Assembly (NCBI GenBank): GCA_965644495.1 | Contig: CBFFSA010000001.1 | Location: forward strand, 1,488,001 to 1,552,000 | DNA: 64,000 nucleotides | Reading direction: 5' to 3' | Origin: Perkinsela sp. CCAP 1560/9 | Lineage: Eukaryota; Protista; Euglenozoa: Kinetoplastea | In this document: piece after piece, positions 1-64,000 of the stretch | How positions within the stretch are numbered: the stretch's first letter is position 1 | How the letters are laid out: every line of letters begins with the position of its first letter | The notes under the pieces: model-generated | Told to the model about the DNA's origin: nothing | Databases searched by the model: none | The model's input: only the letters and a program-made list of their open reading frames with translations | Program-made: the position numbers and the translations under genes

Positions 1-645
1 CCCTTGCCTTACACCTGCTGAGCTCATTATAATGTCCGTCAGGCTGCCATCGGAGCCATAAAATAAAAGTTCGGAAGCATTTGAATATTCGGCCGCAAAG
101 AACCTTTGAAAGGGTTTCAGTGTAGCGAAAGCAAAAACGCACTTTGCAATTTCCTCTCGTGAGGGTGAGTTGAATGCATTTTGCATATCCACGGTCAGGA
201 TTGAGTGTCCGTCAAGCCAGCGGTCCCGCAACTTGTGTACGATTCGTTCGCACCCCGCTTGAGAGAATACGCCTTGTTGCATTGGTGCAAAGAGGGGTTC
301 CAGTGACTTTTCGTATCTTTGCAGCAGAATTATTCCAGCTAATTTGCTAAATATTTCTCCAATGGCTACTGGGCGTACTCCCCCGTTGGGCTTGTCGATG
401 GCTACGAGTCTTGCCCGATTTAGACGCTGTAGAACTTGTCTAGATAGGAATCCGTTGATCAGATCGCTCATCATGTGACAAAGACTATTGCAACATGGCT
501 CGTCGTCTATGAGAAGTCTAACGATGCTGTCGGTCGTACCTGTAGGCCCAGGGCTCACACCTTTTGCCAGTCGTCTACTTGCACATCTTAATTCTTGTAC
601 GGCTATTCCTGCGATAATCGGTGCATCTTCCGAACTTTGAAATTG
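1..645 (-). pseudogene. CRE-like non-LTR RT fragment, subfamily II; runs off the window edge
   Basis: Minus-strand translation gives ...APIIAGIAVQELRCASRRLAKGVSPGPTGTTD... and SAGVRQG at 1-21, collinear with the 1275-aa ORF. Confidence 0.85.
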
Positions 646-869
646 CAGTTTTAAAAAGATGGGTGCCAACAACGCGTCCCTGCTTTTGCTAGGTTTGTGT
701 ATTTGTAAGTTATGATTTTATCTTTGTAAACTTATGAGGCAATAGTTTTAAGAATCCTTCCGCTTTTTGATAACGTTTCGGATTTGTTTTTGTCTTACGG
801 ATCAAAGTAGCAGCCACGAGCATGATGCAGACCGAAACGAGCTTTTTTTTTACAAAAAAAAATTGCGTT

Positions 870-1020
870 TTCATTCATCGAACAGGATGTCCTGTTCGAT
901 GAATGATTCATCGAACGGGTCGTACTGCAATCCATTCATCGAACAGGATGTCCTGTTCGATGAATATTCATCGAACGGACAGTGCGTTCGATGAATATTC
1001 ATCGAGTGCCCCCCCTCCCC
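870..1020. mobile_element. Probable right end of a TIR DNA transposon variant (second copy 8735-8885)
   Basis: Cluster of TTCGATGAATATTCATCGAA-type palindromes ending in a C-run terminus, like the TIR family at 30655-33088. Confidence 0.65.
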
Positions 1021-1516
1021 TAACGGGCAACGACGCAGAAGACTGAAGGCAGAAGAAACGGCTCGCCGAAAGGCAGAAGAAACGAAGAAGGCAGAGGACT
1101 GCGCTACTAGACCGCACGAGCAATTACACCACACCGTTTGCACCACACAAATCAATGCACCAACGCCACTAGACGCACCCGAAGAATTTCTGAACGATGA
1201 ACCTAAATATCATTTCGCTCTAAAGATTGTGCAACGACGCATCAACGTCGTGTACATAACCTTCCCATATGTTGTAGCCCAAAACTAATAATTCAACCTG
1301 CCTTAAGTTACAGTATTTATTGGGGGGTGTATAAACGAGGGGTGCATAAACAGGGGATGGGGGAATATGCTTGGGAAAGGACGTGCAATACCCCCATCCA
1401 CAAAAATTAGAACTTCAGTTATAGTATCCTAAATTTCATATCGTAAACTCATATTTCGCATTTCTGAAACACCAACAAAAAAGATTATCACGCAAACTTG
1501 TGTCCTATCGTCCTTT

Positions 1517-3814
1517 TCAAGCTTTCATAGAACCGAGCCATGAAGCTCGCGGTAGGAGGTCACGGAGCTGTGAGACAATTGTATAAGCGTTGAGTTTTTC
1601 AATCTCAAGCTGAAATGCCTCACGAACTTCAGGAACGTTAAGGTTCGCTCTCTTAGCGAGGGAGGCTATGAGATTCCGTGTGTGTTCGTGCAAAGAACCA
1701 CTTTCGGTCATTGCAATGCACTTAAAGTAATCTTCTTCGATCCCGCCGGATTCAAAGTACTTTTTCCTTTTCCTCTCAATCGCATTTTGCAACAGCTGTG
1801 TTTCAGTCATCTTCCGATAGCTTAAGCTTCCGGTGTGAACTACGGTGATGTCATACAGTACTTCGCCCATGTGTGGCCACATAATACCGAGGTCGGGGCC
1901 AGAGCGTATTCTTCGGGCACGGCAAGGGTGCTTCTCAATCGATTCTGGAGAAATGTGCGCTTTGCATTTTGTGCAGTAAAAGGAAGCATGCATGCGCGGT
2001 TCAATCACAGAGGGGAGGCCCGCTTTAGAGCACAGATCTGCTAGGAACCGTACAAGAGATGAATGCTTTCTTGTTGCGTTCATTCCTGCGCATTTTGTGC
2101 ATCCGATTATATGTTGGAAGATTTCGTCCGATCTCATCTCAGCAGCACAACCCGGGCACTCGGCTCTTTCCGGCATCGAAGGAAGCTTGATTCCCAACCT
2201 GGTCATAATGGTATATCGGAAAAGGTAGGGATTCACATATCCGCTAGTGGATTGTAGGTGGCGAAATGACGTCGTGGTTCGCTTCAGAATGGAGTCCAAT
2301 CGTGGGTCTTTGCGTAGGTCTGTTGCTAGATCTTTTTGTTCTTTTTTTATGGCTTGGGATGCATGTACTCGAGCTGTTTGCTGCATGGGTTTCGTGTCTC
2401 TGTTTTGATCTTTCGACATGCGAATACCTACCGGAGCTTTAGGGGTAATTAGTTGCTCATCAATAGATTTTCGTGCGGTGTCAAAATAGTATCGCTGCTT
2501 CAGAGTAGAAGGAGTTAGCCCAAGGCCACCCAAGTGTTGCGGTAGTGACGCTAGTTGAATGGAAGTGTCATCTGCGAAGAACCAATATTTTACAATATCA
2601 GCAATTTCTGTGTCAAATCTTTGTGCCATATCCAGGGATTCTGCCGGTCGGTGAACTCGAAGGTGATAATCGTTTCGCGGGAGTGCACATCGTTGCAGCA
2701 TGGCGAGGGAGATGTTGCTAGGACCCATTTTTCGTAGCCTGCGGAATAAACATTGATGTTTCTCAAGTTTTCGGACGAGAAGAGCACTTATCTCTGCACG
2801 TTGCCCAATGTAGGCGCCGAGAATTTTGATAGTTTTGTCACACTTGGATACCCCTAAAGAACTGAGAGCCAATGATTGTTCGTTGTTTTGCTTAGTAGCT
2901 TCGTGATCAAACCATTCTGATTTCGAGAAGTTGATATTGAGGCCAATGTCGGATGATAATTCACGCAGCTGCAGGAAGGCTGCTTCTAGGGAAAGACGGT
3001 TTTTCGACGACATCGTCACATCATCCATATAGGCGCGGATTTTAACCTCGGGGAATAACTCGGCGAGTTCCACCAACGCTCCTTGTAGTAGTGCACAAAA
3101 GTAAAGAGAGGAAAGCGCAGAGCCTTGCCGTACCCCGGACGTGCTCTTTATCGTAGTGTGGAGGCGGTTGTTCGCAAAGAAAAGCAAGTCCGAGGGGTCG
3201 CCGTATTCGCAGTAGAACATCCGCATGAATGGTTTGAAAGCGCTGTTTTGCTGCAGTGCCCGTGCAATGGCCGCTCTTTGTGGAGTGTTATACGCGTTCG
3301 AGTAGTCTACTGTCAGGATAGTGTGTCCGGAATCGCGGTCCTTGAGGAGTTCGTGAACAATGCTTTCGCACGCGTTTTTCTGTAGGACTCCACGTTGGAT
3401 GGGATAGAAGAAGCCTTTTAGAGATGCCTCTTGGCGTTGCAACAGAATGGAACCGCATATTTTTAGCACTGTATCACCCATCGCGATTGGTCGTATGCCG
3501 TTTTGTGGTTTCGCAAGGGCAATAATTCTACATCGAGTTAATCTGTTGCGTACCGATGCGCATACATCACCATTGATGACGTCCCTGAGCATGTGACATA
3601 GCGCGGTACAGGATTCGTTGTCGTCGGCTAATAGGCGGAGGATATTCTCACCGAGGCCTGTCGGCCCCGGGGCCGCTCCATGGGCAAGCTTGGTTATAGC
3701 CATCCGGACTTCTTCCAACTCAACCACACCGGCTGGCGGATATTCCGAAGTAGGTGCAGGGGGCGGGTCGCCAGGAGGGTGTAATTCTTTCAGCCGTCGT
3801 ACCTTGTCGTCCAA
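1517..3814 (-). CDS. CRE/SLACS-like RT-RLE polyprotein, subfamily I, C-terminal 765 aa; its N-terminal part is displaced to 6333-6720
   Basis: RT motifs GIRPIAMG, VDYSNAYN, GVRQGSALS, AYMDD, KILG; CPGC..H..C knuckles; RLE GPD...YD.TV...RKRKKY. The frame is open to ~3904 (IRNALKAARAG). Confidence 0.93.
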   Translation of the reverse strand: MDDKVRRLKELHPPGDPPPAPTSEYPPAGVVELEEVRMAITKLAHGAAPGPTGLGENILRLLADDNESCTALCHMLRDVINGDVCASVRNRLTRCRIIALAKPQNGIRPIAMGDTVLKICGSILLQRQEASLKGFFYPIQRGVLQKNACESIVHELLKDRDSGHTILTVDYSNAYNTPQRAAIARALQQNSAFKPFMRMFYCEYGDPSDLLFFANNRLHTTIKSTSGVRQGSALSSLYFCALLQGALVELAELFPEVKIRAYMDDVTMSSKNRLSLEAAFLQLRELSSDIGLNINFSKSEWFDHEATKQNNEQSLALSSLGVSKCDKTIKILGAYIGQRAEISALLVRKLEKHQCLFRRLRKMGPSNISLAMLQRCALPRNDYHLRVHRPAESLDMAQRFDTEIADIVKYWFFADDTSIQLASLPQHLGGLGLTPSTLKQRYYFDTARKSIDEQLITPKAPVGIRMSKDQNRDTKPMQQTARVHASQAIKKEQKDLATDLRKDPRLDSILKRTTTSFRHLQSTSGYVNPYLFRYTIMTRLGIKLPSMPERAECPGCAAEMRSDEIFQHIIGCTKCAGMNATRKHSSLVRFLADLCSKAGLPSVIEPRMHASFYCTKCKAHISPESIEKHPCRARRIRSGPDLGIMWPHMGEVLYDITVVHTGSLSYRKMTETQLLQNAIERKRKKYFESGGIEEDYFKCIAMTESGSLHEHTRNLIASLAKRANLNVPEVREAFQLEIEKLNAYTIVSQLRDLLPRASWLGSMKA

Positions 3815-3914
3815 ACTTAGTGAGGAGTCGAGATAGACGTTGTCCAGAACCCTGGTTGCTTTGCCAAGATTCCCTGCGCGAGCTGCCTTTAGAGCGTTCC
3901 GGATTTAGAGCGTT

Positions 3915-5568
3915 CCCGGATGCGTCCAATGTACAGGGCTTAATGCCACAGTGAAGCACAATCGGCTGGTTAAGTATATCTTCGATTTGGCGCAAAAGGC
4001 CGGTATACAATGTGAGAAAGAACCGCGATCTTTTTCGACTTGGCAATGCGGAATTTGCAAGAATAAAGTGTTTCCAAGCAACAAAATGATTCATGACAAA
4101 ACATGTGCCGGACGTCAGCTGTTTCGCTCAGGGCCTGATTTGGTGATATATATAAACGTCGTATGCCCGGGATGCTGTGGTCCAGAAACATCTTCTAGTA
4201 TTATTCCACATATCGCAGGATGCTCGAGATGCTCAGGTATGAACTGCACTCGTAAACACTCTCACATCGTGCGCTATCTAGCTGACTTGTGCGCGAAGGC
4301 AGGACTTCCGTGTGTTATCGAACCGCGAATTCACTCCTCATTTTATTGTACAAAGTGTAAATGCTCTATTTCTGCGGAGGTTTCTGACCAACATCCATGT
4401 AAGGCGCGCAGGATTCGATCTGGCCCCGACCTCGCTATCATGTGGCCCCATATGGGAGAAGTCCTCTATGATTTCACAGTGGTTCACACTTGCTGCAACA
4501 GTTACAAGAAACAAACAAGCAACTACCTACTGCAGCAAGCCCAGGAAAGGAAGTTCAAGAAATATGTGACAGAGAAAGGTGTGGACAGTGAGGCATTTCG
4601 TTGCATCGCCGCCTCAGATTGTGGTGTGTTGCACAACGACACAAAACAACTATTAAAGGCGTTGGCTCAGCGCGCGAATCGAAAATATGAAAACGTGCGT
4701 GAGGCTTTTCAGCTGGAACTTGAAAAGCTATCGGCTTACACGGTAGTGTCTCAACTCCGAGATTACATCACCGATGAAAAGTGGATTGGGAGTTTACGAC
4801 TCTAAAAGAGTTCACTACCACACGTATATCTCCGTACAAATAAGTATTGATTAGTTGCCTTCGAATATATTAGGTCCTTTCGAATATATTAGATACTGCT
4901 ACTTCTGCATTGATTCTTCATCACGTTTGACAACAATTGGCGCGTATACAATAATTGATCCGGGAACTGTTCTTTTTTACTTTGAGGCTTTGCTGGTTTC
5001 GAGGGGACAAGTGTCATCAAAAAATGATATATTGGTCAACCGGGGAAATATTTTATGATCTAACTGTGGTGCACGAGCTATCGAACTCCAATCAAGCGAA
5101 ATCTTGTTCCCAGCTTCTTACAGATGCAATCAAGCGGAAACGGGATACATATGTGACATCCGGAAAAATTCCCGACTTCGCATTTCAGTGCATCCCAGTG
5201 CTGTCCTGCGGCTCTCTTCATCAAAATACGAGATCTCTGTTGCATGTCCTATCCGACGCGGCACTCTTAAATCGTCGAGCAACTGAAATGGAGTTCAAGC
5301 TCCTACTTCAGGAACTGAATGGGACGGAAGTGTACGCCCAGTTGCGGAACCACTTATCCCCGCAAGGCAGCAGCAGGTACAGCATTTGAGCCAAATGTAT
5401 CAACATAGTTTCGTTTCTCAATGCCTATTAATGTATTATTATATACATAATATCTATAGCGAATTCCCACTCAAAAATATATAAAAAGAATAAAAATTGC
5501 AAAGGAAGGCAATATTATCACTGCTTGCACTGATTCTTGAGGAGTTTCGTAAAAAAAAAAAAAAAAAA
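3915..5568 (+). mobile_element. 5'-truncated subfamily II CRE copy (RLE region, 3'UTR, polyA 5551-5568), itself split by the 4152-5024 insertion
   Basis: KHNRLV..CEKEPR..SGPDLVIY (to 4151) continues as WSTGEIFYDLTVVHEL (from 5033) to the stop at 5389; polyA tail follows. Confidence 0.85.
4152..5024 (+). mobile_element. 5'-truncated subfamily I CRE copy with an 8-bp TSD; creates the chimeric 284-aa ORF 3951-4805 (copy 11741-12595)
   Basis: TSD tgatatat at 4144-4151 and 5025-5032, preceded by a short A-run. The protein closely matches the C-terminus of the 1161-aa ORF. Confidence 0.85.
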
Positions 5569-5574
5569 TCTAAA

Positions 5575-6270
5575 CTTTAACGATAAGATACATCTTTAAC
5601 GATAAAGATACAGTTTCTGTACCTTGTTGAATTATTTCCCCTTTTCTTCCATACACCATCTTCCAGACCATGGGAGGGCACCCCCCTCAAATACACTCCT
5701 TTTTGTCGGCATCCCCCTTCCCCGTCTCGTCCCATCACCCCCCTGCGCCGCATCCCCCCACCTCACCCTCCCTCCGCAGTGCGCTTGCCCCCCCGGTTGT
5801 GTTTCTCTCTCGCGTCCCCCACCCCCGTGTCAGCAGCCAAAAGTATACAATACTTGCTCACGGGGTGGGGGCAGAGTTCCTGGCAGATGGGCCCGTGCTT
5901 CGCCTCCTCTCGCCCCTGCGTCAGTCGCCCCGTGTCTCTCTCCGCGCTCTTCTCCCTCGGCGTGACGACGTCTTTGTGTTTCGTGGCCTCCACGTCTCCC
6001 ACCCTCGTACGGCAACCAAAAGTATTTATTACTGCTAACGGGGTGGGAGCGGAGGTGCAGGACCATATGGGCCTGGGTGCATGCGGATCGGTGAGTGGGG
6101 TAGGGAGTGAGGGAAGGGAAGTACGAGAGGGCTAAGAGGAGTAGGTGTGGAAAGTATGGGGAGTAAGGGAAAGTGAAGGGCCGTAAGTGTGGAAATTGTG
6201 GAAAAGTTGGACTCCATACATAAAAAGTTAGACTCAATACTATTCCCCCCAATTATTTGCAAAAAAAAAA
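5575..6270 (+). mobile_element. SL-headed, polyA-tailed non-autonomous retroposon (SINE-like), ~0.7 kb; copy at 13367-14061
   Basis: Starts with a partial plus a 38-nt SL (5575-5629) and ends CCCCCCAATTATTTGC-An. TSD (aa)tctaaa at 5567-5574 and 6271-6278. No conserved ORF (frameshift between the two copies). Confidence 0.8.
5592..5629 (+). ncRNA. Spliced-leader (mini-exon)-like sequence, 38 nt; copy at 13384-13421
   Basis: ATCTTTAACGATAAAGATACAGTTTCTGTACCTTGTTG; the core ACAGTTTCTGTAC and terminal TTG match the kinetoplastid SL. Confidence 0.85.
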
Positions 6271-6332
6271 AATCTAAAGGAACGAATCTTATTATTTTCA
6301 TTAATAGATCTTGTGAAGGTAATCGAATTATT

Positions 6333-6720
6333 GATTGAGCGCCGGTCAATTTCGAGTTCCTTCTGTTCTTCTTCGGTCAGATTGTCCACTGCTTCGGGTT
6401 TCGCGTTCTTTGGTAAGTGTGGTACACTTTCGCGTCGACGTATAGCTTTCCGGACTGTGAGTAGCGAATCGCGGGGCGCGTTCAGAAATTTATGCCAGAC
6501 TGCTTCCTTCTCCGATGTCAGTTCTAGTCTTGGATAGTCTTTGATGATGGAACGAAAAATGGTAACTACGTGCACAGAGAAAGCCGAGTCAATTTGTGCG
6601 AAAGGCGGTAGCGGTTCTAAATCAACTCCGTGGTCAACTTCTTCAGCATCACCTGCTGCACTCTCCATGGTTTGAGGTTCGTACCTAGGGACTCGGTGGA
6701 GTTTCATGGCGTCAATGCTG
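6333..6720 (-). pseudogene. N-terminal part of the 1517-3904 subfamily I element
   Basis: DLEPLPPFAQIDSAFSVHVV...EIDRRSI joins RNALKAARAG at 3904 (compare QIDKRSIRNALNTARAG in the 1161-aa ORF); 4-bp gatt at both junctions. Confidence 0.85.
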
Positions 6721-6752
6721 AGGATCCTGATCAATGATGCTTGGATCCTGAT

Positions 6753-7330
6753 CCTTGTTGTTGTTGTTGTTTTTTTTTTTTTTAGTCTTACTGATGGGAA
6801 TGTTCACCCGCAGCCGGGCGAAAGAAACGGGATTAGCTCCCGTTGTCCAACCGCTACCGCCCACACGCCGAAAGAAAAAGCCGGAGGAACAACCATCGGA
6901 AACCCGTGCCCCCCCACCACCGTCGTCGCCGCCGCCGCCACAACAACAACAGCCACCCCATTCAGCACCACGAAAGACACCCTCACAACGAACTTCTCCT
7001 CCGCCGCTGCCGCGATTGCCTTCTCTGCTGCGCACGCCGTCCGACACATCGCCGCGGGCGCAGATAACAACTCCGCCACTGCCTCGCCCACTCTCCCCCA
7101 ATTTAGCTCACGAGGCATACGCGGCGGTAAATTCGTCACGATCGTCCTCAGTTCCTCGGCCGCACGAGCCGATCCACACAGCGACGCGGGCTCAGCCGTC
7201 CCGTCCACCATTGCCGCGTCCACTCTCTCCCCCTCCCGCCCACAATTCTATCGCGCCAGCGAATCCGCATCCATCGCCCGAAAGCCAAAAAAGTAGCAGT
7301 CTGAAAATTAAAATCACATCAACTCGAGAT
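6753..7330 (+). pseudogene. 5' end of a CRE-like element: SL remnant, T-rich leader and Pro-rich N-terminus MGMFTRSRAKETG
   Basis: ccttgttg at 6753-6760, ATG at 6794; homologous to the N-termini at 46.7, 51.2 and 55.6 kb. Confidence 0.7.
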
Positions 7331-7366
7331 CTAATCATACCACCGGTTACAAACCCTGCTTCTCAC

Positions 7367-8052
7367 GCATTGGGATTGCACATCCGAGCCTCCCCTCCAA
7401 TTTACAGTGTCCAGGGTGCCATGCATTACTTACCCCCCGTACAGCGCTCACGCACGTGTCCGGGTGCGTCAAATGTTCAGGCAATAACGCAACGGCAAAG
7501 CACAACAGGATGGTTCGGAATATTTATGAATTATGCATAAAATCAGGTCTGCCCTGTGAGCTGGAACCCAGACAGTTCTCCACCTATACTTGCGCAAAAT
7601 GTGGAGCAAGCGTGGATGGCGACGGCAAATCCCATCACCTAAGAACCTGCGGATCCGGATCTTTTTATCATTCGGGCCCAGATATCGTGATTCATTGGGC
7701 AAGCGGAGATGTATACTACGATTTCACCATCGTCCACGAGCTATCGCAATCAAATGTTGGACGTAGCACCGCTCAGCTTTTCCGTGATGCCATAAAACGC
7801 AAAGTCTCCAAATACGTGGCGTCTAAGCTTATTCCTAATGAGCAATTCCAATGTGTACCAATGCTCTCCGGCGGTGCAATGCACAGCAACACCAAAGCGC
7901 TTATCACAACCCTGGCTGATGCATGTGGACTCGAACGGGACTTCGTAGTACAGGATTTCACCCTTCGACTACAGGAACTTAACGGTTCAGTGGTGATGTC
8001 CCAACTCCGCAAATACATAGCCACAACTCAAGTGGACAATACGGCTTTTTAG
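7367..8052 (+). pseudogene. Subfamily II CRE 3' fragment (knuckles + RLE); copies at 15158-15843, 36818-37091 + 41257-41400, and 46733-47008
   Basis: CPGC...CVKC..KH..CELEPR..GPDIVIHW..YYDFTIVHEL; near-identical nucleotide copies. Confidence 0.88.
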
Positions 8053-9306
8053 GCACGTGCGAGTTTTTCGGTAGGCGTTGACTATTGATATAAGAGTTGA
8101 AGTTTAGACGACTGAAAGTCTATGAAAAGAAACTGAGATGAATGTTCACAGACAGTGACACTAAACAAAATTTTATAAAGAACACACTTTTTATAAAGAA
8201 CACACTTTTTATAAAGGACCAGAACCAATCCAAGGCAAAACGATTCATGTTGCAATATGTTGCATGTCCCGCTATAACCGAAGTGACGGTTTGTAAAAAA
8301 AAAACTTCTCACTAAAGGAATTCAACTCAATAACGAAAAATGCATCTGGTTTGAAGGGAAAAGCGACGCCCCCATTCCATCAACACTCAAAGAAGAAGGT
8401 GTGCGTACAGAGAGCGAAGTCATTAAAGTACTGGGTGCATTCGTTGGGGAGGAACAGCGCATAGGATCCGAATTAATCCGAACGCTGGAAAAACACCATA
8501 CGATATTCAGACGTCTTAAAAAGATGGGTGCCAACAACGCGTCCCTGCTTTTGCTAGGTTTGTGTATTTGTAAGTTATGATTTTATCTTTGTAAACTTAT
8601 GAGGCAATAGTTTTAAGAATCCTTCCGCTTTTTGATAACGTTTCGGATTTGTTTTTGTCTTACGGATCAAAGTAGCAGCCACGAGCATGATGCAGACCGA
8701 AACGAGCTTTTTTTTTACAAAAAAAAATTGCGTTTTCATTCATCGAACAGGACATCCTGTTCGATGAATGATTCATCGAACGGGTCGTACTGCAATCCAT
8801 TCATCGAACAGGATGTCCTGTTCGATGAATATTCATCGAACGGACAGTGCGTTCGATGAATATTCATCGAGTGCCCCCCCTCCCCGGACTGCGCTACTAG
8901 ACCGCACGAGCAATTACACCACACCGTTTGCACCACACAAATCAATGCACCAACGCCACTAGACGCACCCGAAGAATTTCTGAACGATGAACCTAAATAT
9001 CATTTCGCTCTAAAGATTGTGCAACGACGCATCAACGTCGTGTACATAACCTTCCCATATGTTGTAGCCCAAAACTAATAATTCAACCTGCCTTAAGTTA
9101 CAGTATTTATTGGGGGGTGTATAAACGAGGGGTGCATAAACAGGGGATGGGGGAATATGCTTGGGAAAGGACGTGCAATACCCCCATCCACAAAAATTAG
9201 AACTTCAGTTATAGTATCCTAAATTTCATATCGTAAACTCATATTTCGCATTTCTGAAACACCAACAAAAAAGATTATCACGCAAACTTGTGTCCTATCG
9301 TCCTTT

Positions 9307-11604
9307 TCAAGCTTTCATAGAACCGAGCCATGAAGCTCGCGGTAGGAGGTCACGGAGCTGTGAGACAATTGTATAAGCGTTGAGTTTTTCAATCTCAAGC
9401 TGAAATGCCTCACGAACTTCAGGAACGTTAAGGTTCGCTCTCTTAGCGAGGGAGGCTATGAGATTCCGTGTGTGTTCGTGCAAAGAACCACTTTCGGTCA
9501 TTGCAATGCACTTAAAGTAATCTTCTTCGATCCCGCCGGATTCAAAGTACTTTTTCCTTTTCCTCTCAATCGCATTTTGCAACAGCTGTGTTTCAGTCAT
9601 CTTCCGATAGCTTAAGCTTCCGGTGTGAACTACGGTGATGTCATACAGTACTTCGCCCATGTGTGGCCACATAATACCGAGGTCGGGGCCAGAGCGTATT
9701 CTTCGGGCACGGCAAGGGTGCTTCTCAATCGATTCTGGAGAAATGTGCGCTTTGCATTTTGTGCAGTAAAAGGAAGCATGCATGCGCGGTTCAATTACAG
9801 AGGGGAGGCCCGCTTTAGAGCACAGATCTGCTAGGAACCGTACAAGAGATGAATGCTTTCTTGTTGCGTTCATTCCTGCGCATTTTGTGCATCCGATTAT
9901 ATGTTGGAAGATTTCGTCCGATCTCATCTCAGCAGCACAACCCGGGCACTCGGCTCTTTCCGGCATCGAAGGAAGCTTGATTCCCAACCTGGTCATAATG
10001 GTATATCGGAAAAGGTAGGGATTCACATATCCGCTAGTGGATTGTAGGTGGCGAAATGACGTCGTGGTTCGCTTCAGAATGGAGTCCAATCGTGGGTCTT
10101 TGCGTAGGTCTGTTGCTAGATCTTTTTGTTCTTTTTTTATGGCTTTGGATGCATGTACTCGAGCTGTTTGCTGCATGGGTTTCGTGTCTCTGTTTTGATC
10201 TTTCGACATGCGAATACCTACCGGAGCTTTAGGGGTAATTAGTTGCTCATCAATAGATTTTCGTGCGGTGTCAAAATAGTATCGCTGCTTCAGAGTAGAA
10301 GGAGTTAGCCCAAGGCCACCCAAGTGTTGCGGTAGTGACGCTAGTTGAATGGAAGTGTCATCTGCGAAGAACCAATATTTTACAATATGAGCAATTTCTG
10401 TGTCAAATCTTTGTGCCATATCCAGGGATTCTGCCGGTCGGTGAACTCGAAGGTGATAATCGTTTCGCGGGAGTGCACATCGTTGCAGCATGGCGAGGGA
10501 GATGTTGCTAGGACCCATTTTTCGTAGCCTGCGGAATAAACATTGATGTTTCTCAAGTTTTCGGACGAGAAGAGCACTTATCTCTGCACGTTGCCCAATG
10601 TAGGCGCCGAGAATTTTGATAGTTTTGTCACACTTGGATACCCCTAAAGAACTGAGAGCCAATGATTGTTCGTTGTTTTGCTTAGTAGCTTCGTGATCAA
10701 ACCATTCTGATTTCGAGAAGTTGATATTGAGGCCAATGTCGGATGATAATTCACGCAGCTGCAGGAAGGCTGCTTCTAGGGAAAGACGGTTTTTCGACGA
10801 CATCGTCACATCATCCATATAGGCGCGGATTTTAACCTCGGGGAATAACTCGGCGAGTTCCACCAACGCTCCTTGTAGTAGTGCACAAAAGTAAAGAGAG
10901 GAAAGCGCAGAGCCTTGCCGTACCCCGGACGTGCTCTTTATCGTAGTGTGGAGGCGGTTGTTCGCAAAGAAAAGCAAGTCCGAGGGGTCGCCGTATTCGC
11001 AGTAGAACATCCGCATAAATGGTTTGAAAGCGCTGTTTTGCTGCAGTGCCCGTGCAATGGCCGCTCTTTGTGGAGTGTTATACGCGTTCGAGTAGTCTAC
11101 TGTCAGGATAGTGTGTCCGGAATCGCGGTCCTTGAGGAGTTCGTGAACAATGCTTTCGCACGCGTTTTTCTGTAGGACTCCACGTTGGATGGGATAGAAG
11201 AAGCCTTTTAGAGATGCCTCTTGGCGTTGCAACAGAATGGAACCGCATATTTTTAGCACTGTATCACCCATCGCGATTGGTCGTATGCCGTTTTGTGGTT
11301 TCGCAAGGGCAATAATTCTACATCGAGTTAATCTGTTGCGTACCGATGCGCATACATCACCATTGATGACGTCCCTGAGCATGTGACATAGCGCGGTACA
11401 GGATTCGTTGTCGTCGGCTAATAGGCGGAGGATATTCTCACCGAGGCCTGTCGGCCCCGGGGCCGCTCCATGGGCAAGCTTGGTTATAGCCATCCGGACT
11501 TCTTCCAACTCAACCACACCGGCTGGCGGATATTCCGAAGTAGGTGCAGGGGGCGGGTCGCCAGGAGGGTGTAATTCTTTCAGCCGTCGTACCTTGTCGT
11601 CCAA
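9307..11604 (-). CDS. Duplicate of the 765-aa subfamily I RT-RLE ORF
   Basis: Identical except for D->H and Q->K substitutions. Confidence 0.93.
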   Translation of the reverse strand: MDDKVRRLKELHPPGDPPPAPTSEYPPAGVVELEEVRMAITKLAHGAAPGPTGLGENILRLLADDNESCTALCHMLRDVINGDVCASVRNRLTRCRIIALAKPQNGIRPIAMGDTVLKICGSILLQRQEASLKGFFYPIQRGVLQKNACESIVHELLKDRDSGHTILTVDYSNAYNTPQRAAIARALQQNSAFKPFMRMFYCEYGDPSDLLFFANNRLHTTIKSTSGVRQGSALSSLYFCALLQGALVELAELFPEVKIRAYMDDVTMSSKNRLSLEAAFLQLRELSSDIGLNINFSKSEWFDHEATKQNNEQSLALSSLGVSKCDKTIKILGAYIGQRAEISALLVRKLEKHQCLFRRLRKMGPSNISLAMLQRCALPRNDYHLRVHRPAESLDMAQRFDTEIAHIVKYWFFADDTSIQLASLPQHLGGLGLTPSTLKQRYYFDTARKSIDEQLITPKAPVGIRMSKDQNRDTKPMQQTARVHASKAIKKEQKDLATDLRKDPRLDSILKRTTTSFRHLQSTSGYVNPYLFRYTIMTRLGIKLPSMPERAECPGCAAEMRSDEIFQHIIGCTKCAGMNATRKHSSLVRFLADLCSKAGLPSVIEPRMHASFYCTKCKAHISPESIEKHPCRARRIRSGPDLGIMWPHMGEVLYDITVVHTGSLSYRKMTETQLLQNAIERKRKKYFESGGIEEDYFKCIAMTESGSLHEHTRNLIASLAKRANLNVPEVREAFQLEIEKLNAYTIVSQLRDLLPRASWLGSMKA

Positions 11605-14600
11605 ACTTAGTGAGGAGTCGAGATAGACGTTGTCCAGAACCCTGGTTGCTTTGCCAAGATTCCCTGCGCGAGCTGCCTTTAGAGCGTTCCGGATTTAGAG
11701 CGTTCCCGGATGCGTCCAATGTACAGGGCTTAATGCCACAGTGAAGCACAATCGGCTGGTTAAGTATATCTTCGATTTGGCGCAAAAGGCCGGTATACAA
11801 TGTGAGAAAGAACCGCGATCTTTTTCGACTTGGCAATGCGGAATTTGCAAGAATAAAGTGTTTCCAAGCAACAAAATGATTCATGACAAAACATGTGCCG
11901 GACGTCAGCTGTTTCGCTCAGGGCCTGATTTGGTGATATATATAAACGTCGTATGCCCGGGATGCTGTGGTCCAGAAACATCTTCTAGTATTATTCCACA
12001 TATCGCAGGATGCTCGAGATGCTCAGGTATGAACTGCACTCGTAAACACTCTCACATCGTGCGCTATCTAGCTGACTTGTGCGCGAAGGCAGGACTTCCG
12101 TGTGTTATCGAACCGCGAATTCACTCCTCATTTTATTGTACAAAGTGTAAATGCTCTATTTCTGCGGAGGTTTCTGACCAACATCCATGTAAGGCGCGCA
12201 GGATTCGATCTGGCCCCGACCTCGCTATCATGTGGCCCCATATGGGAGAAGTCCTCTATGATTTCACAGTGGTTCACACTTGCTGCAACAGTTACAAGAA
12301 ACAAACAAGCAACTACCTACTGCAGCAAGCCCAGGAAAGGAAGTTCAAGAAATATGTGACAGAGAAAGGTGTGGACAGTGAGGCATTTCGTTGCATCGCC
12401 GCCTCAGATTGTGGTGTGTTGCACAACGACACAAAACAACTATTAAAGGCGTTGGCTCAGCGCGCGAATCGAAAATATGAAAACGTGCGTGAGGCTTTTC
12501 AGCTGGAACTTGAAAAGCTATCGGCTTACACGGTAGTGTCTCAACTCCGAGATTACATCACCGATGAAAAGTGGATTGGGAGTTTACGACTCTAAAAGAG
12601 TTCACTACCACACGTATATCTCCGTACAAATAAGTATTGATTAGTTGCCTTCGAATATATTAGGTCCTTTCGAATATATTAGATACTGCTACTTCTGCAT
12701 TGATTCTTCATCACGTTTGACAACAATTGGCGCGTATACAATAATTGATCCGGGAACTGTTCTTTTTTACTTTGAGGCTTTGCTGGTTTCGAGGGGACAA
12801 GTGTCATCAAAAAATGATATATTGGTCAACCGGGGAAATATTTTATGATCTAACTGTGGTGCACGAGCTATCGAACTCCAATCAAGCGAAATCTTGTTCC
12901 CAGCTTCTTACAGATGCAATCAAGCGGAAACGGGATACATATGTGACATCCGGAAAAATTCCCGACTTCGCATTTCAGTGCATCCCAGTGCTGTCCTGCG
13001 GCTCTCTTCATCAAAATACGAGATCTCTGTTGCATGTCCTATCCGACGCGGCACTCTTAAATCGTCGAGCAACTGAAATGGAGTTCAAGCTCCTACTTCA
13101 GGAACTGAATGGGACGGAAGTGTACGCCCAGTTGCGGAACCACTTATCCCCGCAAGGCAGCAGCAGGTACAGCATTTGAGCCAAATGTATCAACATAGTT
13201 TCGTTTCTCAATGCCTATTAATGTATTATTATATACATAATATCTATAGCGAATTCCCACTCAAAAATATATAAAAAGAATAAAAATTGCAAAGGAAGGC
13301 AATATTATCACTGCTTGCACTGATTCTTGAGGAGTTTCGTAAAAAAAAAAAAAAAAAAAATCTAAACTTTAACGATAAGATACATCTTTAACGATAAAGA
13401 TACAGTTTCTGTACCTTGTTGAATTATTTCCCCTTTTCTTCCATACACCATCTTCCAGACCATGGGAGGGCACCCCCCTCAAATACACTCCTTTTTGTCG
13501 GCATCCCCCTTCCCCGTCTCGTCCCATCACCCCCCTGCGCCGCATCCCCCCACCTCACCCTCCCTCCGCAGTGCGCTTGCCCCCCTGTTGTGTTTCTCTC
13601 TCGCGTCCCCCACCCCCGTGTCAGCAGCCAAAAGTATACAATACTTGCTCACGGGGTGGGGGCAGAGTTCCTGGCAGATGGGCCCGTGCTTCGCCTCCTC
13701 TCGCCCCTGCGTCAGTCGCCCCGTGTCTCTCTCCGCGCTCTTCTCCCTCGGCGTGACGACGTCTTTGTGTTTCGTGGCCTCCACGTCTCCCACCCTCGTA
13801 CGGCAACCAAAAGTATTTATTACTGCTAACGGGGTGGGAGCGGAGGTGCAGGACCATATGGGCCTGGGTGCATGCGGATCGGTGAGTGGGGTAGGGAGTG
13901 AGGGAAGGGAAGTACGAGAGGGCTAAGAGGAGTAGGTGTGGAAAGTATGGGGAGTAAGGGAAAGTGAAGGGCCGTAAGTGTGGAAATTGTGGAAAAGTTG
14001 GACTCCATACATAAAAAGTTAGACTCAATACTATTCCCCCCAATTATTTGCAAAAAAAAAAAATCTAAAGGAACGAATCTTATTATTTTCATTAATAGAT
14101 CTTGTGAAGGTAATCGAATTATTGATTGAGCGCCGGTCAATTTCGAGTTCCTTCTGTTCTTCTTCGGTCAGATTGTCCACTGCTTCGGGTTTCGCGTTCT
14201 TTGGTAAGTGTGGTACACTTTCGCGTCGACGTATAGCTTTCCGGACTGTGAGTAGCGAATCGCGGGGCGCGTTCAGAAATTTATGCCAGACTGCTTCCTT
14301 CTCCGATGTCAGTTCTAGTCTTGGATAGTCTTTGATGATGGAACGAAAAATGGTAACTACGTGCACAGAGAAAGCCGAGTCAATTTGTGCGAAAGGCGGT
14401 AGCGGTTCTAAATCAACTCCGTGGTCAACTTCTTCAGCATCACCTGCTGCACTCTCCATGGTTTGAGGTTCGTACCTAGGGACTCGGTGGAGTTTCATGG
14501 CGTCAATGCTGAGGATCCTGATCAATGATGCTTGGATCCTGATCCTTGTTGTTGTTGTTGTTTTTTTTTTTTTTAGTCTTACTGATGGGAATGTTCACCC

Positions 14601-16134
14601 GCAGCCGGGCGAAAGAAACGGGATTAGCTCCCGTTGTCCAACCGCTACCGCCCACACGCCGAAAGAAAAAGCCGGAGGAACAACCATCGGAAACCCGTGC
14701 CCCCCCACCACCGTCGTCGCCGCCGCCGCCACAACAACAACAGCCACCCCATTCAGCACCACGAAAGACACCCTCACAACGAACTTCTCCTCCGCCGCTG
14801 CCGCGATTGCCTTCTCTGCTGCGCACGCCGTCCGACACATCGCCGCGGGCGCAGATAACAACTCCGCCACTGCCTCGCCCACTCTCCCCCAATTTAGCTC
14901 ACGAGGCATACGCGGCGGTAAATTCGTCACGATCGTCCTCAGTTCCTCGGCCGCACGAGCCGATCCACACAGCGACGCGGGCTCAGCCGTCCCGTCCACC
15001 ATTGCCGCGTCCACTCTCTCCCCCTCCCGCCCACAATTCTATCGCGCCAGCGAATCCGCATCCATCGCCCGAAAGCCAAAAAAGTAGCAGTCTGAAAATT
15101 AAAATCACATCAACTCGAGATCTAATCATACCACCGGTTACAAACCCTGCTTCTCACGCATTGGGATTGCACATCCGAGCCTCCCCTCCAATTTACAGTG
15201 TCCAGGGTGCCATGCATTACTTACCCCCCGTACAGCGCTCACGCACGTGTCCGGGTGCGTCAAATGTTCAGGCAATAACGCAACGGCAAAGCACAACAGG
15301 ATGGTTCGGAATATTTATGAATTATGCATAAAATCAGGTCTGCCCTGTGAGCTGGAACCCAGACAGTTCTCCACCTATACTTGCGCAAAATGTGGAGCAA
15401 GCGTGGATGGCGACGGCAAATCCCATCACCTAAGAACCTGCGGATCCGGATCTTTTTATCATTCGGGCCCAGATATCGTGATTCATTGGGCAAGCGGAGA
15501 TGTATACTACGATTTCACCATCGTCCACGAGCTATCGCAATCAAATGTTGGACGTAGCACCGCTCAGCTTTTCCGTGATGCCATAAAACGCAAAGTCTCC
15601 AAATACGTGGCGTCTAAGCTTATTCCTAATGAGCAATTCCAATGTGTACCAATGCTCTCCGGCGGTGCAATGCACAGCAACACCAAAGCGCTTATCACAA
15701 CCCTGGCTGATGCATGTGGACTCGAACGGGACTTCGTAGTACAGGATTTCACCCTTCGACTACAGGAACTTAACGGTTCAGTGGTGATGTCCCAACTCCG
15801 CAAATACATAGCCACAACTCAAGTGGACAATACGGCTTTTTAGGCACGTGCGAGTTTTTCGGTAGGCGTTGACTATTGATATAAGAGTTGAAGTTTAGAC
15901 GACTGAAAGTCTATGAAAAGAAACTGAGATGAATGTTCACAGACAGTGACACTAAACAAAATTTTATAAAGAACACACTTTTTATAAAGAACACACTTTT
16001 TATAAAGAACACACTTTTTATAAAGGACCAGAACCAATCCAAGGCAAAACGATTCATGTTGCAATATGTTGCATGTCCCGCTATAACCGAAGTGACGGTT
16101 TGTAAAAAAAAAACTTCTCACTAAAGGAATTCAA

Positions 16135-17556
16135 CTCAATAACGAAAAATGCATCTGGTTTGAAGGGAAAAGCGACGCCCCCATTCCATCAACACTCAAA
16201 GAAGAAGGTGTGCGTACAGAGAGCGAAGTCATTAAAGTACTGGGTGCATTCGTTGGGGAGGAACAGCGCATAGGATCCGAATTAATCCGAACGCTGGAAA
16301 AACACCATACGATATTCAGACGTCTTAAAAAGATGGGTGCCAACAACGCGTCCCTGCTTTTGCTATCGCGCAGCGTAAACGTTCGGCACCGTTATCACGT
16401 ACGGGTACATAAACCAGAGGCCTCACTTGAGCTAGCGCAAAAATTTGACTACGAGATCAAGAATGTCGTCACATCGTGGTTGGGACCTCTGAGTCCAGAG
16501 CAAGAAATGATAGCAAGACTACCTTTAAAGAAAGGTGGATTGGGTATTCCAGCAACAGAACCCTTGCGGAACGCTGCGTACACTTCATCGCGACATGCCG
16601 TTTTTGAGCATCAAAAATCCTTTTCAGCTCGGATGGCACAGCGCATGGAACCGCCAGCACCTGCAGGGACGTTGGAGGAATCACATAAGACACCTGAGGA
16701 CGAGGTGGTGACGGAGACCAAAAGAGCCACAGAAATCCAGACAAATCTTCTCAAAAACAAGGAGTGGGCTCCGACGATTAAAGCTTGCAGCAAGAAAGGG
16801 AGCTATGAATGGCTTATCGGGAATCGCAAAATCATTCCTTCGCACATCTACACGCTAAACATCATGTCACGACTAAAAATAAGCCACCCACAACTGCCAA
16901 ACTCGTTGCTATGCCCGGGATGCAAAAAGCTGCTAAGCTCCTCGGAAGCGCTAACCCACATACCTGGATGCGTCAAATGTGCAGGACACAATGTAACTAC
17001 GAAGCATCATGCCCTTGTTCGCTACCTTTACGAGCTATGCCTCCGAGCTGGCTTGCCGTGTGAACGTGAACCTCGTCAGTTCAGTTACTATGAGTGCTCT
17101 GCGTGCGCAGCCACGATCCACCCTGAAAACAAAACGGAACATGCCAGGACATGTGTTGGAAGTACTCTGCGTCGCACGGGCCCCGACCTCGCAATTCAAT
17201 GGGCTTCAGGAGAGAAATACTACGACCTCACAGTAGTTCACGAACTGGCTCCCTCGAATATCAAACACAATACGACATTCCTCATGAACGAAGCGATAAA
17301 GCGCAAGCGTGTACGCTATGTTGACAGTGGCATGATAAACAAGGAATGCTTTGAATGTATCCCTGTTCTGTCCTGCGGTTCCATGCACAACGCCACTCGA
17401 AATCTCCTGTGGGCTATTGCGGACCGTTGCGGGCTAGAGAGACACAGCGTAATGGAAACATTTACGCTACTCCACCAGGAACAGGCAGGAAGTATCCTCC
17501 ACGCTCAACTCCGCCAGTTTCTAGCTCACGACCAATACACTGAGACAAGTTTTTAA
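16135..17556 (+). pseudogene. Subfamily II CRE 3' half (RT thumb to RLE), ORF 16210-17556
   Basis: KCIWF..KVLGAFVG..LPLKKGGLGI..CPGC..GPDLAIQW..YYDLTV..KRKRVRY. Confidence 0.9.
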
Positions 17557-20373
17557 GCTTGTCATCTCAAATACTTCTTAAGAAAAGAAAGGGATATTAG
17601 TTTATTAGAATGTGAACATTTGATAGTAATCGGCGCGTATATAATATATGCGCTCCACGGGCTTTTGTTAAGACCTTTGTTTTTGTTAAGACGGGCCACC
17701 GTCACCTCGAGACACAGTTCATGAGATTTATGAGAAACCCTGTTTGAGCGACACAATTCTAATCAAAAGGCGGAGTGGAAAGATGCCAGAGCCAACCCAA
17801 AATCAGGCTCAAGCATTAATCAATCAAATGGCGGACACTCAATTATCTCCTAATATCAAACAAAATCAAACATACGCAGAACAAGCGCGAAAGGTAATTT
17901 CGAAAACGCCTGCGAACCAAACTGAGGAGCACGAGGAGACACTCGATGAACTTATAGCCCGACCTCTGAACCCAACTGCAAAAATTATGACTGAATGCCC
18001 AGTTGAATATCGGCGCAGACGCAGAGAAGAGAGGCGAGAATGCCACCGACGTATAGCGCTTGCGATGAGCACACGCACGCCATCCTCAGCTGAAATGACA
18101 GACGGAGAAACAATAACGATACCGTCGACTCTTTCGCACCACACTCGCACAGCACAACATGAGCTTTCAACGGTTCAAGCAGGAAACCAACAGGTCGAAG
18201 CGCATGCCATCCAAGAAAACGTACGCCCCTCTGCTGTTACACAATCGGCCTCCGAAAACATGCATCCTCCTCCTTTTATTCCACCAACTATCGATGAACT
18301 TAACCCTACAAACGATGGAGACTGTTCAGACAACCCGGCGGCCTTTCATGACTGTGAATCACCTCCCTCCGGCAAAAGAACACAACACCAGACAACATCA
18401 GAACAGGATAACACCAATCAAGTCGTAACAGAAATGCTGGAAACTATCAATCCACAACTGCATTTTCCGCAAACATTTGATGCTATTCTAGGAACGATGA
18501 AATCAGCCAAGACGGGAAATATCTGCATGGTTGCCTGGAGCTTTCAGAACCAAACTTCGCTAAATGTATCCGAAGGCACAGTCATTGGAGTACGATCCCG
18601 TGGAGGATGCAAGAAAAGCACGCTGCAGTACATTGGCATTGCTGGACACAAGCAGGGACACACGTTTCAAGGTTTCTTACCGCCACAAGCAAATGTTAGA
18701 GTCTACATGATACGATGGAAGATATCGCAAGACCGCAACACTTCCGAAAGTCCAATCGGATATCCAAACGAGCCCCATCAAGAGGCAAGCCTCGCATCGA
18801 ATGAAAATTCACGCAATCAATGGACAGAGCAAGACACCGACCATCTTCCCATTCCGACCTGCCGAACCATATCGGCAGAATTTGCGCCGAGGGTGGTTGC
18901 AGTGTATCGTGAAATAATCAGAATGTATCAACAAAGCGATTATCTTGAAAGAAACAGAATCTGGCATCGTGCATTGTCGGCTATGAAATTCTCTTTGGCT
19001 GAGGCGCGAAAGAGCTACGTCAGAAAACGGCGCCGCAAACCTATAATTACCGGACATGAGGCAATAGAAGACGAACAGTTAGCTGGCGACTTACGTGCTA
19101 TAAAACGAGCCACTCGATTAGCCCTTGAGGGAAGCGTGACGAGGGCCGCCAAGATAATGGGCCAAAGCTTTAAGCGGAGCAAATTGACTGACAAAGAGAC
19201 ACTAGAAAAACTTTTAGCTTTACATCCCCAGCATCCTTGCGCTTTCCCACTGCCAACTGATGCCCCTGTCATTGCAGGGATAAATGCCGAAGAGCTTAGA
19301 AGCGCCGGACGACGATTGGCGAGAGGAGCTAACCCAGGCCCGACTGGTACCACAGACATAGTAGTACGATTGCTACTAGATGACGAAATCTGCTGCAACA
19401 GTCTTGTCATCATGGTGGAAGACCTTGTCAACGGTTTCTTGAATGATGGAGTTATGAATCGACTAAATCGATCACGCCTCGTCGCAATTAGCAAATCAGA
19501 AACAGAAGTCAGACCGGTAGCAATGGGTGAAGTGATCACAAAGCTTGCAGGAATAACTCTCCTACAGCGGTATGAAAACACGCTAGCGCCATTATTTGAA
19601 CCCATACAGCATGGGGTACTCTCCCGTGCTGGGTGCGAAAAGATTGTGCACACACTGCATAACAAGTACGAAAAAGGACAGTGCATTCTTTCGCTCGATC
19701 TCAAGAACGCCTTTAACACCCCATCCAGAATTGACATCGCAAAAGCCGTGTTTGCCTTTTCAGCGATGAGACCTTTCCAACGCCTCTTTCATGCTGAGTA
19801 CTCCAGGGAATCTGAACTGTTGTATTACGGAACAGATGGGCAGCTTGCGGGAGTAGTACCGAGCACAGCTGGAGTGCGACAGGGCTCACCGTTGGCTACC
19901 CTTTACTTCTGTACTCTTATGCAACAAATCTTGGAGACAATGTCAATGGAATTCCCGGAAGTCAAAATTTTCGCGTACATTGACGATGTGAATCTGTGCT
20001 CTTCCAATAAAGCCCAACTCGAATCAGCATTTTTCCGTTTCAAAGAATTGATCGAGGATAAAAAGTTGGTTCTTTCCTCATCCAAATGTGTTTGGTTCGG
20101 GGGGGCATCTGGGGCACAGATACCTATAAAACTGGAACAGTGCGGAGTGAAGACAGAAGAAAAAGCGATCAAGATTCTTGGAGCGTACATAGGGACATAC
20201 ATTTTAATTTCGTCTGTTTTAGAAAATAGGATAAACTAAACTCTTCAATTCTTACAGAAGTGTAACTCATTAAATATTAGACTCATTCCATGTGCTATAC
20301 GTTCTTCTATTTTCTTCTAATGGGCAAACTAGATGAGGGCTAAGTATGGTTTGCTTTGAAAATACGGAATTCC

Positions 20374-22899
20374 CTACGGGCGCCGTAGGCTCTCAATATA
20401 AGTACCGATGGAGGGCAGTGGTGTCAAGTCTTCAGCGCTGGATTTTCTCGTGAAGGGATCTGCTATTTGGGCGTTGGTAGGTACCCACTTTACTTCCAGG
20501 TTAGTGTTTGATGGGATGTACTGCATCCACCTATTGGCAGTGAAGTTAGTGCTTGCCCGCCTCTGGAGGGCCATGGCCACAGGCGCGTTGTCGACGTTCA
20601 ATAGAATGTCCCGATGTCCTTTTCTGACTGCTGCCATAATTCCACCAAGAGCCGCACTCAGCTCTGAGTAGAATATATGGGCTCCGGGCTTTGTCATGCC
20701 CTGTTTTGCAGTTTCGAGAATGCCTTGATTGAACAACAGAATAGCCCATGCGATTGAACTGGCATCAGTCCAAACTTCCACCTTTTCTTCTTTGGGTATA
20801 TGACCTATCTTTTTTAACCAAACATTTCGCTTGAGTGCGGAAAATGCATCAGTCAGTTCGCCTAACAGGTGGTCGGTCGGAGAGAAGGAGATCTCCCAAG
20901 ACTTTTCGTCGTGCACTTTTCTGGCAACTTTTCCTAGTGTTTGAAGAAGGTGTGCAAAAGTGCATAGTGGGATTTTCATAACCGTGGCCCTCCACATTAG
21001 TAAACCAGAAAGCGTATACAGTTCCACAGCTGTCCACGTCCCATTCCCGATTATGTCATTGTATCTTGAATACGCCTTTTCAGTCCACTTTTCTGACATG
21101 CGGTACTTCTTATTTTTTAGATCAAATTCAATACCAAGTACGCACGCTTGCTGTAGTGGCTTCATGGTGAGATCATCTACTTCTAGTTGAACTGCGTGGA
21201 CTCGGGCGCGAAATTCTTTTGCATGGTTTTCTACTTCTGACTTGGATTTTCCGAACAAAAGAAAATTGTCTACCCAGGCCAATCCAATGTCCCGGACAAT
21301 GCGATTTGAAACTCGCCGTGCAATAGCCGGGGCCCATGACCATCCCATGGGCATGGAAGAAAATTGAATACTGCATGTTTCTCCTCTAGCGTGACCTAAA
21401 ACCGCTCCAAAGTAGGATCGGATCTCGGGAGCGAGGGAGAATTGGTAAAAGTAACTCCGTGCGTCCGCGTGAGCCATCCATTCCGAATCTAGCAGATTTT
21501 CAATCACGTTATGTATGGATGGTAGGTGCATTGCGGGGGGGCATTCGAAAACTCGGTTGAGTTTCCTACAATCGCAGATTAGACGAAGTGTGGAGTCTTT
21601 CTTCGGAACTGTAAAGGTACGATGTACTACTATCGGTCCTTCGGTCTTCTCTACAACCCCCATGCGTAATAAGTCTGGTAAATGATGTCTCATAAATCGA
21701 GACACTGGTCGATTGCCTTTAGGTGCACGCAGCATGTGCGCGTGAAAGGCGTTGACGTTCTGTAGTAGATGTAAAAAGTTTAGGCTGCCATCGTCATTCA
21801 TATTGTTCAGTATAGAATATGACAGTCTTGTGGTTGTGATAGGAGCTATTATTCCCTGATTTTTGTACGCTCGCACGCTCGGTGGTCGGGTGAGCTGCCC
21901 GCGAGACATAGACTGATTGTTTGTGTCTTCAATTTTCTTCGTTGCAATGTTAGCAATGTCCGTTGAATTATGCACGTAGATAGGTTCGGGATTCGGTTCG
22001 CCTATAATGTTATCGCTGTCTAGCGTGATCTTACCGATGTGCAAGGGGAACCTACCTTGTAATTGACGTTTTAGTATGTAAACCGCTGATTTAGTTTTCT
22101 TGTCATGTCCTTTGGTGTTTTCTGGGTTCACAGTAATTTTGTCGCGTCCTGTAGCCCTAGGGACAAGGCCACTTCCAGTCGAGGGAGATATATCCACAAT
22201 GTCTCCAGATCTTTGTGCTTGGCCAACAGCTGTATTACCGACAGTGGAACTCCCTCTCTGAGGAGTGATACTAGAGCCCCTCTTTTTACAGAATGTGCCG
22301 ACAACTCTACTTTCACCCGCTTCAGCACGGCATTGGCTCTCAGCGTCGATAAAGTCGTGAACTTGTCTTCTGGCTTCAGCTTGTCCAATTGGTCCATGAA
22401 GATTTTCCACTCCGTCAAGTTGCAAGTCATTGGAATAGCAGTCCCTACTCTGAAGGGATCCCCTTTGTGAGTCGGAAACGTTACTCCCAGTATTCTCCGC
22501 TCGAGATCTACCACTTGTAAATCTAATTTCCTCAGATGTTTGACATCGTCTATTCTGCTGCATGTCTTCCACGCCAAGGTCAGGCCCGCGGCTTCGTCCG
22601 GAAGCAGCCATTCGCACGCCTCCAATACTTGTTCGCGTGTAGCCGGGGGCGCCTGATGCTCCGGCATTTGAGCCCCTTGACGCTGAAGGGATCGCATATA
22701 GGCTGTTACTGTCGACTTTTGCAATTGACCCCCAGATCGGAATATGATTTGTATCAGACTCTTTGCATACGTATGTGCGGTTTGGATGCTGATGGTACCC
22801 CGTTGAGTTTGCGGATTGATTAGTCTCATTTTCGACTCCAAGAAGCATATTATGCACCAATCTTCGCTTGGAACGTCGTTTCCGAGATTTTCCTTCCAA
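20374..22899 (-). CDS. RT-RNase H of YR element A
   Basis: FTVPKKD..RLICDCRKLN, HADARSYFYQF, MPMGWSWAP, WVDNF; RNase H WTDAS..SEL..NVDN..IADPFTR. Confidence 0.92.
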   Translation of the reverse strand: MEGKSRKRRSKRRLVHNMLLGVENETNQSANSTGYHQHPNRTYVCKESDTNHIPIWGSIAKVDSNSLYAIPSASRGSNAGASGAPGYTRTSIGGVRMAASGRSRGPDLGVEDMQQNRRCQTSEEIRFTSGRSRAENTGSNVSDSQRGSLQSRDCYSNDLQLDGVENLHGPIGQAEARRQVHDFIDAESQCRAEAGESRVVGTFCKKRGSSITPQRGSSTVGNTAVGQAQRSGDIVDISPSTGSGLVPRATGRDKITVNPENTKGHDKKTKSAVYILKRQLQGRFPLHIGKITLDSDNIIGEPNPEPIYVHNSTDIANIATKKIEDTNNQSMSRGQLTRPPSVRAYKNQGIIAPITTTRLSYSILNNMNDDGSLNFLHLLQNVNAFHAHMLRAPKGNRPVSRFMRHHLPDLLRMGVVEKTEGPIVVHRTFTVPKKDSTLRLICDCRKLNRVFECPPAMHLPSIHNVIENLLDSEWMAHADARSYFYQFSLAPEIRSYFGAVLGHARGETCSIQFSSMPMGWSWAPAIARRVSNRIVRDIGLAWVDNFLLFGKSKSEVENHAKEFRARVHAVQLEVDDLTMKPLQQACVLGIEFDLKNKKYRMSEKWTEKAYSRYNDIIGNGTWTAVELYTLSGLLMWRATVMKIPLCTFAHLLQTLGKVARKVHDEKSWEISFSPTDHLLGELTDAFSALKRNVWLKKIGHIPKEEKVEVWTDASSIAWAILLFNQGILETAKQGMTKPGAHIFYSELSAALGGIMAAVRKGHRDILLNVDNAPVAMALQRRASTNFTANRWMQYIPSNTNLEVKWVPTNAQIADPFTRKSSAEDLTPLPSIGTYIESLRRP

Positions 22900-23276
22900 A
22901 CTGTATACTGTTTGTACACGCTGGAAAGGTGATTCCAGCGCGAGTTGGATTTCTCTTCTAATAGACGATCCTGGCCTAGAACGATCATTTGTTGAACGTC
23001 GACTGTAGGAATCGCGGCTCTTGTTTCTCTGTTGCCTTCCACGCGGTCGAGGAAGAGGTCTTCGATCTCCAGTAAGTTCTTTGCTCTTGATCTTGTTACT
23101 ATCCCTGTAACAGCCCTGTTGCTCGTGGAAGGTTGCTTGTACTGAGTACTTCGGACATGACTGGTAGTGCCGGCGCCGGTTGTGGTTTCCGTTTGATTTC
23201 CGTATGTTTCGTTTCCCTCTTCTTGAAATTGATTTTTTATGCCCCTTAATAAATATATTTCCAGAATATTCTTCAC
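22128..23276 (-). CDS. Tyrosine recombinase of YR element A
   Basis: Catalytic pattern SRIDD (R), HKGD (K), HSVKRG (H-x-x-R), AKH (H), WIYL (Y). Confidence 0.92.
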   Translation of the reverse strand: MKNILEIYLLRGIKNQFQEEGNETYGNQTETTTGAGTTSHVRSTQYKQPSTSNRAVTGIVTRSRAKNLLEIEDLFLDRVEGNRETRAAIPTVDVQQMIVLGQDRLLEEKSNSRWNHLSSVYKQYTVWKENLGNDVPSEDWCIICFLESKMRLINPQTQRGTISIQTAHTYAKSLIQIIFRSGGQLQKSTVTAYMRSLQRQGAQMPEHQAPPATREQVLEACEWLLPDEAAGLTLAWKTCSRIDDVKHLRKLDLQVVDLERRILGVTFPTHKGDPFRVGTAIPMTCNLTEWKIFMDQLDKLKPEDKFTTLSTLRANAVLKRVKVELSAHSVKRGALVSLLREGVPLSVIQLLAKHKDLETLWIYLPRLEVALSLGLQDATKLL

Positions 23277-23372
23277 TGTAAAGATTATTGCCCCTAATGT
23301 TGATAGTTCTATTATATTGCCCCTTATATAATCTATTGTTTCTTGGACTAAATTTCTGTTGAATTCTTCGAG

Positions 23373-24128
23373 TCAGAATTTTTTCCCTTGCGGTTTTGTC
23401 ATCGGGCCCGCGTTTCGCCCTGTTCGGTCGTTTTTTGTATCCATGGCTTTGATCATTGCAGGTAGAATTTTTCCCCGCAGTCCCCCGGTCGTTTTTGCTT
23501 CTTCAAGAGCCTGTGCGAAGACGCGGCAGTCCCCATGTTGAACGCGAACTTTGTAAGCAACCAACGCCGCCAATATGTTGTCCCCGACCGCCATGTTCCC
23601 GTCTGATTTCCATACAAGTCCCATTTTCATTGAGTTTCGCACCCAAGCCAAAAATGCTAGCAACAAATCGTTCTTCCGATGCTCGTCTTGGTGATAGCGT
23701 GGGGCATTGCGTTCGGCAGCTCCAATACCAAAGTAGCGACGCAAATGAGCGTCCAATTCCACAAAACTACGATCTCGCGTCTCCGAGGGTGCCTCGATGA
23801 ACATCGCGTACGTAGATAATTCAAGCGGTTCGAACGTTCCAGTCTCTCGGCCTTCAACACGCTCCATCGCAGCGGAGTAAGGGTCAGTGGCGAGTTTCTC
23901 CACCCCATGTAATCGAGCATTCGTCGGAGGAAACGTAAGCTCGCCAAATTTCGCATAGTCCACCAACATAGTTGTTTTCTCTTCGCCAATCTTCTTCACC
24001 ACTCCCTTCCACATTTCTCCACGTGGCACTTTGTCTGAGGACCATAAAACCGCGATAGTGTCGCCAACCTGACTCTCGGCCACAAACCGTCCAATGCGAG
24101 AGTCAGATAGTGGGGGGAGGTCATTCAT
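23373..24128 (-). CDS. Gag-like ORF of YR element A
   Basis: Position upstream of YR; Tudor-like N-terminal module; no CCHC knuckle. Confidence 0.7.
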   Translation of the reverse strand: MNDLPPLSDSRIGRFVAESQVGDTIAVLWSSDKVPRGEMWKGVVKKIGEEKTTMLVDYAKFGELTFPPTNARLHGVEKLATDPYSAAMERVEGRETGTFEPLELSTYAMFIEAPSETRDRSFVELDAHLRRYFGIGAAERNAPRYHQDEHRKNDLLLAFLAWVRNSMKMGLVWKSDGNMAVGDNILAALVAYKVRVQHGDCRVFAQALEEAKTTGGLRGKILPAMIKAMDTKNDRTGRNAGPMTKPQGKKF

Positions 24129-24344
24129 TGTGCGTTTTTTAGAAGTCTACGCATGGAAATTTAACCGAGGGGCTAATATCGGGTCAAATGCCCCGGAAGG
24201 TGGTTATAATTTTCATTGTTCTTTTCCCCGAAAGGGGGTTGTAATTGAATCATGTATAAAAGCTACAATATGTATTCTGAAAATTTACATATTTGCTGAT
24301 TACTTACTTGTAGAATCTTTTTCCTTTACGCGTTTTTTTGTACC

Positions 24345-25649
24345 ATGCGTTCCCAGCGACTTCGCGTGCCGGCGAACCCAGGACATGAGCGAGACCGCAG
24401 CCCTAAGCGAACACGTCCTCTCTCCCCTTTGGACCCCGACAAACGCCGTTCCTTGTCTTGTCCAGCTGGGCGACCACCTCGTCCTGATCCAGCTTCGCCA
24501 GTAGACTCTTTCGCGGTTCCTTCGCTGCGCTATTCTGGCCGAAACCGACGCACAGTACACCCTTCTCCTTACCCCAGCCCTTACCCTGACCCCCTAACGG
24601 CCCCCCAGAACTCGGGAGATATTCCCCCACGGCGGCAGAGCACGCTCAACCCTGACCAAGTTGAGCCTTCCCGCTCCCCTCAGCGTTATGAAGACCTTAA
24701 TCTCGACCATGTAGACCGTGCTATTCGATCCAACCAAAATGCGCGTGGAATATTGACTCAGACTGCTAAGGAAGAATTTGTAACCAAGATAATTAATCTT
24801 CTTCGCAAAGAATACCAGGTCACTGTCGAGGCAGTGTGGTCTCGACCAGGTGATGACATTCGACAGACAGTCATAGGCGACGTTTACATGAAGCACCCAA
24901 ATGACCCAGTGTCCTTAGAATTGGTCGTTGAGTGGGATGGTGATGTCAATACGGCATACCGCTTTCCCCATCCCGACATTACGTATCACGATTTGACGGT
25001 CGTCCGTGTTCGGGCAAAGATGCCTGGAGGGCAGCCGGTGGAATCTTTAATCCCGTCCTTTGAACGAGTACGTATTACAGACCCCAAAAGCTTCTCCCCC
25101 TACGACCCGGTTACGTGGCAACCGTGGATCGACACGGAGGATTTGTTCAAGCCCCGAGACCTCATCCGTGAGCTGCGGGAGGCGCCGCAGCTAGGGGTTC
25201 GATTCAACCCGCCACCGCAGCGGGACCGTTTATTCAAGATCCTTATCGAATGGATCTACGCTGCTCGCCTGACGGAGGGTTGGATGGAGAAACATAACCT
25301 TGCTGTGGCAGAACTCATAATCGAGGAACTCCGTAATCTCTACTGGGCCGCTGCGGGTGTTGCTGTCGAACGCGTGCAACAGCGACTGCATCGTGATGAT
25401 GATCCGAAAGATCGTTATGGGCAACTCGTTCTCGACGAACAACTCCGAGGTCGTCCCCAAGTTCGATCCTCCCGTCGTCGGCCTTTCTGCTTCTCGTGTC
25501 ACCAGCCGGGCCACATTCGTGCGGACTGCCCGCAGATGGCTCAGGCCCAGCACCAGTTTCGTCCCTCCCATCCGACGAATCAGGATTTTCGCGGAGGGGT
25601 GGCGGGCGGCGCCGTCCGTTACGCCGGCGCAACACGGGGTTCCCACTAG
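24345..25649 (+). CDS. Gag of YR element B
   Basis: CCHC zinc knuckle CFSCHQPGHIRADC. Confidence 0.9.
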   Translation: MRSQRLRVPANPGHERDRSPKRTRPLSPLDPDKRRSLSCPAGRPPRPDPASPVDSFAVPSLRYSGRNRRTVHPSPYPSPYPDPLTAPQNSGDIPPRRQSTLNPDQVEPSRSPQRYEDLNLDHVDRAIRSNQNARGILTQTAKEEFVTKIINLLRKEYQVTVEAVWSRPGDDIRQTVIGDVYMKHPNDPVSLELVVEWDGDVNTAYRFPHPDITYHDLTVVRVRAKMPGGQPVESLIPSFERVRITDPKSFSPYDPVTWQPWIDTEDLFKPRDLIRELREAPQLGVRFNPPPQRDRLFKILIEWIYAARLTEGWMEKHNLAVAELIIEELRNLYWAAAGVAVERVQQRLHRDDDPKDRYGQLVLDEQLRGRPQVRSSRRRPFCFSCHQPGHIRADCPQMAQAQHQFRPSHPTNQDFRGGVAGGAVRYAGATRGSH

Positions 25650-28408
25650 GGAATGCCCCCCACCCCTATTACTCGTGCCCCTTGCCTCAGGCAGCAAAGG
25701 GCTCCTACCGCTCCAACCTTACAAACGCGCTTACCCCGACGAGACTCTCCGGTGAGGCGTCCTCGACCCCCTCTTTCTTCCAATCCTCCCCTTCCTCATG
25801 TTGTTTCCACTCGTCCTCCGCGAAGTCGGTCCCTTCCCATACGCGCACTAAACCAGTCCGCAGGAGAAAAACCCGCCGCAGACCGCAACGCCATTCTCCA
25901 AGCCATCCTTCGCCTTCCTCCGAACGACCCACGCACACTACAACTGAGCGACGCTCTCGAACCGATGTGGGCCACGACCACATGGGCCAACAGGGAGCGA
26001 ATTTGGCTACGTATGCAGCAGTACTGCGCGGCAAAGGGTGTTCCTTCAAATTCCACAAACGCGGTTCTCTTCCTCCATTCGCTGCCTCTAGCCAGCTCGA
26101 CGAGAATGGGTTACGCAGGAGGCTTGCGAACTTTATTTCAGTTAATGGGGGAAGAGTCGTCTCCCTTAAAACTATGTATAAAGGCCCTGCAAGCACAGGG
26201 GGGGCTAGAGCCCACGCGCCAAATGCAGCCCGTCAACCCCATTCTTCTACAAAAGCTACGCCGACACTTGAATCCGAAGGAGAGCATGTGTTGCCTCCTA
26301 TGCTGGAAGGCAGCGGCGCGTTGGACCGAGACCGCGGATTTAAGAAGAGAACAGTTCGTGAGTGTAACAAGCTGCGAAGTGATAATTTATTGGGGGAGGG
26401 GGACAAAGACCACACGCCTAAACCCTTTTCGACCACACCTTTACGCCATTGTAACTGGGCCAGGAACGCCAGAACTCGCGCAGCATATCCAAAGCATGAA
26501 CCCCGGGCAACGACTCTGTTACACGACAGTCCGCGAGATGGACCATCAAATACGATCAATACTCGGTCAGGGGTACGGGACGCACTCTATCAAAAGGGGG
26601 GCAATCACTCATCTGTTTCACGAAATCTCTCTCGGAAATTTGCGCATGCAGGAGGTTCAAAACCTAACAAAACACCAGAACATAGAATCACTGCTCAGAT
26701 ACAATGCAAACAGCGTTACAACGGCACGGGCCCTCGGGACACAACGAGTGTCTGCACTCCTTCCGGTACTTTAACAACCTCTCATGTTACAAAGTGTTTT
26801 CACGAAGTCCCCTATCTCCGTAGGCACTCCGTTATATGTGCCCGCCGTAGCTCGCGGCTCGCTATACCGAAGGATATGAGTCTACCCCTCCATGTGAAAA
26901 AGTCAATCCCGGTGATTAAATTGGACAAGGTGAAGGAATGGTTAAATCCTGCGGCAGCCACACGTTTTCGCAAGGTACTAAATGAACTTTTATGGGTTCC
27001 TACAGGCCCGTACCCCGAGCCTTCGGTACGTGGTTCTTTGCCCGAGGAAGACATACGTCTACTTGAGGACGCCGGCGTTATAAGCAAGGTTTCGGGGAAG
27101 GACCTACTCAAAAGACCATCCATGCAATATATGATCCCCTTTACAGTGGTTGAAACCGACGATGAAGGTAATCAACGCCGCAGGTTTATATCCTGGACAC
27201 GAGATGACAACAACAGGCTTTTAAATTATGAACCGGAAGTTGCGCTGTATCACCCATCCAAATATCTACACAAAGCACATGATGCAATGGCAGTGAAGCG
27301 CGACTTCACTTGTGGTTTTTACCAAATTAGTATTCCCTTGAAGGCACGGCCCAAGTTTAGATTTCGATCGACATTGGGCGAAGTTTTCGAGATGAACGTT
27401 CTTCCCATGGGTCATCGCTGCGCACCAGAAATCATGCACACTGTTACCGCCGCAATTGCCGGCGAGAGGTCGGTGTGTCAGGAGCGTTTCTCGTTTCACA
27501 GAGGTGCCACTGACGTTTACGTCGACGGAGTTCGTTTTTCGGGGACAGCGAACGATGCCCTCGAATACGCTCGCTTTATTGACGAGCGGTGTTCCAAAGC
27601 AAACGGCCTCTTTAAAGACGCCGGACAGCCCCCTGCTTTGAAGTATGTTTTCAATGGGGTGGCTTTCGACCACGACACTCATACGGTCTGCCTGGGACCG
27701 AGAGTGGTCAGTAAACTGCAAAAAGACAAATTTCATAAATTGTCTTTTGGTGATCTTGAGGCGGCGGTGGGGCGTCTTCTGTATGGATCTGCAGTCTTGC
27801 GGCTCAATATGCCACGCTTTTATTTCGCGATGAAAGTCGCGCAGCGTAGGATCAACTTATTAAATCGCTGTCCGTATTTGATCGACAAGCCAGTTGATCT
27901 TCCGGTAGTTACTCGTTCTACACTTACCGAATGGCGAAATGAATTGATATGCAATCTTCCCCGACCCCCGCCTCCTCATCCTGACACCGTTCCTCACCAC
28001 CACAAGTTATACACGGATGCTTCTGCGAAGGGATGGGGGGCCATCATTTACCTTGATTCTGGGGAGGTATTAATTACTGGTGAGGCATGGCCGAAAAATT
28101 TTAAGTATGAAGTGAATCGGGCCGAAGCGATGGCGGTCCGCTTAGCTATTAAAAAGTTTGCTATGCACTCCCCCAAAGGAACGTGCTTGGATATCTTCGT
28201 GGATAACACCTCCTGTAAGGCAGCGTTGAACAGGAGATTATCGAAGTCAGAAGGAGTGTCAAAGGAATTGAAAGAAATAATACGAGACACTGAGAAACGT
28301 GGGATTTGTGTCGAGGCGAGATATGTGTCTACGTTGAACAATCCGGCCGATCATATAAGTCGGGGTAAAGAAGTTGACATTAAACAGATTGAAAAGTGTG
28401 TGATGTAA
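25496..28408 (+). CDS. RT-RNase H of YR element B; its -1 frame overlaps the gag end and all of YR
   Basis: PFTVVE..RRRFISW, KRDFTCGFYQI, LPMGHRCAP, YVDG; RNase H YTDAS..AEAMA..FVDN..NPADHISR. Confidence 0.9.
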   Translation: MSPAGPHSCGLPADGSGPAPVSSLPSDESGFSRRGGGRRRPLRRRNTGFPLGNAPHPYYSCPLPQAAKGSYRSNLTNALTPTRLSGEASSTPSFFQSSPSSCCFHSSSAKSVPSHTRTKPVRRRKTRRRPQRHSPSHPSPSSERPTHTTTERRSRTDVGHDHMGQQGANLATYAAVLRGKGCSFKFHKRGSLPPFAASSQLDENGLRRRLANFISVNGGRVVSLKTMYKGPASTGGARAHAPNAARQPHSSTKATPTLESEGEHVLPPMLEGSGALDRDRGFKKRTVRECNKLRSDNLLGEGDKDHTPKPFSTTPLRHCNWARNARTRAAYPKHEPRATTLLHDSPRDGPSNTINTRSGVRDALYQKGGNHSSVSRNLSRKFAHAGGSKPNKTPEHRITAQIQCKQRYNGTGPRDTTSVCTPSGTLTTSHVTKCFHEVPYLRRHSVICARRSSRLAIPKDMSLPLHVKKSIPVIKLDKVKEWLNPAAATRFRKVLNELLWVPTGPYPEPSVRGSLPEEDIRLLEDAGVISKVSGKDLLKRPSMQYMIPFTVVETDDEGNQRRRFISWTRDDNNRLLNYEPEVALYHPSKYLHKAHDAMAVKRDFTCGFYQISIPLKARPKFRFRSTLGEVFEMNVLPMGHRCAPEIMHTVTAAIAGERSVCQERFSFHRGATDVYVDGVRFSGTANDALEYARFIDERCSKANGLFKDAGQPPALKYVFNGVAFDHDTHTVCLGPRVVSKLQKDKFHKLSFGDLEAAVGRLLYGSAVLRLNMPRFYFAMKVAQRRINLLNRCPYLIDKPVDLPVVTRSTLTEWRNELICNLPRPPPPHPDTVPHHHKLYTDASAKGWGAIIYLDSGEVLITGEAWPKNFKYEVNRAEAMAVRLAIKKFAMHSPKGTCLDIFVDNTSCKAALNRRLSKSEGVSKELKEIIRDTEKRGICVEARYVSTLNNPADHISRGKEVDIKQIEKCVM
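25653..26774 (+). CDS. Tyrosine recombinase of YR element B
   Basis: WKAAARWTE (R), GTKT (K), HSIKRG, LTKH, LRYN. Confidence 0.92.
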   Translation: MPPTPITRAPCLRQQRAPTAPTLQTRLPRRDSPVRRPRPPLSSNPPLPHVVSTRPPRSRSLPIRALNQSAGEKPAADRNAILQAILRLPPNDPRTLQLSDALEPMWATTTWANRERIWLRMQQYCAAKGVPSNSTNAVLFLHSLPLASSTRMGYAGGLRTLFQLMGEESSPLKLCIKALQAQGGLEPTRQMQPVNPILLQKLRRHLNPKESMCCLLCWKAAARWTETADLRREQFVSVTSCEVIIYWGRGTKTTRLNPFRPHLYAIVTGPGTPELAQHIQSMNPGQRLCYTTVREMDHQIRSILGQGYGTHSIKRGAITHLFHEISLGNLRMQEVQNLTKHQNIESLLRYNANSVTTARALGTQRVSALLPVL

Positions 28409-28526
28409 AGGGCACGATAATAGACCGGTCATCTATTATTGTGTTATCCTTCCCTAGTTATTTTCGAAAAAAAAAAAAAAAATTACTGTGTGTTCGGGAA
28501 AATATTGTGACGTGTGTGTGGGCAGG

Positions 28527-29664
28527 TAGCCGCCGGGTTTGGCGGGTGCAACCTGCTAACATAGTGATATATTATAAATTTATATTGTTTGTTTTGAAAG
28601 GCCTATTTTGTCAAGATGATGTAGAAGCTACATACGTTTCAATTTGCTTTTCATGTATATGATATGAATAGGTGAACTCATGTGAAAATAAATTATTATT
28701 TCATCTTTATAGTTATTTTCTTTTATGTCCTGTGCGGCCCCTCGGTGTGGATTTCTAGAAGTCTACGCATGGAAATTTAACCGAGGGGCTAATATCGGGT
28801 CAAATGCCCCGGAAGGTGGTTATAATTTTCATTGTTCTTTTCCCCGAAAGGGGGTTGTAATTGAATCATGTATAAAAGCTACAATATGTATTCTGAAAAT
28901 TTACATATTTACTGATTACTTACTTGTAGAATCTTTTTCCTTTACGCGTTTTTTGTCCCACCCACCAAACCCCCATCCTATAGCCGCCGGGTTTGGCGGG
29001 TGCAACCTGCTAACATAGTGATATATTATAAATTTATATTGTTTGTTTTGAAAGGCCTATTTTGTCAAGATGATGTAGAAGCTACATACGTTTCAATTTG
29101 CTTTTCATGTATATGATATGAATAGGTGAACTCATGTGAAAATAAATTATTATTTCATCTTTATAGTTATTTTCTTTTATGTCCTGTGCGGCCCCTCGGT
29201 GTGGATTTCTAGAAGTCTACGCATGGAAATTTAACCGAGGGGCTAATATCGGGTCAAATGCCCCGGAAGGTGGTTATAATTTTCATTGTTCTTTTCCCCG
29301 AAAGGGGGTTGTAATTGAATCATGTATAAAAGCTACAATATGTATTCTGAAAATTTACATATTTACTGATTACTTACTTGTAGAATCTTTTTCCTTTACG
29401 CGTTTTTTGTCCCACCCACCAAACCCCCATCCTATAGCCGCCGGGTTTGGCGGGTGCAACCTGCTAACATAGTGATATATTATAAATTTATATTGTTTGT
29501 TTTGAAAGGCCTATTTTGTCAAGATGATGTAGAAGCTACATACGTTTCAATTTGCTTTTCATGTATATGATATGAATAGGTGAACTCATGTGAAAATAAA
29601 TTATTATTTCATCTTTATAGTTATTTTCTTTTATGTCCTGTGCGGCCCCTCGGTGTGGATTTCT
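28527..29664 (+). repeat. 2.5 tandem copies of the 454-bp B+A terminal unit of element B
   Basis: Identical blocks at an offset of 454 bp. Confidence 0.97.
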
Positions 29665-30654
29665 GCTTTGAAAATACGGCTAGGATTACAATGAGTTACA
29701 CATAATTATCCATCGTTTACTTCCATACATGTATGAATACGGTGCATTAAAACGATTTCACATTTTTACATGTATTACTCAAAGAGTTCCTGCAATACTA
29801 AATATTATAAATAAATGTTATAAATAAAATAATACGGGCATTTTCTAAAATTTTCATCATAGGCTGAAAAAGGACTACATGTTTTCGTACTTCCCACTTG
29901 GGGATTAGCATCCCACACGGGTAACAATGCAACCATGAAAGAGAAGCTGATGCAGAAGCTTGAGAAACATAACGAAATTTTTAGACGCCTCAAGATAATG
30001 GGTCCGAACAATATTTCACTCCGACTTCTCTCCAAATCAGTGAACGTCCGACACTCTTACTTCATGCGCGTGCACGCCCCGGACAATACTCAAGATTCGG
30101 CACTTCAGTTCGATAAAGAGGTAGGAGATGTATTGAAACATTGGTTGGGACCATTGGACCAAGAGCAAATGGAGCTAGCACGACTCCCCGTTAGCGAAGG
30201 CGGGTTGGATCTTACTGCATGTAATTCGATACGACGCGCAGCTTACGCAGCATCACGACAAACGATTTTCGAGCGCCATAATTCTTTTTCAGCTCAGATT
30301 GTCAATCGAAATGCTGTGCGTGCGTCAGAAGAAATACGAAACAGCACAGACACCAATGAAGCGAGCGAACGATCCCAGAAGCTATCCCACATAGCAAGGT
30401 CCACAACCTTCAAAGGAAATTACGACTGGCTGCAGTCAACTGCAAAGTTGGTACCGTCACATCTTTTTAGGCTAGCGGTATTACCGAGATTAGGAATGCC
30501 CCTCCAATCGTCAATGAAAGAAATTCGATGCCCCGGATGCCAAACTGAACTCAACCAACATTCGGTTCTGACCCATCTACCAGGATGCACTCAATGCAAG
30601 GGAATAAATGCCTCATTCAAACATAACACCCTGGTTCGCTACATACACAAGATG

Positions 30655-33088
30655 GGGTAGGGGGGACCTTCGATGAGTACTCATCGAAAGTCTACAACTT
30701 TCCGTGAGTCTCATCGAAAGTCTACAACTTTCGATGAGTACTCATCGAAGCGTTTTTGAGCGACTCTAATAGCGATTTTCGAGCTTTTTTTATTACTCAC
30801 CGAAGCGTTTGCGGCAAACAAACTGAAGCATTTGTGGAAAACAAATTCGCAATCCTGCGGAAGGGGTAGACACAGGTTCTCAGCTGCTGGAGCGCACGGG
30901 TCGCCAAAAAATATTATTATGTCCCAGGGCTACGCTCACAGTTGGGCCTTGCTTGCAAACAGGGGCTTTTGCCTCCAGAAGTGGGCTACGCTCACAGTTG
31001 GGCCTTGCCTCTGGACAATCCTGCGGAAGGGGTAGGTAGACGGGTTGGGGGTACGTTCGTTTAGTTCTCAACGAACGGAAATTTACGGTGGAAGTCACGG
31101 ACTTTTGCATAAGTCAAGGACTTTTGTGGAACACCCAAGAATTTTTTTTGATTTTCTTTTTCCGTGCGTTCAGTATCCTACACTTCGCTACATACGTTGA
31201 CAACGCCTGCGTAGCGAAAACTACGAAATTCAGTGAGCTTCGCAAATTGCTTCCCACTAACGACACACAGGGGAATCCTACGCGGGGTACGGCTCAGGCC
31301 CGCTCACGCGGGCCCTCGCCGTTTCGCGGCCGCGCGCACCCCCGCTCACGCGGGGGCCCCCGCGCGGCCAAAATGGGTACTAAAATTTGTTATCAAGGTA
31401 GTTGGGTTTCGCCAATTGCTTCCCACGAATGGGTACTAAAATTTGTTATCAAGGTAGTTGGGCTTCGCAAATTGCTTCCCACGAATCTAGAGAGAAGCAC
31501 ACGTACAATAATCTTTCACGATAAGTTAAACGAAGTTTAAGTTAAGTTAACGAAGTTAACGAACAGTTGGGCCTTGCTCGCAAACGGGGGCTTTTGCCAC
31601 CAGTAGTGAGCTTCGCTCACAGTCGGGCCTTGCTTGCAGGCGTGGGCTTCGCTCACAGTTGGGCCTTTCTTCCTCCGGGTAGGGGGGACCTTCGATGAAG
31701 CTTCATCGAAAGTGTACAACTTTCGATGAAGCACATTGAAAGTTGTACACTTTCGATGAATCTTCATCGAAGGTGTTTTTGACTTTTTTTTTATTTTTTC
31801 AAATCTTCACGCAAACGTTTTTCGCGGATCCATATAGATATTTTGACTTTTTTGGTGCTTCATCGAAGTGTTTCGTGAAGGCTCGTAGAAGAATTTCACC
31901 GTTTCTTCAGTTTATCTTCATCGAAGCGTTTTTGACTGATCCATATACATATTTTGAGCGACAATCCTGCGGAAGGGGTAAACACAGGATTTTCGTTGAG
32001 TACTCAACGAAGTGCCGGATTTTCGTTGAGTACTCAACGAACGGAAATTCACGGTGGAAATCAAGGACTTTTGTGGAACATCCAAGAATTTTTTTTTGAT
32101 TTTCATTTTCCGTGCGTTCAGTATCCTACACTTCGCTATATACGTTGACAACGCCTGCGTAGCGAAAACTACGAAATTCAGTGAGCTTCGCAAATTGCTT
32201 CCCACTAACGACGCACAGGGGAACCCTACGCGGGGTACGGCTCAGGCCCGCTCACGCGGGCCCTCGCCGTTTCGCGGCCGCGCGCACCCCCGCTCACGCG
32301 GGGGCCCCCGCGCGGCCAAAATGGGTACTAAAATTTGTTATCAAGGTAGTTGGGCTTCGCAAATTGCTTCCCACGAATGGGTACTAAAATTTGTTATCAA
32401 GGTAGTTGGTCAAGATTATCAAGATTATCAAGTAGTTATCAGTTGGGCCTTTCTTCCTCCTCCCTCTAAGGTCCTGCAGATTTTTTACGGTCACAGGGTA
32501 CGTTCGTTGAGAAATCAACGAACGTACCCCCAAGCCAAAATGTGAAAGAAAACGGAAAGTCAGAATTCAGACAAAAAAACAAAAAATTATTGAATTTAAA
32601 ATGAAATTATATGTTTCATGCAACGTGTTTTCAACAGCCAATGGAAAAATTTGTTCAAAAACAAAAAGTTAAAAAAGTCAAAAAAAGTCGAAAACACCTT
32701 CGATGAAGATTCATCGAAGGTCCCCCCTAGCCCTTCCTCCTCCCTCTAAGGACCTGCAGATTTTTTACGGTCACAGGGTACGTTCGTTGAGTACTCAACG
32801 AAAATCCGGATTTTCGTTGAGAAATCAACGAACGTACCCCCAAGCAGGGGTAGACACAGGTTCTCAGTGCGCGACCCGCACGCTGGAGCGCACGGGTCGC
32901 CAAAAAATATTATTATGTCCCAGGGCTACGCTCACAGTTGGCCCTTCGCAAAAAATTGATAAAATACGAAAAATTGAAAAAGTCAAAAACACCTTCGATG
33001 AGTACTCATCGAAAGTCTACAACTTTCCGTGAGACTCATCGAAAGTCTACAACTTACGATGAGTACTCATCGAAGGTCCCCCCTAGCC
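30655..33088. mobile_element. Non-autonomous TIR DNA transposon, 9-bp TSD
   Basis: Termini gggtaggggggaccttcgatgagtactcatcg...cgatgagtactcatcgaaggtcccccctagcc; TSD cacaagatg at 30646-30654 and 33089-33097. Confidence 0.95.
31677..32732. mobile_element. Nested related TIR element, 8-bp TSD
   Basis: Same GGGTAGGGGGG...CCCCCCTAGCC termini; TSD cttcctcc at 31669-31676 and 32733-32740; the uninterrupted target sequence is visible at ~32445-32470. Confidence 0.93.
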
Positions 33089-34039
33089 CACAAGATGTGT
33101 CTAAATGCAGGAATTCCTTGCGAGAAAGAGCCTCGAAGATTCAGCTCAGTTCACTGCACTACATGCCGGGCACCCATCACCGAAGAAACAAGCTACAACC
33201 ACTCGAAAGTGTGTGCTGGTAGACAGACTCATCGCAATGGGCCTGATTTGGTTATCCATTGGCAAAGCGGAGAAATCTACTACGATCTGACCGTCATTCA
33301 TGAGCTAGCGCCGTCGCGAATTCAACAAAAATGTGGACGCCTCATTAATGAAGCCATTAAACGGAAGCAAGCAACGTACGTCGCATCCGGATTGATTCCC
33401 GCATTATCTTTTCAGTGTCTTCCAGTACTTTCAGGAGGATCCTTGCATAAGAATTTGAAGAATCTACTGGATACTCTAGCAGATGCGTCGGTAGTAAGCA
33501 GGTATCACGTGGCGCTCGAATTTAAACTCATACTCCAAGAAATGAACGGCCTAATTGTATACGATCAGATGCGCAAATATATGCCATGGGACAGCACGGA
33601 ACGAAGATTGAGCATGTAGGAAATAAAGGATCACGTTAATGGCCAGGGGCGCTTCTAGTGTAAATCAGTAGTTTAGGCTGTTGGTTTAGAGTAGAAGCGT
33701 TGGGGCTTAGCGCACCTCGCCACCCGAGCTGCAAACTTCCATTGAAGCGATAAAATTACAAAACAAAATATGTAAAGTCCATATTTCATCATCATAAATA
33801 TATAAAGTCCATATTTCATCATCATAAAGAGAAAAAGAAAAAGAAAAAGAAAATCTTAATGGATAGTTCTTGGATAGTTGGGTTGCTGTTCGTCTGCTGT
33901 AGGTGTAGATTTCTCTTCGTAAATTGAGAGAAGGGGGGAAGGTGAACATTTCTCACATACAAGTGACTTCCTGCTGTAGAGAGCTCATAGGATTTCACGG
34001 GAGAAATAACTCCAAGACTCAAAAACAAAAAAAATTAAG

Positions 34040-34710
34040 CTTGTGAGTTTTATTAAGCTTGTAAAAAAAAATCTTGGACGACTGAGGCAAATAAAGATTT
34101 CCTGAGGGACCTGTCGCCCCGGGGGCGGGCTTGTACGAGAGATTGATGCTCAGCGTTTTCCTTCTCACCTTCCGTGAGACAACTTCGCCGATCGAATCGT
34201 AAACCAAGTTCTGGGAGCTGCGGAAAGACCATCGTACGCTGCATTCGGTGCCTTTTCCCCAGTTCGAGATTTGGTCGACGACGTAGTCTGGGGATATGGG
34301 GGAATTTTCTTCCGTGACGGTTTTCGCACCAGCGCTATCATAATCAGCGTCGGCCTCCGTGTCCAACTCGGGGCAGTGGCGCGACAATGTTTCTTTGGCA
34401 GAGGGTTTCTGTTCATCGCACCGCTTTTTTGACATGGATTTATGAGCTTGTGATTCTTTCTTCGAGTGGGTGTTCGGGCCGTTTGTGAGTTGGCAGGGGT
34501 TATGAACAAAGGATCTTCGTTCGTTTTTCAGTGCGTAGCTCGCTTTATCTTGGGAAAGCGAGATCTTGGCAGGTTCATGACGTTGGGCCTCACGGCTCTG
34601 GGAGACTTTCCGTGGCGGATCGCGCTTATCGCTTTCGGAGCCGGATGATTCGCCTTCCTGTTTCCCTTGAATCAAACGGCGCCAGGTTGGACGTCGATGC
34701 TTCTTTTTGC
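34040..34710 (-). pseudogene. Subfamily I CRE N-terminal fragment
   Basis: WGKGTECSVRWSFR...GNLYLPQSSKI matches the 1161-aa ORF. Confidence 0.8.
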
Positions 34711-34717
34711 GTCTACC

Positions 34718-35821
34718 AAAGTTGTACACTTTCGATGAAGCACATCGAAAGTTGTACACTTTCGATGAATCTTCATCGAAGGTGTTTTTGACTTTTTTTG
34801 ACTTTTTTAACTTTTTGTTTTTGAACGAATTTTTCCATTGGCTGTTGAAAACACGTTGCATGAAACATATAATTTCATTTTAATTTCAATAATTTTTTGT
34901 TTTTTTGTCTGAATTCTGACTTTCCGTTTTCTTTCACATTTTGGCTTGGGGGTACGTTCGTTGATTTCTCAACGAACGTACCCTGTGACCGTAAAAAATC
35001 TGCAGGACCTTAGAGGGAGGAGGAAGAAAGGCCCAACTGATAACTACTTGATAATCTTGATAATCTTGACCAACTACCTTGATAACAAATTTTAGTACCC
35101 ATTCGTGGGAAGCAATTTGCGAAGCCCAACTACCTTGATAACAAATTTTAGTACCCATTTTGGCCGCGCGGGGGCCCCCGCGTGAGCGGGGGTGCGCGCG
35201 GCCGCGAAACGGCGAGGGCCCGCGTGAGCGGGCCTGAGCCGTACCCCGCGTAGGGTTCCCCTGTGCGTCGTTAGTGGGAAGCAATTTGCGAAGCTCACTG
35301 AATTTCGTAGTTTTCGCTACGCAGGCGTTGTCAACGTATATAGCGAAGTGTAGGATACTGAACGCACGGAAAATGAAAATCAAAAAAAAATTCTTGGATG
35401 TTCCACAAAAGTCCTTGACTTATGCAAAAGTCCTTGATTTCCACCGTGAATTTCCGTTCGTTGAGTACTCAACGAAAATCCGGCACTTCGTTGAGTACTC
35501 AACGAAAATGCTGTGTTTACCCCTTCCGCAGGATTGTCGCTCAAAATATGTATATGGATCAGTCAAAAACGCTTCGATGAAGATAAACTGAAGAAACGGT
35601 GAAATTCCTCTACGAGCCTTCACAAAACACTTCGATGATGCACCAAAAAAGTCAAAATGTCTATATGGATCCGCGAAAACCGTTTGCGTGAAGATTTAAA
35701 AAAATAAAAAAAATGTCAAAAACACCTTCGATGAAGATTCATCGAAAGTGTACAACTTTCAATGTGCTTCATCGAAAGTTGTACACTTTCGATGAAGCTT
35801 CATCGAAGGTCCCCCCTACCC
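34718..35821 (-). mobile_element. Inverted copy of the 31677-32732 TIR element with one terminus lost
   Basis: Reverse-complement near-identity; intact terminus cccccctaccc at 35811-35821. Confidence 0.9.
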
Positions 35822-37091
35822 ACGGATCTATGCCTACATTGACGATATCAGCATTGCGTCAACCGAGCCGGAACTTATCGCAAAAGCTTACTTCCGCCTA
35901 AGGGAACTGCTGCTCGAGAAACGAGTGGATATGGCCCCTCAAAAGTGTGTCTGGTTCGAAGGAACACAAAAAATCCCTCTTCCGAATCCATTACAAGGAG
36001 CTGGCGTGGCAACTGAAGCACAAGCGATAAAGGTTCTGGGGGCTTTTGTTGGAGAACCAGACATCGTAAGTGAGAAGCTTCTGCAAAAGCTCGAAAAGCA
36101 CCAAACTATCTTCCGTCGTCTACGTCGGACACCCGTTCGAGAAAGGGAGGGAAGGGAGTTCTCTCCAGGAAAAAGTTCATGAGGTATATAAAATAGATTT
36201 GATACTTCGCGAAGTTGATATTACAGTACTGGTGAAGATAATGTCTTTTACTCTGTTGTCCATGATGGATGTTATATTTCGGTAGCTCTGTAGTTCTACA
36301 GATTAAACATTACAGTTTACATACGCTTACTATATCTGATTGACTATATGTTTTTCTTCCGGAAGTGCAATTCATCATTGCACCTTACGCGACAATTCGA
36401 CTCCAGGGTATCAGATACGCTACAGACGTGGTTTGGAGAACTCACAGCAGAACAACTTTCTTGGGCACGCCTTCCCCTCAAAAAAGGCGGGCTTGGACTT
36501 ACTCCCTCAGAACCTCTTCGAGAGGCAGCCTACACTCGTTCGAAACTTGCAGCAACGGAGCGACCATCTCACCTTTCAGCTCCCGCCGCTCGTTTAGGCG
36601 TAGTGCAGAGCCAACCTCAACTCAGCCAGCACGCCCCTACGGAGGAAGAAGAAGTCACCGAGGAACTCTACCACAACGACATACGGGACAAATTAATGAC
36701 AGACAAAACGCAAGCCCACATAATACGAGCAGCTAGCTCCAAAGGTAACTATTCATGGCTCACCTCAAATTCTAGACTTGTACCTACGCGACTTTTCAAG
36801 TTAGCAGTTATGCCATGCATTGGGATTGCACATCCGAGCCTCCCCTCCAATTTACAGTGTCCAGGGTGCCATGCATTACTTACCCCCCGTACAGCGCTCA
36901 CGCACGTGTCCGGGTGCGTCAAATGTTCAGGCAATAACGCAACGGCAAAGCACAACAGGATGGTTCGGAATATTTATGAATTATGCATAAAATCAGGTCT
37001 GCCCTGTGAGCTGGAACCCAGACAGTTCTCCACCTATACTTGCGCAAAATGTGGAGCAAGCGTGGATGGCGACGGCAAATCCCATCACCAA
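35822..37091 (+). pseudogene. Subfamily II CRE RT-to-knuckle fragment, interrupted at ~36128-36360 and continued at 41257
   Basis: RIYAYIDD..KCVWFEG..KVLGAFVG; LPLKKGGLGL; CPGC; GKSHHQ|RTCGSGSFYHSGPD. Confidence 0.85.
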
Positions 37092-40000
37092 CCTGTACCT
37101 TGTTGAATTATTTTTCTTTTTCTACTCTTTTTTAATCGCTTCATGGCACGCCTTGCCCGTGGAACTTCTCAGACGTCGAAAGGCTTCGGTGTGAAATCAT
37201 GTAGATTGACGGTAAAATTACGAAAACAAGAGCAGAACAACAATGAGAACAACGAGGTGAAGAGTATGGCTTCGGCGTCGGAGAAACCTAAGAAGACCCC
37301 ACGCATCCGCATCATTGGGTCTACGCCCCTGTCGAAAAATTGGGTCGATCACGGGATGACACTGGACGAACAAAACAAAACTCCATCTCAAGCCGACAAT
37401 AAAAACATCATTAAAATTACTTCGCAGAGATTTAATTTGGATCGCGCGATCAAATCCACCATTGATTGTAAAACTTCAGCGCAGCATCCGGCAGCAGACA
37501 ATATTCCGAACGGGAACGAAATGGAAAATGACGACTCGGACTACGATCACGATGTCGCTGGAGTCGACGACACCATGTCACTGGATAGCGAAAGCGAGGT
37601 GGAGCGACTGATGGGGACGAACAGCAACAACTTTAAAGCAGCAGATCATGTTCACAAAGTTGTAGCACATTGGGGAAAAGGTACGGAATGCGTGATGGAA
37701 TGGGGTTTTCGACAAAGCTCTACGACATACAAATCAAAAGGAACGGTAGTTGGACGATCCGCAAGACAAGGGCAGGTGAAAATTAAGATTTCCTATGAGC
37801 CAGCTCCTGGGAACGACGGCCCCAAAGGTTTTCTTTATCTTCCCCAATCTAGCAAAATCAAAATTTGTAGTCTTCGGGCGACTAAACTTGTTAAAGTTGA
37901 GGTGCAGGCAAAGAACTTTGAAGAAGAAGCATCTAAAATTTCATCTGAAGATGGTCAAAGTGATCTCGAACCTCTGCCACATATGGCGCGAATTGATCCA
38001 TCTTTCTCAGTCCATGTGGTGGCTATCTTTCGTGCCATCATCCGCGGTTACTCAAATGCAAAGCTCGACTCTGAAAAGGAAGCAATATGGCACAAATTCC
38101 TCAACGCCCCTCGAGACTCCTTGGCTTCAGTTCGCACCTTAGCTAGACGAACCACAACTGTAGGCCATGTCAGAAAGATGGAGCATCTTGACGCGGATAA
38201 CTCCCTCACCCCTGAAGAACGTGAAGAACTACAAATAGACAAACGCTCGATTCGCAATGCTTTAAACACGGCGCGAGCTGGGAATACTGGTAAAGCGGTC
38301 CGCATTCTCGACAACATTTATCGAGATTCCCCGCTGACAGCCGAGGAAAAAGTTCGGAAACTCAAAGAGCTTCATCCAGAAGGCCCCGCCATTGACATCC
38401 CTATAGCTGATTTTCCTAGGATTGCTGTTGTCGAACAATCGGAATTCCGCCTAGCAGTCGAAAGATTGGCAAAGGGAGCCTCTCCAGGGCCGAGTGGATC
38501 AAGTGAAAGCATGGTGCGGTTGCTCGCCGATGACGATGAAGCGTGCCTTTCATTATGCCACATGATCCGTGATGTCATCAACGGTGAGATTCCTTTTAGC
38601 GTTCGAAAGCGACTCACACGATGTAGAATAATTGCCCTCCCGAAGCCACAAAATGGAATACGACCGGTAGCCATGGGTGACACCATTTTGAAAATATGCG
38701 GATCGATCTTGCTTCAGCGACACGAATCTAATCTAAAGGGTTTCTTTGCGCCTATCCAACGAGGAGTGCTCCATAAAAATGCGTGTGAGTCCATTATTCA
38801 TGAGTTGTTGCGAGAATACGACGAGGGACATGCACTGCTGACGGTGGATTTTAGCAACGCATATAACACGCCACATCGCGATGCCATTGCAAAGTCACTG
38901 ACCGAGAATCCGATTTTCAAACCCTTTATGCGGCTTTTCTTTCTAGAGTATGGGCTTCCTTCCGAGCTACTTTTCTTTGCGCATAACTCCCTTTTCGCAA
39001 CCATCGACAGCACCTCTGGAATTCGTCAAGGGTCTGCTCTATCTTCGATGTATTTCTGCGCGCTTTTACAGGGACCACTTCGTGAAGTTGCCGGCCTCTA
39101 TCCCGATGTCAATATTCGAGCATATCAAGACGACGTGACTCTAAGCTCCAAAAATGTGAAATCGCTCGAGGCAGCGTTCCTGCACCTACGGGAAATCACC
39201 GGAGAGATTAACCTTCAAGTTAAGTTTGAAAAGTGTGAATGGTTTCAGAAAGACACCCCATGCACTGGCGAATCTTCATTGGAGGGGTTAGGCGTCAATT
39301 TCCGCACAGATACACTAAAAATTCTCGGGGCTTATATTGGCGGAGATGAGATTGTGGAGGACCTACTTATCAAGAAAATGAGCAAACACCAATGCCTCTT
39401 TCGTCGCCTCCTGCTCATGGGACCTAGTAACCTATCTCTGGCCATTCTACGGCGATGTATGATCCCCCGGCAAGACTATCATTTAAGGGTACATCGACCC
39501 CATGCTACCCGACGACTTGCAGAAGCATTTGAGAAACAAGTTCACAAGGTTGTTGAAAAATGGTGCGGCGCCGATGAAACCGCCTTTCAACTTGCAGCAC
39601 TCCCACAAAAGCTTGGTGGCTTAGGTCTGATTTCCTCCGTTCTCAAGCAAAAGTTCTTTTTTGAATCCTCCCAAACATCTATTGATGAGCACTTTCAACC
39701 CACTTACGCTCCGGTAGATCTTACAGGCGGGAACAAAACAAGCGCGAAGGCTCAGAGTCGCGGAGAAATTGCTCAAAAGCTACTGAAGAAGAAAATGACC
39801 ACTGAGCACGAGAAACAACTGGCAGAGTTGAAGAAAAACGGTCGAATAGAACACATCTTGAAGCGCACGAAAGAAGCAAATCTTCATCTCGAGAGCACTA
39901 GTAATTATATAAATCCATACCTTTTTCGCTACACGCTTATGATGCGCTTGGGAATCGGTCTTTCGAAAGCACCCGCTAAGATTACTTGTCCGGGCTGCTG

Positions 40001-41248
40001 CAGTCAAGAGTCGCCTTCCAGTATCATTTCCCACGTCGCAGGATGCTCCCGGTGCTCAGGAATGAACTGTACGCGCAAGCACTCCCACATCGTCCGTTAT
40101 CTCGCCGATTTGTGTTCCAAAGCTGGATTGCCTTCGGTCATTGAGCCACGCATATATTCCTCCTATTTCTGCACGAAATGTAAATGCACCATCTCAGCCG
40201 AGGTTTCCGAGCAACATCCGTGCAAAGCCCGCCGCATTCGTTCTGGCCCCGACCTTGCCATCATGTGGCCCCACATGGGGGAAGTCCTGTACGATTTCAC
40301 CGTTGTTCACACTTGCTGCGCCAGCTATGCCAAACAAACTAGCACAGCACTGATGCAGCAAGTTATTGATAAGAAGTTCAAGAAATACGTCGTAGAAAAA
40401 GGCGTCGATAGCGATTCTTTTCGTTGCCTGGCCACAACTGATTGTGGCCTACTACATAACGACACGAAAGTGCTGTTGAAGGCGTTGGCGAACCGAGCCC
40501 AGTTAAAATACGAAAACGTACGGCAAGCCCTTCAGCTCGAAATCGAAAAGATGACGGCATACACGGTTGTTTCGCAACTTCGTCATTACATCCCGAAGGA
40601 GAACTGGATCGGAGGACTTCGATCTTAGGTCAAAAATGTTCCTCAAATGCGAACAAAGCTTTCTGTCTTTCTCCCTTCCCTTCTCTCTCTTTTCTTTACT
40701 CTTTCTCTTGCCTAGAGAAAGACCTCAGCGAGCTCTCCCCCCTTTCCTCCTCCTACGAATCCTAATCCTAATATTAGATTTCATTGAGAGTTACGAATGT
40801 TGCTAGTTTCCTTGATGATCGTACCGTTGTTTAGGTTTCTCATTAATACTACTACTCTTCCCCCTCTTCCGCCTATGCAGAATCGTGAGAACTTGTATGT
40901 ATTGTTTCTGGTAGAAATATTGTTCTGTTTGTTGATTTTGTGTTGTGTGAAGGCTATTCGTAAACACTGAAAGTCTATGAAAAGAAACTGAGATGAATGT
41001 TCACAGACAGTGACACTAAACAAAAGGATTAAATCCCCAAATGCATATATACGAATTATTGTCCCCGAAATATAATATGATTTTTCTGAAAACCGAAAAA
41101 AAAAGAGCAATGCAGGTGTTCGTCAAGGCTCTAAAAGTTTACGATAAGAATTGATCAAAGGAGATGGGACCTCATTATTCAGGATGCCCCCTACCGGGGG
41201 TTTTCCCCCCGAAACAAATCTCCCCCCGAATTAAAAAAAAAAAAAAAA
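37092..41248 (+). mobile_element. Full-length subfamily I CRE-like retrotransposon: SL remnant, ORF, 3'UTR, polyA and an 8-bp TSD
   Basis: TSD atcaccaa at 37084-37091 and 41249-41256; ctgtaccttgttg at 37093-37105; polyA at 41233-41248. Confidence 0.93.
37143..40628 (+). CDS. Intact 1161-aa RT-RLE polyprotein (subfamily I)
   Basis: VDFSNAYN, GIRQGSALS, AYQDD, LGGLGL, three Cys/His clusters, GPD..YDFTV..KKFKKY. Confidence 0.95.
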   Translation: MARLARGTSQTSKGFGVKSCRLTVKLRKQEQNNNENNEVKSMASASEKPKKTPRIRIIGSTPLSKNWVDHGMTLDEQNKTPSQADNKNIIKITSQRFNLDRAIKSTIDCKTSAQHPAADNIPNGNEMENDDSDYDHDVAGVDDTMSLDSESEVERLMGTNSNNFKAADHVHKVVAHWGKGTECVMEWGFRQSSTTYKSKGTVVGRSARQGQVKIKISYEPAPGNDGPKGFLYLPQSSKIKICSLRATKLVKVEVQAKNFEEEASKISSEDGQSDLEPLPHMARIDPSFSVHVVAIFRAIIRGYSNAKLDSEKEAIWHKFLNAPRDSLASVRTLARRTTTVGHVRKMEHLDADNSLTPEEREELQIDKRSIRNALNTARAGNTGKAVRILDNIYRDSPLTAEEKVRKLKELHPEGPAIDIPIADFPRIAVVEQSEFRLAVERLAKGASPGPSGSSESMVRLLADDDEACLSLCHMIRDVINGEIPFSVRKRLTRCRIIALPKPQNGIRPVAMGDTILKICGSILLQRHESNLKGFFAPIQRGVLHKNACESIIHELLREYDEGHALLTVDFSNAYNTPHRDAIAKSLTENPIFKPFMRLFFLEYGLPSELLFFAHNSLFATIDSTSGIRQGSALSSMYFCALLQGPLREVAGLYPDVNIRAYQDDVTLSSKNVKSLEAAFLHLREITGEINLQVKFEKCEWFQKDTPCTGESSLEGLGVNFRTDTLKILGAYIGGDEIVEDLLIKKMSKHQCLFRRLLLMGPSNLSLAILRRCMIPRQDYHLRVHRPHATRRLAEAFEKQVHKVVEKWCGADETAFQLAALPQKLGGLGLISSVLKQKFFFESSQTSIDEHFQPTYAPVDLTGGNKTSAKAQSRGEIAQKLLKKKMTTEHEKQLAELKKNGRIEHILKRTKEANLHLESTSNYINPYLFRYTLMMRLGIGLSKAPAKITCPGCCSQESPSSIISHVAGCSRCSGMNCTRKHSHIVRYLADLCSKAGLPSVIEPRIYSSYFCTKCKCTISAEVSEQHPCKARRIRSGPDLAIMWPHMGEVLYDFTVVHTCCASYAKQTSTALMQQVIDKKFKKYVVEKGVDSDSFRCLATTDCGLLHNDTKVLLKALANRAQLKYENVRQALQLEIEKMTAYTVVSQLRHYIPKENWIGGLRS

Positions 41249-41621
41249 ATCACCAAAGAACCTGCGGATCCGGATCTTTTTATCATTCGGGCCCAGATAT
41301 CGTGATTCATTGGGCAAGCGGAGATGTATACTACGATTTCACCATCGTCCACGAGCTATCGCAATCAAATGTTGGACGTAGCACCGCTCAGCTTTTCCGA
41401 ATCGTGGCCAAGGAGTCTCTGGGTGCATTTAAAAGCTTGTGCCGAATGATGGATTTTTCTAATTCTGTCTTGGCTTTTGGGTACGCACCGATGATTTTTT
41501 TTCGTAAACTTTTATAGTTTTTTTTTTTTTTCATTCTTATATTATATGTTCTTAGATTCTCAGCGTTAGATTCTCAGCGAATTGAAATCAGTGCACTGGC
41601 GAAGGCGCATTGTTCCGTGCT

Positions 41622-44600
41622 TTAGAAGGCATATTCCCGACTTTTGTCCTCCTTGCGAAGGTATCGACTCAGCTGTGAATATGCTACCGCCCCATTAAGC
41701 TCCTGCAACAATAGCTGAAATTCGGCATAAACGCGTTTGCGCTGCATTCCACAGGCATCTGCGAGAGCATCCATAAGAGCCTTCGTGTTTGAATGCATTG
41801 CACCCCCTGAGAGGACAGGTATACATTGAAAGCTTTCAGCCATGATCTTCCCGGTCTTGACGTATGTGTCATGTTTTCGTCGACAGGCGTCGCGGAATAA
41901 ATGTGCACACTTTGTGTCAAGGTTTGAGGGTGCCAATTCGTGGATGACTGTTAGATCGTAGTATATCTCGCCGGTTGCCCAATATATAACAATGTCAGGA
42001 CCGGACCGATGAAACGACCGCCCACCACACGTTTTCTCGTGAAGTTTTCGGTGATTGGGGTTAACGATCTCGTTACATTGTGTGCAGCGGAAAGTTGACA
42101 GTGCACGGGGCTCCTTTTCGCACGGAATGCCTGTTTTCATGCAGAGTTCGTAAATGAAGTTGACCAGAGTGTTGTGTTTAGTCGTGGCATTGAGACCACT
42201 GCATTTTGTACAGCCCATGATGTGTGTCAAGATTGAATCGGAGTCAAGAAGAATTCTGCAGCCGGGGCATGTGATGTGTGATGGCAGATCTGGGTGAGCG
42301 ATTCCCAATCGGGGCATGACGGCGAGACTGAACAGGTGTGATGGTATGAGTCGCGCGTCAGAGTGCGTCCATCCGTTATTGCCTTTGTGTGTTACTTTTT
42401 CGAGTACCTTCGCTATGTTTGATTGCTCGCGGGTCATCTTTTTCCAAATTTTGATGTGCTTTTGAGCCGCCGTCGTGGTTTCGTCTACCGGAGGTATGTT
42501 GCTCTGAAGGTGGTCCGCTGATCCAACATTTCGCTCCCTGATTCCATCTGTCCGAGCTGAATTGTTTATGGGGCGCTCAAGAACAGAGTGGCATGAGGAG
42601 CGGTACGCGGCCTCTCGCGTGGAAGAGCAGTCTGTCAAGCCAAGTCCTCCTTTTTTTGTGGGCATTCGCAGCAACGCGATTTGTTCATCCGAGAGATGTC
42701 CGAACCATGATGTAAGAACGTTTTCTACCTCTTTGTCGAATCGGGTCGCTAGTTCAGCTGAAGCGGTGGGGTTGTGTGCACGGAGGTGGTAGGCCTGTCT
42801 AACGTTTATACATCTGGAAAGCAGATTGCACGATACATTGTTAACCCCCATCAATTTGAGCCGTCGGAAGCTGTCGTTGTGCTTCGTCAGTGACTGTATT
42901 AGGCGTTCGCTGACCGATTTGTCGTCCCCGATGAAAGCCCCAAGGATTTTCGTTGCTTTTTTTTTGGTGATTACCCCGGCGCTTTCTAATTCTTGTGGTA
43001 ATGGTTCTTCTTCCAGTCCGCCAAACCAGACACATTTTTTGGGAGCAACTATTAGATTTTGTTCCTCTAGAAGCGTTTTTAGTCGGGAGAAGGCACTGGC
43101 CAATCGCTCGGGGTTTTTTGACGCAATAGTTACATCATCGAAATAAGCGTTGATTGTGATATCAGGGTGCTCTGCAGACAGAGTTTCAAGTATTGGTTGC
43201 AATAGGGCACAGAAATAAACCGATGAAAGTGTGGACCCTTGTCGGACACCATTTGTGCTTGGAATTGTTCCTACATGGTGACCTTGATTTCCGTAGTATA
43301 GCAACTCAGATGCCGTTGCGTATTCAGCATGGAAAAACCTCTGGAAGGGTTTCAATGTAGCAAGACCATATACGGCTTTCGCCAGGGCTGGTCGCGATGG
43401 GGAGTTGAAGGCGTTTTTTACATCTACGGATAGGATGCACGAGCCGTCGCGATATAGGGAGTTTAGCCGATGTACAATCTTCTCGCAGCCTGACTTAGAT
43501 AGAACTCCTTGTTGGAGCGGCGCAAATAGCGGTTGCAGGGTGGGTTCAAATCGCTGAACAAGGACCAAGCCAGAAAGTTTCATTAGGACTTCACCAATTG
43601 CGATCGGGCGGATGCCTCCATCAGGCTTGGGAATACCAATTAACCTTGCTCGTGTTAATCGGCGCATCAGTTCTTTAGTGAGAAATCCATTGATCAGGTC
43701 CTGAATCATGTGGCAAAGACTCCCGCAGCATACAGGGTCATCGATGAGTATGCGTACTATCGTGTCCGTCGTACCAGTTGGTCCGGGGCTAGCTCCTTTG
43801 GCGAGGCGCAACCCAGCAGAGCGGAGTTCAGTAGGGGTGAGTCCGCCTATTAGGGGGGCGTCACATGGAAGATCAAGTTCGTATGGGTTTTGTGGGTGTA
43901 AGTCTTGAAGTTTCTTGAATGTCTCTTCTTCGGATAAGTATTGCTTCTCAATTTTGCGGTCAAGCACTTGAGCTCCTTTCCTGGCATATCCTTCTATCAC
44001 GAGCCGTGTTGCTCTTTTAATGGCTCGTTTATCAGAAGCCGTGAGGTCTCCCTTGTTCTCCGAAAGTTCGTCTCCATTGTCTTCTTTTCCATTCGAACGA
44101 TCCAAAAGTGCTTTCCCATCTTTCATATTCTGTTGGGCTGAGTCTCGCGCTGTTTCCTCCGGCGGGAATGGTCGCCGACATCTGTTGCGATTGGGTTGTT
44201 GTCGAAGTGTAGCTAAGGATGTTTTCATGGCCGAGAGGACCGCGTGCCAGATTTTGTGTCTTTGTGGGTAAGGGCTGTTCGCGTAGTCACTCATTATTTC
44301 TCGGTATGTGGCGATGACGCCTGGTATTAACTCAGGCCTCATAACTCGTGATGTTGGGATAGGTGCGCGGTCCAGATCGTCGTCAGTCCAATCAGGGACG
44401 GGAAGGGCTGCATTGGGAATGTGCGGGATCGACTGGTTCAGCTTCGGTGGACAGGTTTCTGGGGGCGGTGGAGTACAGTGCCATATAATTCTGTACACTC
44501 TAACCGTTTCTTGTGGTGGCAGCGTTCCGAAAAATTCTTCATCGATCTTGTGGCCTGCAATACCTTTGTATTGCAAGTTCAATTTGGCGGCACCTTTTCT

Positions 44601-45449
44601 CCTATTCACGCTGGTAACTTTGCCAATAGATATATTGATCTGGTCTCGGTTATCGAATGTCCATGCGATGGTGCACATCGCTCCCTTTTTGACATGTTTC
44701 GAGGCATTCCACAAATGATCGGCGGGAATCGGATAGTGAGACTGCGGTGACATAGACCCAAGCTCAGTGCATAGCCGTCCAGAATCGACTTCTTCGTCGA
44801 AGCAAATTCTTTCTAAGTCGTCGTGTCTGGCATGCGGATCGATCGAGTTGACCTTGTCGGGCTCGTGTCCTCCTTCTGTCGTACCTTCCTGATTTTCGGT
44901 GGGATGAATTATCTCCCCTATGCTATAATCACCATCCTCTCTTTCAACCACTCCGGCAGTGTAAAGTTCACCGATCGGTAGTGGGATCGACAGGTTGTTT
45001 GTTGTACATGTAGGTGGTGTTTCATCATCGTTGGGAGTCCGATAATCGGGTTTTACAGGCGTGAAATACGTATCAGGTGTATCCCCTTCGGGCGCGTCGG
45101 AGAAGATGTCGAAACCTCGCACGTCGTGAAACCATCCCTCCCCATGATTTGAGTAGCCGTTGACGTATTGTTTTTTTAGTGGGCTTTCATCTCTCTTCAA
45201 TAAATGAGCTCCGTTGAGGGTTTGAAGTCCCTTCCAGACTGCTTTCCCGACAAAACCGGCCACTTTCCCGATGGCCGCCAGCCGATTTGTCTGATTTACC
45301 GCTACCCGGTTTGGAGTTACTTTTTCGAGTCCTTCTTGTGAAGCCTGTTTCGCTGTTATCGCTTTCGCGGCAGCTTCCTGCGCGGCGCCTTCTTTCGCGG
45401 CAGCTTCCTTCGTGGCGGTTTCTTTTGCGACAGCCTCCTGTTCTTTCAT
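41622..45449 (-). CDS. Intact 1275-aa RT-RLE polyprotein (subfamily II); its polyA appears as the T-run at ~41518-41531
   Basis: VDVKNAFN, GVRQGSTLS, AYFDD, KGGLGL, CPGC/CTKC/CTQC clusters, GPDIVI..YYDLTV..RKHDTY. Confidence 0.95.
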   Translation of the reverse strand: MKEQEAVAKETATKEAAAKEGAAQEAAAKAITAKQASQEGLEKVTPNRVAVNQTNRLAAIGKVAGFVGKAVWKGLQTLNGAHLLKRDESPLKKQYVNGYSNHGEGWFHDVRGFDIFSDAPEGDTPDTYFTPVKPDYRTPNDDETPPTCTTNNLSIPLPIGELYTAGVVEREDGDYSIGEIIHPTENQEGTTEGGHEPDKVNSIDPHARHDDLERICFDEEVDSGRLCTELGSMSPQSHYPIPADHLWNASKHVKKGAMCTIAWTFDNRDQINISIGKVTSVNRRKGAAKLNLQYKGIAGHKIDEEFFGTLPPQETVRVYRIIWHCTPPPPETCPPKLNQSIPHIPNAALPVPDWTDDDLDRAPIPTSRVMRPELIPGVIATYREIMSDYANSPYPQRHKIWHAVLSAMKTSLATLRQQPNRNRCRRPFPPEETARDSAQQNMKDGKALLDRSNGKEDNGDELSENKGDLTASDKRAIKRATRLVIEGYARKGAQVLDRKIEKQYLSEEETFKKLQDLHPQNPYELDLPCDAPLIGGLTPTELRSAGLRLAKGASPGPTGTTDTIVRILIDDPVCCGSLCHMIQDLINGFLTKELMRRLTRARLIGIPKPDGGIRPIAIGEVLMKLSGLVLVQRFEPTLQPLFAPLQQGVLSKSGCEKIVHRLNSLYRDGSCILSVDVKNAFNSPSRPALAKAVYGLATLKPFQRFFHAEYATASELLYYGNQGHHVGTIPSTNGVRQGSTLSSVYFCALLQPILETLSAEHPDITINAYFDDVTIASKNPERLASAFSRLKTLLEEQNLIVAPKKCVWFGGLEEEPLPQELESAGVITKKKATKILGAFIGDDKSVSERLIQSLTKHNDSFRRLKLMGVNNVSCNLLSRCINVRQAYHLRAHNPTASAELATRFDKEVENVLTSWFGHLSDEQIALLRMPTKKGGLGLTDCSSTREAAYRSSCHSVLERPINNSARTDGIRERNVGSADHLQSNIPPVDETTTAAQKHIKIWKKMTREQSNIAKVLEKVTHKGNNGWTHSDARLIPSHLFSLAVMPRLGIAHPDLPSHITCPGCRILLDSDSILTHIMGCTKCSGLNATTKHNTLVNFIYELCMKTGIPCEKEPRALSTFRCTQCNEIVNPNHRKLHEKTCGGRSFHRSGPDIVIYWATGEIYYDLTVIHELAPSNLDTKCAHLFRDACRRKHDTYVKTGKIMAESFQCIPVLSGGAMHSNTKALMDALADACGMQRKRVYAEFQLLLQELNGAVAYSQLSRYLRKEDKSREYAF

Positions 45450-45703
45450 TGTATCAAGCAGGTGCTGGAAGGATCTATAACGAGTGCCGCGTCGACGGAT
45501 GACGATTTTACTTTTTTTTTTTTTTTCTCACTTCACTTTAGGAAAACGAGATGAACCTACAGAAGAAATATCCAAAGCATCTGTGTTAAAATCTGTGATA
45601 AAGGATAAAAGACAAACGCGTAGCAAGGGTCCAGTTGTGGTACAGACGCTCGATGAAATCGGTTACAGAAAACGAAAAGCCGGTAAAACAAAGTACAAAC
45701 TTC

Positions 45704-46316
45704 TTTTGTAAGATACACTTTTTGAATATCACTTTTCAACCTGGAATAACAATCCTTCTGTGCAGAAAATCCTTTTATAAATAAAATATCTTTTTTTTTT
45801 TTTTTTTGACGAAGGTGACTATATTTAGATATATTCGCCATCATTTGTGCAAAGGGGCGATTATTCGAAAATTTTGATTTTGCTAATTTTTTTTTCTAAT
45901 TATGTAAAGGGAAGGGTGGTGATCCAAAATTTTCGAGTTGCAAAGTAAAGCAAAAGCTTTATTAACTTTTGCAAAAAGTTTTAACTTATGGAAATTGTTT
46001 CTAATGTTCAATAAAATAAAATCATATATTTCGTCTGAACGATTACCTGACTTTCTGAGTATAATTACTAACACAAGTTTACATTTTTGTCATTGTGATA
46101 TTTGTCCTTCAGGAAAATAACCATAAAGTAAAGTAAAGTGCTCAGTTTGCGTTTACTGGGAAAGATTAGTTGTGTTAATAAAACCGTTTAAGGAAAGATT
46201 AGTTACTTAGTCCGCCTATCCAGTTGCAGTGTGGGATCACGTCTCTTAGTTGGCATACAACTGTGTATGCATTGAATTTTTCAACTGCTAGTCGGAAGGC
46301 ATCGCGTGTGTCTTTA
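45704..46316 (-). repeat. Inverted ~0.6-kb copy of 56507-57113 (CRE C-terminus + 3'UTR)
   Basis: Identical peptide KDTRDAFRLAVEKF...WIGGLSN* and a near-identical UTR on opposite strands. Confidence 0.93.
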
Positions 46317-46718
46317 CCGGGCGACGCTTTGCCTATTGAAGGGTAAGAGGTTAGGGAGGTGTTCTTTGTTGATACGCTTGTTTCGCAACTCGCGCTGCCT
46401 TTCTCCGGTCTGTTGCATGATGGCTCACGCGACTTCGGGGCCGTGAAATTGATTGACGATTGGTCCGGTCGTTGCGGTGGTGGCTGCAGTGGTGGCTGTG
46501 GTGGTGGTGGCGATCGTTGCTGCGGCGGTGGCGACCGCTGGGGCGGCGGTGGCGATGGCGGCGGTAGTAGCTTTGGCTTTTCCGCGGGGAGTCTCTTCTT
46601 CCGGCGTGTGGGGGGAAGCGACTGGACGACGGGAGCTACCCCCGTCTCCTTCGCTTTTGCACGCGTGAGCATGCCCATTTCAAAGAAAAAGAGTAGGAAA
46701 GAAAAATGGCACAACAAG
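46317..46718 (-). pseudogene. CRE-like 5' fragment MGMLTRAKAKETG (Pro-rich)
   Basis: Homologous N-terminus; 7-nt SL remnant cttgttg at 46712-46718. Confidence 0.7.
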
Positions 46719-48191
46719 AAAAAATGGCACAACTTTTCCGTGATGCCATAAAACGCAAAGTCTCCAAATACGTGGCGTCTAAGCTTATTCCTAATGAGCA
46801 ATTCCAATGTGTACCAATGCTCTCCGGCGGTGCAATGCACAGCAACACCAAAGCGCTTATCACAACCCTGGCTGATGCATGTGGACTCGAACGGGACTTC
46901 GTAGTACAGGATTTCACCCTTCGACTACAGGAACTTAACGGTTCAGTGGTGATGTCCCAACTCCGCAAATACATAGCCACAACTCAAGTGGACAATACGG
47001 CTTTTTAGGCACGTGCGAGTTTTTCGGTAGGCGTTGACTATTGATATAAGAGTTGAAGTTTAGACGACTGAAAGTCTATGAAAAGAAACTGAGATGAATG
47101 TTCACAGACAGTGACACTACACAAAATTTTATAAAGAACACACTTTTTTCCAACTCCAGCACGTTTTTTTTATTGATTTTACAGTTCCGTGAGATATATT
47201 TAGAAGCGCTTGGTTATCAAAGCTCTACGCTAGTAGGCATTCTTCTTTTGGCCTCGCGTTTTTCGATCTTTCCCATAGCATATCCGTCGCAACTGGAAAG
47301 CTAAAAGCCGGATCAATTGACCCTGCCCAACGTTGAACAATGGCCTTGTTGCACGAATTGGGGTCTGGCAAGGAGTTTGCTTCTGAACTTGCAAGCGTTT
47401 CGTGCAGTGTATCACTCCATTGTCTGCTCGACCCCTTCTATATACTCGCTGAGCGTCTTTTGTTCGTCGCGCTTGCGTTTCCTGGTTCGTAACGGGTCGG
47501 AAAAATTTGCGTTCAGCGGGTCGACAAGATATTTCGGCAGACGGGGCTTGGGCCGCGGCGTATCCGTCAGAGAAACGTTGGGAAGCATGTGAACCATCCC
47601 GCGCGAAAAATCTTTTTGACACCACGTGGGGTTTTCTGTCGTCCCCATTTCCTGTAATACCTCCCGTTCGATCGTCATATACGGATAAGGAAGGTTTTCC
47701 CCAAGCGGAACTGGTCGTGACGCGGGGGTGAAGCACGGGGTCGGGAGTTCGGGAATCATGACACAATGTGTTATTGGCGCCGATCGAGGGGTGTTCTTTG
47801 CAGAATGACTGTGTGGGGAAGGCGTGTGGGGGATTGGAGGGAGGGAATCGATCACGGGATTTATGACGTCTTCTATAGCGGGGTTTATGACGTCTTCTAC
47901 GGTTTTGCAGGGCGGAAAAATCGGACGACTGAGCCGCGACTCCTCCCCGTGGGAGTCCGATTCCATGTGAATCGGGGTAGGAGTAAACTGTAGACGCCGA
48001 GGCGGACTCGACTCCAAGGCGGACGCCAGACAACTCAACGGCGTCTGGATCTCCGTGTGGGCAACTGGATTTTGGGGAGTCGGTGCTGGGGAGAACGCTA
48101 GACACCGCGGCAGACTTTCTAGTGCGGGCATTGGTGTCTTCGTTGCGCTCTGTTCGGTATTGTTGATGCTTAATTGGGGCGGTTCCCGAGT

Positions 48192-48638
48192 GTTTCTGTA
48201 CCTTGTTGTACCTTGTTGTTTTTTTTCGTTAAACTTTACAAAAACTTTATGGTTGTGCTAACGCGCTCCAAACTTGCAATGCAGCACTCGACCAACGAAT
48301 CCAATATCGACCCACAGAGCGACTGGAACGAAATACACTACCCTACACCAATTCTACCTCAAGTGTCGAAGAAATGGAAAGGAAAAGTAGGTAGTCTAAA
48401 GGGCAAAGGTCTAAACGAGATTATGGACAAAAGCAGCGACATTCACGACAACTCCACAAATTCAGACGAAATGAACATCGAACCGCGAGAATGCATCACA
48501 CGACAAGAATCACGACAAAGCAAACCACGGAAAATCAAAGTTATCATCGGAGACTCACGACCTTCGGATCAAACAAGCTCAGATATCTTACAAAAAACGA
48601 TGGATGGGTATTCAATGTTTACCCGTACTGGCAGCTGA
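48192..48638 (+). pseudogene. SL-headed 5' fragment MVVLTRSKLA...
   Basis: gtttctgtaccttgttg plus a repeated taccttgttg (48192-48218), T-rich leader, ATG at 48249. Confidence 0.65.
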
Positions 48639-48877
48639 GACGTCGCGCTGCAAAGTATGAACTAAGTGGTATATTATTATTATTCCTTGATGATGATGAT
48701 GAATTAGGCAATATATCTCCGAGGAGATGTTACCTCCCTAGACCAAGCCTCCCCTTATCGCTTGCTAGGAGCTGTGCCACGCAGCACGCAAGTCAAATCC
48801 GAAGATTTGACCAGATCGAGCGCGAGCAGCCAGCTTATCTTTTTTTATCCCCTTTTATATACTACAAGAAAATATTC

Positions 48878-50665
48878 GGGTACGTCTCTACTTCGTTGAA
48901 TATTCAACGAACCGCCGGCGGTTCGTTGAACGATTCAACGAAGCGATGGCTCTTCGTTGAATATTCAACGAACGAGATTTTAATTTTTTTTCGAGCGAGC
49001 GTTCGATTTTTTTAACATTTTAAATTGTCTCAACGGAGCAACAAAGGTAGCGCATGGTACTAGAAACTCTTTTTCGGCAAGTCGATCTCATTTTTCCTGC
49101 GGAAACCACCCAACCAACCAGAATCCTGCGGAAGTGGCAGACATAGGTTCTCAGTGCGCGACCCGCGCGCTGGAGCGCGCGGGTCGCCAAAAAATATAAT
49201 TATGTCCCAGGGCTACGCTCACAGTTGGGCCTTGCTCGCAGACGGGGGCTTTTGCCTCCAGAAGTGGGCTTCGCTCACAGTTGGGCCTTGCCTCTCGACA
49301 ATCCTGCGGAAGTGGCAGACATAGGTCCTCAGTGCGCGACCCGCGCGCTGGAGCCCACGGGTCGCCAAAAAATATAATTATGTCCCAGGGCTACGCTCAC
49401 AGTTGGGCCTTGCTCGCAGACGGGGGCTTTTGCCTCCAGAAGTGGGCTTCGCTCAACGTTGGGCCTTGCCTCTCGACAATCCTGCGGAAGTGGCAGACAT
49501 AGGTCCTCAGTGCGCGACCCGCGCGCTGGAGCGCACGGGTCGCCAAAAAATATAATTATGTCCCAGGGCTACGCTCACAGTTGGGCCTTGCTCGCAGACG
49601 GGGGCTTTTGCCTCCAGAAGTGGGCTTCGCTCACAGTTGGGCCTTGCTCGCAGACGGGGGTTTTGCGATGAAATTCTACTACGATAAAAATTCTGAAAAG
49701 GATGCATTTGGGGATTTAATGCTTTTGTTTAATGTCACTGTCTGTGAACATTCATCTCAGTTTCTTTTCATAAACTTTCAGTCGTCTAAACTTCAACTCT
49801 TATATCAATAGTCATTTCTTTCCTAAAAAAATCTCGAAGGCATTTCTCCTGTGAAATCCTATGAGCTCTCTACAGCTCACAGGGCAGACCTGATTTTATG
49901 CATAATTCATTTTTTTTGTTGAAGCTTACGCGTCTTTGTAAGCTTATGTATTAAATATATAATTTTACTGAAGTATTAATCTGTTTGACTCAAAAACCAT
50001 AATTTTCTGTTCCATTCGACGCTAAGTATTTGCGGAGTTGCGAGTATACAGCAGCTCCGTTGAGGTCCTGTAATAGAAGTTTAAAGTCGGCCTCGACGGT
50101 TTTTCTATCTACTGTAGGACCGAGCCCCTTTTCCTTTTGTTATTGCTATTCCATATCTTTGCTTTACGTATTCGAGTTTGGAAAAAAAAACAACAAAGGG
50201 GTGAATTAAACAAACGTTTGGTATTCGGACAGGCGCTAGCTGGATCGGTAATATTAATATTCGTTGCATTAATCAGCTGCTACTTGTTTATTGTTGGAGT
50301 TCTCCCAGCCATTCAGTTGGTGTCATGTACTTTCTCAGTTGATTAGCTACAGTGTAGGCGTTCATCTTTTCAATCTCTAGCTGAAACGCTTCCTTGACTT
50401 CATTGACATTTCTTTCTGACCGTTTCGCTAAGCACTCCAACAATCGCCTGGTATTTTGATGGAGTTGTCCGAACTCTGTAACCCCTAGGCAACTAAAAGG
50501 TTTTGCCTCAAGAAGTGGGCTTCGCTGGCAGAATCCCAGAAAAGTTCAGTGAAAAAAAATAAAAAATCGCTTCGTTGAATCGTTCAACGAACCGACGGCG
50601 CTTCGTTGAATGTTCAACGAACCGACGGCGCTTCGTTGAATATTCAACGAAGTAGAGACATAGCC
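48878..50665. mobile_element. TIR DNA transposon variant, 8-bp TSD, with retroelement cargo fragments at ~49990-50100 and 50288-50495 (minus strand)
   Basis: Termini gggtacgtctctacttcgttgaatattcaacgaa...ttcgttgaatattcaacgaagtagagacatagcc; TSD aaatattc at 48870-48877 and 50666-50673. Confidence 0.92.
49122..49647 (+). repeat. About 3 tandem copies of a 178-bp unit internal to the TIR element
   Basis: aatcctgcggaagtggcagacatagg at 49122, 49300 and 49478. Confidence 0.95.
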
Positions 50666-50731
50666 AAATATTCTTTATGAAAAAACACTTCTTTTGAAGT
50701 GAAAAACACAACACACTCCAAAGATTATGCT

Positions 50732-50930
50732 GAATGACACCCACCCTAGTTTCTTAGTACCTTGTTATATCCGGTACCGGGCGGTGTCATTCTCACGCTG
50801 CGATGTCTGGGTGACCGTTACCCTAGTTATTTTGTGCCTTGTTTTGTTGGCACCGGGTAGTGTCATCCGCGGGACCTTGATCGTACCCACCCTAGGTATG
50901 TAGCGTCTTGTTGTGCGACGCCGGGTGAGT
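50732..50930. other. Three copies of an unclassified structured motif (CCC-TAG-N7-5bp stem-TTG loop-stem-C-GGG)
   Basis: Stems gtacc/ggtac, gtgcc/ggcac and gcgtc/gacgc with fixed spacing. Confidence 0.8.
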
Positions 50931-50961
50931 TAGCTAGGGAAGCTGGGGTCGCTACGCCCCA

Positions 50962-51197
50962 TCATTCGACAAAAGTCGAATGCCCTGACGCGGAAGATGG
51001 TGCAGCAGACGGCGCGGCGGATGGCGGTGCAGCAGGTTGCGCCGGGGTCCGCGGAGGTGGTGGCTCCTGTGGGGGTTTCTTCTTCCGGCGTGTGGGGGGA
51101 AGCGTCTGGATAACAGGGGCTACCCCCGTATCCTTCGCCTTGGCACGCGTCAGCATGCCCATTTAATAAAATTTAAAAATAATTCAACAAGGTACAG
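50962..51197 (-). pseudogene. SL-headed CRE-like 5' fragment MGMLTRAKAKDTG
   Basis: ctgtaccttgttg on the minus strand at 51185-51197; ATG at 51162. Confidence 0.75.
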
Positions 51198-52247
51198 TAT
51201 TATTCCTTAATACGCCGGCTCATGGTCAATTGCCATTTCCCGTTGAGTCTCATTGGGTTTAACTCTAAATCCCCCCTAGCCTACCATATGTATATTGCAT
51301 AAAAACGAATCTCCATCGAAGTCTCCCCAAATAACCGAAAATGCGCCGCAAAATGAAGACGACATGTCAGCTGACACCGATGGCCTAAGTACCTCATCTG
51401 AAACAATGTCATCCGACGATCTGTGTATGAGTGAGCTGGCACGCACACTAAGTTTGAAAGCGCCAGACCAAGTTCAAGACATTGTATCAGAATGGGGCCG
51501 CGGTACTCAATGCGAGATCCTTTGGAACTTCCGCTACGGAGAAAAAATTTTTTATTCTGTCGGCGAAGTAGTGTCCCGCGTCTCAAGGAAAGGTCAGGTT
51601 CGTATAAAGATTGCGTACTCCCCTGCTGAAGGACAAACCGGACCCCAAGGAAACCTCTTTCTTCCACAGTCTGACAAAGTGCGAGTCTTTCAAATCTGTG
51701 CTACGAAGATAAATCGAATACCAAGCAAAGGAGTAAACACGCTAAATTTTCCGGAGAGCATGTCAGAGACGACGAAGGAATCCGACACGCACAGAGACAT
51801 GGAACCACTTCCACCGCTAGCTCAAATAGAACCGTCCTTTGCTGTACATGTGGTTTCAATTTTCAGAGAGACAATTCGCGAATATCCTCGTTTACAACTT
51901 CTGTCCGAAAAAGAAACCCTATGGCACAGGTTCCTAAATGCTCCGAGAGATGCTTTGACCACTGTGAGGAAAATGCTAATGCGAACACGAGCCACGACTC
52001 ACGCGCCGAAAAGTAAAAGTAAATATGAATACAACGTCGACAAGCTCAGCCAAGAAGAACAAGAAGAGTTAGAAACTGACCGCCGAGCGATCCGCAATGC
52101 TTTACGAACGGCAAAAGCAGGAAACCTAGGCAAAGCAACGCGTATTCTCGATAACGTCTACAAACAATCACCCCTGACTGTCGAAGAAAAAGTTTCTCTT
52201 CTAAAAAGTCTCCATCCTTCCGGGAAAACGCCTCAAATGCCGATGAG

Positions 52248-52513
52248 TAATAGTTTACGAGATGAAATTTAGGCGAGGGCTATTTACGTTTAATAACCTG
52301 GCCCTTCGGGGCACATAAATATATGAACTTATGATATGGCCCTTCGGGGCACATGTATTATTAGTTTCTTCTTTCTCATATTCTTCAGTTTATGACTTTC
52401 AAACATCAACATATTTAGTAGACTTTATTTCCTTTTTGTAGCTGTACACGAGTTTCGAGGCCCACCCACCAACCCCCAGCCTCGGCTGCGGGGTGTGGGG
52501 GGCTGAGCCCCTT
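52248..52513 (+). repeat. Solo A-repeat plus the start of B from YR family C
   Basis: Reverse complement of ~58092-58357; begins exactly at taatagtttacg. Confidence 0.9.
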
Positions 52514-54378
52514 TCTTTCTGCGCATTGGAATTGTTGAACGAGACGAACTCCTCTTAGCGGCCAGCAAATTGGCAACGGGTGCTTCCCCCGGACCTACAG
52601 ATTTCAGCGAATCGATGTTGCGACTTCTCGCCGACGATGAAGAATGCAGCATTTGCTTATGCCACATGTTCCGCGACGTGATCAATGGCGACATTCCAAA
52701 CTCAGTGCGTGATCGACTCACAAGATGCAGATTAGAAGCTTTGCCCAAACAAATAAATAAACTGCGCCCGATCGCTATAGGAGAGACCATCCTTAAAGTG
52801 TGTGGCATCATTCTTTTGCAACGACATGAAGACGCGCTTAAAAAGCACTTTCAAACCTTCCAACGAGGCATACTATAAAAGAATGCGTGTGAGCAAATTG
52901 TGCATGAACTGATAGAAGAATACGAGGCAGACCACAAGATCGTCACAGTGGATTACACTAACGCATTCAACACACCAAACAGAATCGCCATTGCAGAAAC
53001 TCTTCAAAAGCATGATGTTTTCAGACCATTTATGCGCCTCTTTTTCCTAGAGTACTCCGAGCCATCTGATCTTCTTTTCTTTGCTGACAACACACTCTAT
53101 TCAACAATCAAAAGCACATCTGGGGTACGACAAGGTTCAGCGCTCTCATCTCTCTACTTTTGTAGCTTAATACATCCCATCCTAGCTGAAGTAGCCGATC
53201 TTTTTCCTGAAGTCACGATCCGAGCATATATGGACGACATCACGCTTTCATCTCGAAACACTTTATCCCTAGAAGCCGCTTTCCTCCATCTTCAAGAACT
53301 TTCTAAAGACTTATCACTTGATGTCAACTGCAATAAAACAGAGTGGTTTCAGAAAGGAGCAAAAAACTGTCCATTGGCATTGCAGAAAGCTGGTCTATCG
53401 TCACCGGAGAAATCTGTCAAGATCCTAGGCGCCTACATAGGGGAGAATGAGGACGTTAGTGAAAAGCTCGTACGACAGTCAGTAAAGCATGTATGCCTTT
53501 TTTGACGTTTGCAAATCATGGGCCCAAGCAATCTTTCGTTAGCAATGTTGCAACGATGCACGATTCCACGACAGGATTACTTTTTGCGCGTCCACAAACC
53601 AGCAGCTACACTGAAAATTGCGGAATGCTTCGATGCTGAAATATCAAGAATTATCTCACACTGGTTTCTCGCCACAGGTGACTCACTCCGCCTCGCAACT
53701 CTACCGCAAAAAATGGGAGGTCTTGGTCTCACTCAGTCCACCTTAAAGCAACGGTACTTTTTTGAAGCAGCCAGACGATCTATTGATGAGCATAAAATAT
53801 CCACTAAAGCTCCGGTAGGTCAACAAGCTGTTGAGAAAGTTAGTGGCGTTACTTTGAATCCGATGAAAAGAAAAACTAAGGCCTCTAAAGCAATTCGCGA
53901 AGAGCAAACAAAAGTGCTGTCAGAAATCAAAGCAAACAAGCGATTAAGTGAAGTCATTAGCAGAACAAAGGACTCGAATTCACACTTGGTCTCCACTAAT
54001 GATTACATCGGGTAGGGGGGACCTTCGATGAGTACTCATCGAAAGTCTACAACTTTCCGTGAGTCTCATCGAGAGTCTACAACTTTCGATGAGTACTCAT
54101 CGAAGCGTTTTTGAGCGACCCTAATAGAGATTTTCGAGGTTTTTTTATTACTCACCGAAGCGTTTGTGGCAAACAAACTGAAGCGTTTGTATAAAACAAA
54201 TTCACAATCCTTCGGAAGGGGTAGACACAGGTTCCCAGTGCGCTACCCGCGTGCTGGAGCGCGCGGGGCGCCAAAAGATATTATTATGTCCCATGGTCAA
54301 AAGAGAATCCGAACTCCTAATCGATAATAGAAGCTAAGTCAGACTGCATAATTTACAAAAAGAAAACATATGATCTAC

Positions 54379-54900
54379 AGATACAGTTTCTGTACCTTGT
54401 TGGTACATTTTCCCTTTAGTTCATCTTTTCTTTCCCCGGCAACGGGCATAATCTTACTGTTTTATATGCCCGTTGCCGGCCGGCACTAAGACCGAAACTG
54501 TCCCTCTTTCTCGGCGAAGTAGGGGACGCGCTTCCACCCCATCACCCCTTCCCGGCTCACTCCTTGAGTGGGTTTTCTTCCCTCCCCGGCTTTCTTCCCT
54601 TCGCGCCCTTTTCTTCCCGGGGAGCCATGCGCCATGGTGGCCTCCCTTGAGGACCACTGGGCGTGGCTCTGCCTCGTCTTATCGCGAGGCAGCGGTCGGT
54701 TGCAGTGCGCCCCTCCGGCTGCGTAAAGAGGTGGTGAGTTGCCTGGACCACCTCTACCGACTGGGACCGAGTCGGTTGCAGTGCGCCCCTCCGGCTGCGT
54801 AAAGAGAGGGCGAGTTGCCTGGACCCCCTCTACCGACAGAGTCCGAGCTAAACCCCCTTGGTGCGACATCCGTCAATACGGATTGTGCCGATGATATCGG
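54379..54900 (+). mobile_element. Second SL-headed, structured non-coding element (3' boundary uncertain)
   Basis: 24-nt SL at 54379-54402; 15-bp perfect hairpin at 54436-54479; twin 67-nt repeats at 54695-54761 and 54771-54837. Confidence 0.55.
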
Positions 54901-55490
54901 CTGTCGCATCAAGGGCTGTATCTCTGCGCCAACGAGCGCATGAACATCAAAACATAGTCTGATGGTCATCAACGTAACGGAAACATGATACCTACGTTAA
55001 AACCGGCAAAATAGCTGAAGAATCCGTCTTACAAAAAACAACAGGGCTACGCTCACAGTTGGGCCTTGCCTCTGGACAATCCTGCGGAAGGGGTAGACGG
55101 GTTGGGGGTACGTTCGTTGAGTTCTCAACGAACGGAAATTTACGGTGGAAGTCAAGGACTTTTGTGGAACACCCAAGATTTTTTTTTGATTTTCATTTTC
55201 CGTGCGTTCAGTATCCTACACTTCACTACATACGTTGACAACGCCTCCGTAGCGAAAACTACGAAATTCAGTGAGCTTCGCAAATTGCTTCCCACTAACG
55301 ACGCACAGGGGAATCCTACGCGGGGTACGGCTCAGGCCCGCTCACGCGGGCCCTCGCCGTTTCGCGGCCGCGCGCACCCCCGCTCACGCGGGGGCCCCCG
55401 CGCGGCCAAAATGGGTACTAAAATTTGTTATCAAGTAGTTGAGCTTCGCAAATTGCTTCCCACGAATCTAGAGAGAAGCACACGTACAAT

Positions 55491-55529
55491 AATCTTTAAC
55501 GATAAAGATACAGTTTCTGTACCTTGTTG
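55491..55529 (+). ncRNA. 39-nt SL-like sequence heading a CRE 5' fragment (MGVFTRSQAKESG, ATG at 55554)
   Basis: AATCTTTAACGATAAAGATACAGTTTCTGTACCTTGTTG; positions 20-32 and 37-39 are identical to the Trypanosoma brucei SL in the same register. Confidence 0.85.
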
Positions 55530-57299
55530 ATTATTTACTTTTTTTTACCTTTCATGGGAGTGTTCACACGCTCCCAAGCAAAAGAATCAGGAGTAGTCCT
55601 GAGATTTTGCCGCTCCCTCCTGCCCGCCGGAAAAAGAAGGCCGTGATGCCAACTCCTCCTCCGCCCGCCGTGCCAATATCCACCACCTCCGCATGGAGCG
55701 CACGGGTCGCCAAAAAATATTATTATGTCCCAGGGCTACGCTCACAGTTGGCCCTTCGCAAAAAATTGATAAAATACGAAAAATTGAAAAAGTCAAAAAC
55801 ACCTTCGATGAGTACTCATCGAAAGTCTACAACTTTCCGTGAGACTCATCGAAAGTCTACAACTTACGATGAGTACTCATCGAAGGTCCCCCCTAGCCGA
55901 TTACATCAATCCCTATCTTTTCCGATATTCCATAATGATGCGATTGGGGATATCACTCCCGAAAGCCTCAGGGATTTGCCATTGTCCGGGATGCGGGTCA
56001 CAGCAAGAAGGAAACGGCCTTCTTCATCATGTTGCGGGCTGCGCACAATGTTCAGGTATGAACACCACGAAGAAACACACACACCTGATCCGTTTGCTTT
56101 CAGATTTATGCACCAAGGCTGGGCTCCCTCACGTGGTCGAACCTCGAGTACATGCTTCATTCAATTGCACAAAGTGCAAGGCAAGTATTTCTGCAGATGC
56201 AGCTGAACGACATGCGTGTAGAGCGCGTCGGATACGTTCTGGTCCTGACTTGGGAATAATGTGGCCTCACCAGGGAGAGATATTGTATGACGTAACTGTT
56301 GTACATACTTGTACGGTGTCAAATGCAAAGTTCACCCCTGAACAACTAATGGAAAACGCACTGGCCAGGAAAAATAAAAAGTATGTAGAACAGAATGGTT
56401 TGGAACCAGAGGCGTTCAAATGCTTAGCGGTGACTGATTGTGGGCTTCTCCATGAAGACACTAAAAGACTCATCTCTGTTTTAGCAGCACGGGCACACCT
56501 CAATCCTAAAGACACACGCGATGCCTTCCGACTAGCAGTTGAAAAATTCAATGCATACACAGTTGTATGCCAACTAAGAGACGTGATCCCACACTGCAAC
56601 TGGATAGGCGGACTAAGTAACTAATCTTTCCTTAAACGGTTTTATTAACACAACTAATCTTTCCCAGTAAACGCAAACTGAGCACTTTACTTTACTTTAT
56701 GGTTATTTTCCTGAAGGACAAATATCACAATGACAAAAATGTAAACTTGTGTTAGTAATTATACTCGGAAAGTCAGGTAATCGTTCAGACGAAATATATG
56801 ATTTTATTTTATTGAACATTAGAAACAATTTCCATAAGTTAAAACTTTTTGCAAAAGTTAATAAAGCTTTTACTTTACTTTGCAACTCGAAAATTTTGGA
56901 TCACCACCCTTCCCTTTACATAATTAGAAAAAAAAATTAGCAAAATCAAAATTTTCGAATAATCGCCCCTTTGCACAAATGATAGCGAATATATCTAAAT
57001 ATAGTTACCTTCGTCAAAAAAAAAAAGATATTTTATTTATAAAAGGATTTTCTGCACAGAAGGATTGTTATTCCAGGTTGAAAAGTGATATTCAAAAAGT
57101 GTATCTTACAAAAAACGATGGTAAAAAAAAAAAAAACATGTAACTGACCAATTGAGTGAGCGAGAAAAGTATAGGACCGAGTGTTGCCGCTCCTGTTTCC
57201 CGTTTGGCCCACTGTTTCTTCTGGAGGATCGATTAACATTTCTTCTGGAGGTTCGATCGCCAAGGTGGGTATTGCTCGATGATTTGACGTTTCCGCTTC

Positions 57300-57889
57300 G
57301 GGGTGTTCGTGGGGAACTCTCGCGTCGCGTCCCAGCATGCGTGTTGTTTCGAGCCCCGCCACTGCATGCGGATCTAGAAACGACCCTAGGTAGGCCCGCA
57401 GGGACGATTCCGATACATGACGAGTGAGATGTTGAATTTCCCTGGCACTTATCCCCGATGCAGCGAGGTGCTGAAGGGAGCCTCGTCTTATCGAATACAA
57501 CGTATGGTGTTCCTTGAGCAATGGGTGGTAATTGTCGACCGGAATTTGCCGTATCTGTTGGTCGATGCGACGAAGATCTATCGGGAATAAATTTTCGGAT
57601 GCATTTTGCCGGCTGTTCCAAACATGATTCTCGATCAATTTCCTCCAAAATCCCGGTACGAACATTCTCACACACCGAGGAGATAGCCTTTCTTGAGTAT
57701 TCGTGTTTTTGCAGTGCTGATACATCCATAGGTTGACTTGCAATTCGTTGTTTATCGTACTCATGGCCACATCTTTCACTTTCTGACGCATTAAATCTCC
57801 CGGGCGTTGACCCGAGAGCCAATAGATTGCTAGAAAGGATTTTCTCTTCGGTGAATAGCGCCGAACTTCCAATGAGGTTTTTTATATGG
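57300..57889 (-). pseudogene. Tyrosine recombinase catalytic-domain fragment
   Basis: SGQRPGD (R), CKN (K), YSIRRG, LTRH, RAYL; cut off at its 5' side by element C. Confidence 0.85.
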
Positions 57890-58970
57890 GAAATCCACGG
57901 CGAGGGCTCACAGCAGCATCAAGTAAAGTTAAAATGATATAAAAATAGATATACTCATCAAGAAATAAGACTCTGAAAATAGTTCGCATTACTCAGCCCT
58001 GAAATATGAGTTCACCTAAATCTTTCCAAAATGAATGAAAAAAGGCCTTGCGCGCTATAACGTAAATATTAAATACTAGTAGTACGAAGTGAAGGGGCTC
58101 AGCCACCCACACCCCGCAGCCGAGGCTGGGGGTTGGTGGGTGGGCCTCGAAACTCGTGTACAGCTACAAAAAGGAAATAAAGTCTACTAAATATGTTGAT
58201 GTTTGAAAGTCATAAACTGAAGAATATGAGAAAGAAGAAACTAATAATACATGTGCCCCGAAGGGCCATATCATAAGTTCATATATTTATGTGCCCCGAA
58301 GGGCCAGGTTATTAAACGTAAATAGCCCTCGCCTAAATTTCATCTCGTAAACTATTAGAAATCCACGGCGAGGGCTCACAGCAGCATCAAGTAAAGTTAA
58401 AATGATATAAAAATAGATATACTCATCAAGAAATAAGACTCTGAAAATAGTTCGCATTACTCAGCCCTGAAATATGAGTTCACCTAAATATTTCCAAAAT
58501 GAATGAAAAAAGGCCTTGCGCGCTATAACGTAAATATTAAATACTAGTAGTACGAAGTGAAGGGGCTCAGCCCCCCACACCCCGCAGCCTCCGAACCCGC
58601 TCACACGTATCATACCCGGTCGCTCGTATCAAAGATCAAACAAACGTGTCCTGCGAAAGTACAAAATGGGGATGACCAGTCCCACACCTTATAATTTCGA
58701 GCACATCACGAACAACCGAAGGAGCACAAGTTACACTTTAATGGAGCTAAAAAAACTCCTCGAAACTCGTGTACAGCTACAAAAAGGAAATAAAGTCTAC
58801 TAAATATGTTGATGTTTGAAAGTCATAAACTGAAGAATATGAGAAAGAAGAAACTAATAATACATGTGCCCCGAAGGGCCATATCATAAGTTCATATATT
58901 TATGTGCCCCGAAGGGCCAGGTTATTAAACGTAAATAGCCCTCGCCTAAATTTCATCTCGTAAACTATTA
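57890..58970 (-). mobile_element. Non-autonomous YR element C (A1-short core-B1-A2-B2, ~1.08 kb)
   Basis: A1 58970-58777, B1 ~58590-58358, A2 from 58357, B2 to 57890; starts taatag and ends gtggatttc, paralleling element B. Confidence 0.85.
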
Positions 58971-59101
58971 GTCAAGCCTAAGGGATTCGCTCTCTGCGCC
59001 GGACATGCTCTGCGATACATAGCTCCCTTTAAGGCTTCTATTTTTGATTTTCGAAGGACCAGCCCCCGGAGGGCGTACTCGTTTTCTAGATGACAAAGGT
59101 A

Positions 59102-62100
59102 TTTCTGTACCTTGTTGTATTATTATTATTATTTTATTATGTCAGTTCCTTCCTCGCGGGCGGCGCAACGTACGCCGTCGGAGAATCGGCAGACCACTGC
59201 AACTGTTAGGAGCACTGGCGTACAGGAGAACAACTTGAACTTCACCGAAGAAGCGAATAGACATGAGATTGGTTCATGGGACCAGTTCAAAGCCAACGAC
59301 AAACTCATTCAAGCAACCAGCAACTACGACGAACTCAAGTACACGACCTCCATTCCACAACATATACCCCAGCACTGGGCAGAGAAATCAGAGAAAGCCG
59401 CTCTCAGCATCGAGAAAAATCCAACCGCAGATACCGGCCAACACAAAGAGTACGGCGAAGAGGCTACTTTCGCGAGTGTTCAAAGAAACAAAAGCTCAGA
59501 TTAAGCTCTATCAGACCCCTCCGCATTTAAAATAAAAATCAGAAAAGAAAATACCACACATAAAAACAAAAAGCAAACTCCAAAGAAAGTCAAAGTTATA
59601 CTTCGCACTACCAACTCACCAGCTCATCAGCAAGCGAAGCATGCAGAAGCAGACATGTCACAGGACGAGCAAGACTCAAGTGACTCATGCACAAGTGGAC
59701 CAGACATTTCGGACGACGACATGCTGACTTTGACCGATCTCGCAGCAAGCACATTAAAGACCCCCGATCAGGTCGTGAAAATTATAAGCCAATGGGGAAA
59801 AGGATCTACCTGCGAAGTGCATTGGAAATTCAGACACTGCGATGAAGTCTTTCACTCTATCGGAGATGTTGTGTCACGCCATTCCCGGAAAGGCACAGTT
59901 AGGGTGAAGATATCCTACACACCGAAAAATGGTTCAAGTCCATCAGGATTTCTCTACCTACCCGCATCACACAAGATAAATATTTTTCGACTACGCGCAA
60001 TAAAACTAAATCGTATCGCTACGCAATCGACACAGTTAGATCTGGGCGAAGTACAAGATTATGACGCAGGCGGCGACCTAGAACCACTCCCCTCCTTCAC
60101 CGACATAGACCCGACATTCGCATCCCACGTCGTAGCAATCTTTAGAGAGATCTTACGAGGATATCCCGCGCTGCATCTCGCATCAGAAAAAACCTCTGTC
60201 TGGCACAAATTTCTTAACGCACCACGTGATTCACTCGCTACTGTACGGCAAGCGATCCAGCGAAAGTACAGCAACCCGAAAACCAGATCAACACGCAAGG
60301 ACGAGTTCCTCACCACACAAGATGAGAAAATAGAACGTGAGGCCGACCAACGCTCAATACGTTCCGCGCTACGGACAGCTAGAGCTGGAAACTTGAGCAA
60401 AGCCACCCGCATCCTCGACAACATATATCTAGACACGAATCTCAGCATTGACGAAAAGGTAGCAAAGCTTAAGGATCTACACCCGGAGGGAGAACGTCCT
60501 AGTCTCACGTCAGCCCAATATCCACGAACCGGGATTATCGAAAAACACGAACTCCGAGCAGCAATTGAAAAGTTGGCCCCGGGAGCCTCCCCAGGCCCAA
60601 CAGGTTTGAGCGAGGCTATGTTGCGTCTACTAGCAGATGACGAAGAATCTAGCACGGCTCTGTGTCATATGCTGCGAGACATGGTAAACGGAGACATCGC
60701 ACCGTCGGTACGCGAAAGATTGACTCGATGCCGGCTCATGGCAATCAACAAACCAGAAAACGGAATAAGACCAATCGCAATCGGAGAAACTCTGCTAAAG
60801 ATATGTGGGTCTATTCTATTAAACCGAAACGAAGAAAAACTCAAGAAATTCTTTGAGCCGGAGCAACGAGGAATTCTGCAAAAGAACGCCTGCGAAGGTA
60901 TTGTCCACGAACTCATCGATGAATACGACAAGGGGCACGCCATTCTAACAGTTGACTACAAAAGCGCATACAACACCCCTTCCCGTCAAGCAATATCTGA
61001 GGCACTAACTCACAACAACATCTTTAAACCATTTATGCGCATCTTCAATTTGGAATACGGAGAGCCTTCTGACCTACTTTTCTTCACCAACAACACACTC
61101 CATACAATAGTAAAAAGTTCCTCCGGAGTTCGGCAAGGCTCTGCCCTCTCGTCTCTATATTTTTGCGCACTCATTCAAAACTCACTCAAAGAAATCGCGG
61201 AATCGTTCCCAGACGTTACAGTGCGCGCTTACATGGACGACATAACGCTATCATCAACTAATCCCATATCCCTCCAAACGGCTTTCCTTCATTTACACGA
61301 GTCTTCAAAACTACTCGGTCTACATGTGAATTACAGCAAATGTGAATGGTTTCAGAAAGTGGATACCCCCTGTGCTCCTCAAATCCTGCAAACCATGGGA
61401 GTGGGACATCCTCAGACAGCAGTAAAAATCTTAGGCGCATACATCGGTCAGGATAGAATGGTAAATGAATGCTTATTAAAGAAGTTCGACAAACATAAGT
61501 GCCTCTTCCGTCGCTTACGACTAATGGGACCAAGCAACCTCTCCTTAGCAATTCTGAATCGCTGCACGATCCCCCGTCAGGACTACCATCTACTACTAGG
61601 GCGGAGGTGGCGGAGTGGCAAGAATTCAAAGTTTGAAGCACATGGTGCTCAGACGGCGAGTTCAAACCCGCTCATCGCAATATCCCCGGCGGCCTCACTC
61701 TAAGAGAATGGGCTGAGAACCGACTAGGCCCAGTACTCGGAGGACCGTCCCGGACCCTCCCCTCAGGGAACCAGCTCCCTTACCCGGCTTACACCTCTTG
61801 GGTGAGCCGTGTTGACGTACAGTCCGTCGACGCAACGTGTTGGCAACAGCACGTTGGTGCCGCCTTGGACAAGCGGAAACTGGTAGAGGACGTCGGCCTC
61901 GGAACTTCCAAATCTGTCTGTGAAGGGTCTGGCTTGCCAGTGACCATCCGGAGCAATCCGGAATGATTTGGATTTGGATTTGGACTACCATCTACGAGTC
62001 CACAAACCTGACGCCACTCTCGAACTAGCACAACGCTTTGATGCAGAGGTTACGAGTATCATTGAACTTTGGTTTAATTCGACGGGCCCATCTACAACTC

Positions 62101-63144
62101 TAACAACTCTACCACAGTATCTTGGGGGACTCGGGCTCACGCCGTCATGCTTGAAACAAAAGCACTTTTTCCTTGCCTCTCGCAAGGCCATTGAAGAGCA
62201 ATCAAAATCCTACAACGCTCCGGTGGTCACTGCGGGATCCAAGCGAATCAGAACCAAAAGCGAACACGCCAACCTGACAAACGATACATCCAAGCGAATG
62301 GCCATGAAAGCGATCCGAGCCGAGCAAAAACGCACTGCGACCGAGCTCAAAAAGGATAAACGCCTCAGCGAACTGATGGAACGAGGATCATCATCTTTTC
62401 AACATCTACATTCAACCAGCAATTACATAAATCCATATCTCTTCCGATTTTGTATAATGATGCGCCTAGGAATCGTGCCCAACAATATGCCAAAAACAGT
62501 CGTGTGCCCAGGATGCCTGTCAGAACATACGTCCGACACGATATTTCAACATATACCTGGATGCACGCAATGCTGTGGAATCAATGCGACAAAGAAACAC
62601 ACAAGATTAGTTCGTTTCTTAGGAGAACTGTGTGCCAAAGCAGGGTTAGCTCACGTTGTAGAGCCAAGTACATTCATCATTCTTCTGCACTAAATGTAAG
62701 GCAACAGTCTCTGACGAGCTCTCCGAAAATCACCCATGCAGAGCCAGGCGCATACGCTCCGGTCCCGACCTAGGCATTATGTGGTCTCATGCAGGAGAAA
62801 TTCTCTACGACGTCACCGTTGTTCACAGTTGTGCCCCTAGCTACACCAAGTCCTCCACAGAACAGTTAATGCAGAATGCTCTTGACCGTAAACACAAGAA
62901 ATACGTCCTGCAAGGAGGAATTCCAGAAGAAAGTTTCAGCTGCCTGGCAATGACCGAATTAGGGCAGCTACACAAAAACACGAAAACCCTTTTGTCTCTA
63001 TTGGCCCAACGATCACAACAAGACGTTAAAGTCGTGAAAGAAGCCTTCCAGCTCGAGATTGAGAAGATGAATGCATATACCATTGCAACGCAACTTCGAA
63101 AGTACGTTCCATCAGCACAATGGCTTGGCGGACTAAATCATTGA
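59102..63144 (+). mobile_element. Near-complete subfamily I CRE element with SL remnant and LsmAD-like N-terminus; one in-frame TAA (59502), a SINE insertion and a frameshift at ~62667
   Basis: tttctgtaccttgttg at 59102-59117; ATG 59139 is in frame with ORF 59655; QDYHL|RVHKP rejoins across the SINE; RLE runs to 63144. Confidence 0.9.
61594..61981 (+). mobile_element. tRNA-derived SINE, ~390 bp
   Basis: TSD ggactaccatctac at 61580-61593 and 61982-61995; A box TGGCGGAGTGG at 61608-61618; B box GAGTTCAAACC at 61658-61668; (GATTTG)n tail. Confidence 0.88.
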
Positions 63145-63510
63145 TCGACTCTAGTACCACATACATATATATATATATATATCAGTCCGCAAGTGGTCGC
63201 AGCAATGCTCTACTTGTTATTATTATTCTCATTTTATCCTAACACAAAGCTCGCTGCGACAACACTACCCACGCGACTCCATCCACTTTTCCTTCTCGTA
63301 CCGCCTCTCTTCAACCCTGATTTCAACTCCTGATTGAAAATATGCTTTGCGAATTCCTCAAATTAAATTAAATATAATTTCATTAAAATTTTTACCTATT
63401 GAAAATTACAATGCATTAGGAACAATCATACACATGCCCATTTGACTAATCAAATAAATTGATTGATCTCACAGTAGTCAACGAACTTGAATTTGAGATT
63501 TTGATTCACT

Positions 63511-63792
63511 TTTTATAAAGAACACACTTTTTATAAAGAACACACTTTTATAAAGAACACACTTTTTATAAAGTAAGATCAACCTTTTTGTAAGATCAAC
63601 CTTTTTGTATGAGTACTCATCGAAGGTGTTTTTGACCATTGCTAGATGTGACTTTACTTTTATTAAGACCTTTACTTTTATTAAGACCTTTACTTTTATT
63701 AAGACCTTTACTTTTATTAAGACCTTTACTTTTATTAAGACCTTTACTTTTATTAGGACCTTTACTTTTATTAAGACCTTTACTTTTATTAA
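63511..63792 (+). repeat. Two related 18-bp minisatellites (ttttataaagaacacact; ttttattaagacctttac, ~7 copies)
   Basis: Direct inspection; the first type also occurs at ~8170, ~15960 and ~47127, and a variant of the second at ~17663. Confidence 0.9.
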
Positions 63793-63860
63793 TGGAGTAA
63801 TCTTCTAGCACGAGAGCGGTTGGCTCAATCATATAAGAAGACACCGGACTTTAGACAGAC

Positions 63861-63977
63861 ATTACCCTAGTTATTTGATGCCTTGTTTTATTGGCATTGG
63901 GCAAATCCATCTATAGGAAAGGTGTAATGCCCTAGTTCTTTAGCATCTTGCTATTTTGATGCCGGGTACCTCCTTTC
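63861..63977. other. Two more copies of the CCCTAG structured motif
   Basis: Stems atgcc/ggcat and gcatc/gatgc, same geometry as 50732-50930. Confidence 0.8.
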
Positions 63978-64000
63978 GTAAGCTTTCTAGTTCGCTTACA

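Follow-up and report, generated by a model that had tools for sequence, protein, structure and literature searches.

A conserved imperfect palindrome at the internal B/A junction and crossover point of VIPER-like tyrosine-recombinase retrotransposons in Perkinsela

Canonical tyrosine recombinases (YRs) cut the two strands of their sites 6-8 bp apart, which gives two classes of ends if donor and target are without a common core. The integron site attC is read by IntI as a folded bottom strand, and the attP(+) site of the CTX phage is a forked single-stranded DNA hairpin recombined by XerCD. For the YR retrotransposons Ngaro, PAT and VIPER, a circle-junction model combines the order A1-ORFs-B1A2B2, termini that correspond to the internal B/A junction, insertion without target duplication and solo AB units. 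The elements described here agree with this model in these respects, and a copy from Diplonema does so further in having CTA in common with its (TAC)n target. They depart from the circle-junction descriptions in that the junction carries a palindrome, a box pair and a hairpin, and in that targets share at most one base with it.

The 'trinucleotide at the junction' idea of Goodwin and Poulter is taken here as summarised in PMC7192593 and PMC6681497. In DIRS-1, an internal complementary region (ICR) holds an internal copy of the joined ends and is needed to rebuild the junction, and the element makes single-stranded cDNA intermediates, which are of the antisense strand (PMC7192593). According to the same 2020 paper, no experiment had yet addressed the specificity of the DIRS-1 recombinase (PMC7192593). 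The junction described here is likewise an internal copy of joined ends; the copy is direct and itself palindromic, whereas the ICR is complementary to inverted terminal repeats. The literature we searched offered no defined recombination site for any YR retrotransposon, and its open part described neither a junction palindrome nor a folded substrate for them; the primary Goodwin and Poulter papers were outside that scope, so priority may exist.

The junction palindrome and the elements that carry it

The window, that is the whole 64-kb stretch of Perkinsela sp. CCAP 1560/9 DNA analysed here, contains a YR retrotransposon that we call element B. Its order is A1, gag, YR, RT/RNase H, B1 A2 B2 A3 B3, with tandem units of 454 bp, which is the split-direct-repeat plan A1-ORFs-B1A2B2 of Ngaro, PAT and VIPER plus one extra AB unit. 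The element and its coding parts are as follows.

24140..29663, + strand: element B, VIPER-like split-direct-repeat YR retrotransposon (repeats, ends, empty-site contigs)
24345..25649, + strand: gag-like ORF of element B with a CCHC zinc knuckle (PF00098 match)
25653..26774, + strand: tyrosine recombinase ORF of element B (motifs RWTE, GTHSIKRGAIT and LLRY, recognised by eye; relatives)
26996..28408, + strand: RT/RNase H part of a long ORF, YVDG motif (homologs); C-terminal half of the ORF ending at 28408

The YR ORF of element B gave no match in Pfam and none in a PDB sequence search, and its RT/RNase H region gave weak, sub-threshold Pfam matches to RVT_1 and RT_RNaseH. For the window's other elements, YR ORFs matched Phage_integrase below the Pfam cut-off and RVT_1 matches were above threshold. 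The homolog search returned proteins from the same or closely related assemblies as the closest RT relatives; more distant ones were Angomonas TcC31.12, which is VIPER-type, and a Diplonema papillatum protein. These RT relatives and the order gag-YR-RT/RNase H identify the elements as VIPER-like. The remainder of the window is also retroelement-dense.

The palindrome is the internal B/A junction of these split-direct-repeat elements. The following full sites and half-sites were located in the window.

28737..28789, + strand: full junction palindrome B1/A2 of element B, crossover 28755/28756 (covariance model, 68.4 bits)
29191..29243, + strand: second full junction palindrome, B2/A3, of element B, crossover 29209/29210 (covariance model)
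58324..58376, - strand: full junction palindrome of the element C array, crossover 58358/58357 (covariance model, 79.3 bits)
24140..24173, + strand: 5' half-site of element B, loop and right arm, from TA (partial covariance-model match, 21.4 bits)
29645..29663, + strand: 3' half-site of element B, left arm to ATTTC (end read)
58937..58970, - strand: 5' half-site of the element C array (covariance model, 29.3 bits)
57890..57908, - strand: 3' half-site of the element C array, left arm to ATTTC (end read)
52248..52281, + strand: 5' half-site of another family C copy (repeats, end read, covariance model)
41132..41165, + strand: 5' half-site of a third family, GAATTG type as in L082 (covariance model)

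A full site is a 53-base imperfect palindrome in which a single bulged G separates an outer stem of 10 bp from an inner stem of 8 bp; the inner stem contains two G.T pairs, and the loop has 16 nt. In element B the letters are gcccctcggt-G-tggatttc, the 16-nt loop and gaaattta-accgaggggc; element C has the identical architecture with other outer arms. The three full hairpins are exactly those of the original prediction, which had assigned them to the junctions of two YR families. The junction location was correct; the number of families was too low, since the site occurs in about 20 of them.

Folding as DNA gave -12.7 kcal/mol for element B and -13.2 kcal/mol for element C (z about -5.5), and none of 200 shuffles was as good. 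The complementary strands gave -11.8 and -12.6 kcal/mol, less than 1 kcal/mol from the sense strands. When folded as RNA, the sense strand reached -28.8 kcal/mol and the antisense strand -21.3 kcal/mol. A clear sense-strand preference exists only as RNA, the two DNA strands being about equal.

The core pattern matched three times in the window, with 0 matches expected. Over the 21-Mb genome, the strict core pattern had 90 matches and the relaxed core ATTTCTAnnAGTnnACGnnnnGAAAT (up to 2 mismatches) had 251, with 0 for the reversed control; the covariance model recognised at least 121 copies among 150 scored candidates. The genome holds at least 121-251 copies of the site, in about 20 families.

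Further features were noted around these sites. The element C array (58970-57890, minus strand) consists of A1 B1 A2 B2 with no internal coding region and adjoins the YR ORF of another element (57033-57872, minus strand); its length of 1081 nt is about 145 nt beyond two 468-nt units. At locus L081, repeats were found at 238-nt spacing, from which no junction was assigned. A small hairpin is conserved in many otherwise different families: GGCCC-TTCG-GGGC, situated some 45-60 nt into A, with ACAT and then another hairpin, rich in AT, after it (window 28800-28860 and, on the minus strand, 58260-58310; L004, L005, L006, L032, L039 and L082). After these hairpins, the A region of element B has a TATA-like box near +128. 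The start of the B repeat carries a C-rich motif, (T/G)GCCCACCCACC(G/A)AGCCCCCAGCC, common to divergent families (window 28956-28985; L004, L005, L006, L031, L034 and L041). A T-rich or pyrimidine-rich tract stands upstream of every junction, at B ends, and AG at loop positions +5/+6 is kept in every relative except Diplonema. We speculate that tract and AG would resemble a splice-acceptor region in a trans-splicing organism.

The window also contains arrays of near-perfect lox-like palindromes, at 30652-30777, 31674-31799, 32977-33102, 34709-34808, 35710-35835, 54007-54132 and 55787-55912. Their centre of 4-5 nt, CTAC or GTAC, is flanked by arms about 12 bp long (..TCATCGAAAGT / ACTTTCGATGA..), and they have the letters AAGTCTAC in common with the loop of element B. 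These arrays may be recombination sites of another YR family.

Element ends, crossover point and mode of insertion

In the window, 5' ends begin with the T of TA (24140, 52248 and 58970) and 3' ends finish on the C of ATTTC (29663 and 57890). All five ends had been placed at the ATTTC/TA boundary beforehand and all five are found there, with the correction that 29664, given as an end of element B, is the first flanking base and the 3' end is 29663. The loci fetched from the genome gave 42 5' ends at /TA and 55 3' ends at ATTTC/ (the slash marking the crossover), that is at the same phosphodiester. The lone exception among about 100 ends was one 5' end that was one base short. No end at the right edge of the loop, and no second end class, was seen among the approximately 100 ends of the fetched loci. 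The proposal that the palindrome lies at the YR recombination point is borne out by these ends, which apart from that one 5' end all fall at the stem/loop boundary.

Genome-wide, one family group comprised 43 intact junctions, 59 3' ends and 7 ambiguous 3' ends with a TA flank. A two-cut model with an overlap of at least 2 bp was rejected, as TA follows 7 of 66 3' ends, which is about chance, and there is no longer end class. In the same family group, precise 3' ends (59-66) outnumbered precise 5' ends (37, C-preceded ones excluded). This excess may have arisen because elements were truncated at the 5' side, because sites rearranged with each other afterwards, or because the assembly has gaps.

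In contigs from three public runs, 24139 is continuous with 29664 and exactly the 5524 nt of element B are absent, with an ambiguity of 1 nt. The joint, which comes from an allele or from a flanking-repeat paralog, is that of a conservative insertion, with no target duplication and no loss, which is what a YR should produce. The 18-nt satellite arrays, which are frequent targets, confirm clean insertion by their periodicity. Several different 18-nt satellites, for example one with the unit TTATTAAGATAACAATTT, were hit repeatedly, with insertion after a T run (L020, L021, L022, L039, L076 and the empty-site contigs).

Target sequences were analysed at 76 loci and at the genome pattern matches. 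They displayed a weak preference for T/G at -3, T at -2, T/G at -1, A/T at +1 and A-rich sequence from +2 to +4. No core common to junction and targets was found in this genome, at most one base being common to both. GAA begins at +7 or +8 in 12 of 51 target flanks, compared with about one per position elsewhere; this signal right of the cut is suggestive only, some of the flanks coming from related repeats.

One insertion had an unusual flank. The solo AB unit at L050 (G000:C1:2411945) is about 416 bp long and has 15 A residues directly behind its ATTTC; it may be a rare retroposed unit-length RNA or a chance occurrence. Poly(A)-defined 3' ends as a general feature were rejected, as this was the one convincing case genome-wide, about 1 in 100 ends.

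Conservation and covariation across families

The alignment contained 19 distinct representatives, namely 17 families of this genome, the L082 family and an environmental contig (L079). The invariant or nearly invariant columns are ..TTC/T...A.T..AC.....GAA.., and the loop is exactly 16 nt in 19 of 19. Over the whole stem, 82.7% of cells were paired, compared with 67% after shuffling (0 of 500 shuffles reached the observed value) and 32-54% in slid registers, and changes on both sides were seen in 13 of 18 pairs. For the outer stem alone, the paired fraction was 72.6%, compared with 48% after shuffling and 40-48% at slides of +/-1, and all ten pairs (10/10) displayed both-side changes. Outer-stem pairing thus peaks in the bulged register, which identifies the register with a one-base bulge as the conserved one. 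RNAalifold independently gave the same bulged register.

The inner stem and bulge were more variable than initially proposed. The wobble column 16/45 has G.T in 12 of the 19 representatives, G-C in 2 and other combinations in 5, and column 17/44 has G.T in 12, A-T in 5 and C-G in 1; T.T occurs in 3 cases at the wobble positions. Among the 17 families of this genome, the bulged base is G in 15 and C in 2. A comparable bulged stem is absent from L082, from the environmental contig and from Diplonema. The original description of a fixed bulged G, fixed wobbles and a fixed loop length therefore applies to B, C and about six related families, and in all 19 representatives as regards the loop; the wobbles vary and distant relatives are without the bulge. 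Its claim that outer stems differ and stay paired is supported by the covariation of 10/10 pairs and by the bulge register, but does not extend to L031, L032, L035, L079 or Diplonema, in which outer pairing is poor or absent. The outer stem is poor in L031, L032 and L035, and pairing is weak in 4-5 families overall and in the distant relatives. A strand bias within the outer stem was looked for and rejected: with the two conserved inner columns set aside, 4 cells are G.T and 7 are A.C.

The distant relatives keep a reduced version of the site. The L082 family has a perfect CAATTC/GAATTG inner stem without a bulge, together with a long stem of other sequence (z -5.5). The environmental contig, from a different ENA sample and with an RT 34% identical, has split repeats and the junction GATTC/TCACAGTTTAC..GAAT; both of its ends fall at the junction point, and its fold is no better than shuffles (z -0.4). 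In the Diplonema papillatum copy (L080), CAATTC/CTATGGTTTACTGTGG GAATTG stands at B1/A2 with no outer stem (z +0.2), and A1 begins at the same junction point, within a (TAC)n tract. Boxes, 16-nt spacing and left-edge crossover are also found in a family of this genome whose RT is 49% identical. VIPER-like loci of Trypanosoma theileri were degenerate copies without clear split repeats. What is deeply conserved, then, is a pair of inverted boxes, ATT(T)C on the left and GAA(A)T on the right, at a distance of 16 nt, together with some of the spacer and the left-edge crossover; the long covarying stem and the bulge are elaborations present in most families of this genome.

A second dyad is formed around the cut by the left arm and the 5' half of the loop, CGTGGATT..AGTnnACG, with 78.9% of cells paired compared with about 40% in slid registers. 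This pairing comes mostly from conserved letters. The second dyad was rejected as a DNA hairpin: its stability as DNA did not exceed that of shuffles, and it reached significance only when folded as RNA, in family B alone. Reading the sequences by eye, it is not kept in L082 or Diplonema.

Possible modes of recognition of the site

The palindrome is very probably the att-like crossover site of the split-direct-repeat YR retrotransposons. The internal B1/A2 would be a stored copy of the junction formed by end-to-end closure of the reverse-transcribed element. The recombinase would recognise the inverted boxes ATT(T)C and GAA(A)T, placed exactly 16 nt apart around the half-conserved spacer TAnnAGTnnACG, cut the sense strand directly 3' of the left box and join it into weakly specified, T-rich targets without duplication. 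Only the sense strand would be exchanged, and replication or repair would finish the process. A one-strand exchange of this kind is indicated by the single end class, by the lack of a target core and by the lack of a donor box 6-8 bp from the cut. The exchanged strand would be the sense strand because the conserved left box is 5' of the cut, as YR chemistry requires. Pairing would keep the family-specific outer arms complementary; it could occur within single-stranded cDNA, giving a hairpin, or within the circle, giving a cruciform. The paired arms would place the cut at the boundary between duplex and single strand. The argument for pairing is that a single protein reading both arms on duplex DNA would hardly account for arm complementarity that involves a 1-nt asymmetry.

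Taken as a whole, with att site, one-strand exchange and arm pairing in DNA, this explanation is possible but falls short of probable. The pairing itself, as a hairpin or cruciform within the att-site role, is proposed slightly more tentatively still. A strong outer stem is not universal, being poor or missing in L031, L032, L035, L079 and Diplonema, which counts against pairing. The second dyad resembles a duplex core site and would count against it as well, and the fixed length and partly conserved letters of the loop suggest protein geometry on duplex DNA. The antisense polarity of the DIRS-1 cDNA would be a further objection, since in canonical YR reactions the arm that is bound lies 5' of the cut, which would call for the sense strand.

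A plain duplex site appears doubtful as the explanation. The recombinase would then bind the inverted boxes and the family's outer arms on a double-stranded circle, and the hairpin would be a by-product. Arms that change together are expected if one dimeric protein binds both and co-evolves with the family, and different lox-like sites keep perfect inverted arms of differing sequence. Diplonema still has the box sequences, the distance of 16 nt between them and half of the letters in the spacer, the stems of distant relatives are weak, the second dyad spans the cut, and the target GAA 7-8 nt right of the cut (12/51) hints at a dimer on a duplex target. However, because of the bulge the outer arms are offset from the boxes by 1 bp, and it is this offset register that is conserved. 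Moreover, no box is found in the donor at 6-8 bp from the cut, there is a single end class and no core is common with the targets. The site is like loxP, FRT and dif in its inverted arms and in the position of the cut, 3' of the bound arm on the cleaved strand. It differs from them in that the boxes are 16 nt apart instead of 6-8 (the second dyad leaves 2-6 nt), in the 1-nt asymmetry of the arms, and in having one crossover position in about 100 ends with no common target core.

An RNA hairpin is distinctly less probable. Here the hairpin would act in a genomic transcript with an intact B1/A2 junction, in packaging, recognition by reverse transcriptase or RNA processing, and the recombinase would read the embedded boxes only. 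The large difference between sense and antisense as RNA, compared with a gap of 0.9 kcal/mol as DNA, points in this direction, as do the non-Watson-Crick cells, mainly G.U and purine-purine on the sense strand, and the tetraloop hairpins close downstream in A. Such a role would leave the DNA crossover exactly at the stem/loop edge without a reason; the G.U signal comes from just two conserved columns, and some families have T.T at those two columns. It is highly improbable that RNA cutting in the loop, by a ribozyme or a host nuclease, sets the ends instead of a recombinase: the 15 A exactly after ATTTC in one solo AB unit would fit, but such a poly(A)-like flank occurs once in about 100 ends, and split direct repeats with clean site-specific insertion fit recombination. 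A known ribozyme or RNA family was also looked for and rejected, with no Rfam match for the window at gathering thresholds or for element B at E values up to 5.

To return to pairing in DNA, the original prediction was of a strand-specific folded substrate. The single crossover class, the lack of a target core and the 16-nt spacing of the boxes fit this idea, while the DNA strands lying within 1 kcal/mol of each other, the fixed loop and the non-universal stem do not. A folded, attC-like reading seems plausible, if tentative, and sequence alone cannot decide between folded and duplex substrates. Like attC, the site is an imperfect inverted repeat; it has an unpaired base that is conserved in most families of this genome, a variable yet paired stem and a single crossover compatible with one-strand exchange. 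Unlike attC, in which loops vary widely and the cut lies in a box at the stem base, it has a loop fixed at 16 nt with partly conserved letters and a cut at the stem/loop edge. It also differs from attC in that distant relatives lack the bulge and in that the host is eukaryotic, the element a retroelement and a single-stranded substrate hypothetical. As in CTX attP(+), the folded strand would mimic a duplex site, one strand pair would be exchanged and replication would finish. In CTX, however, the stem itself holds both binding arms, opposite each other with a short centre between them, whereas here one box-sized duplex adjoins the cut. A more far-reaching form of the proposal is that VIPER-type YR retrotransposons integrate from a folded single strand, with a junction hairpin in the cDNA, one-strand exchange at the stem/loop edge and completion by replication; in this form it is rather unlikely.

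Altogether, the finding offers a defined 53-nt site with a core of about 26 nt, a mapped crossover, natural variants and many matched recombinase genes. A short defined site with variants and matched recombinases makes the choice between a folded and a duplex substrate directly testable in vitro. If the folded reading is true, tyrosine recombinases would carry out single-strand recombination in eukaryotic retroelements as well as in bacteria, and integron attC and CTX-phage recombination would have their first counterpart in a eukaryote. Such recombination would also connect with the single-stranded cDNA of DIRS-1.

Follow-up and report, generated by a model that had tools for sequence, protein, structure and literature searches.

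Introduction

Structured 3′ RNA handles explain how LINEs choose their own RNA and how SINEs hijack them, and to our knowledge few cases have been worked out, all of them in animals. Short conserved blocks of unclear function also form the central domains of SINE superfamilies (CORE-, V- and Deu-SINEs and the families of molluscs in PMC4758252), lying between the head and the LINE-derived tail across unrelated SINEs. These domains are conserved mainly in sequence, whereas the module described in the present study keeps its shape while its helices vary, and is carried by autonomous LINEs as well.

That LINE proteins recognise 3′ stem-loops shared with SINEs is a known principle (PMC1636434, PMC4176376). 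Among trypanosomatids, Pr77 is found at the 5′ end of L1Tc/ingi, NARTc/RIME and SIDER elements, where it forms an HDV-like double pseudoknot, cleaves and promotes transcription (PMC4035085, PMC5509151). Perkinsela has L1Tc/ingi-like, trans-spliced LINEs, and fragments of its spliced leader (SL) are linked with retrotransposons (PMC5601477 and its supplement).

Here we analyse a 64,000-nt stretch of the genome of Perkinsela sp. CCAP 1560/9 (positions 1,488,001 to 1,552,000 of contig CBFFSA010000001.1, assembly GCA_965644495.1; hereafter the window), which holds one triple and one double array of a ~65-nt unit. An initial annotation of the window had suspected that these arrays are part of a mobile element, and both are: the triple array sits in a short SINE-like element (S1) and the double array in the 3′ UTR of a LINE (LINE C).

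Among described systems, the 3′ stem-loop shared by stringent LINEs and their SINEs is the closest in kind. As in eel UnaL2/UnaSINE1 and zebrafish ZfL2 (PMC1636434, PMC4176376), the sense strand of the LINE 3′ UTR contains a hairpin interrupted by an internal loop or bulge, and a non-autonomous partner shares it together with the LINE 3′ end, followed by simple-repeat tails. Unlike the stringent stem-loop, which adjoins the tail, the last module lies 140 nt (LINE C) to 255 nt (S1 and the related LINE C′) before it. In the elements read, the module is present singly or in tandem, up to three times, and the stems of the copies differ. Nor is it family-specific, being present in both B-type and C-type lineages and missing from close relatives. 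Pr77, or the 79-nt hallmark, is similar in being a ~77-nt structured unit common to kinetoplastid LINEs and their short derivatives, sometimes as a tandem pair (SIDER2) (PMC4035085, PMC5509151). The present module differs from Pr77 in its 3′ UTR location, its simple bulged hairpin and its lack of any match to HDV-like models.

Module copies in the window and genome

A search of the plus strand of the window with the pattern CCCTAG-N12-TTGYT returned matches at 50744, 50821, 50890, 63865 and 63930; with one mismatch allowed there were seven matches, against 1.85 expected from shuffles. Every unit, read on this strand, consists of CCCTAG, 7 nt, a perfect 5-bp stem, a 9–11-nt loop opening TTGYT, one pyrimidine and GGG, which is the layout given in the initial annotation, and by direct reading the outer stems differ among the five. 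A covariance model (R1) trained on 26 copies from elsewhere in the genome recovered exactly the same five units in the window, with scores of 54–75 bits and all on the minus strand, in agreement with the number and positions originally proposed.

Numbered as in that annotation, and all on the minus strand, these are copy 1 at 50730–50795 (74.8 bits, E = 6e-21; fold z-score −5.1, the minimum-energy fold being the consensus), copy 2 at 50807–50871 (72.4 bits; z −2.9) and copy 3 at 50876–50939 (53.9 bits; z −3.1), which on the RNA strand are respectively the third and last, the middle and the first module of S1, and copy 4 at 63851–63915 (70.8 bits; z −3.5) and copy 5 at 63916–63980 (60.3 bits; z −3.0), which are the second and first modules following the coding region of the minus-strand LINE C, within its 3′ UTR. 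Copy 2 is common to the LINE family C′, and the inner stem of copy 1 reads GGUAC/GUACC on the RNA strand.

Across the whole 21-Mb assembly the exact pattern had 294 matches compared with nine for a backwards control, and at least 150 places scored with R1. About 300 copies of the module are thus present in the genome. Rfam was searched at gathering score with the entire window and, for the locus, at E-values up to 10, and returned no relevant known family.

Fold, covariation and strand

Analysis of a larger set of copies confirmed the unit as an RNA hairpin of ~65 nt whose shape is kept while its letters change. Its parts are an outer helix of ~14 bp with a one-base bulge, closing in an invariant CCC/GGG; a 9-nt bulge on the 3′ side that is rich in invariant letters (AAANAACUA); an inner helix of 5–6 bp whose letters are free to vary; and an A-rich loop of 9–11 nt terminating in AACAA. 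RNAalifold independently predicted the CCC/GGG helix and the inner stem, and the fuller structure (outer helix, bulge, inner helix and loop) was specified by us and scored for pairing on sets of 26 and 52 distinct copies, in which 84.6% and 85.2% of cells, respectively, were paired. Sliding the partners reduced this value to only 33.7–42.6%, and none of 500 shuffles reached the observed covariation score. The earlier impression from five copies, that the inner stems all differ and yet pair, therefore reflects true covariation, which holds in all 52 distinct copies taken together.

Within this larger set pairing in the inner helix reaches 94.5%; four of its six pairs show changes on both sides, and three are split near-evenly between two different Watson-Crick pairs. 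Conservation is highest in the unpaired letters, namely the loop end (A-N-A-A-C-A-A) and the bulge (A-A-A-N-A-A-C-U-A, then GGGU). No covarying tertiary or pseudoknot contact was found, the mutual information among unpaired columns representing lineage effects only, and as modelled the overall fold is a single simple nested bulged hairpin with neither a pseudoknot nor a multi-helix junction.

The RNA strand is the reverse complement of the strand originally read, i.e. the minus strand of the window and the sense strand of the LINEs. Four independent lines place it there: the excess of G·U pairs, the fold z-scores, the orientation of coding regions and the polarity of the elements. Wobble pairs had been judged unable to identify the strand; with 52 distinct copies they do so, and in favour of the opposite strand, since G·U pairs outnumber A·C, the other-strand image of G·U, by 127:70 overall and by 68:21 in the core. 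On the minus strand the consensus shape is the minimum-energy structure of all five window copies (z −2.9 to −5.1), whereas on the plus strand two of the five fold no better than shuffles, the hairpin being formable there in some copies. When module coordinates were compared with coding-region ends, allowing ~600 nt downstream, 11 independent places had modules in sense orientation and none had them in antisense. Of the 11, seven are C-type and three B-type, and the last is a B-type unit on contig 33 that is tandemly amplified. A single antisense case was a pattern match that lacked R1 confirmation and was rejected. Finally, the elements themselves run along the minus strand, with a sharp common 5′ end (GTCAGGG), 5′-shortened copies, and 3′ simple-repeat tails that vary in length and unit. 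The initial description of a selected RNA or single-stranded DNA element is supported as to a selected structured element with true compensatory changes, and the G·U excess points to RNA of one strand. Among public sequencing runs, none recorded as RNA contained this stretch, and one presumed to be RNA had nothing aligned to it.

Retroelements carrying the module

A search for the elements associated with the module identified LINE 3′ UTRs and SINE-like elements. The triple array of the window belongs to the latter. Other genome copies connect position 48877 straight to 50666 with 97–99% identity, and the segments 48687–48877 and 50674–50989 are therefore regarded as one non-coding element of ~515 bp, S1, which on the RNA strand is composed of a ~65-nt head, modules 3, 2 and 1, a body of ~255 nt and a (TCATCA)n or (AAATCA)n tail. 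The head (50940–50989, minus strand) opens with GTCAGGG on the RNA strand, followed by a perfect 8-bp hairpin, and the copies are alike up to GTCAGGG and diverge beyond it. The part of the body next to the modules (50674–50729, minus strand), which extends up to an insert, is collinear with the uninterrupted copies L031–L035 at 97–99% identity. The 3′ part (48704–48877, minus strand), whose RNA-strand end reads ...TTGCCTAA, is common to LINE C′, and the same sequence follows the coding region of L036, a C′ copy. The simple-repeat tail (48687–48703, minus strand) is (TCATCA)n on the RNA strand and varies among copies in both length and unit. The 97–99% identity among S1 copies indicates that the element has moved recently.

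The insert that splits S1 (48878–50665, 1.8 kb, no strand assigned) is unrelated, is missing from all other S1 copies and lies outside the module system. It has terminal inverted repeat (TIR) arms of 61 nt that are 92% complementary and an 8-bp target duplication (AAATATTC), as well as 30/31-bp subterminal repeats and an internal array of three 178-bp units, and looks like a foldback or MITE-type DNA transposon.

From ~15 nt before module 2 through the tail, S1 consists of 3′ UTR sequence of LINE C′, the two having in common two modules, ~255 nt and the tail. On this basis S1 is SINE-like, comprising a head of its own, one module and a LINE 3′ end. The unit of head plus module 3 recurs in L009, L022, L029 and L071–L075, and a second SINE-like family, S2, also has this head-plus-module unit, followed there by a 3′ region of another kind.

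The double array belongs to LINE C, whose 3′ UTR occupies 63794–64000 on the minus strand up to the window end; from 63794 onwards it is homologous to three other copies. Its coding region (reverse transcriptase and C-terminal domain; open frames, Pfam RVT_1 1.8e-29) lies at 64112–66376 on the minus strand, in extended coordinates beyond the window, and the two modules follow it after ~130 nt. They are collinear, at 99% identity, in the copies L038, L039 and L040, which run on for a further 85 nt and then reach an (ACTA)n tail; a bulged hairpin whose loop is UUCG is predicted ahead of this tail. The window copy adjoins an 18-bp tandem array at 63794, without the usual last 85 nt and (ACTA)n tail. 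The reverse transcriptase of LINE C finds its nearest solved structures in LINE-1 ORF2 proteins. LINE C′ (copies L036, L062, L067 and L069) is ~40% identical to LINE C over the C-terminal domain. It contains an open frame of 844 residues as well as a reverse transcriptase, and in all four copies module 2 of S1 follows the coding region. Database relatives of C′, at 26–29% identity, have an apurinic-type endonuclease (APE) domain. With a reverse transcriptase nearest LINE-1 ORF2 and an APE domain in the relatives of C′, the features of LINE C and C′ fit the L1Tc/ingi-like trans-spliced LINEs of Perkinsela (PMC5601477).

Several details of the 3′ regions were also recorded. In one LINE C′ copy (L036:4080-4082, G000:C7) the open frame goes on for ~40 residues after homology has ended, and its stop codon is the invariant UAG within CUAGGG of the first module; this may be a coincidence, the stops of LINE C and the B-type LINEs being well upstream. 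Bulged hairpins that carry a YUCG tetraloop and are candidates for family-specific structures immediately precede the tails of LINE C (L038:8188-8217) and of S1 and C′ (window 48704–48745, minus strand), with z-scores of −0.7 and −1.5, i.e. weak thermodynamic support. The interval 63507–63793, which separates the 3′ UTR of a plus-strand LINE B from that of the minus-strand LINE C, is filled by three tandem arrays that differ from one another and have units of 17–18 bp; among them, on the minus strand, is a GTCAAAAACA motif and then a palindromic hairpin, resembling the SINE-like 5′ head (GTCA, a few bases and a hairpin).

Distribution of the module

In several LINE lineages that have diverged from one another, the module is found in the sense 3′ UTR, 50–520 nt beyond the end of the coding region. 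These include LINE C, LINE C′, at least two B-type families (L007 and L021) and the contig-33 unit. The same loop and bulge occur in B-type and C-type LINEs, whose reverse transcriptases share ~22% identity, and across all module-bearing lineages the reverse transcriptases are only ~22–40% identical. Many copies stand without a coding region beside them, and the sequences that follow the modules are of at least 17 different kinds. In the elements read, short non-coding SINE-like ones stack up to three modules, and single modules are common.

Presence within lineages is patchy. LINE A of the window and LINE C″ of L034, which is 40% identical to C′, gave no module in their 3′ UTRs in an unfiltered R1 search, and the whole-window R1 search found none in LINE B of the window; module-less relatives overall show 40–57% identity. 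Comparison of R1 places with coding-region ends likewise showed no high-scoring module near most B-type ends. Beyond this genome, a 17-base pattern had 54 single matches in metagenome contigs, all attributed to chance and none of them confirmed by R1, though near relatives may be missing from these collections, and three LINEs of other organisms (26–29% identity, APE domain) had no module anywhere on their contigs.

Some modules are contained in long-period tandem arrays, with units of ~1.86 kb (G000:C33:73000-92200), 6.09 kb (C64:17343-35731), 2.5 kb (C27:93044-98206) and 2.3–2.5 kb (C20:75551-80422). The unit on contig 33 includes a 169-residue C-terminal LINE fragment located 520 nt before the module. 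A LINE-rich duplication of ~7.8 kb is also present in the window (1526–8600 and 9316–16400), in which all protein matches and two weak R1 hits repeat at an offset of 7790–7791.

Proposed function

We propose that the module is a cis-acting, probably protein-binding element of retrotransposon RNA, most likely a docking handle and not a ribozyme or an RNA gene array. Judged from sequence comparison, the best explanation, in which our confidence slightly exceeds our doubt, is that of a ~65-nt structured module of non-LTR retrotransposons acting as a putative protein docking site shared by LINEs and SINE-like elements. Such a site is usually marked by loops of invariant sequence that are held on a scaffold free to change its letters. 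As the module has this arrangement, its conserved single-stranded A-rich loop and bulge, set on a variable helical scaffold, would form the docking site for a protein, which could be either the LINE's own product or a common host factor. Binding may aid assembly of the RNA, its retention or its choice for reverse transcription, and non-autonomous elements may multiply the module to compete for the bound factor, their extra copies suggesting that this factor is limiting. Reverse transcription would more likely start at the separate family-specific hairpin beside the simple-repeat tail, and for this reason the module is seen as a possible accessory handle and not as the priming site.

The sharing of the module across lineages, combined with its absence from close relatives, is more readily reconciled with a common host factor, or with an accessory that can be exchanged, than with a handle for a specific reverse transcriptase. 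A LINE-specific handle is also disfavoured by the distance of 140–255 nt between module and tail, known stringent LINEs having theirs at the 3′ end. The identity of the factor therefore leans somewhat towards a common factor or exchangeable accessory.

The foremost alternative shares this host factor and dispenses with any role in template choice: the module would be a host-directed RNA element, bound by a cellular factor for stability, export, localisation or 3′-end formation of transcripts without an ordinary poly(A) tail, and would spread among retroelements since it is useful to any RNA. The near-invariance of loop and bulge in LINEs whose reverse transcriptases have diverged widely, the patchy presence within lineages and the internal position away from the 3′ terminus are all in keeping with this reading. 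However, the module has been seen so far in retroelement sequence only, and its stacking in non-autonomous elements suggests competition for a limiting, element-related factor, so that we regard a purely host-directed role as unlikely, though the most serious rival.

Whichever protein a retrotransposon docking site would bind, the module recurs ~300 times in a small protist genome, and natural compensatory mutants already exist. Template choice by an element's own protein or by a common host factor is testable here, as is the manner in which modules move between families. The module also provides a clean annotation marker for the very repeat-rich genomes of Perkinsela-like organisms.

Resemblance to the spliced leader

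The SL RNA gene of Perkinsela is present as a tandem pair on contig 1 (L044 and L045, at G000:C1:661317 and 661614), 297 bp apart, with a full 38-nt exon. The intron starts with GTATGAGAAGCT, which we take to be the same as in trypanosomes. The exon ends in ...CAGTTTCTGTACCTTGTTG (...GTACCTTGTTG), and the CTTGTT hexamer that had been noticed both at the stem-loop junction of the module and at the SL 3′ end is indeed common to the two. More extended similarity is significant only for one module subtype, GUACC (p 0.013 or lower). On the plus strand this subtype repeats SL positions 21–37 with 17 of 17 letters and one 2-nt gap, resembling the kinetoplastid SL RNA stem-loop I in its 5′ arm, GUACC, and in a loop that opens UUGUU like the end of the SL exon. 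Unlike stem-loop I, the module is antisense in LINE RNA and lacks the 5′ part of the SL, most copies have no splice donor, and the other subtypes are dissimilar.

Two related readings build on this resemblance. In the broader one, the module would be a transferable 'passport' RNA exchanged by unrelated LINE lineages and their parasites. It would have begun as an antisense copy of SL RNA stem-loop I, would act by way of the host's trans-splicing and would still dock retrotransposon RNA onto the SL or onto a protein whose normal target is this region. We consider it improbable; were it true, retrotransposition would be linked to trans-splicing in kinetoplastids. In the narrower one, which we likewise hold to be improbable, and if anything slightly more so, the LINE-sense module is an antisense copy of the 3′ part of the SL (the region of SL RNA stem-loop I) that pairs with SL RNA or with the trans-spliced 5′ end of the element. 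The LINE RNA of the GUACC subtype could pair with the SL, since its plus-strand form repeats SL positions 21–37; the predicted duplexes reach −17 to −25 kcal/mol (z −1.9 to −3.5), and trans-splicing of Perkinsela LINE RNA and the linkage of SL fragments with retrotransposons (PMC5601477) would provide a setting. Against this, the other module types have complementarity z-scores of about 0 and alignment p-values of ~0.03 or higher, mostly >0.05; the positions that would pair with the SL vary freely (columns 57 and 58), and the invariant A63 mismatches it. The match of the GUACC subtype itself is only suggestive after allowing for the number of types tested. SL pairing was accordingly rejected as a conserved feature of the whole module family, the excess complementarity being confined to this subtype, and the resemblance is possibly a trace of origin or a subtype-specific extra, not a conserved function.

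Ribozymes and RNA genes

The initial annotation had offered a protein-binding array, a processing signal or a new ribozyme, and of these protein binding is the best reading. A self-cleaving ribozyme or processing signal releasing ~65–75-nt units would account for the regular tandem spacing and the strongly conserved unpaired nucleotides. It is nevertheless very unlikely, given that the fold is one nested bulged hairpin with no pseudoknot, multi-helix junction or covarying tertiary pair, that no Rfam ribozyme matches even at E-values up to 10, that the boundaries of the elements fall outside the modules and that single modules are common. For the hammerhead, twister, pistol, hatchet and hairpin ribozymes, Rfam gave no match on the plus or the minus strand. 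It is equally unlikely that the units are small RNA genes of a snoRNA-like or tRNA-like kind, or that they act at the DNA level as a target site or single-stranded DNA hairpin. Tandem units of 65–77 nt resemble kinetoplastid snoRNA clusters, and some copies can form the hairpin on the other strand too, but no tRNA was found and Rfam gave no snoRNA match. The modules are part of ~300 retroelement copies and keep a constant orientation towards coding regions, the excess of G·U indicates RNA of one strand, and two of the five copies lack a significant plus-strand fold. In particular, ARAGORN found no tRNA genes in the window that could point to a tRNA or a tRNA-derived SINE head, and a kinetoplastid snoRNA cluster (C/D or H/ACA-like) was rejected on the absence of an Rfam match and the position of the units within retroelements.

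Spliced leader fragments in other repeats

Partial SL sequences head other repeats, at 54366–54404 and 48185–48218 of the window and in L042, L043, L046 and L047. The repeat at 54366 has SL letters of about positions 12 to 38 joined directly to non-SL sequence (GTACATTTT...), and at 48185 an SL-like end is found with GTACCTTGTT twice. Genome-wide, the pattern of the SL 3′ end followed by GGT has 290 matches.
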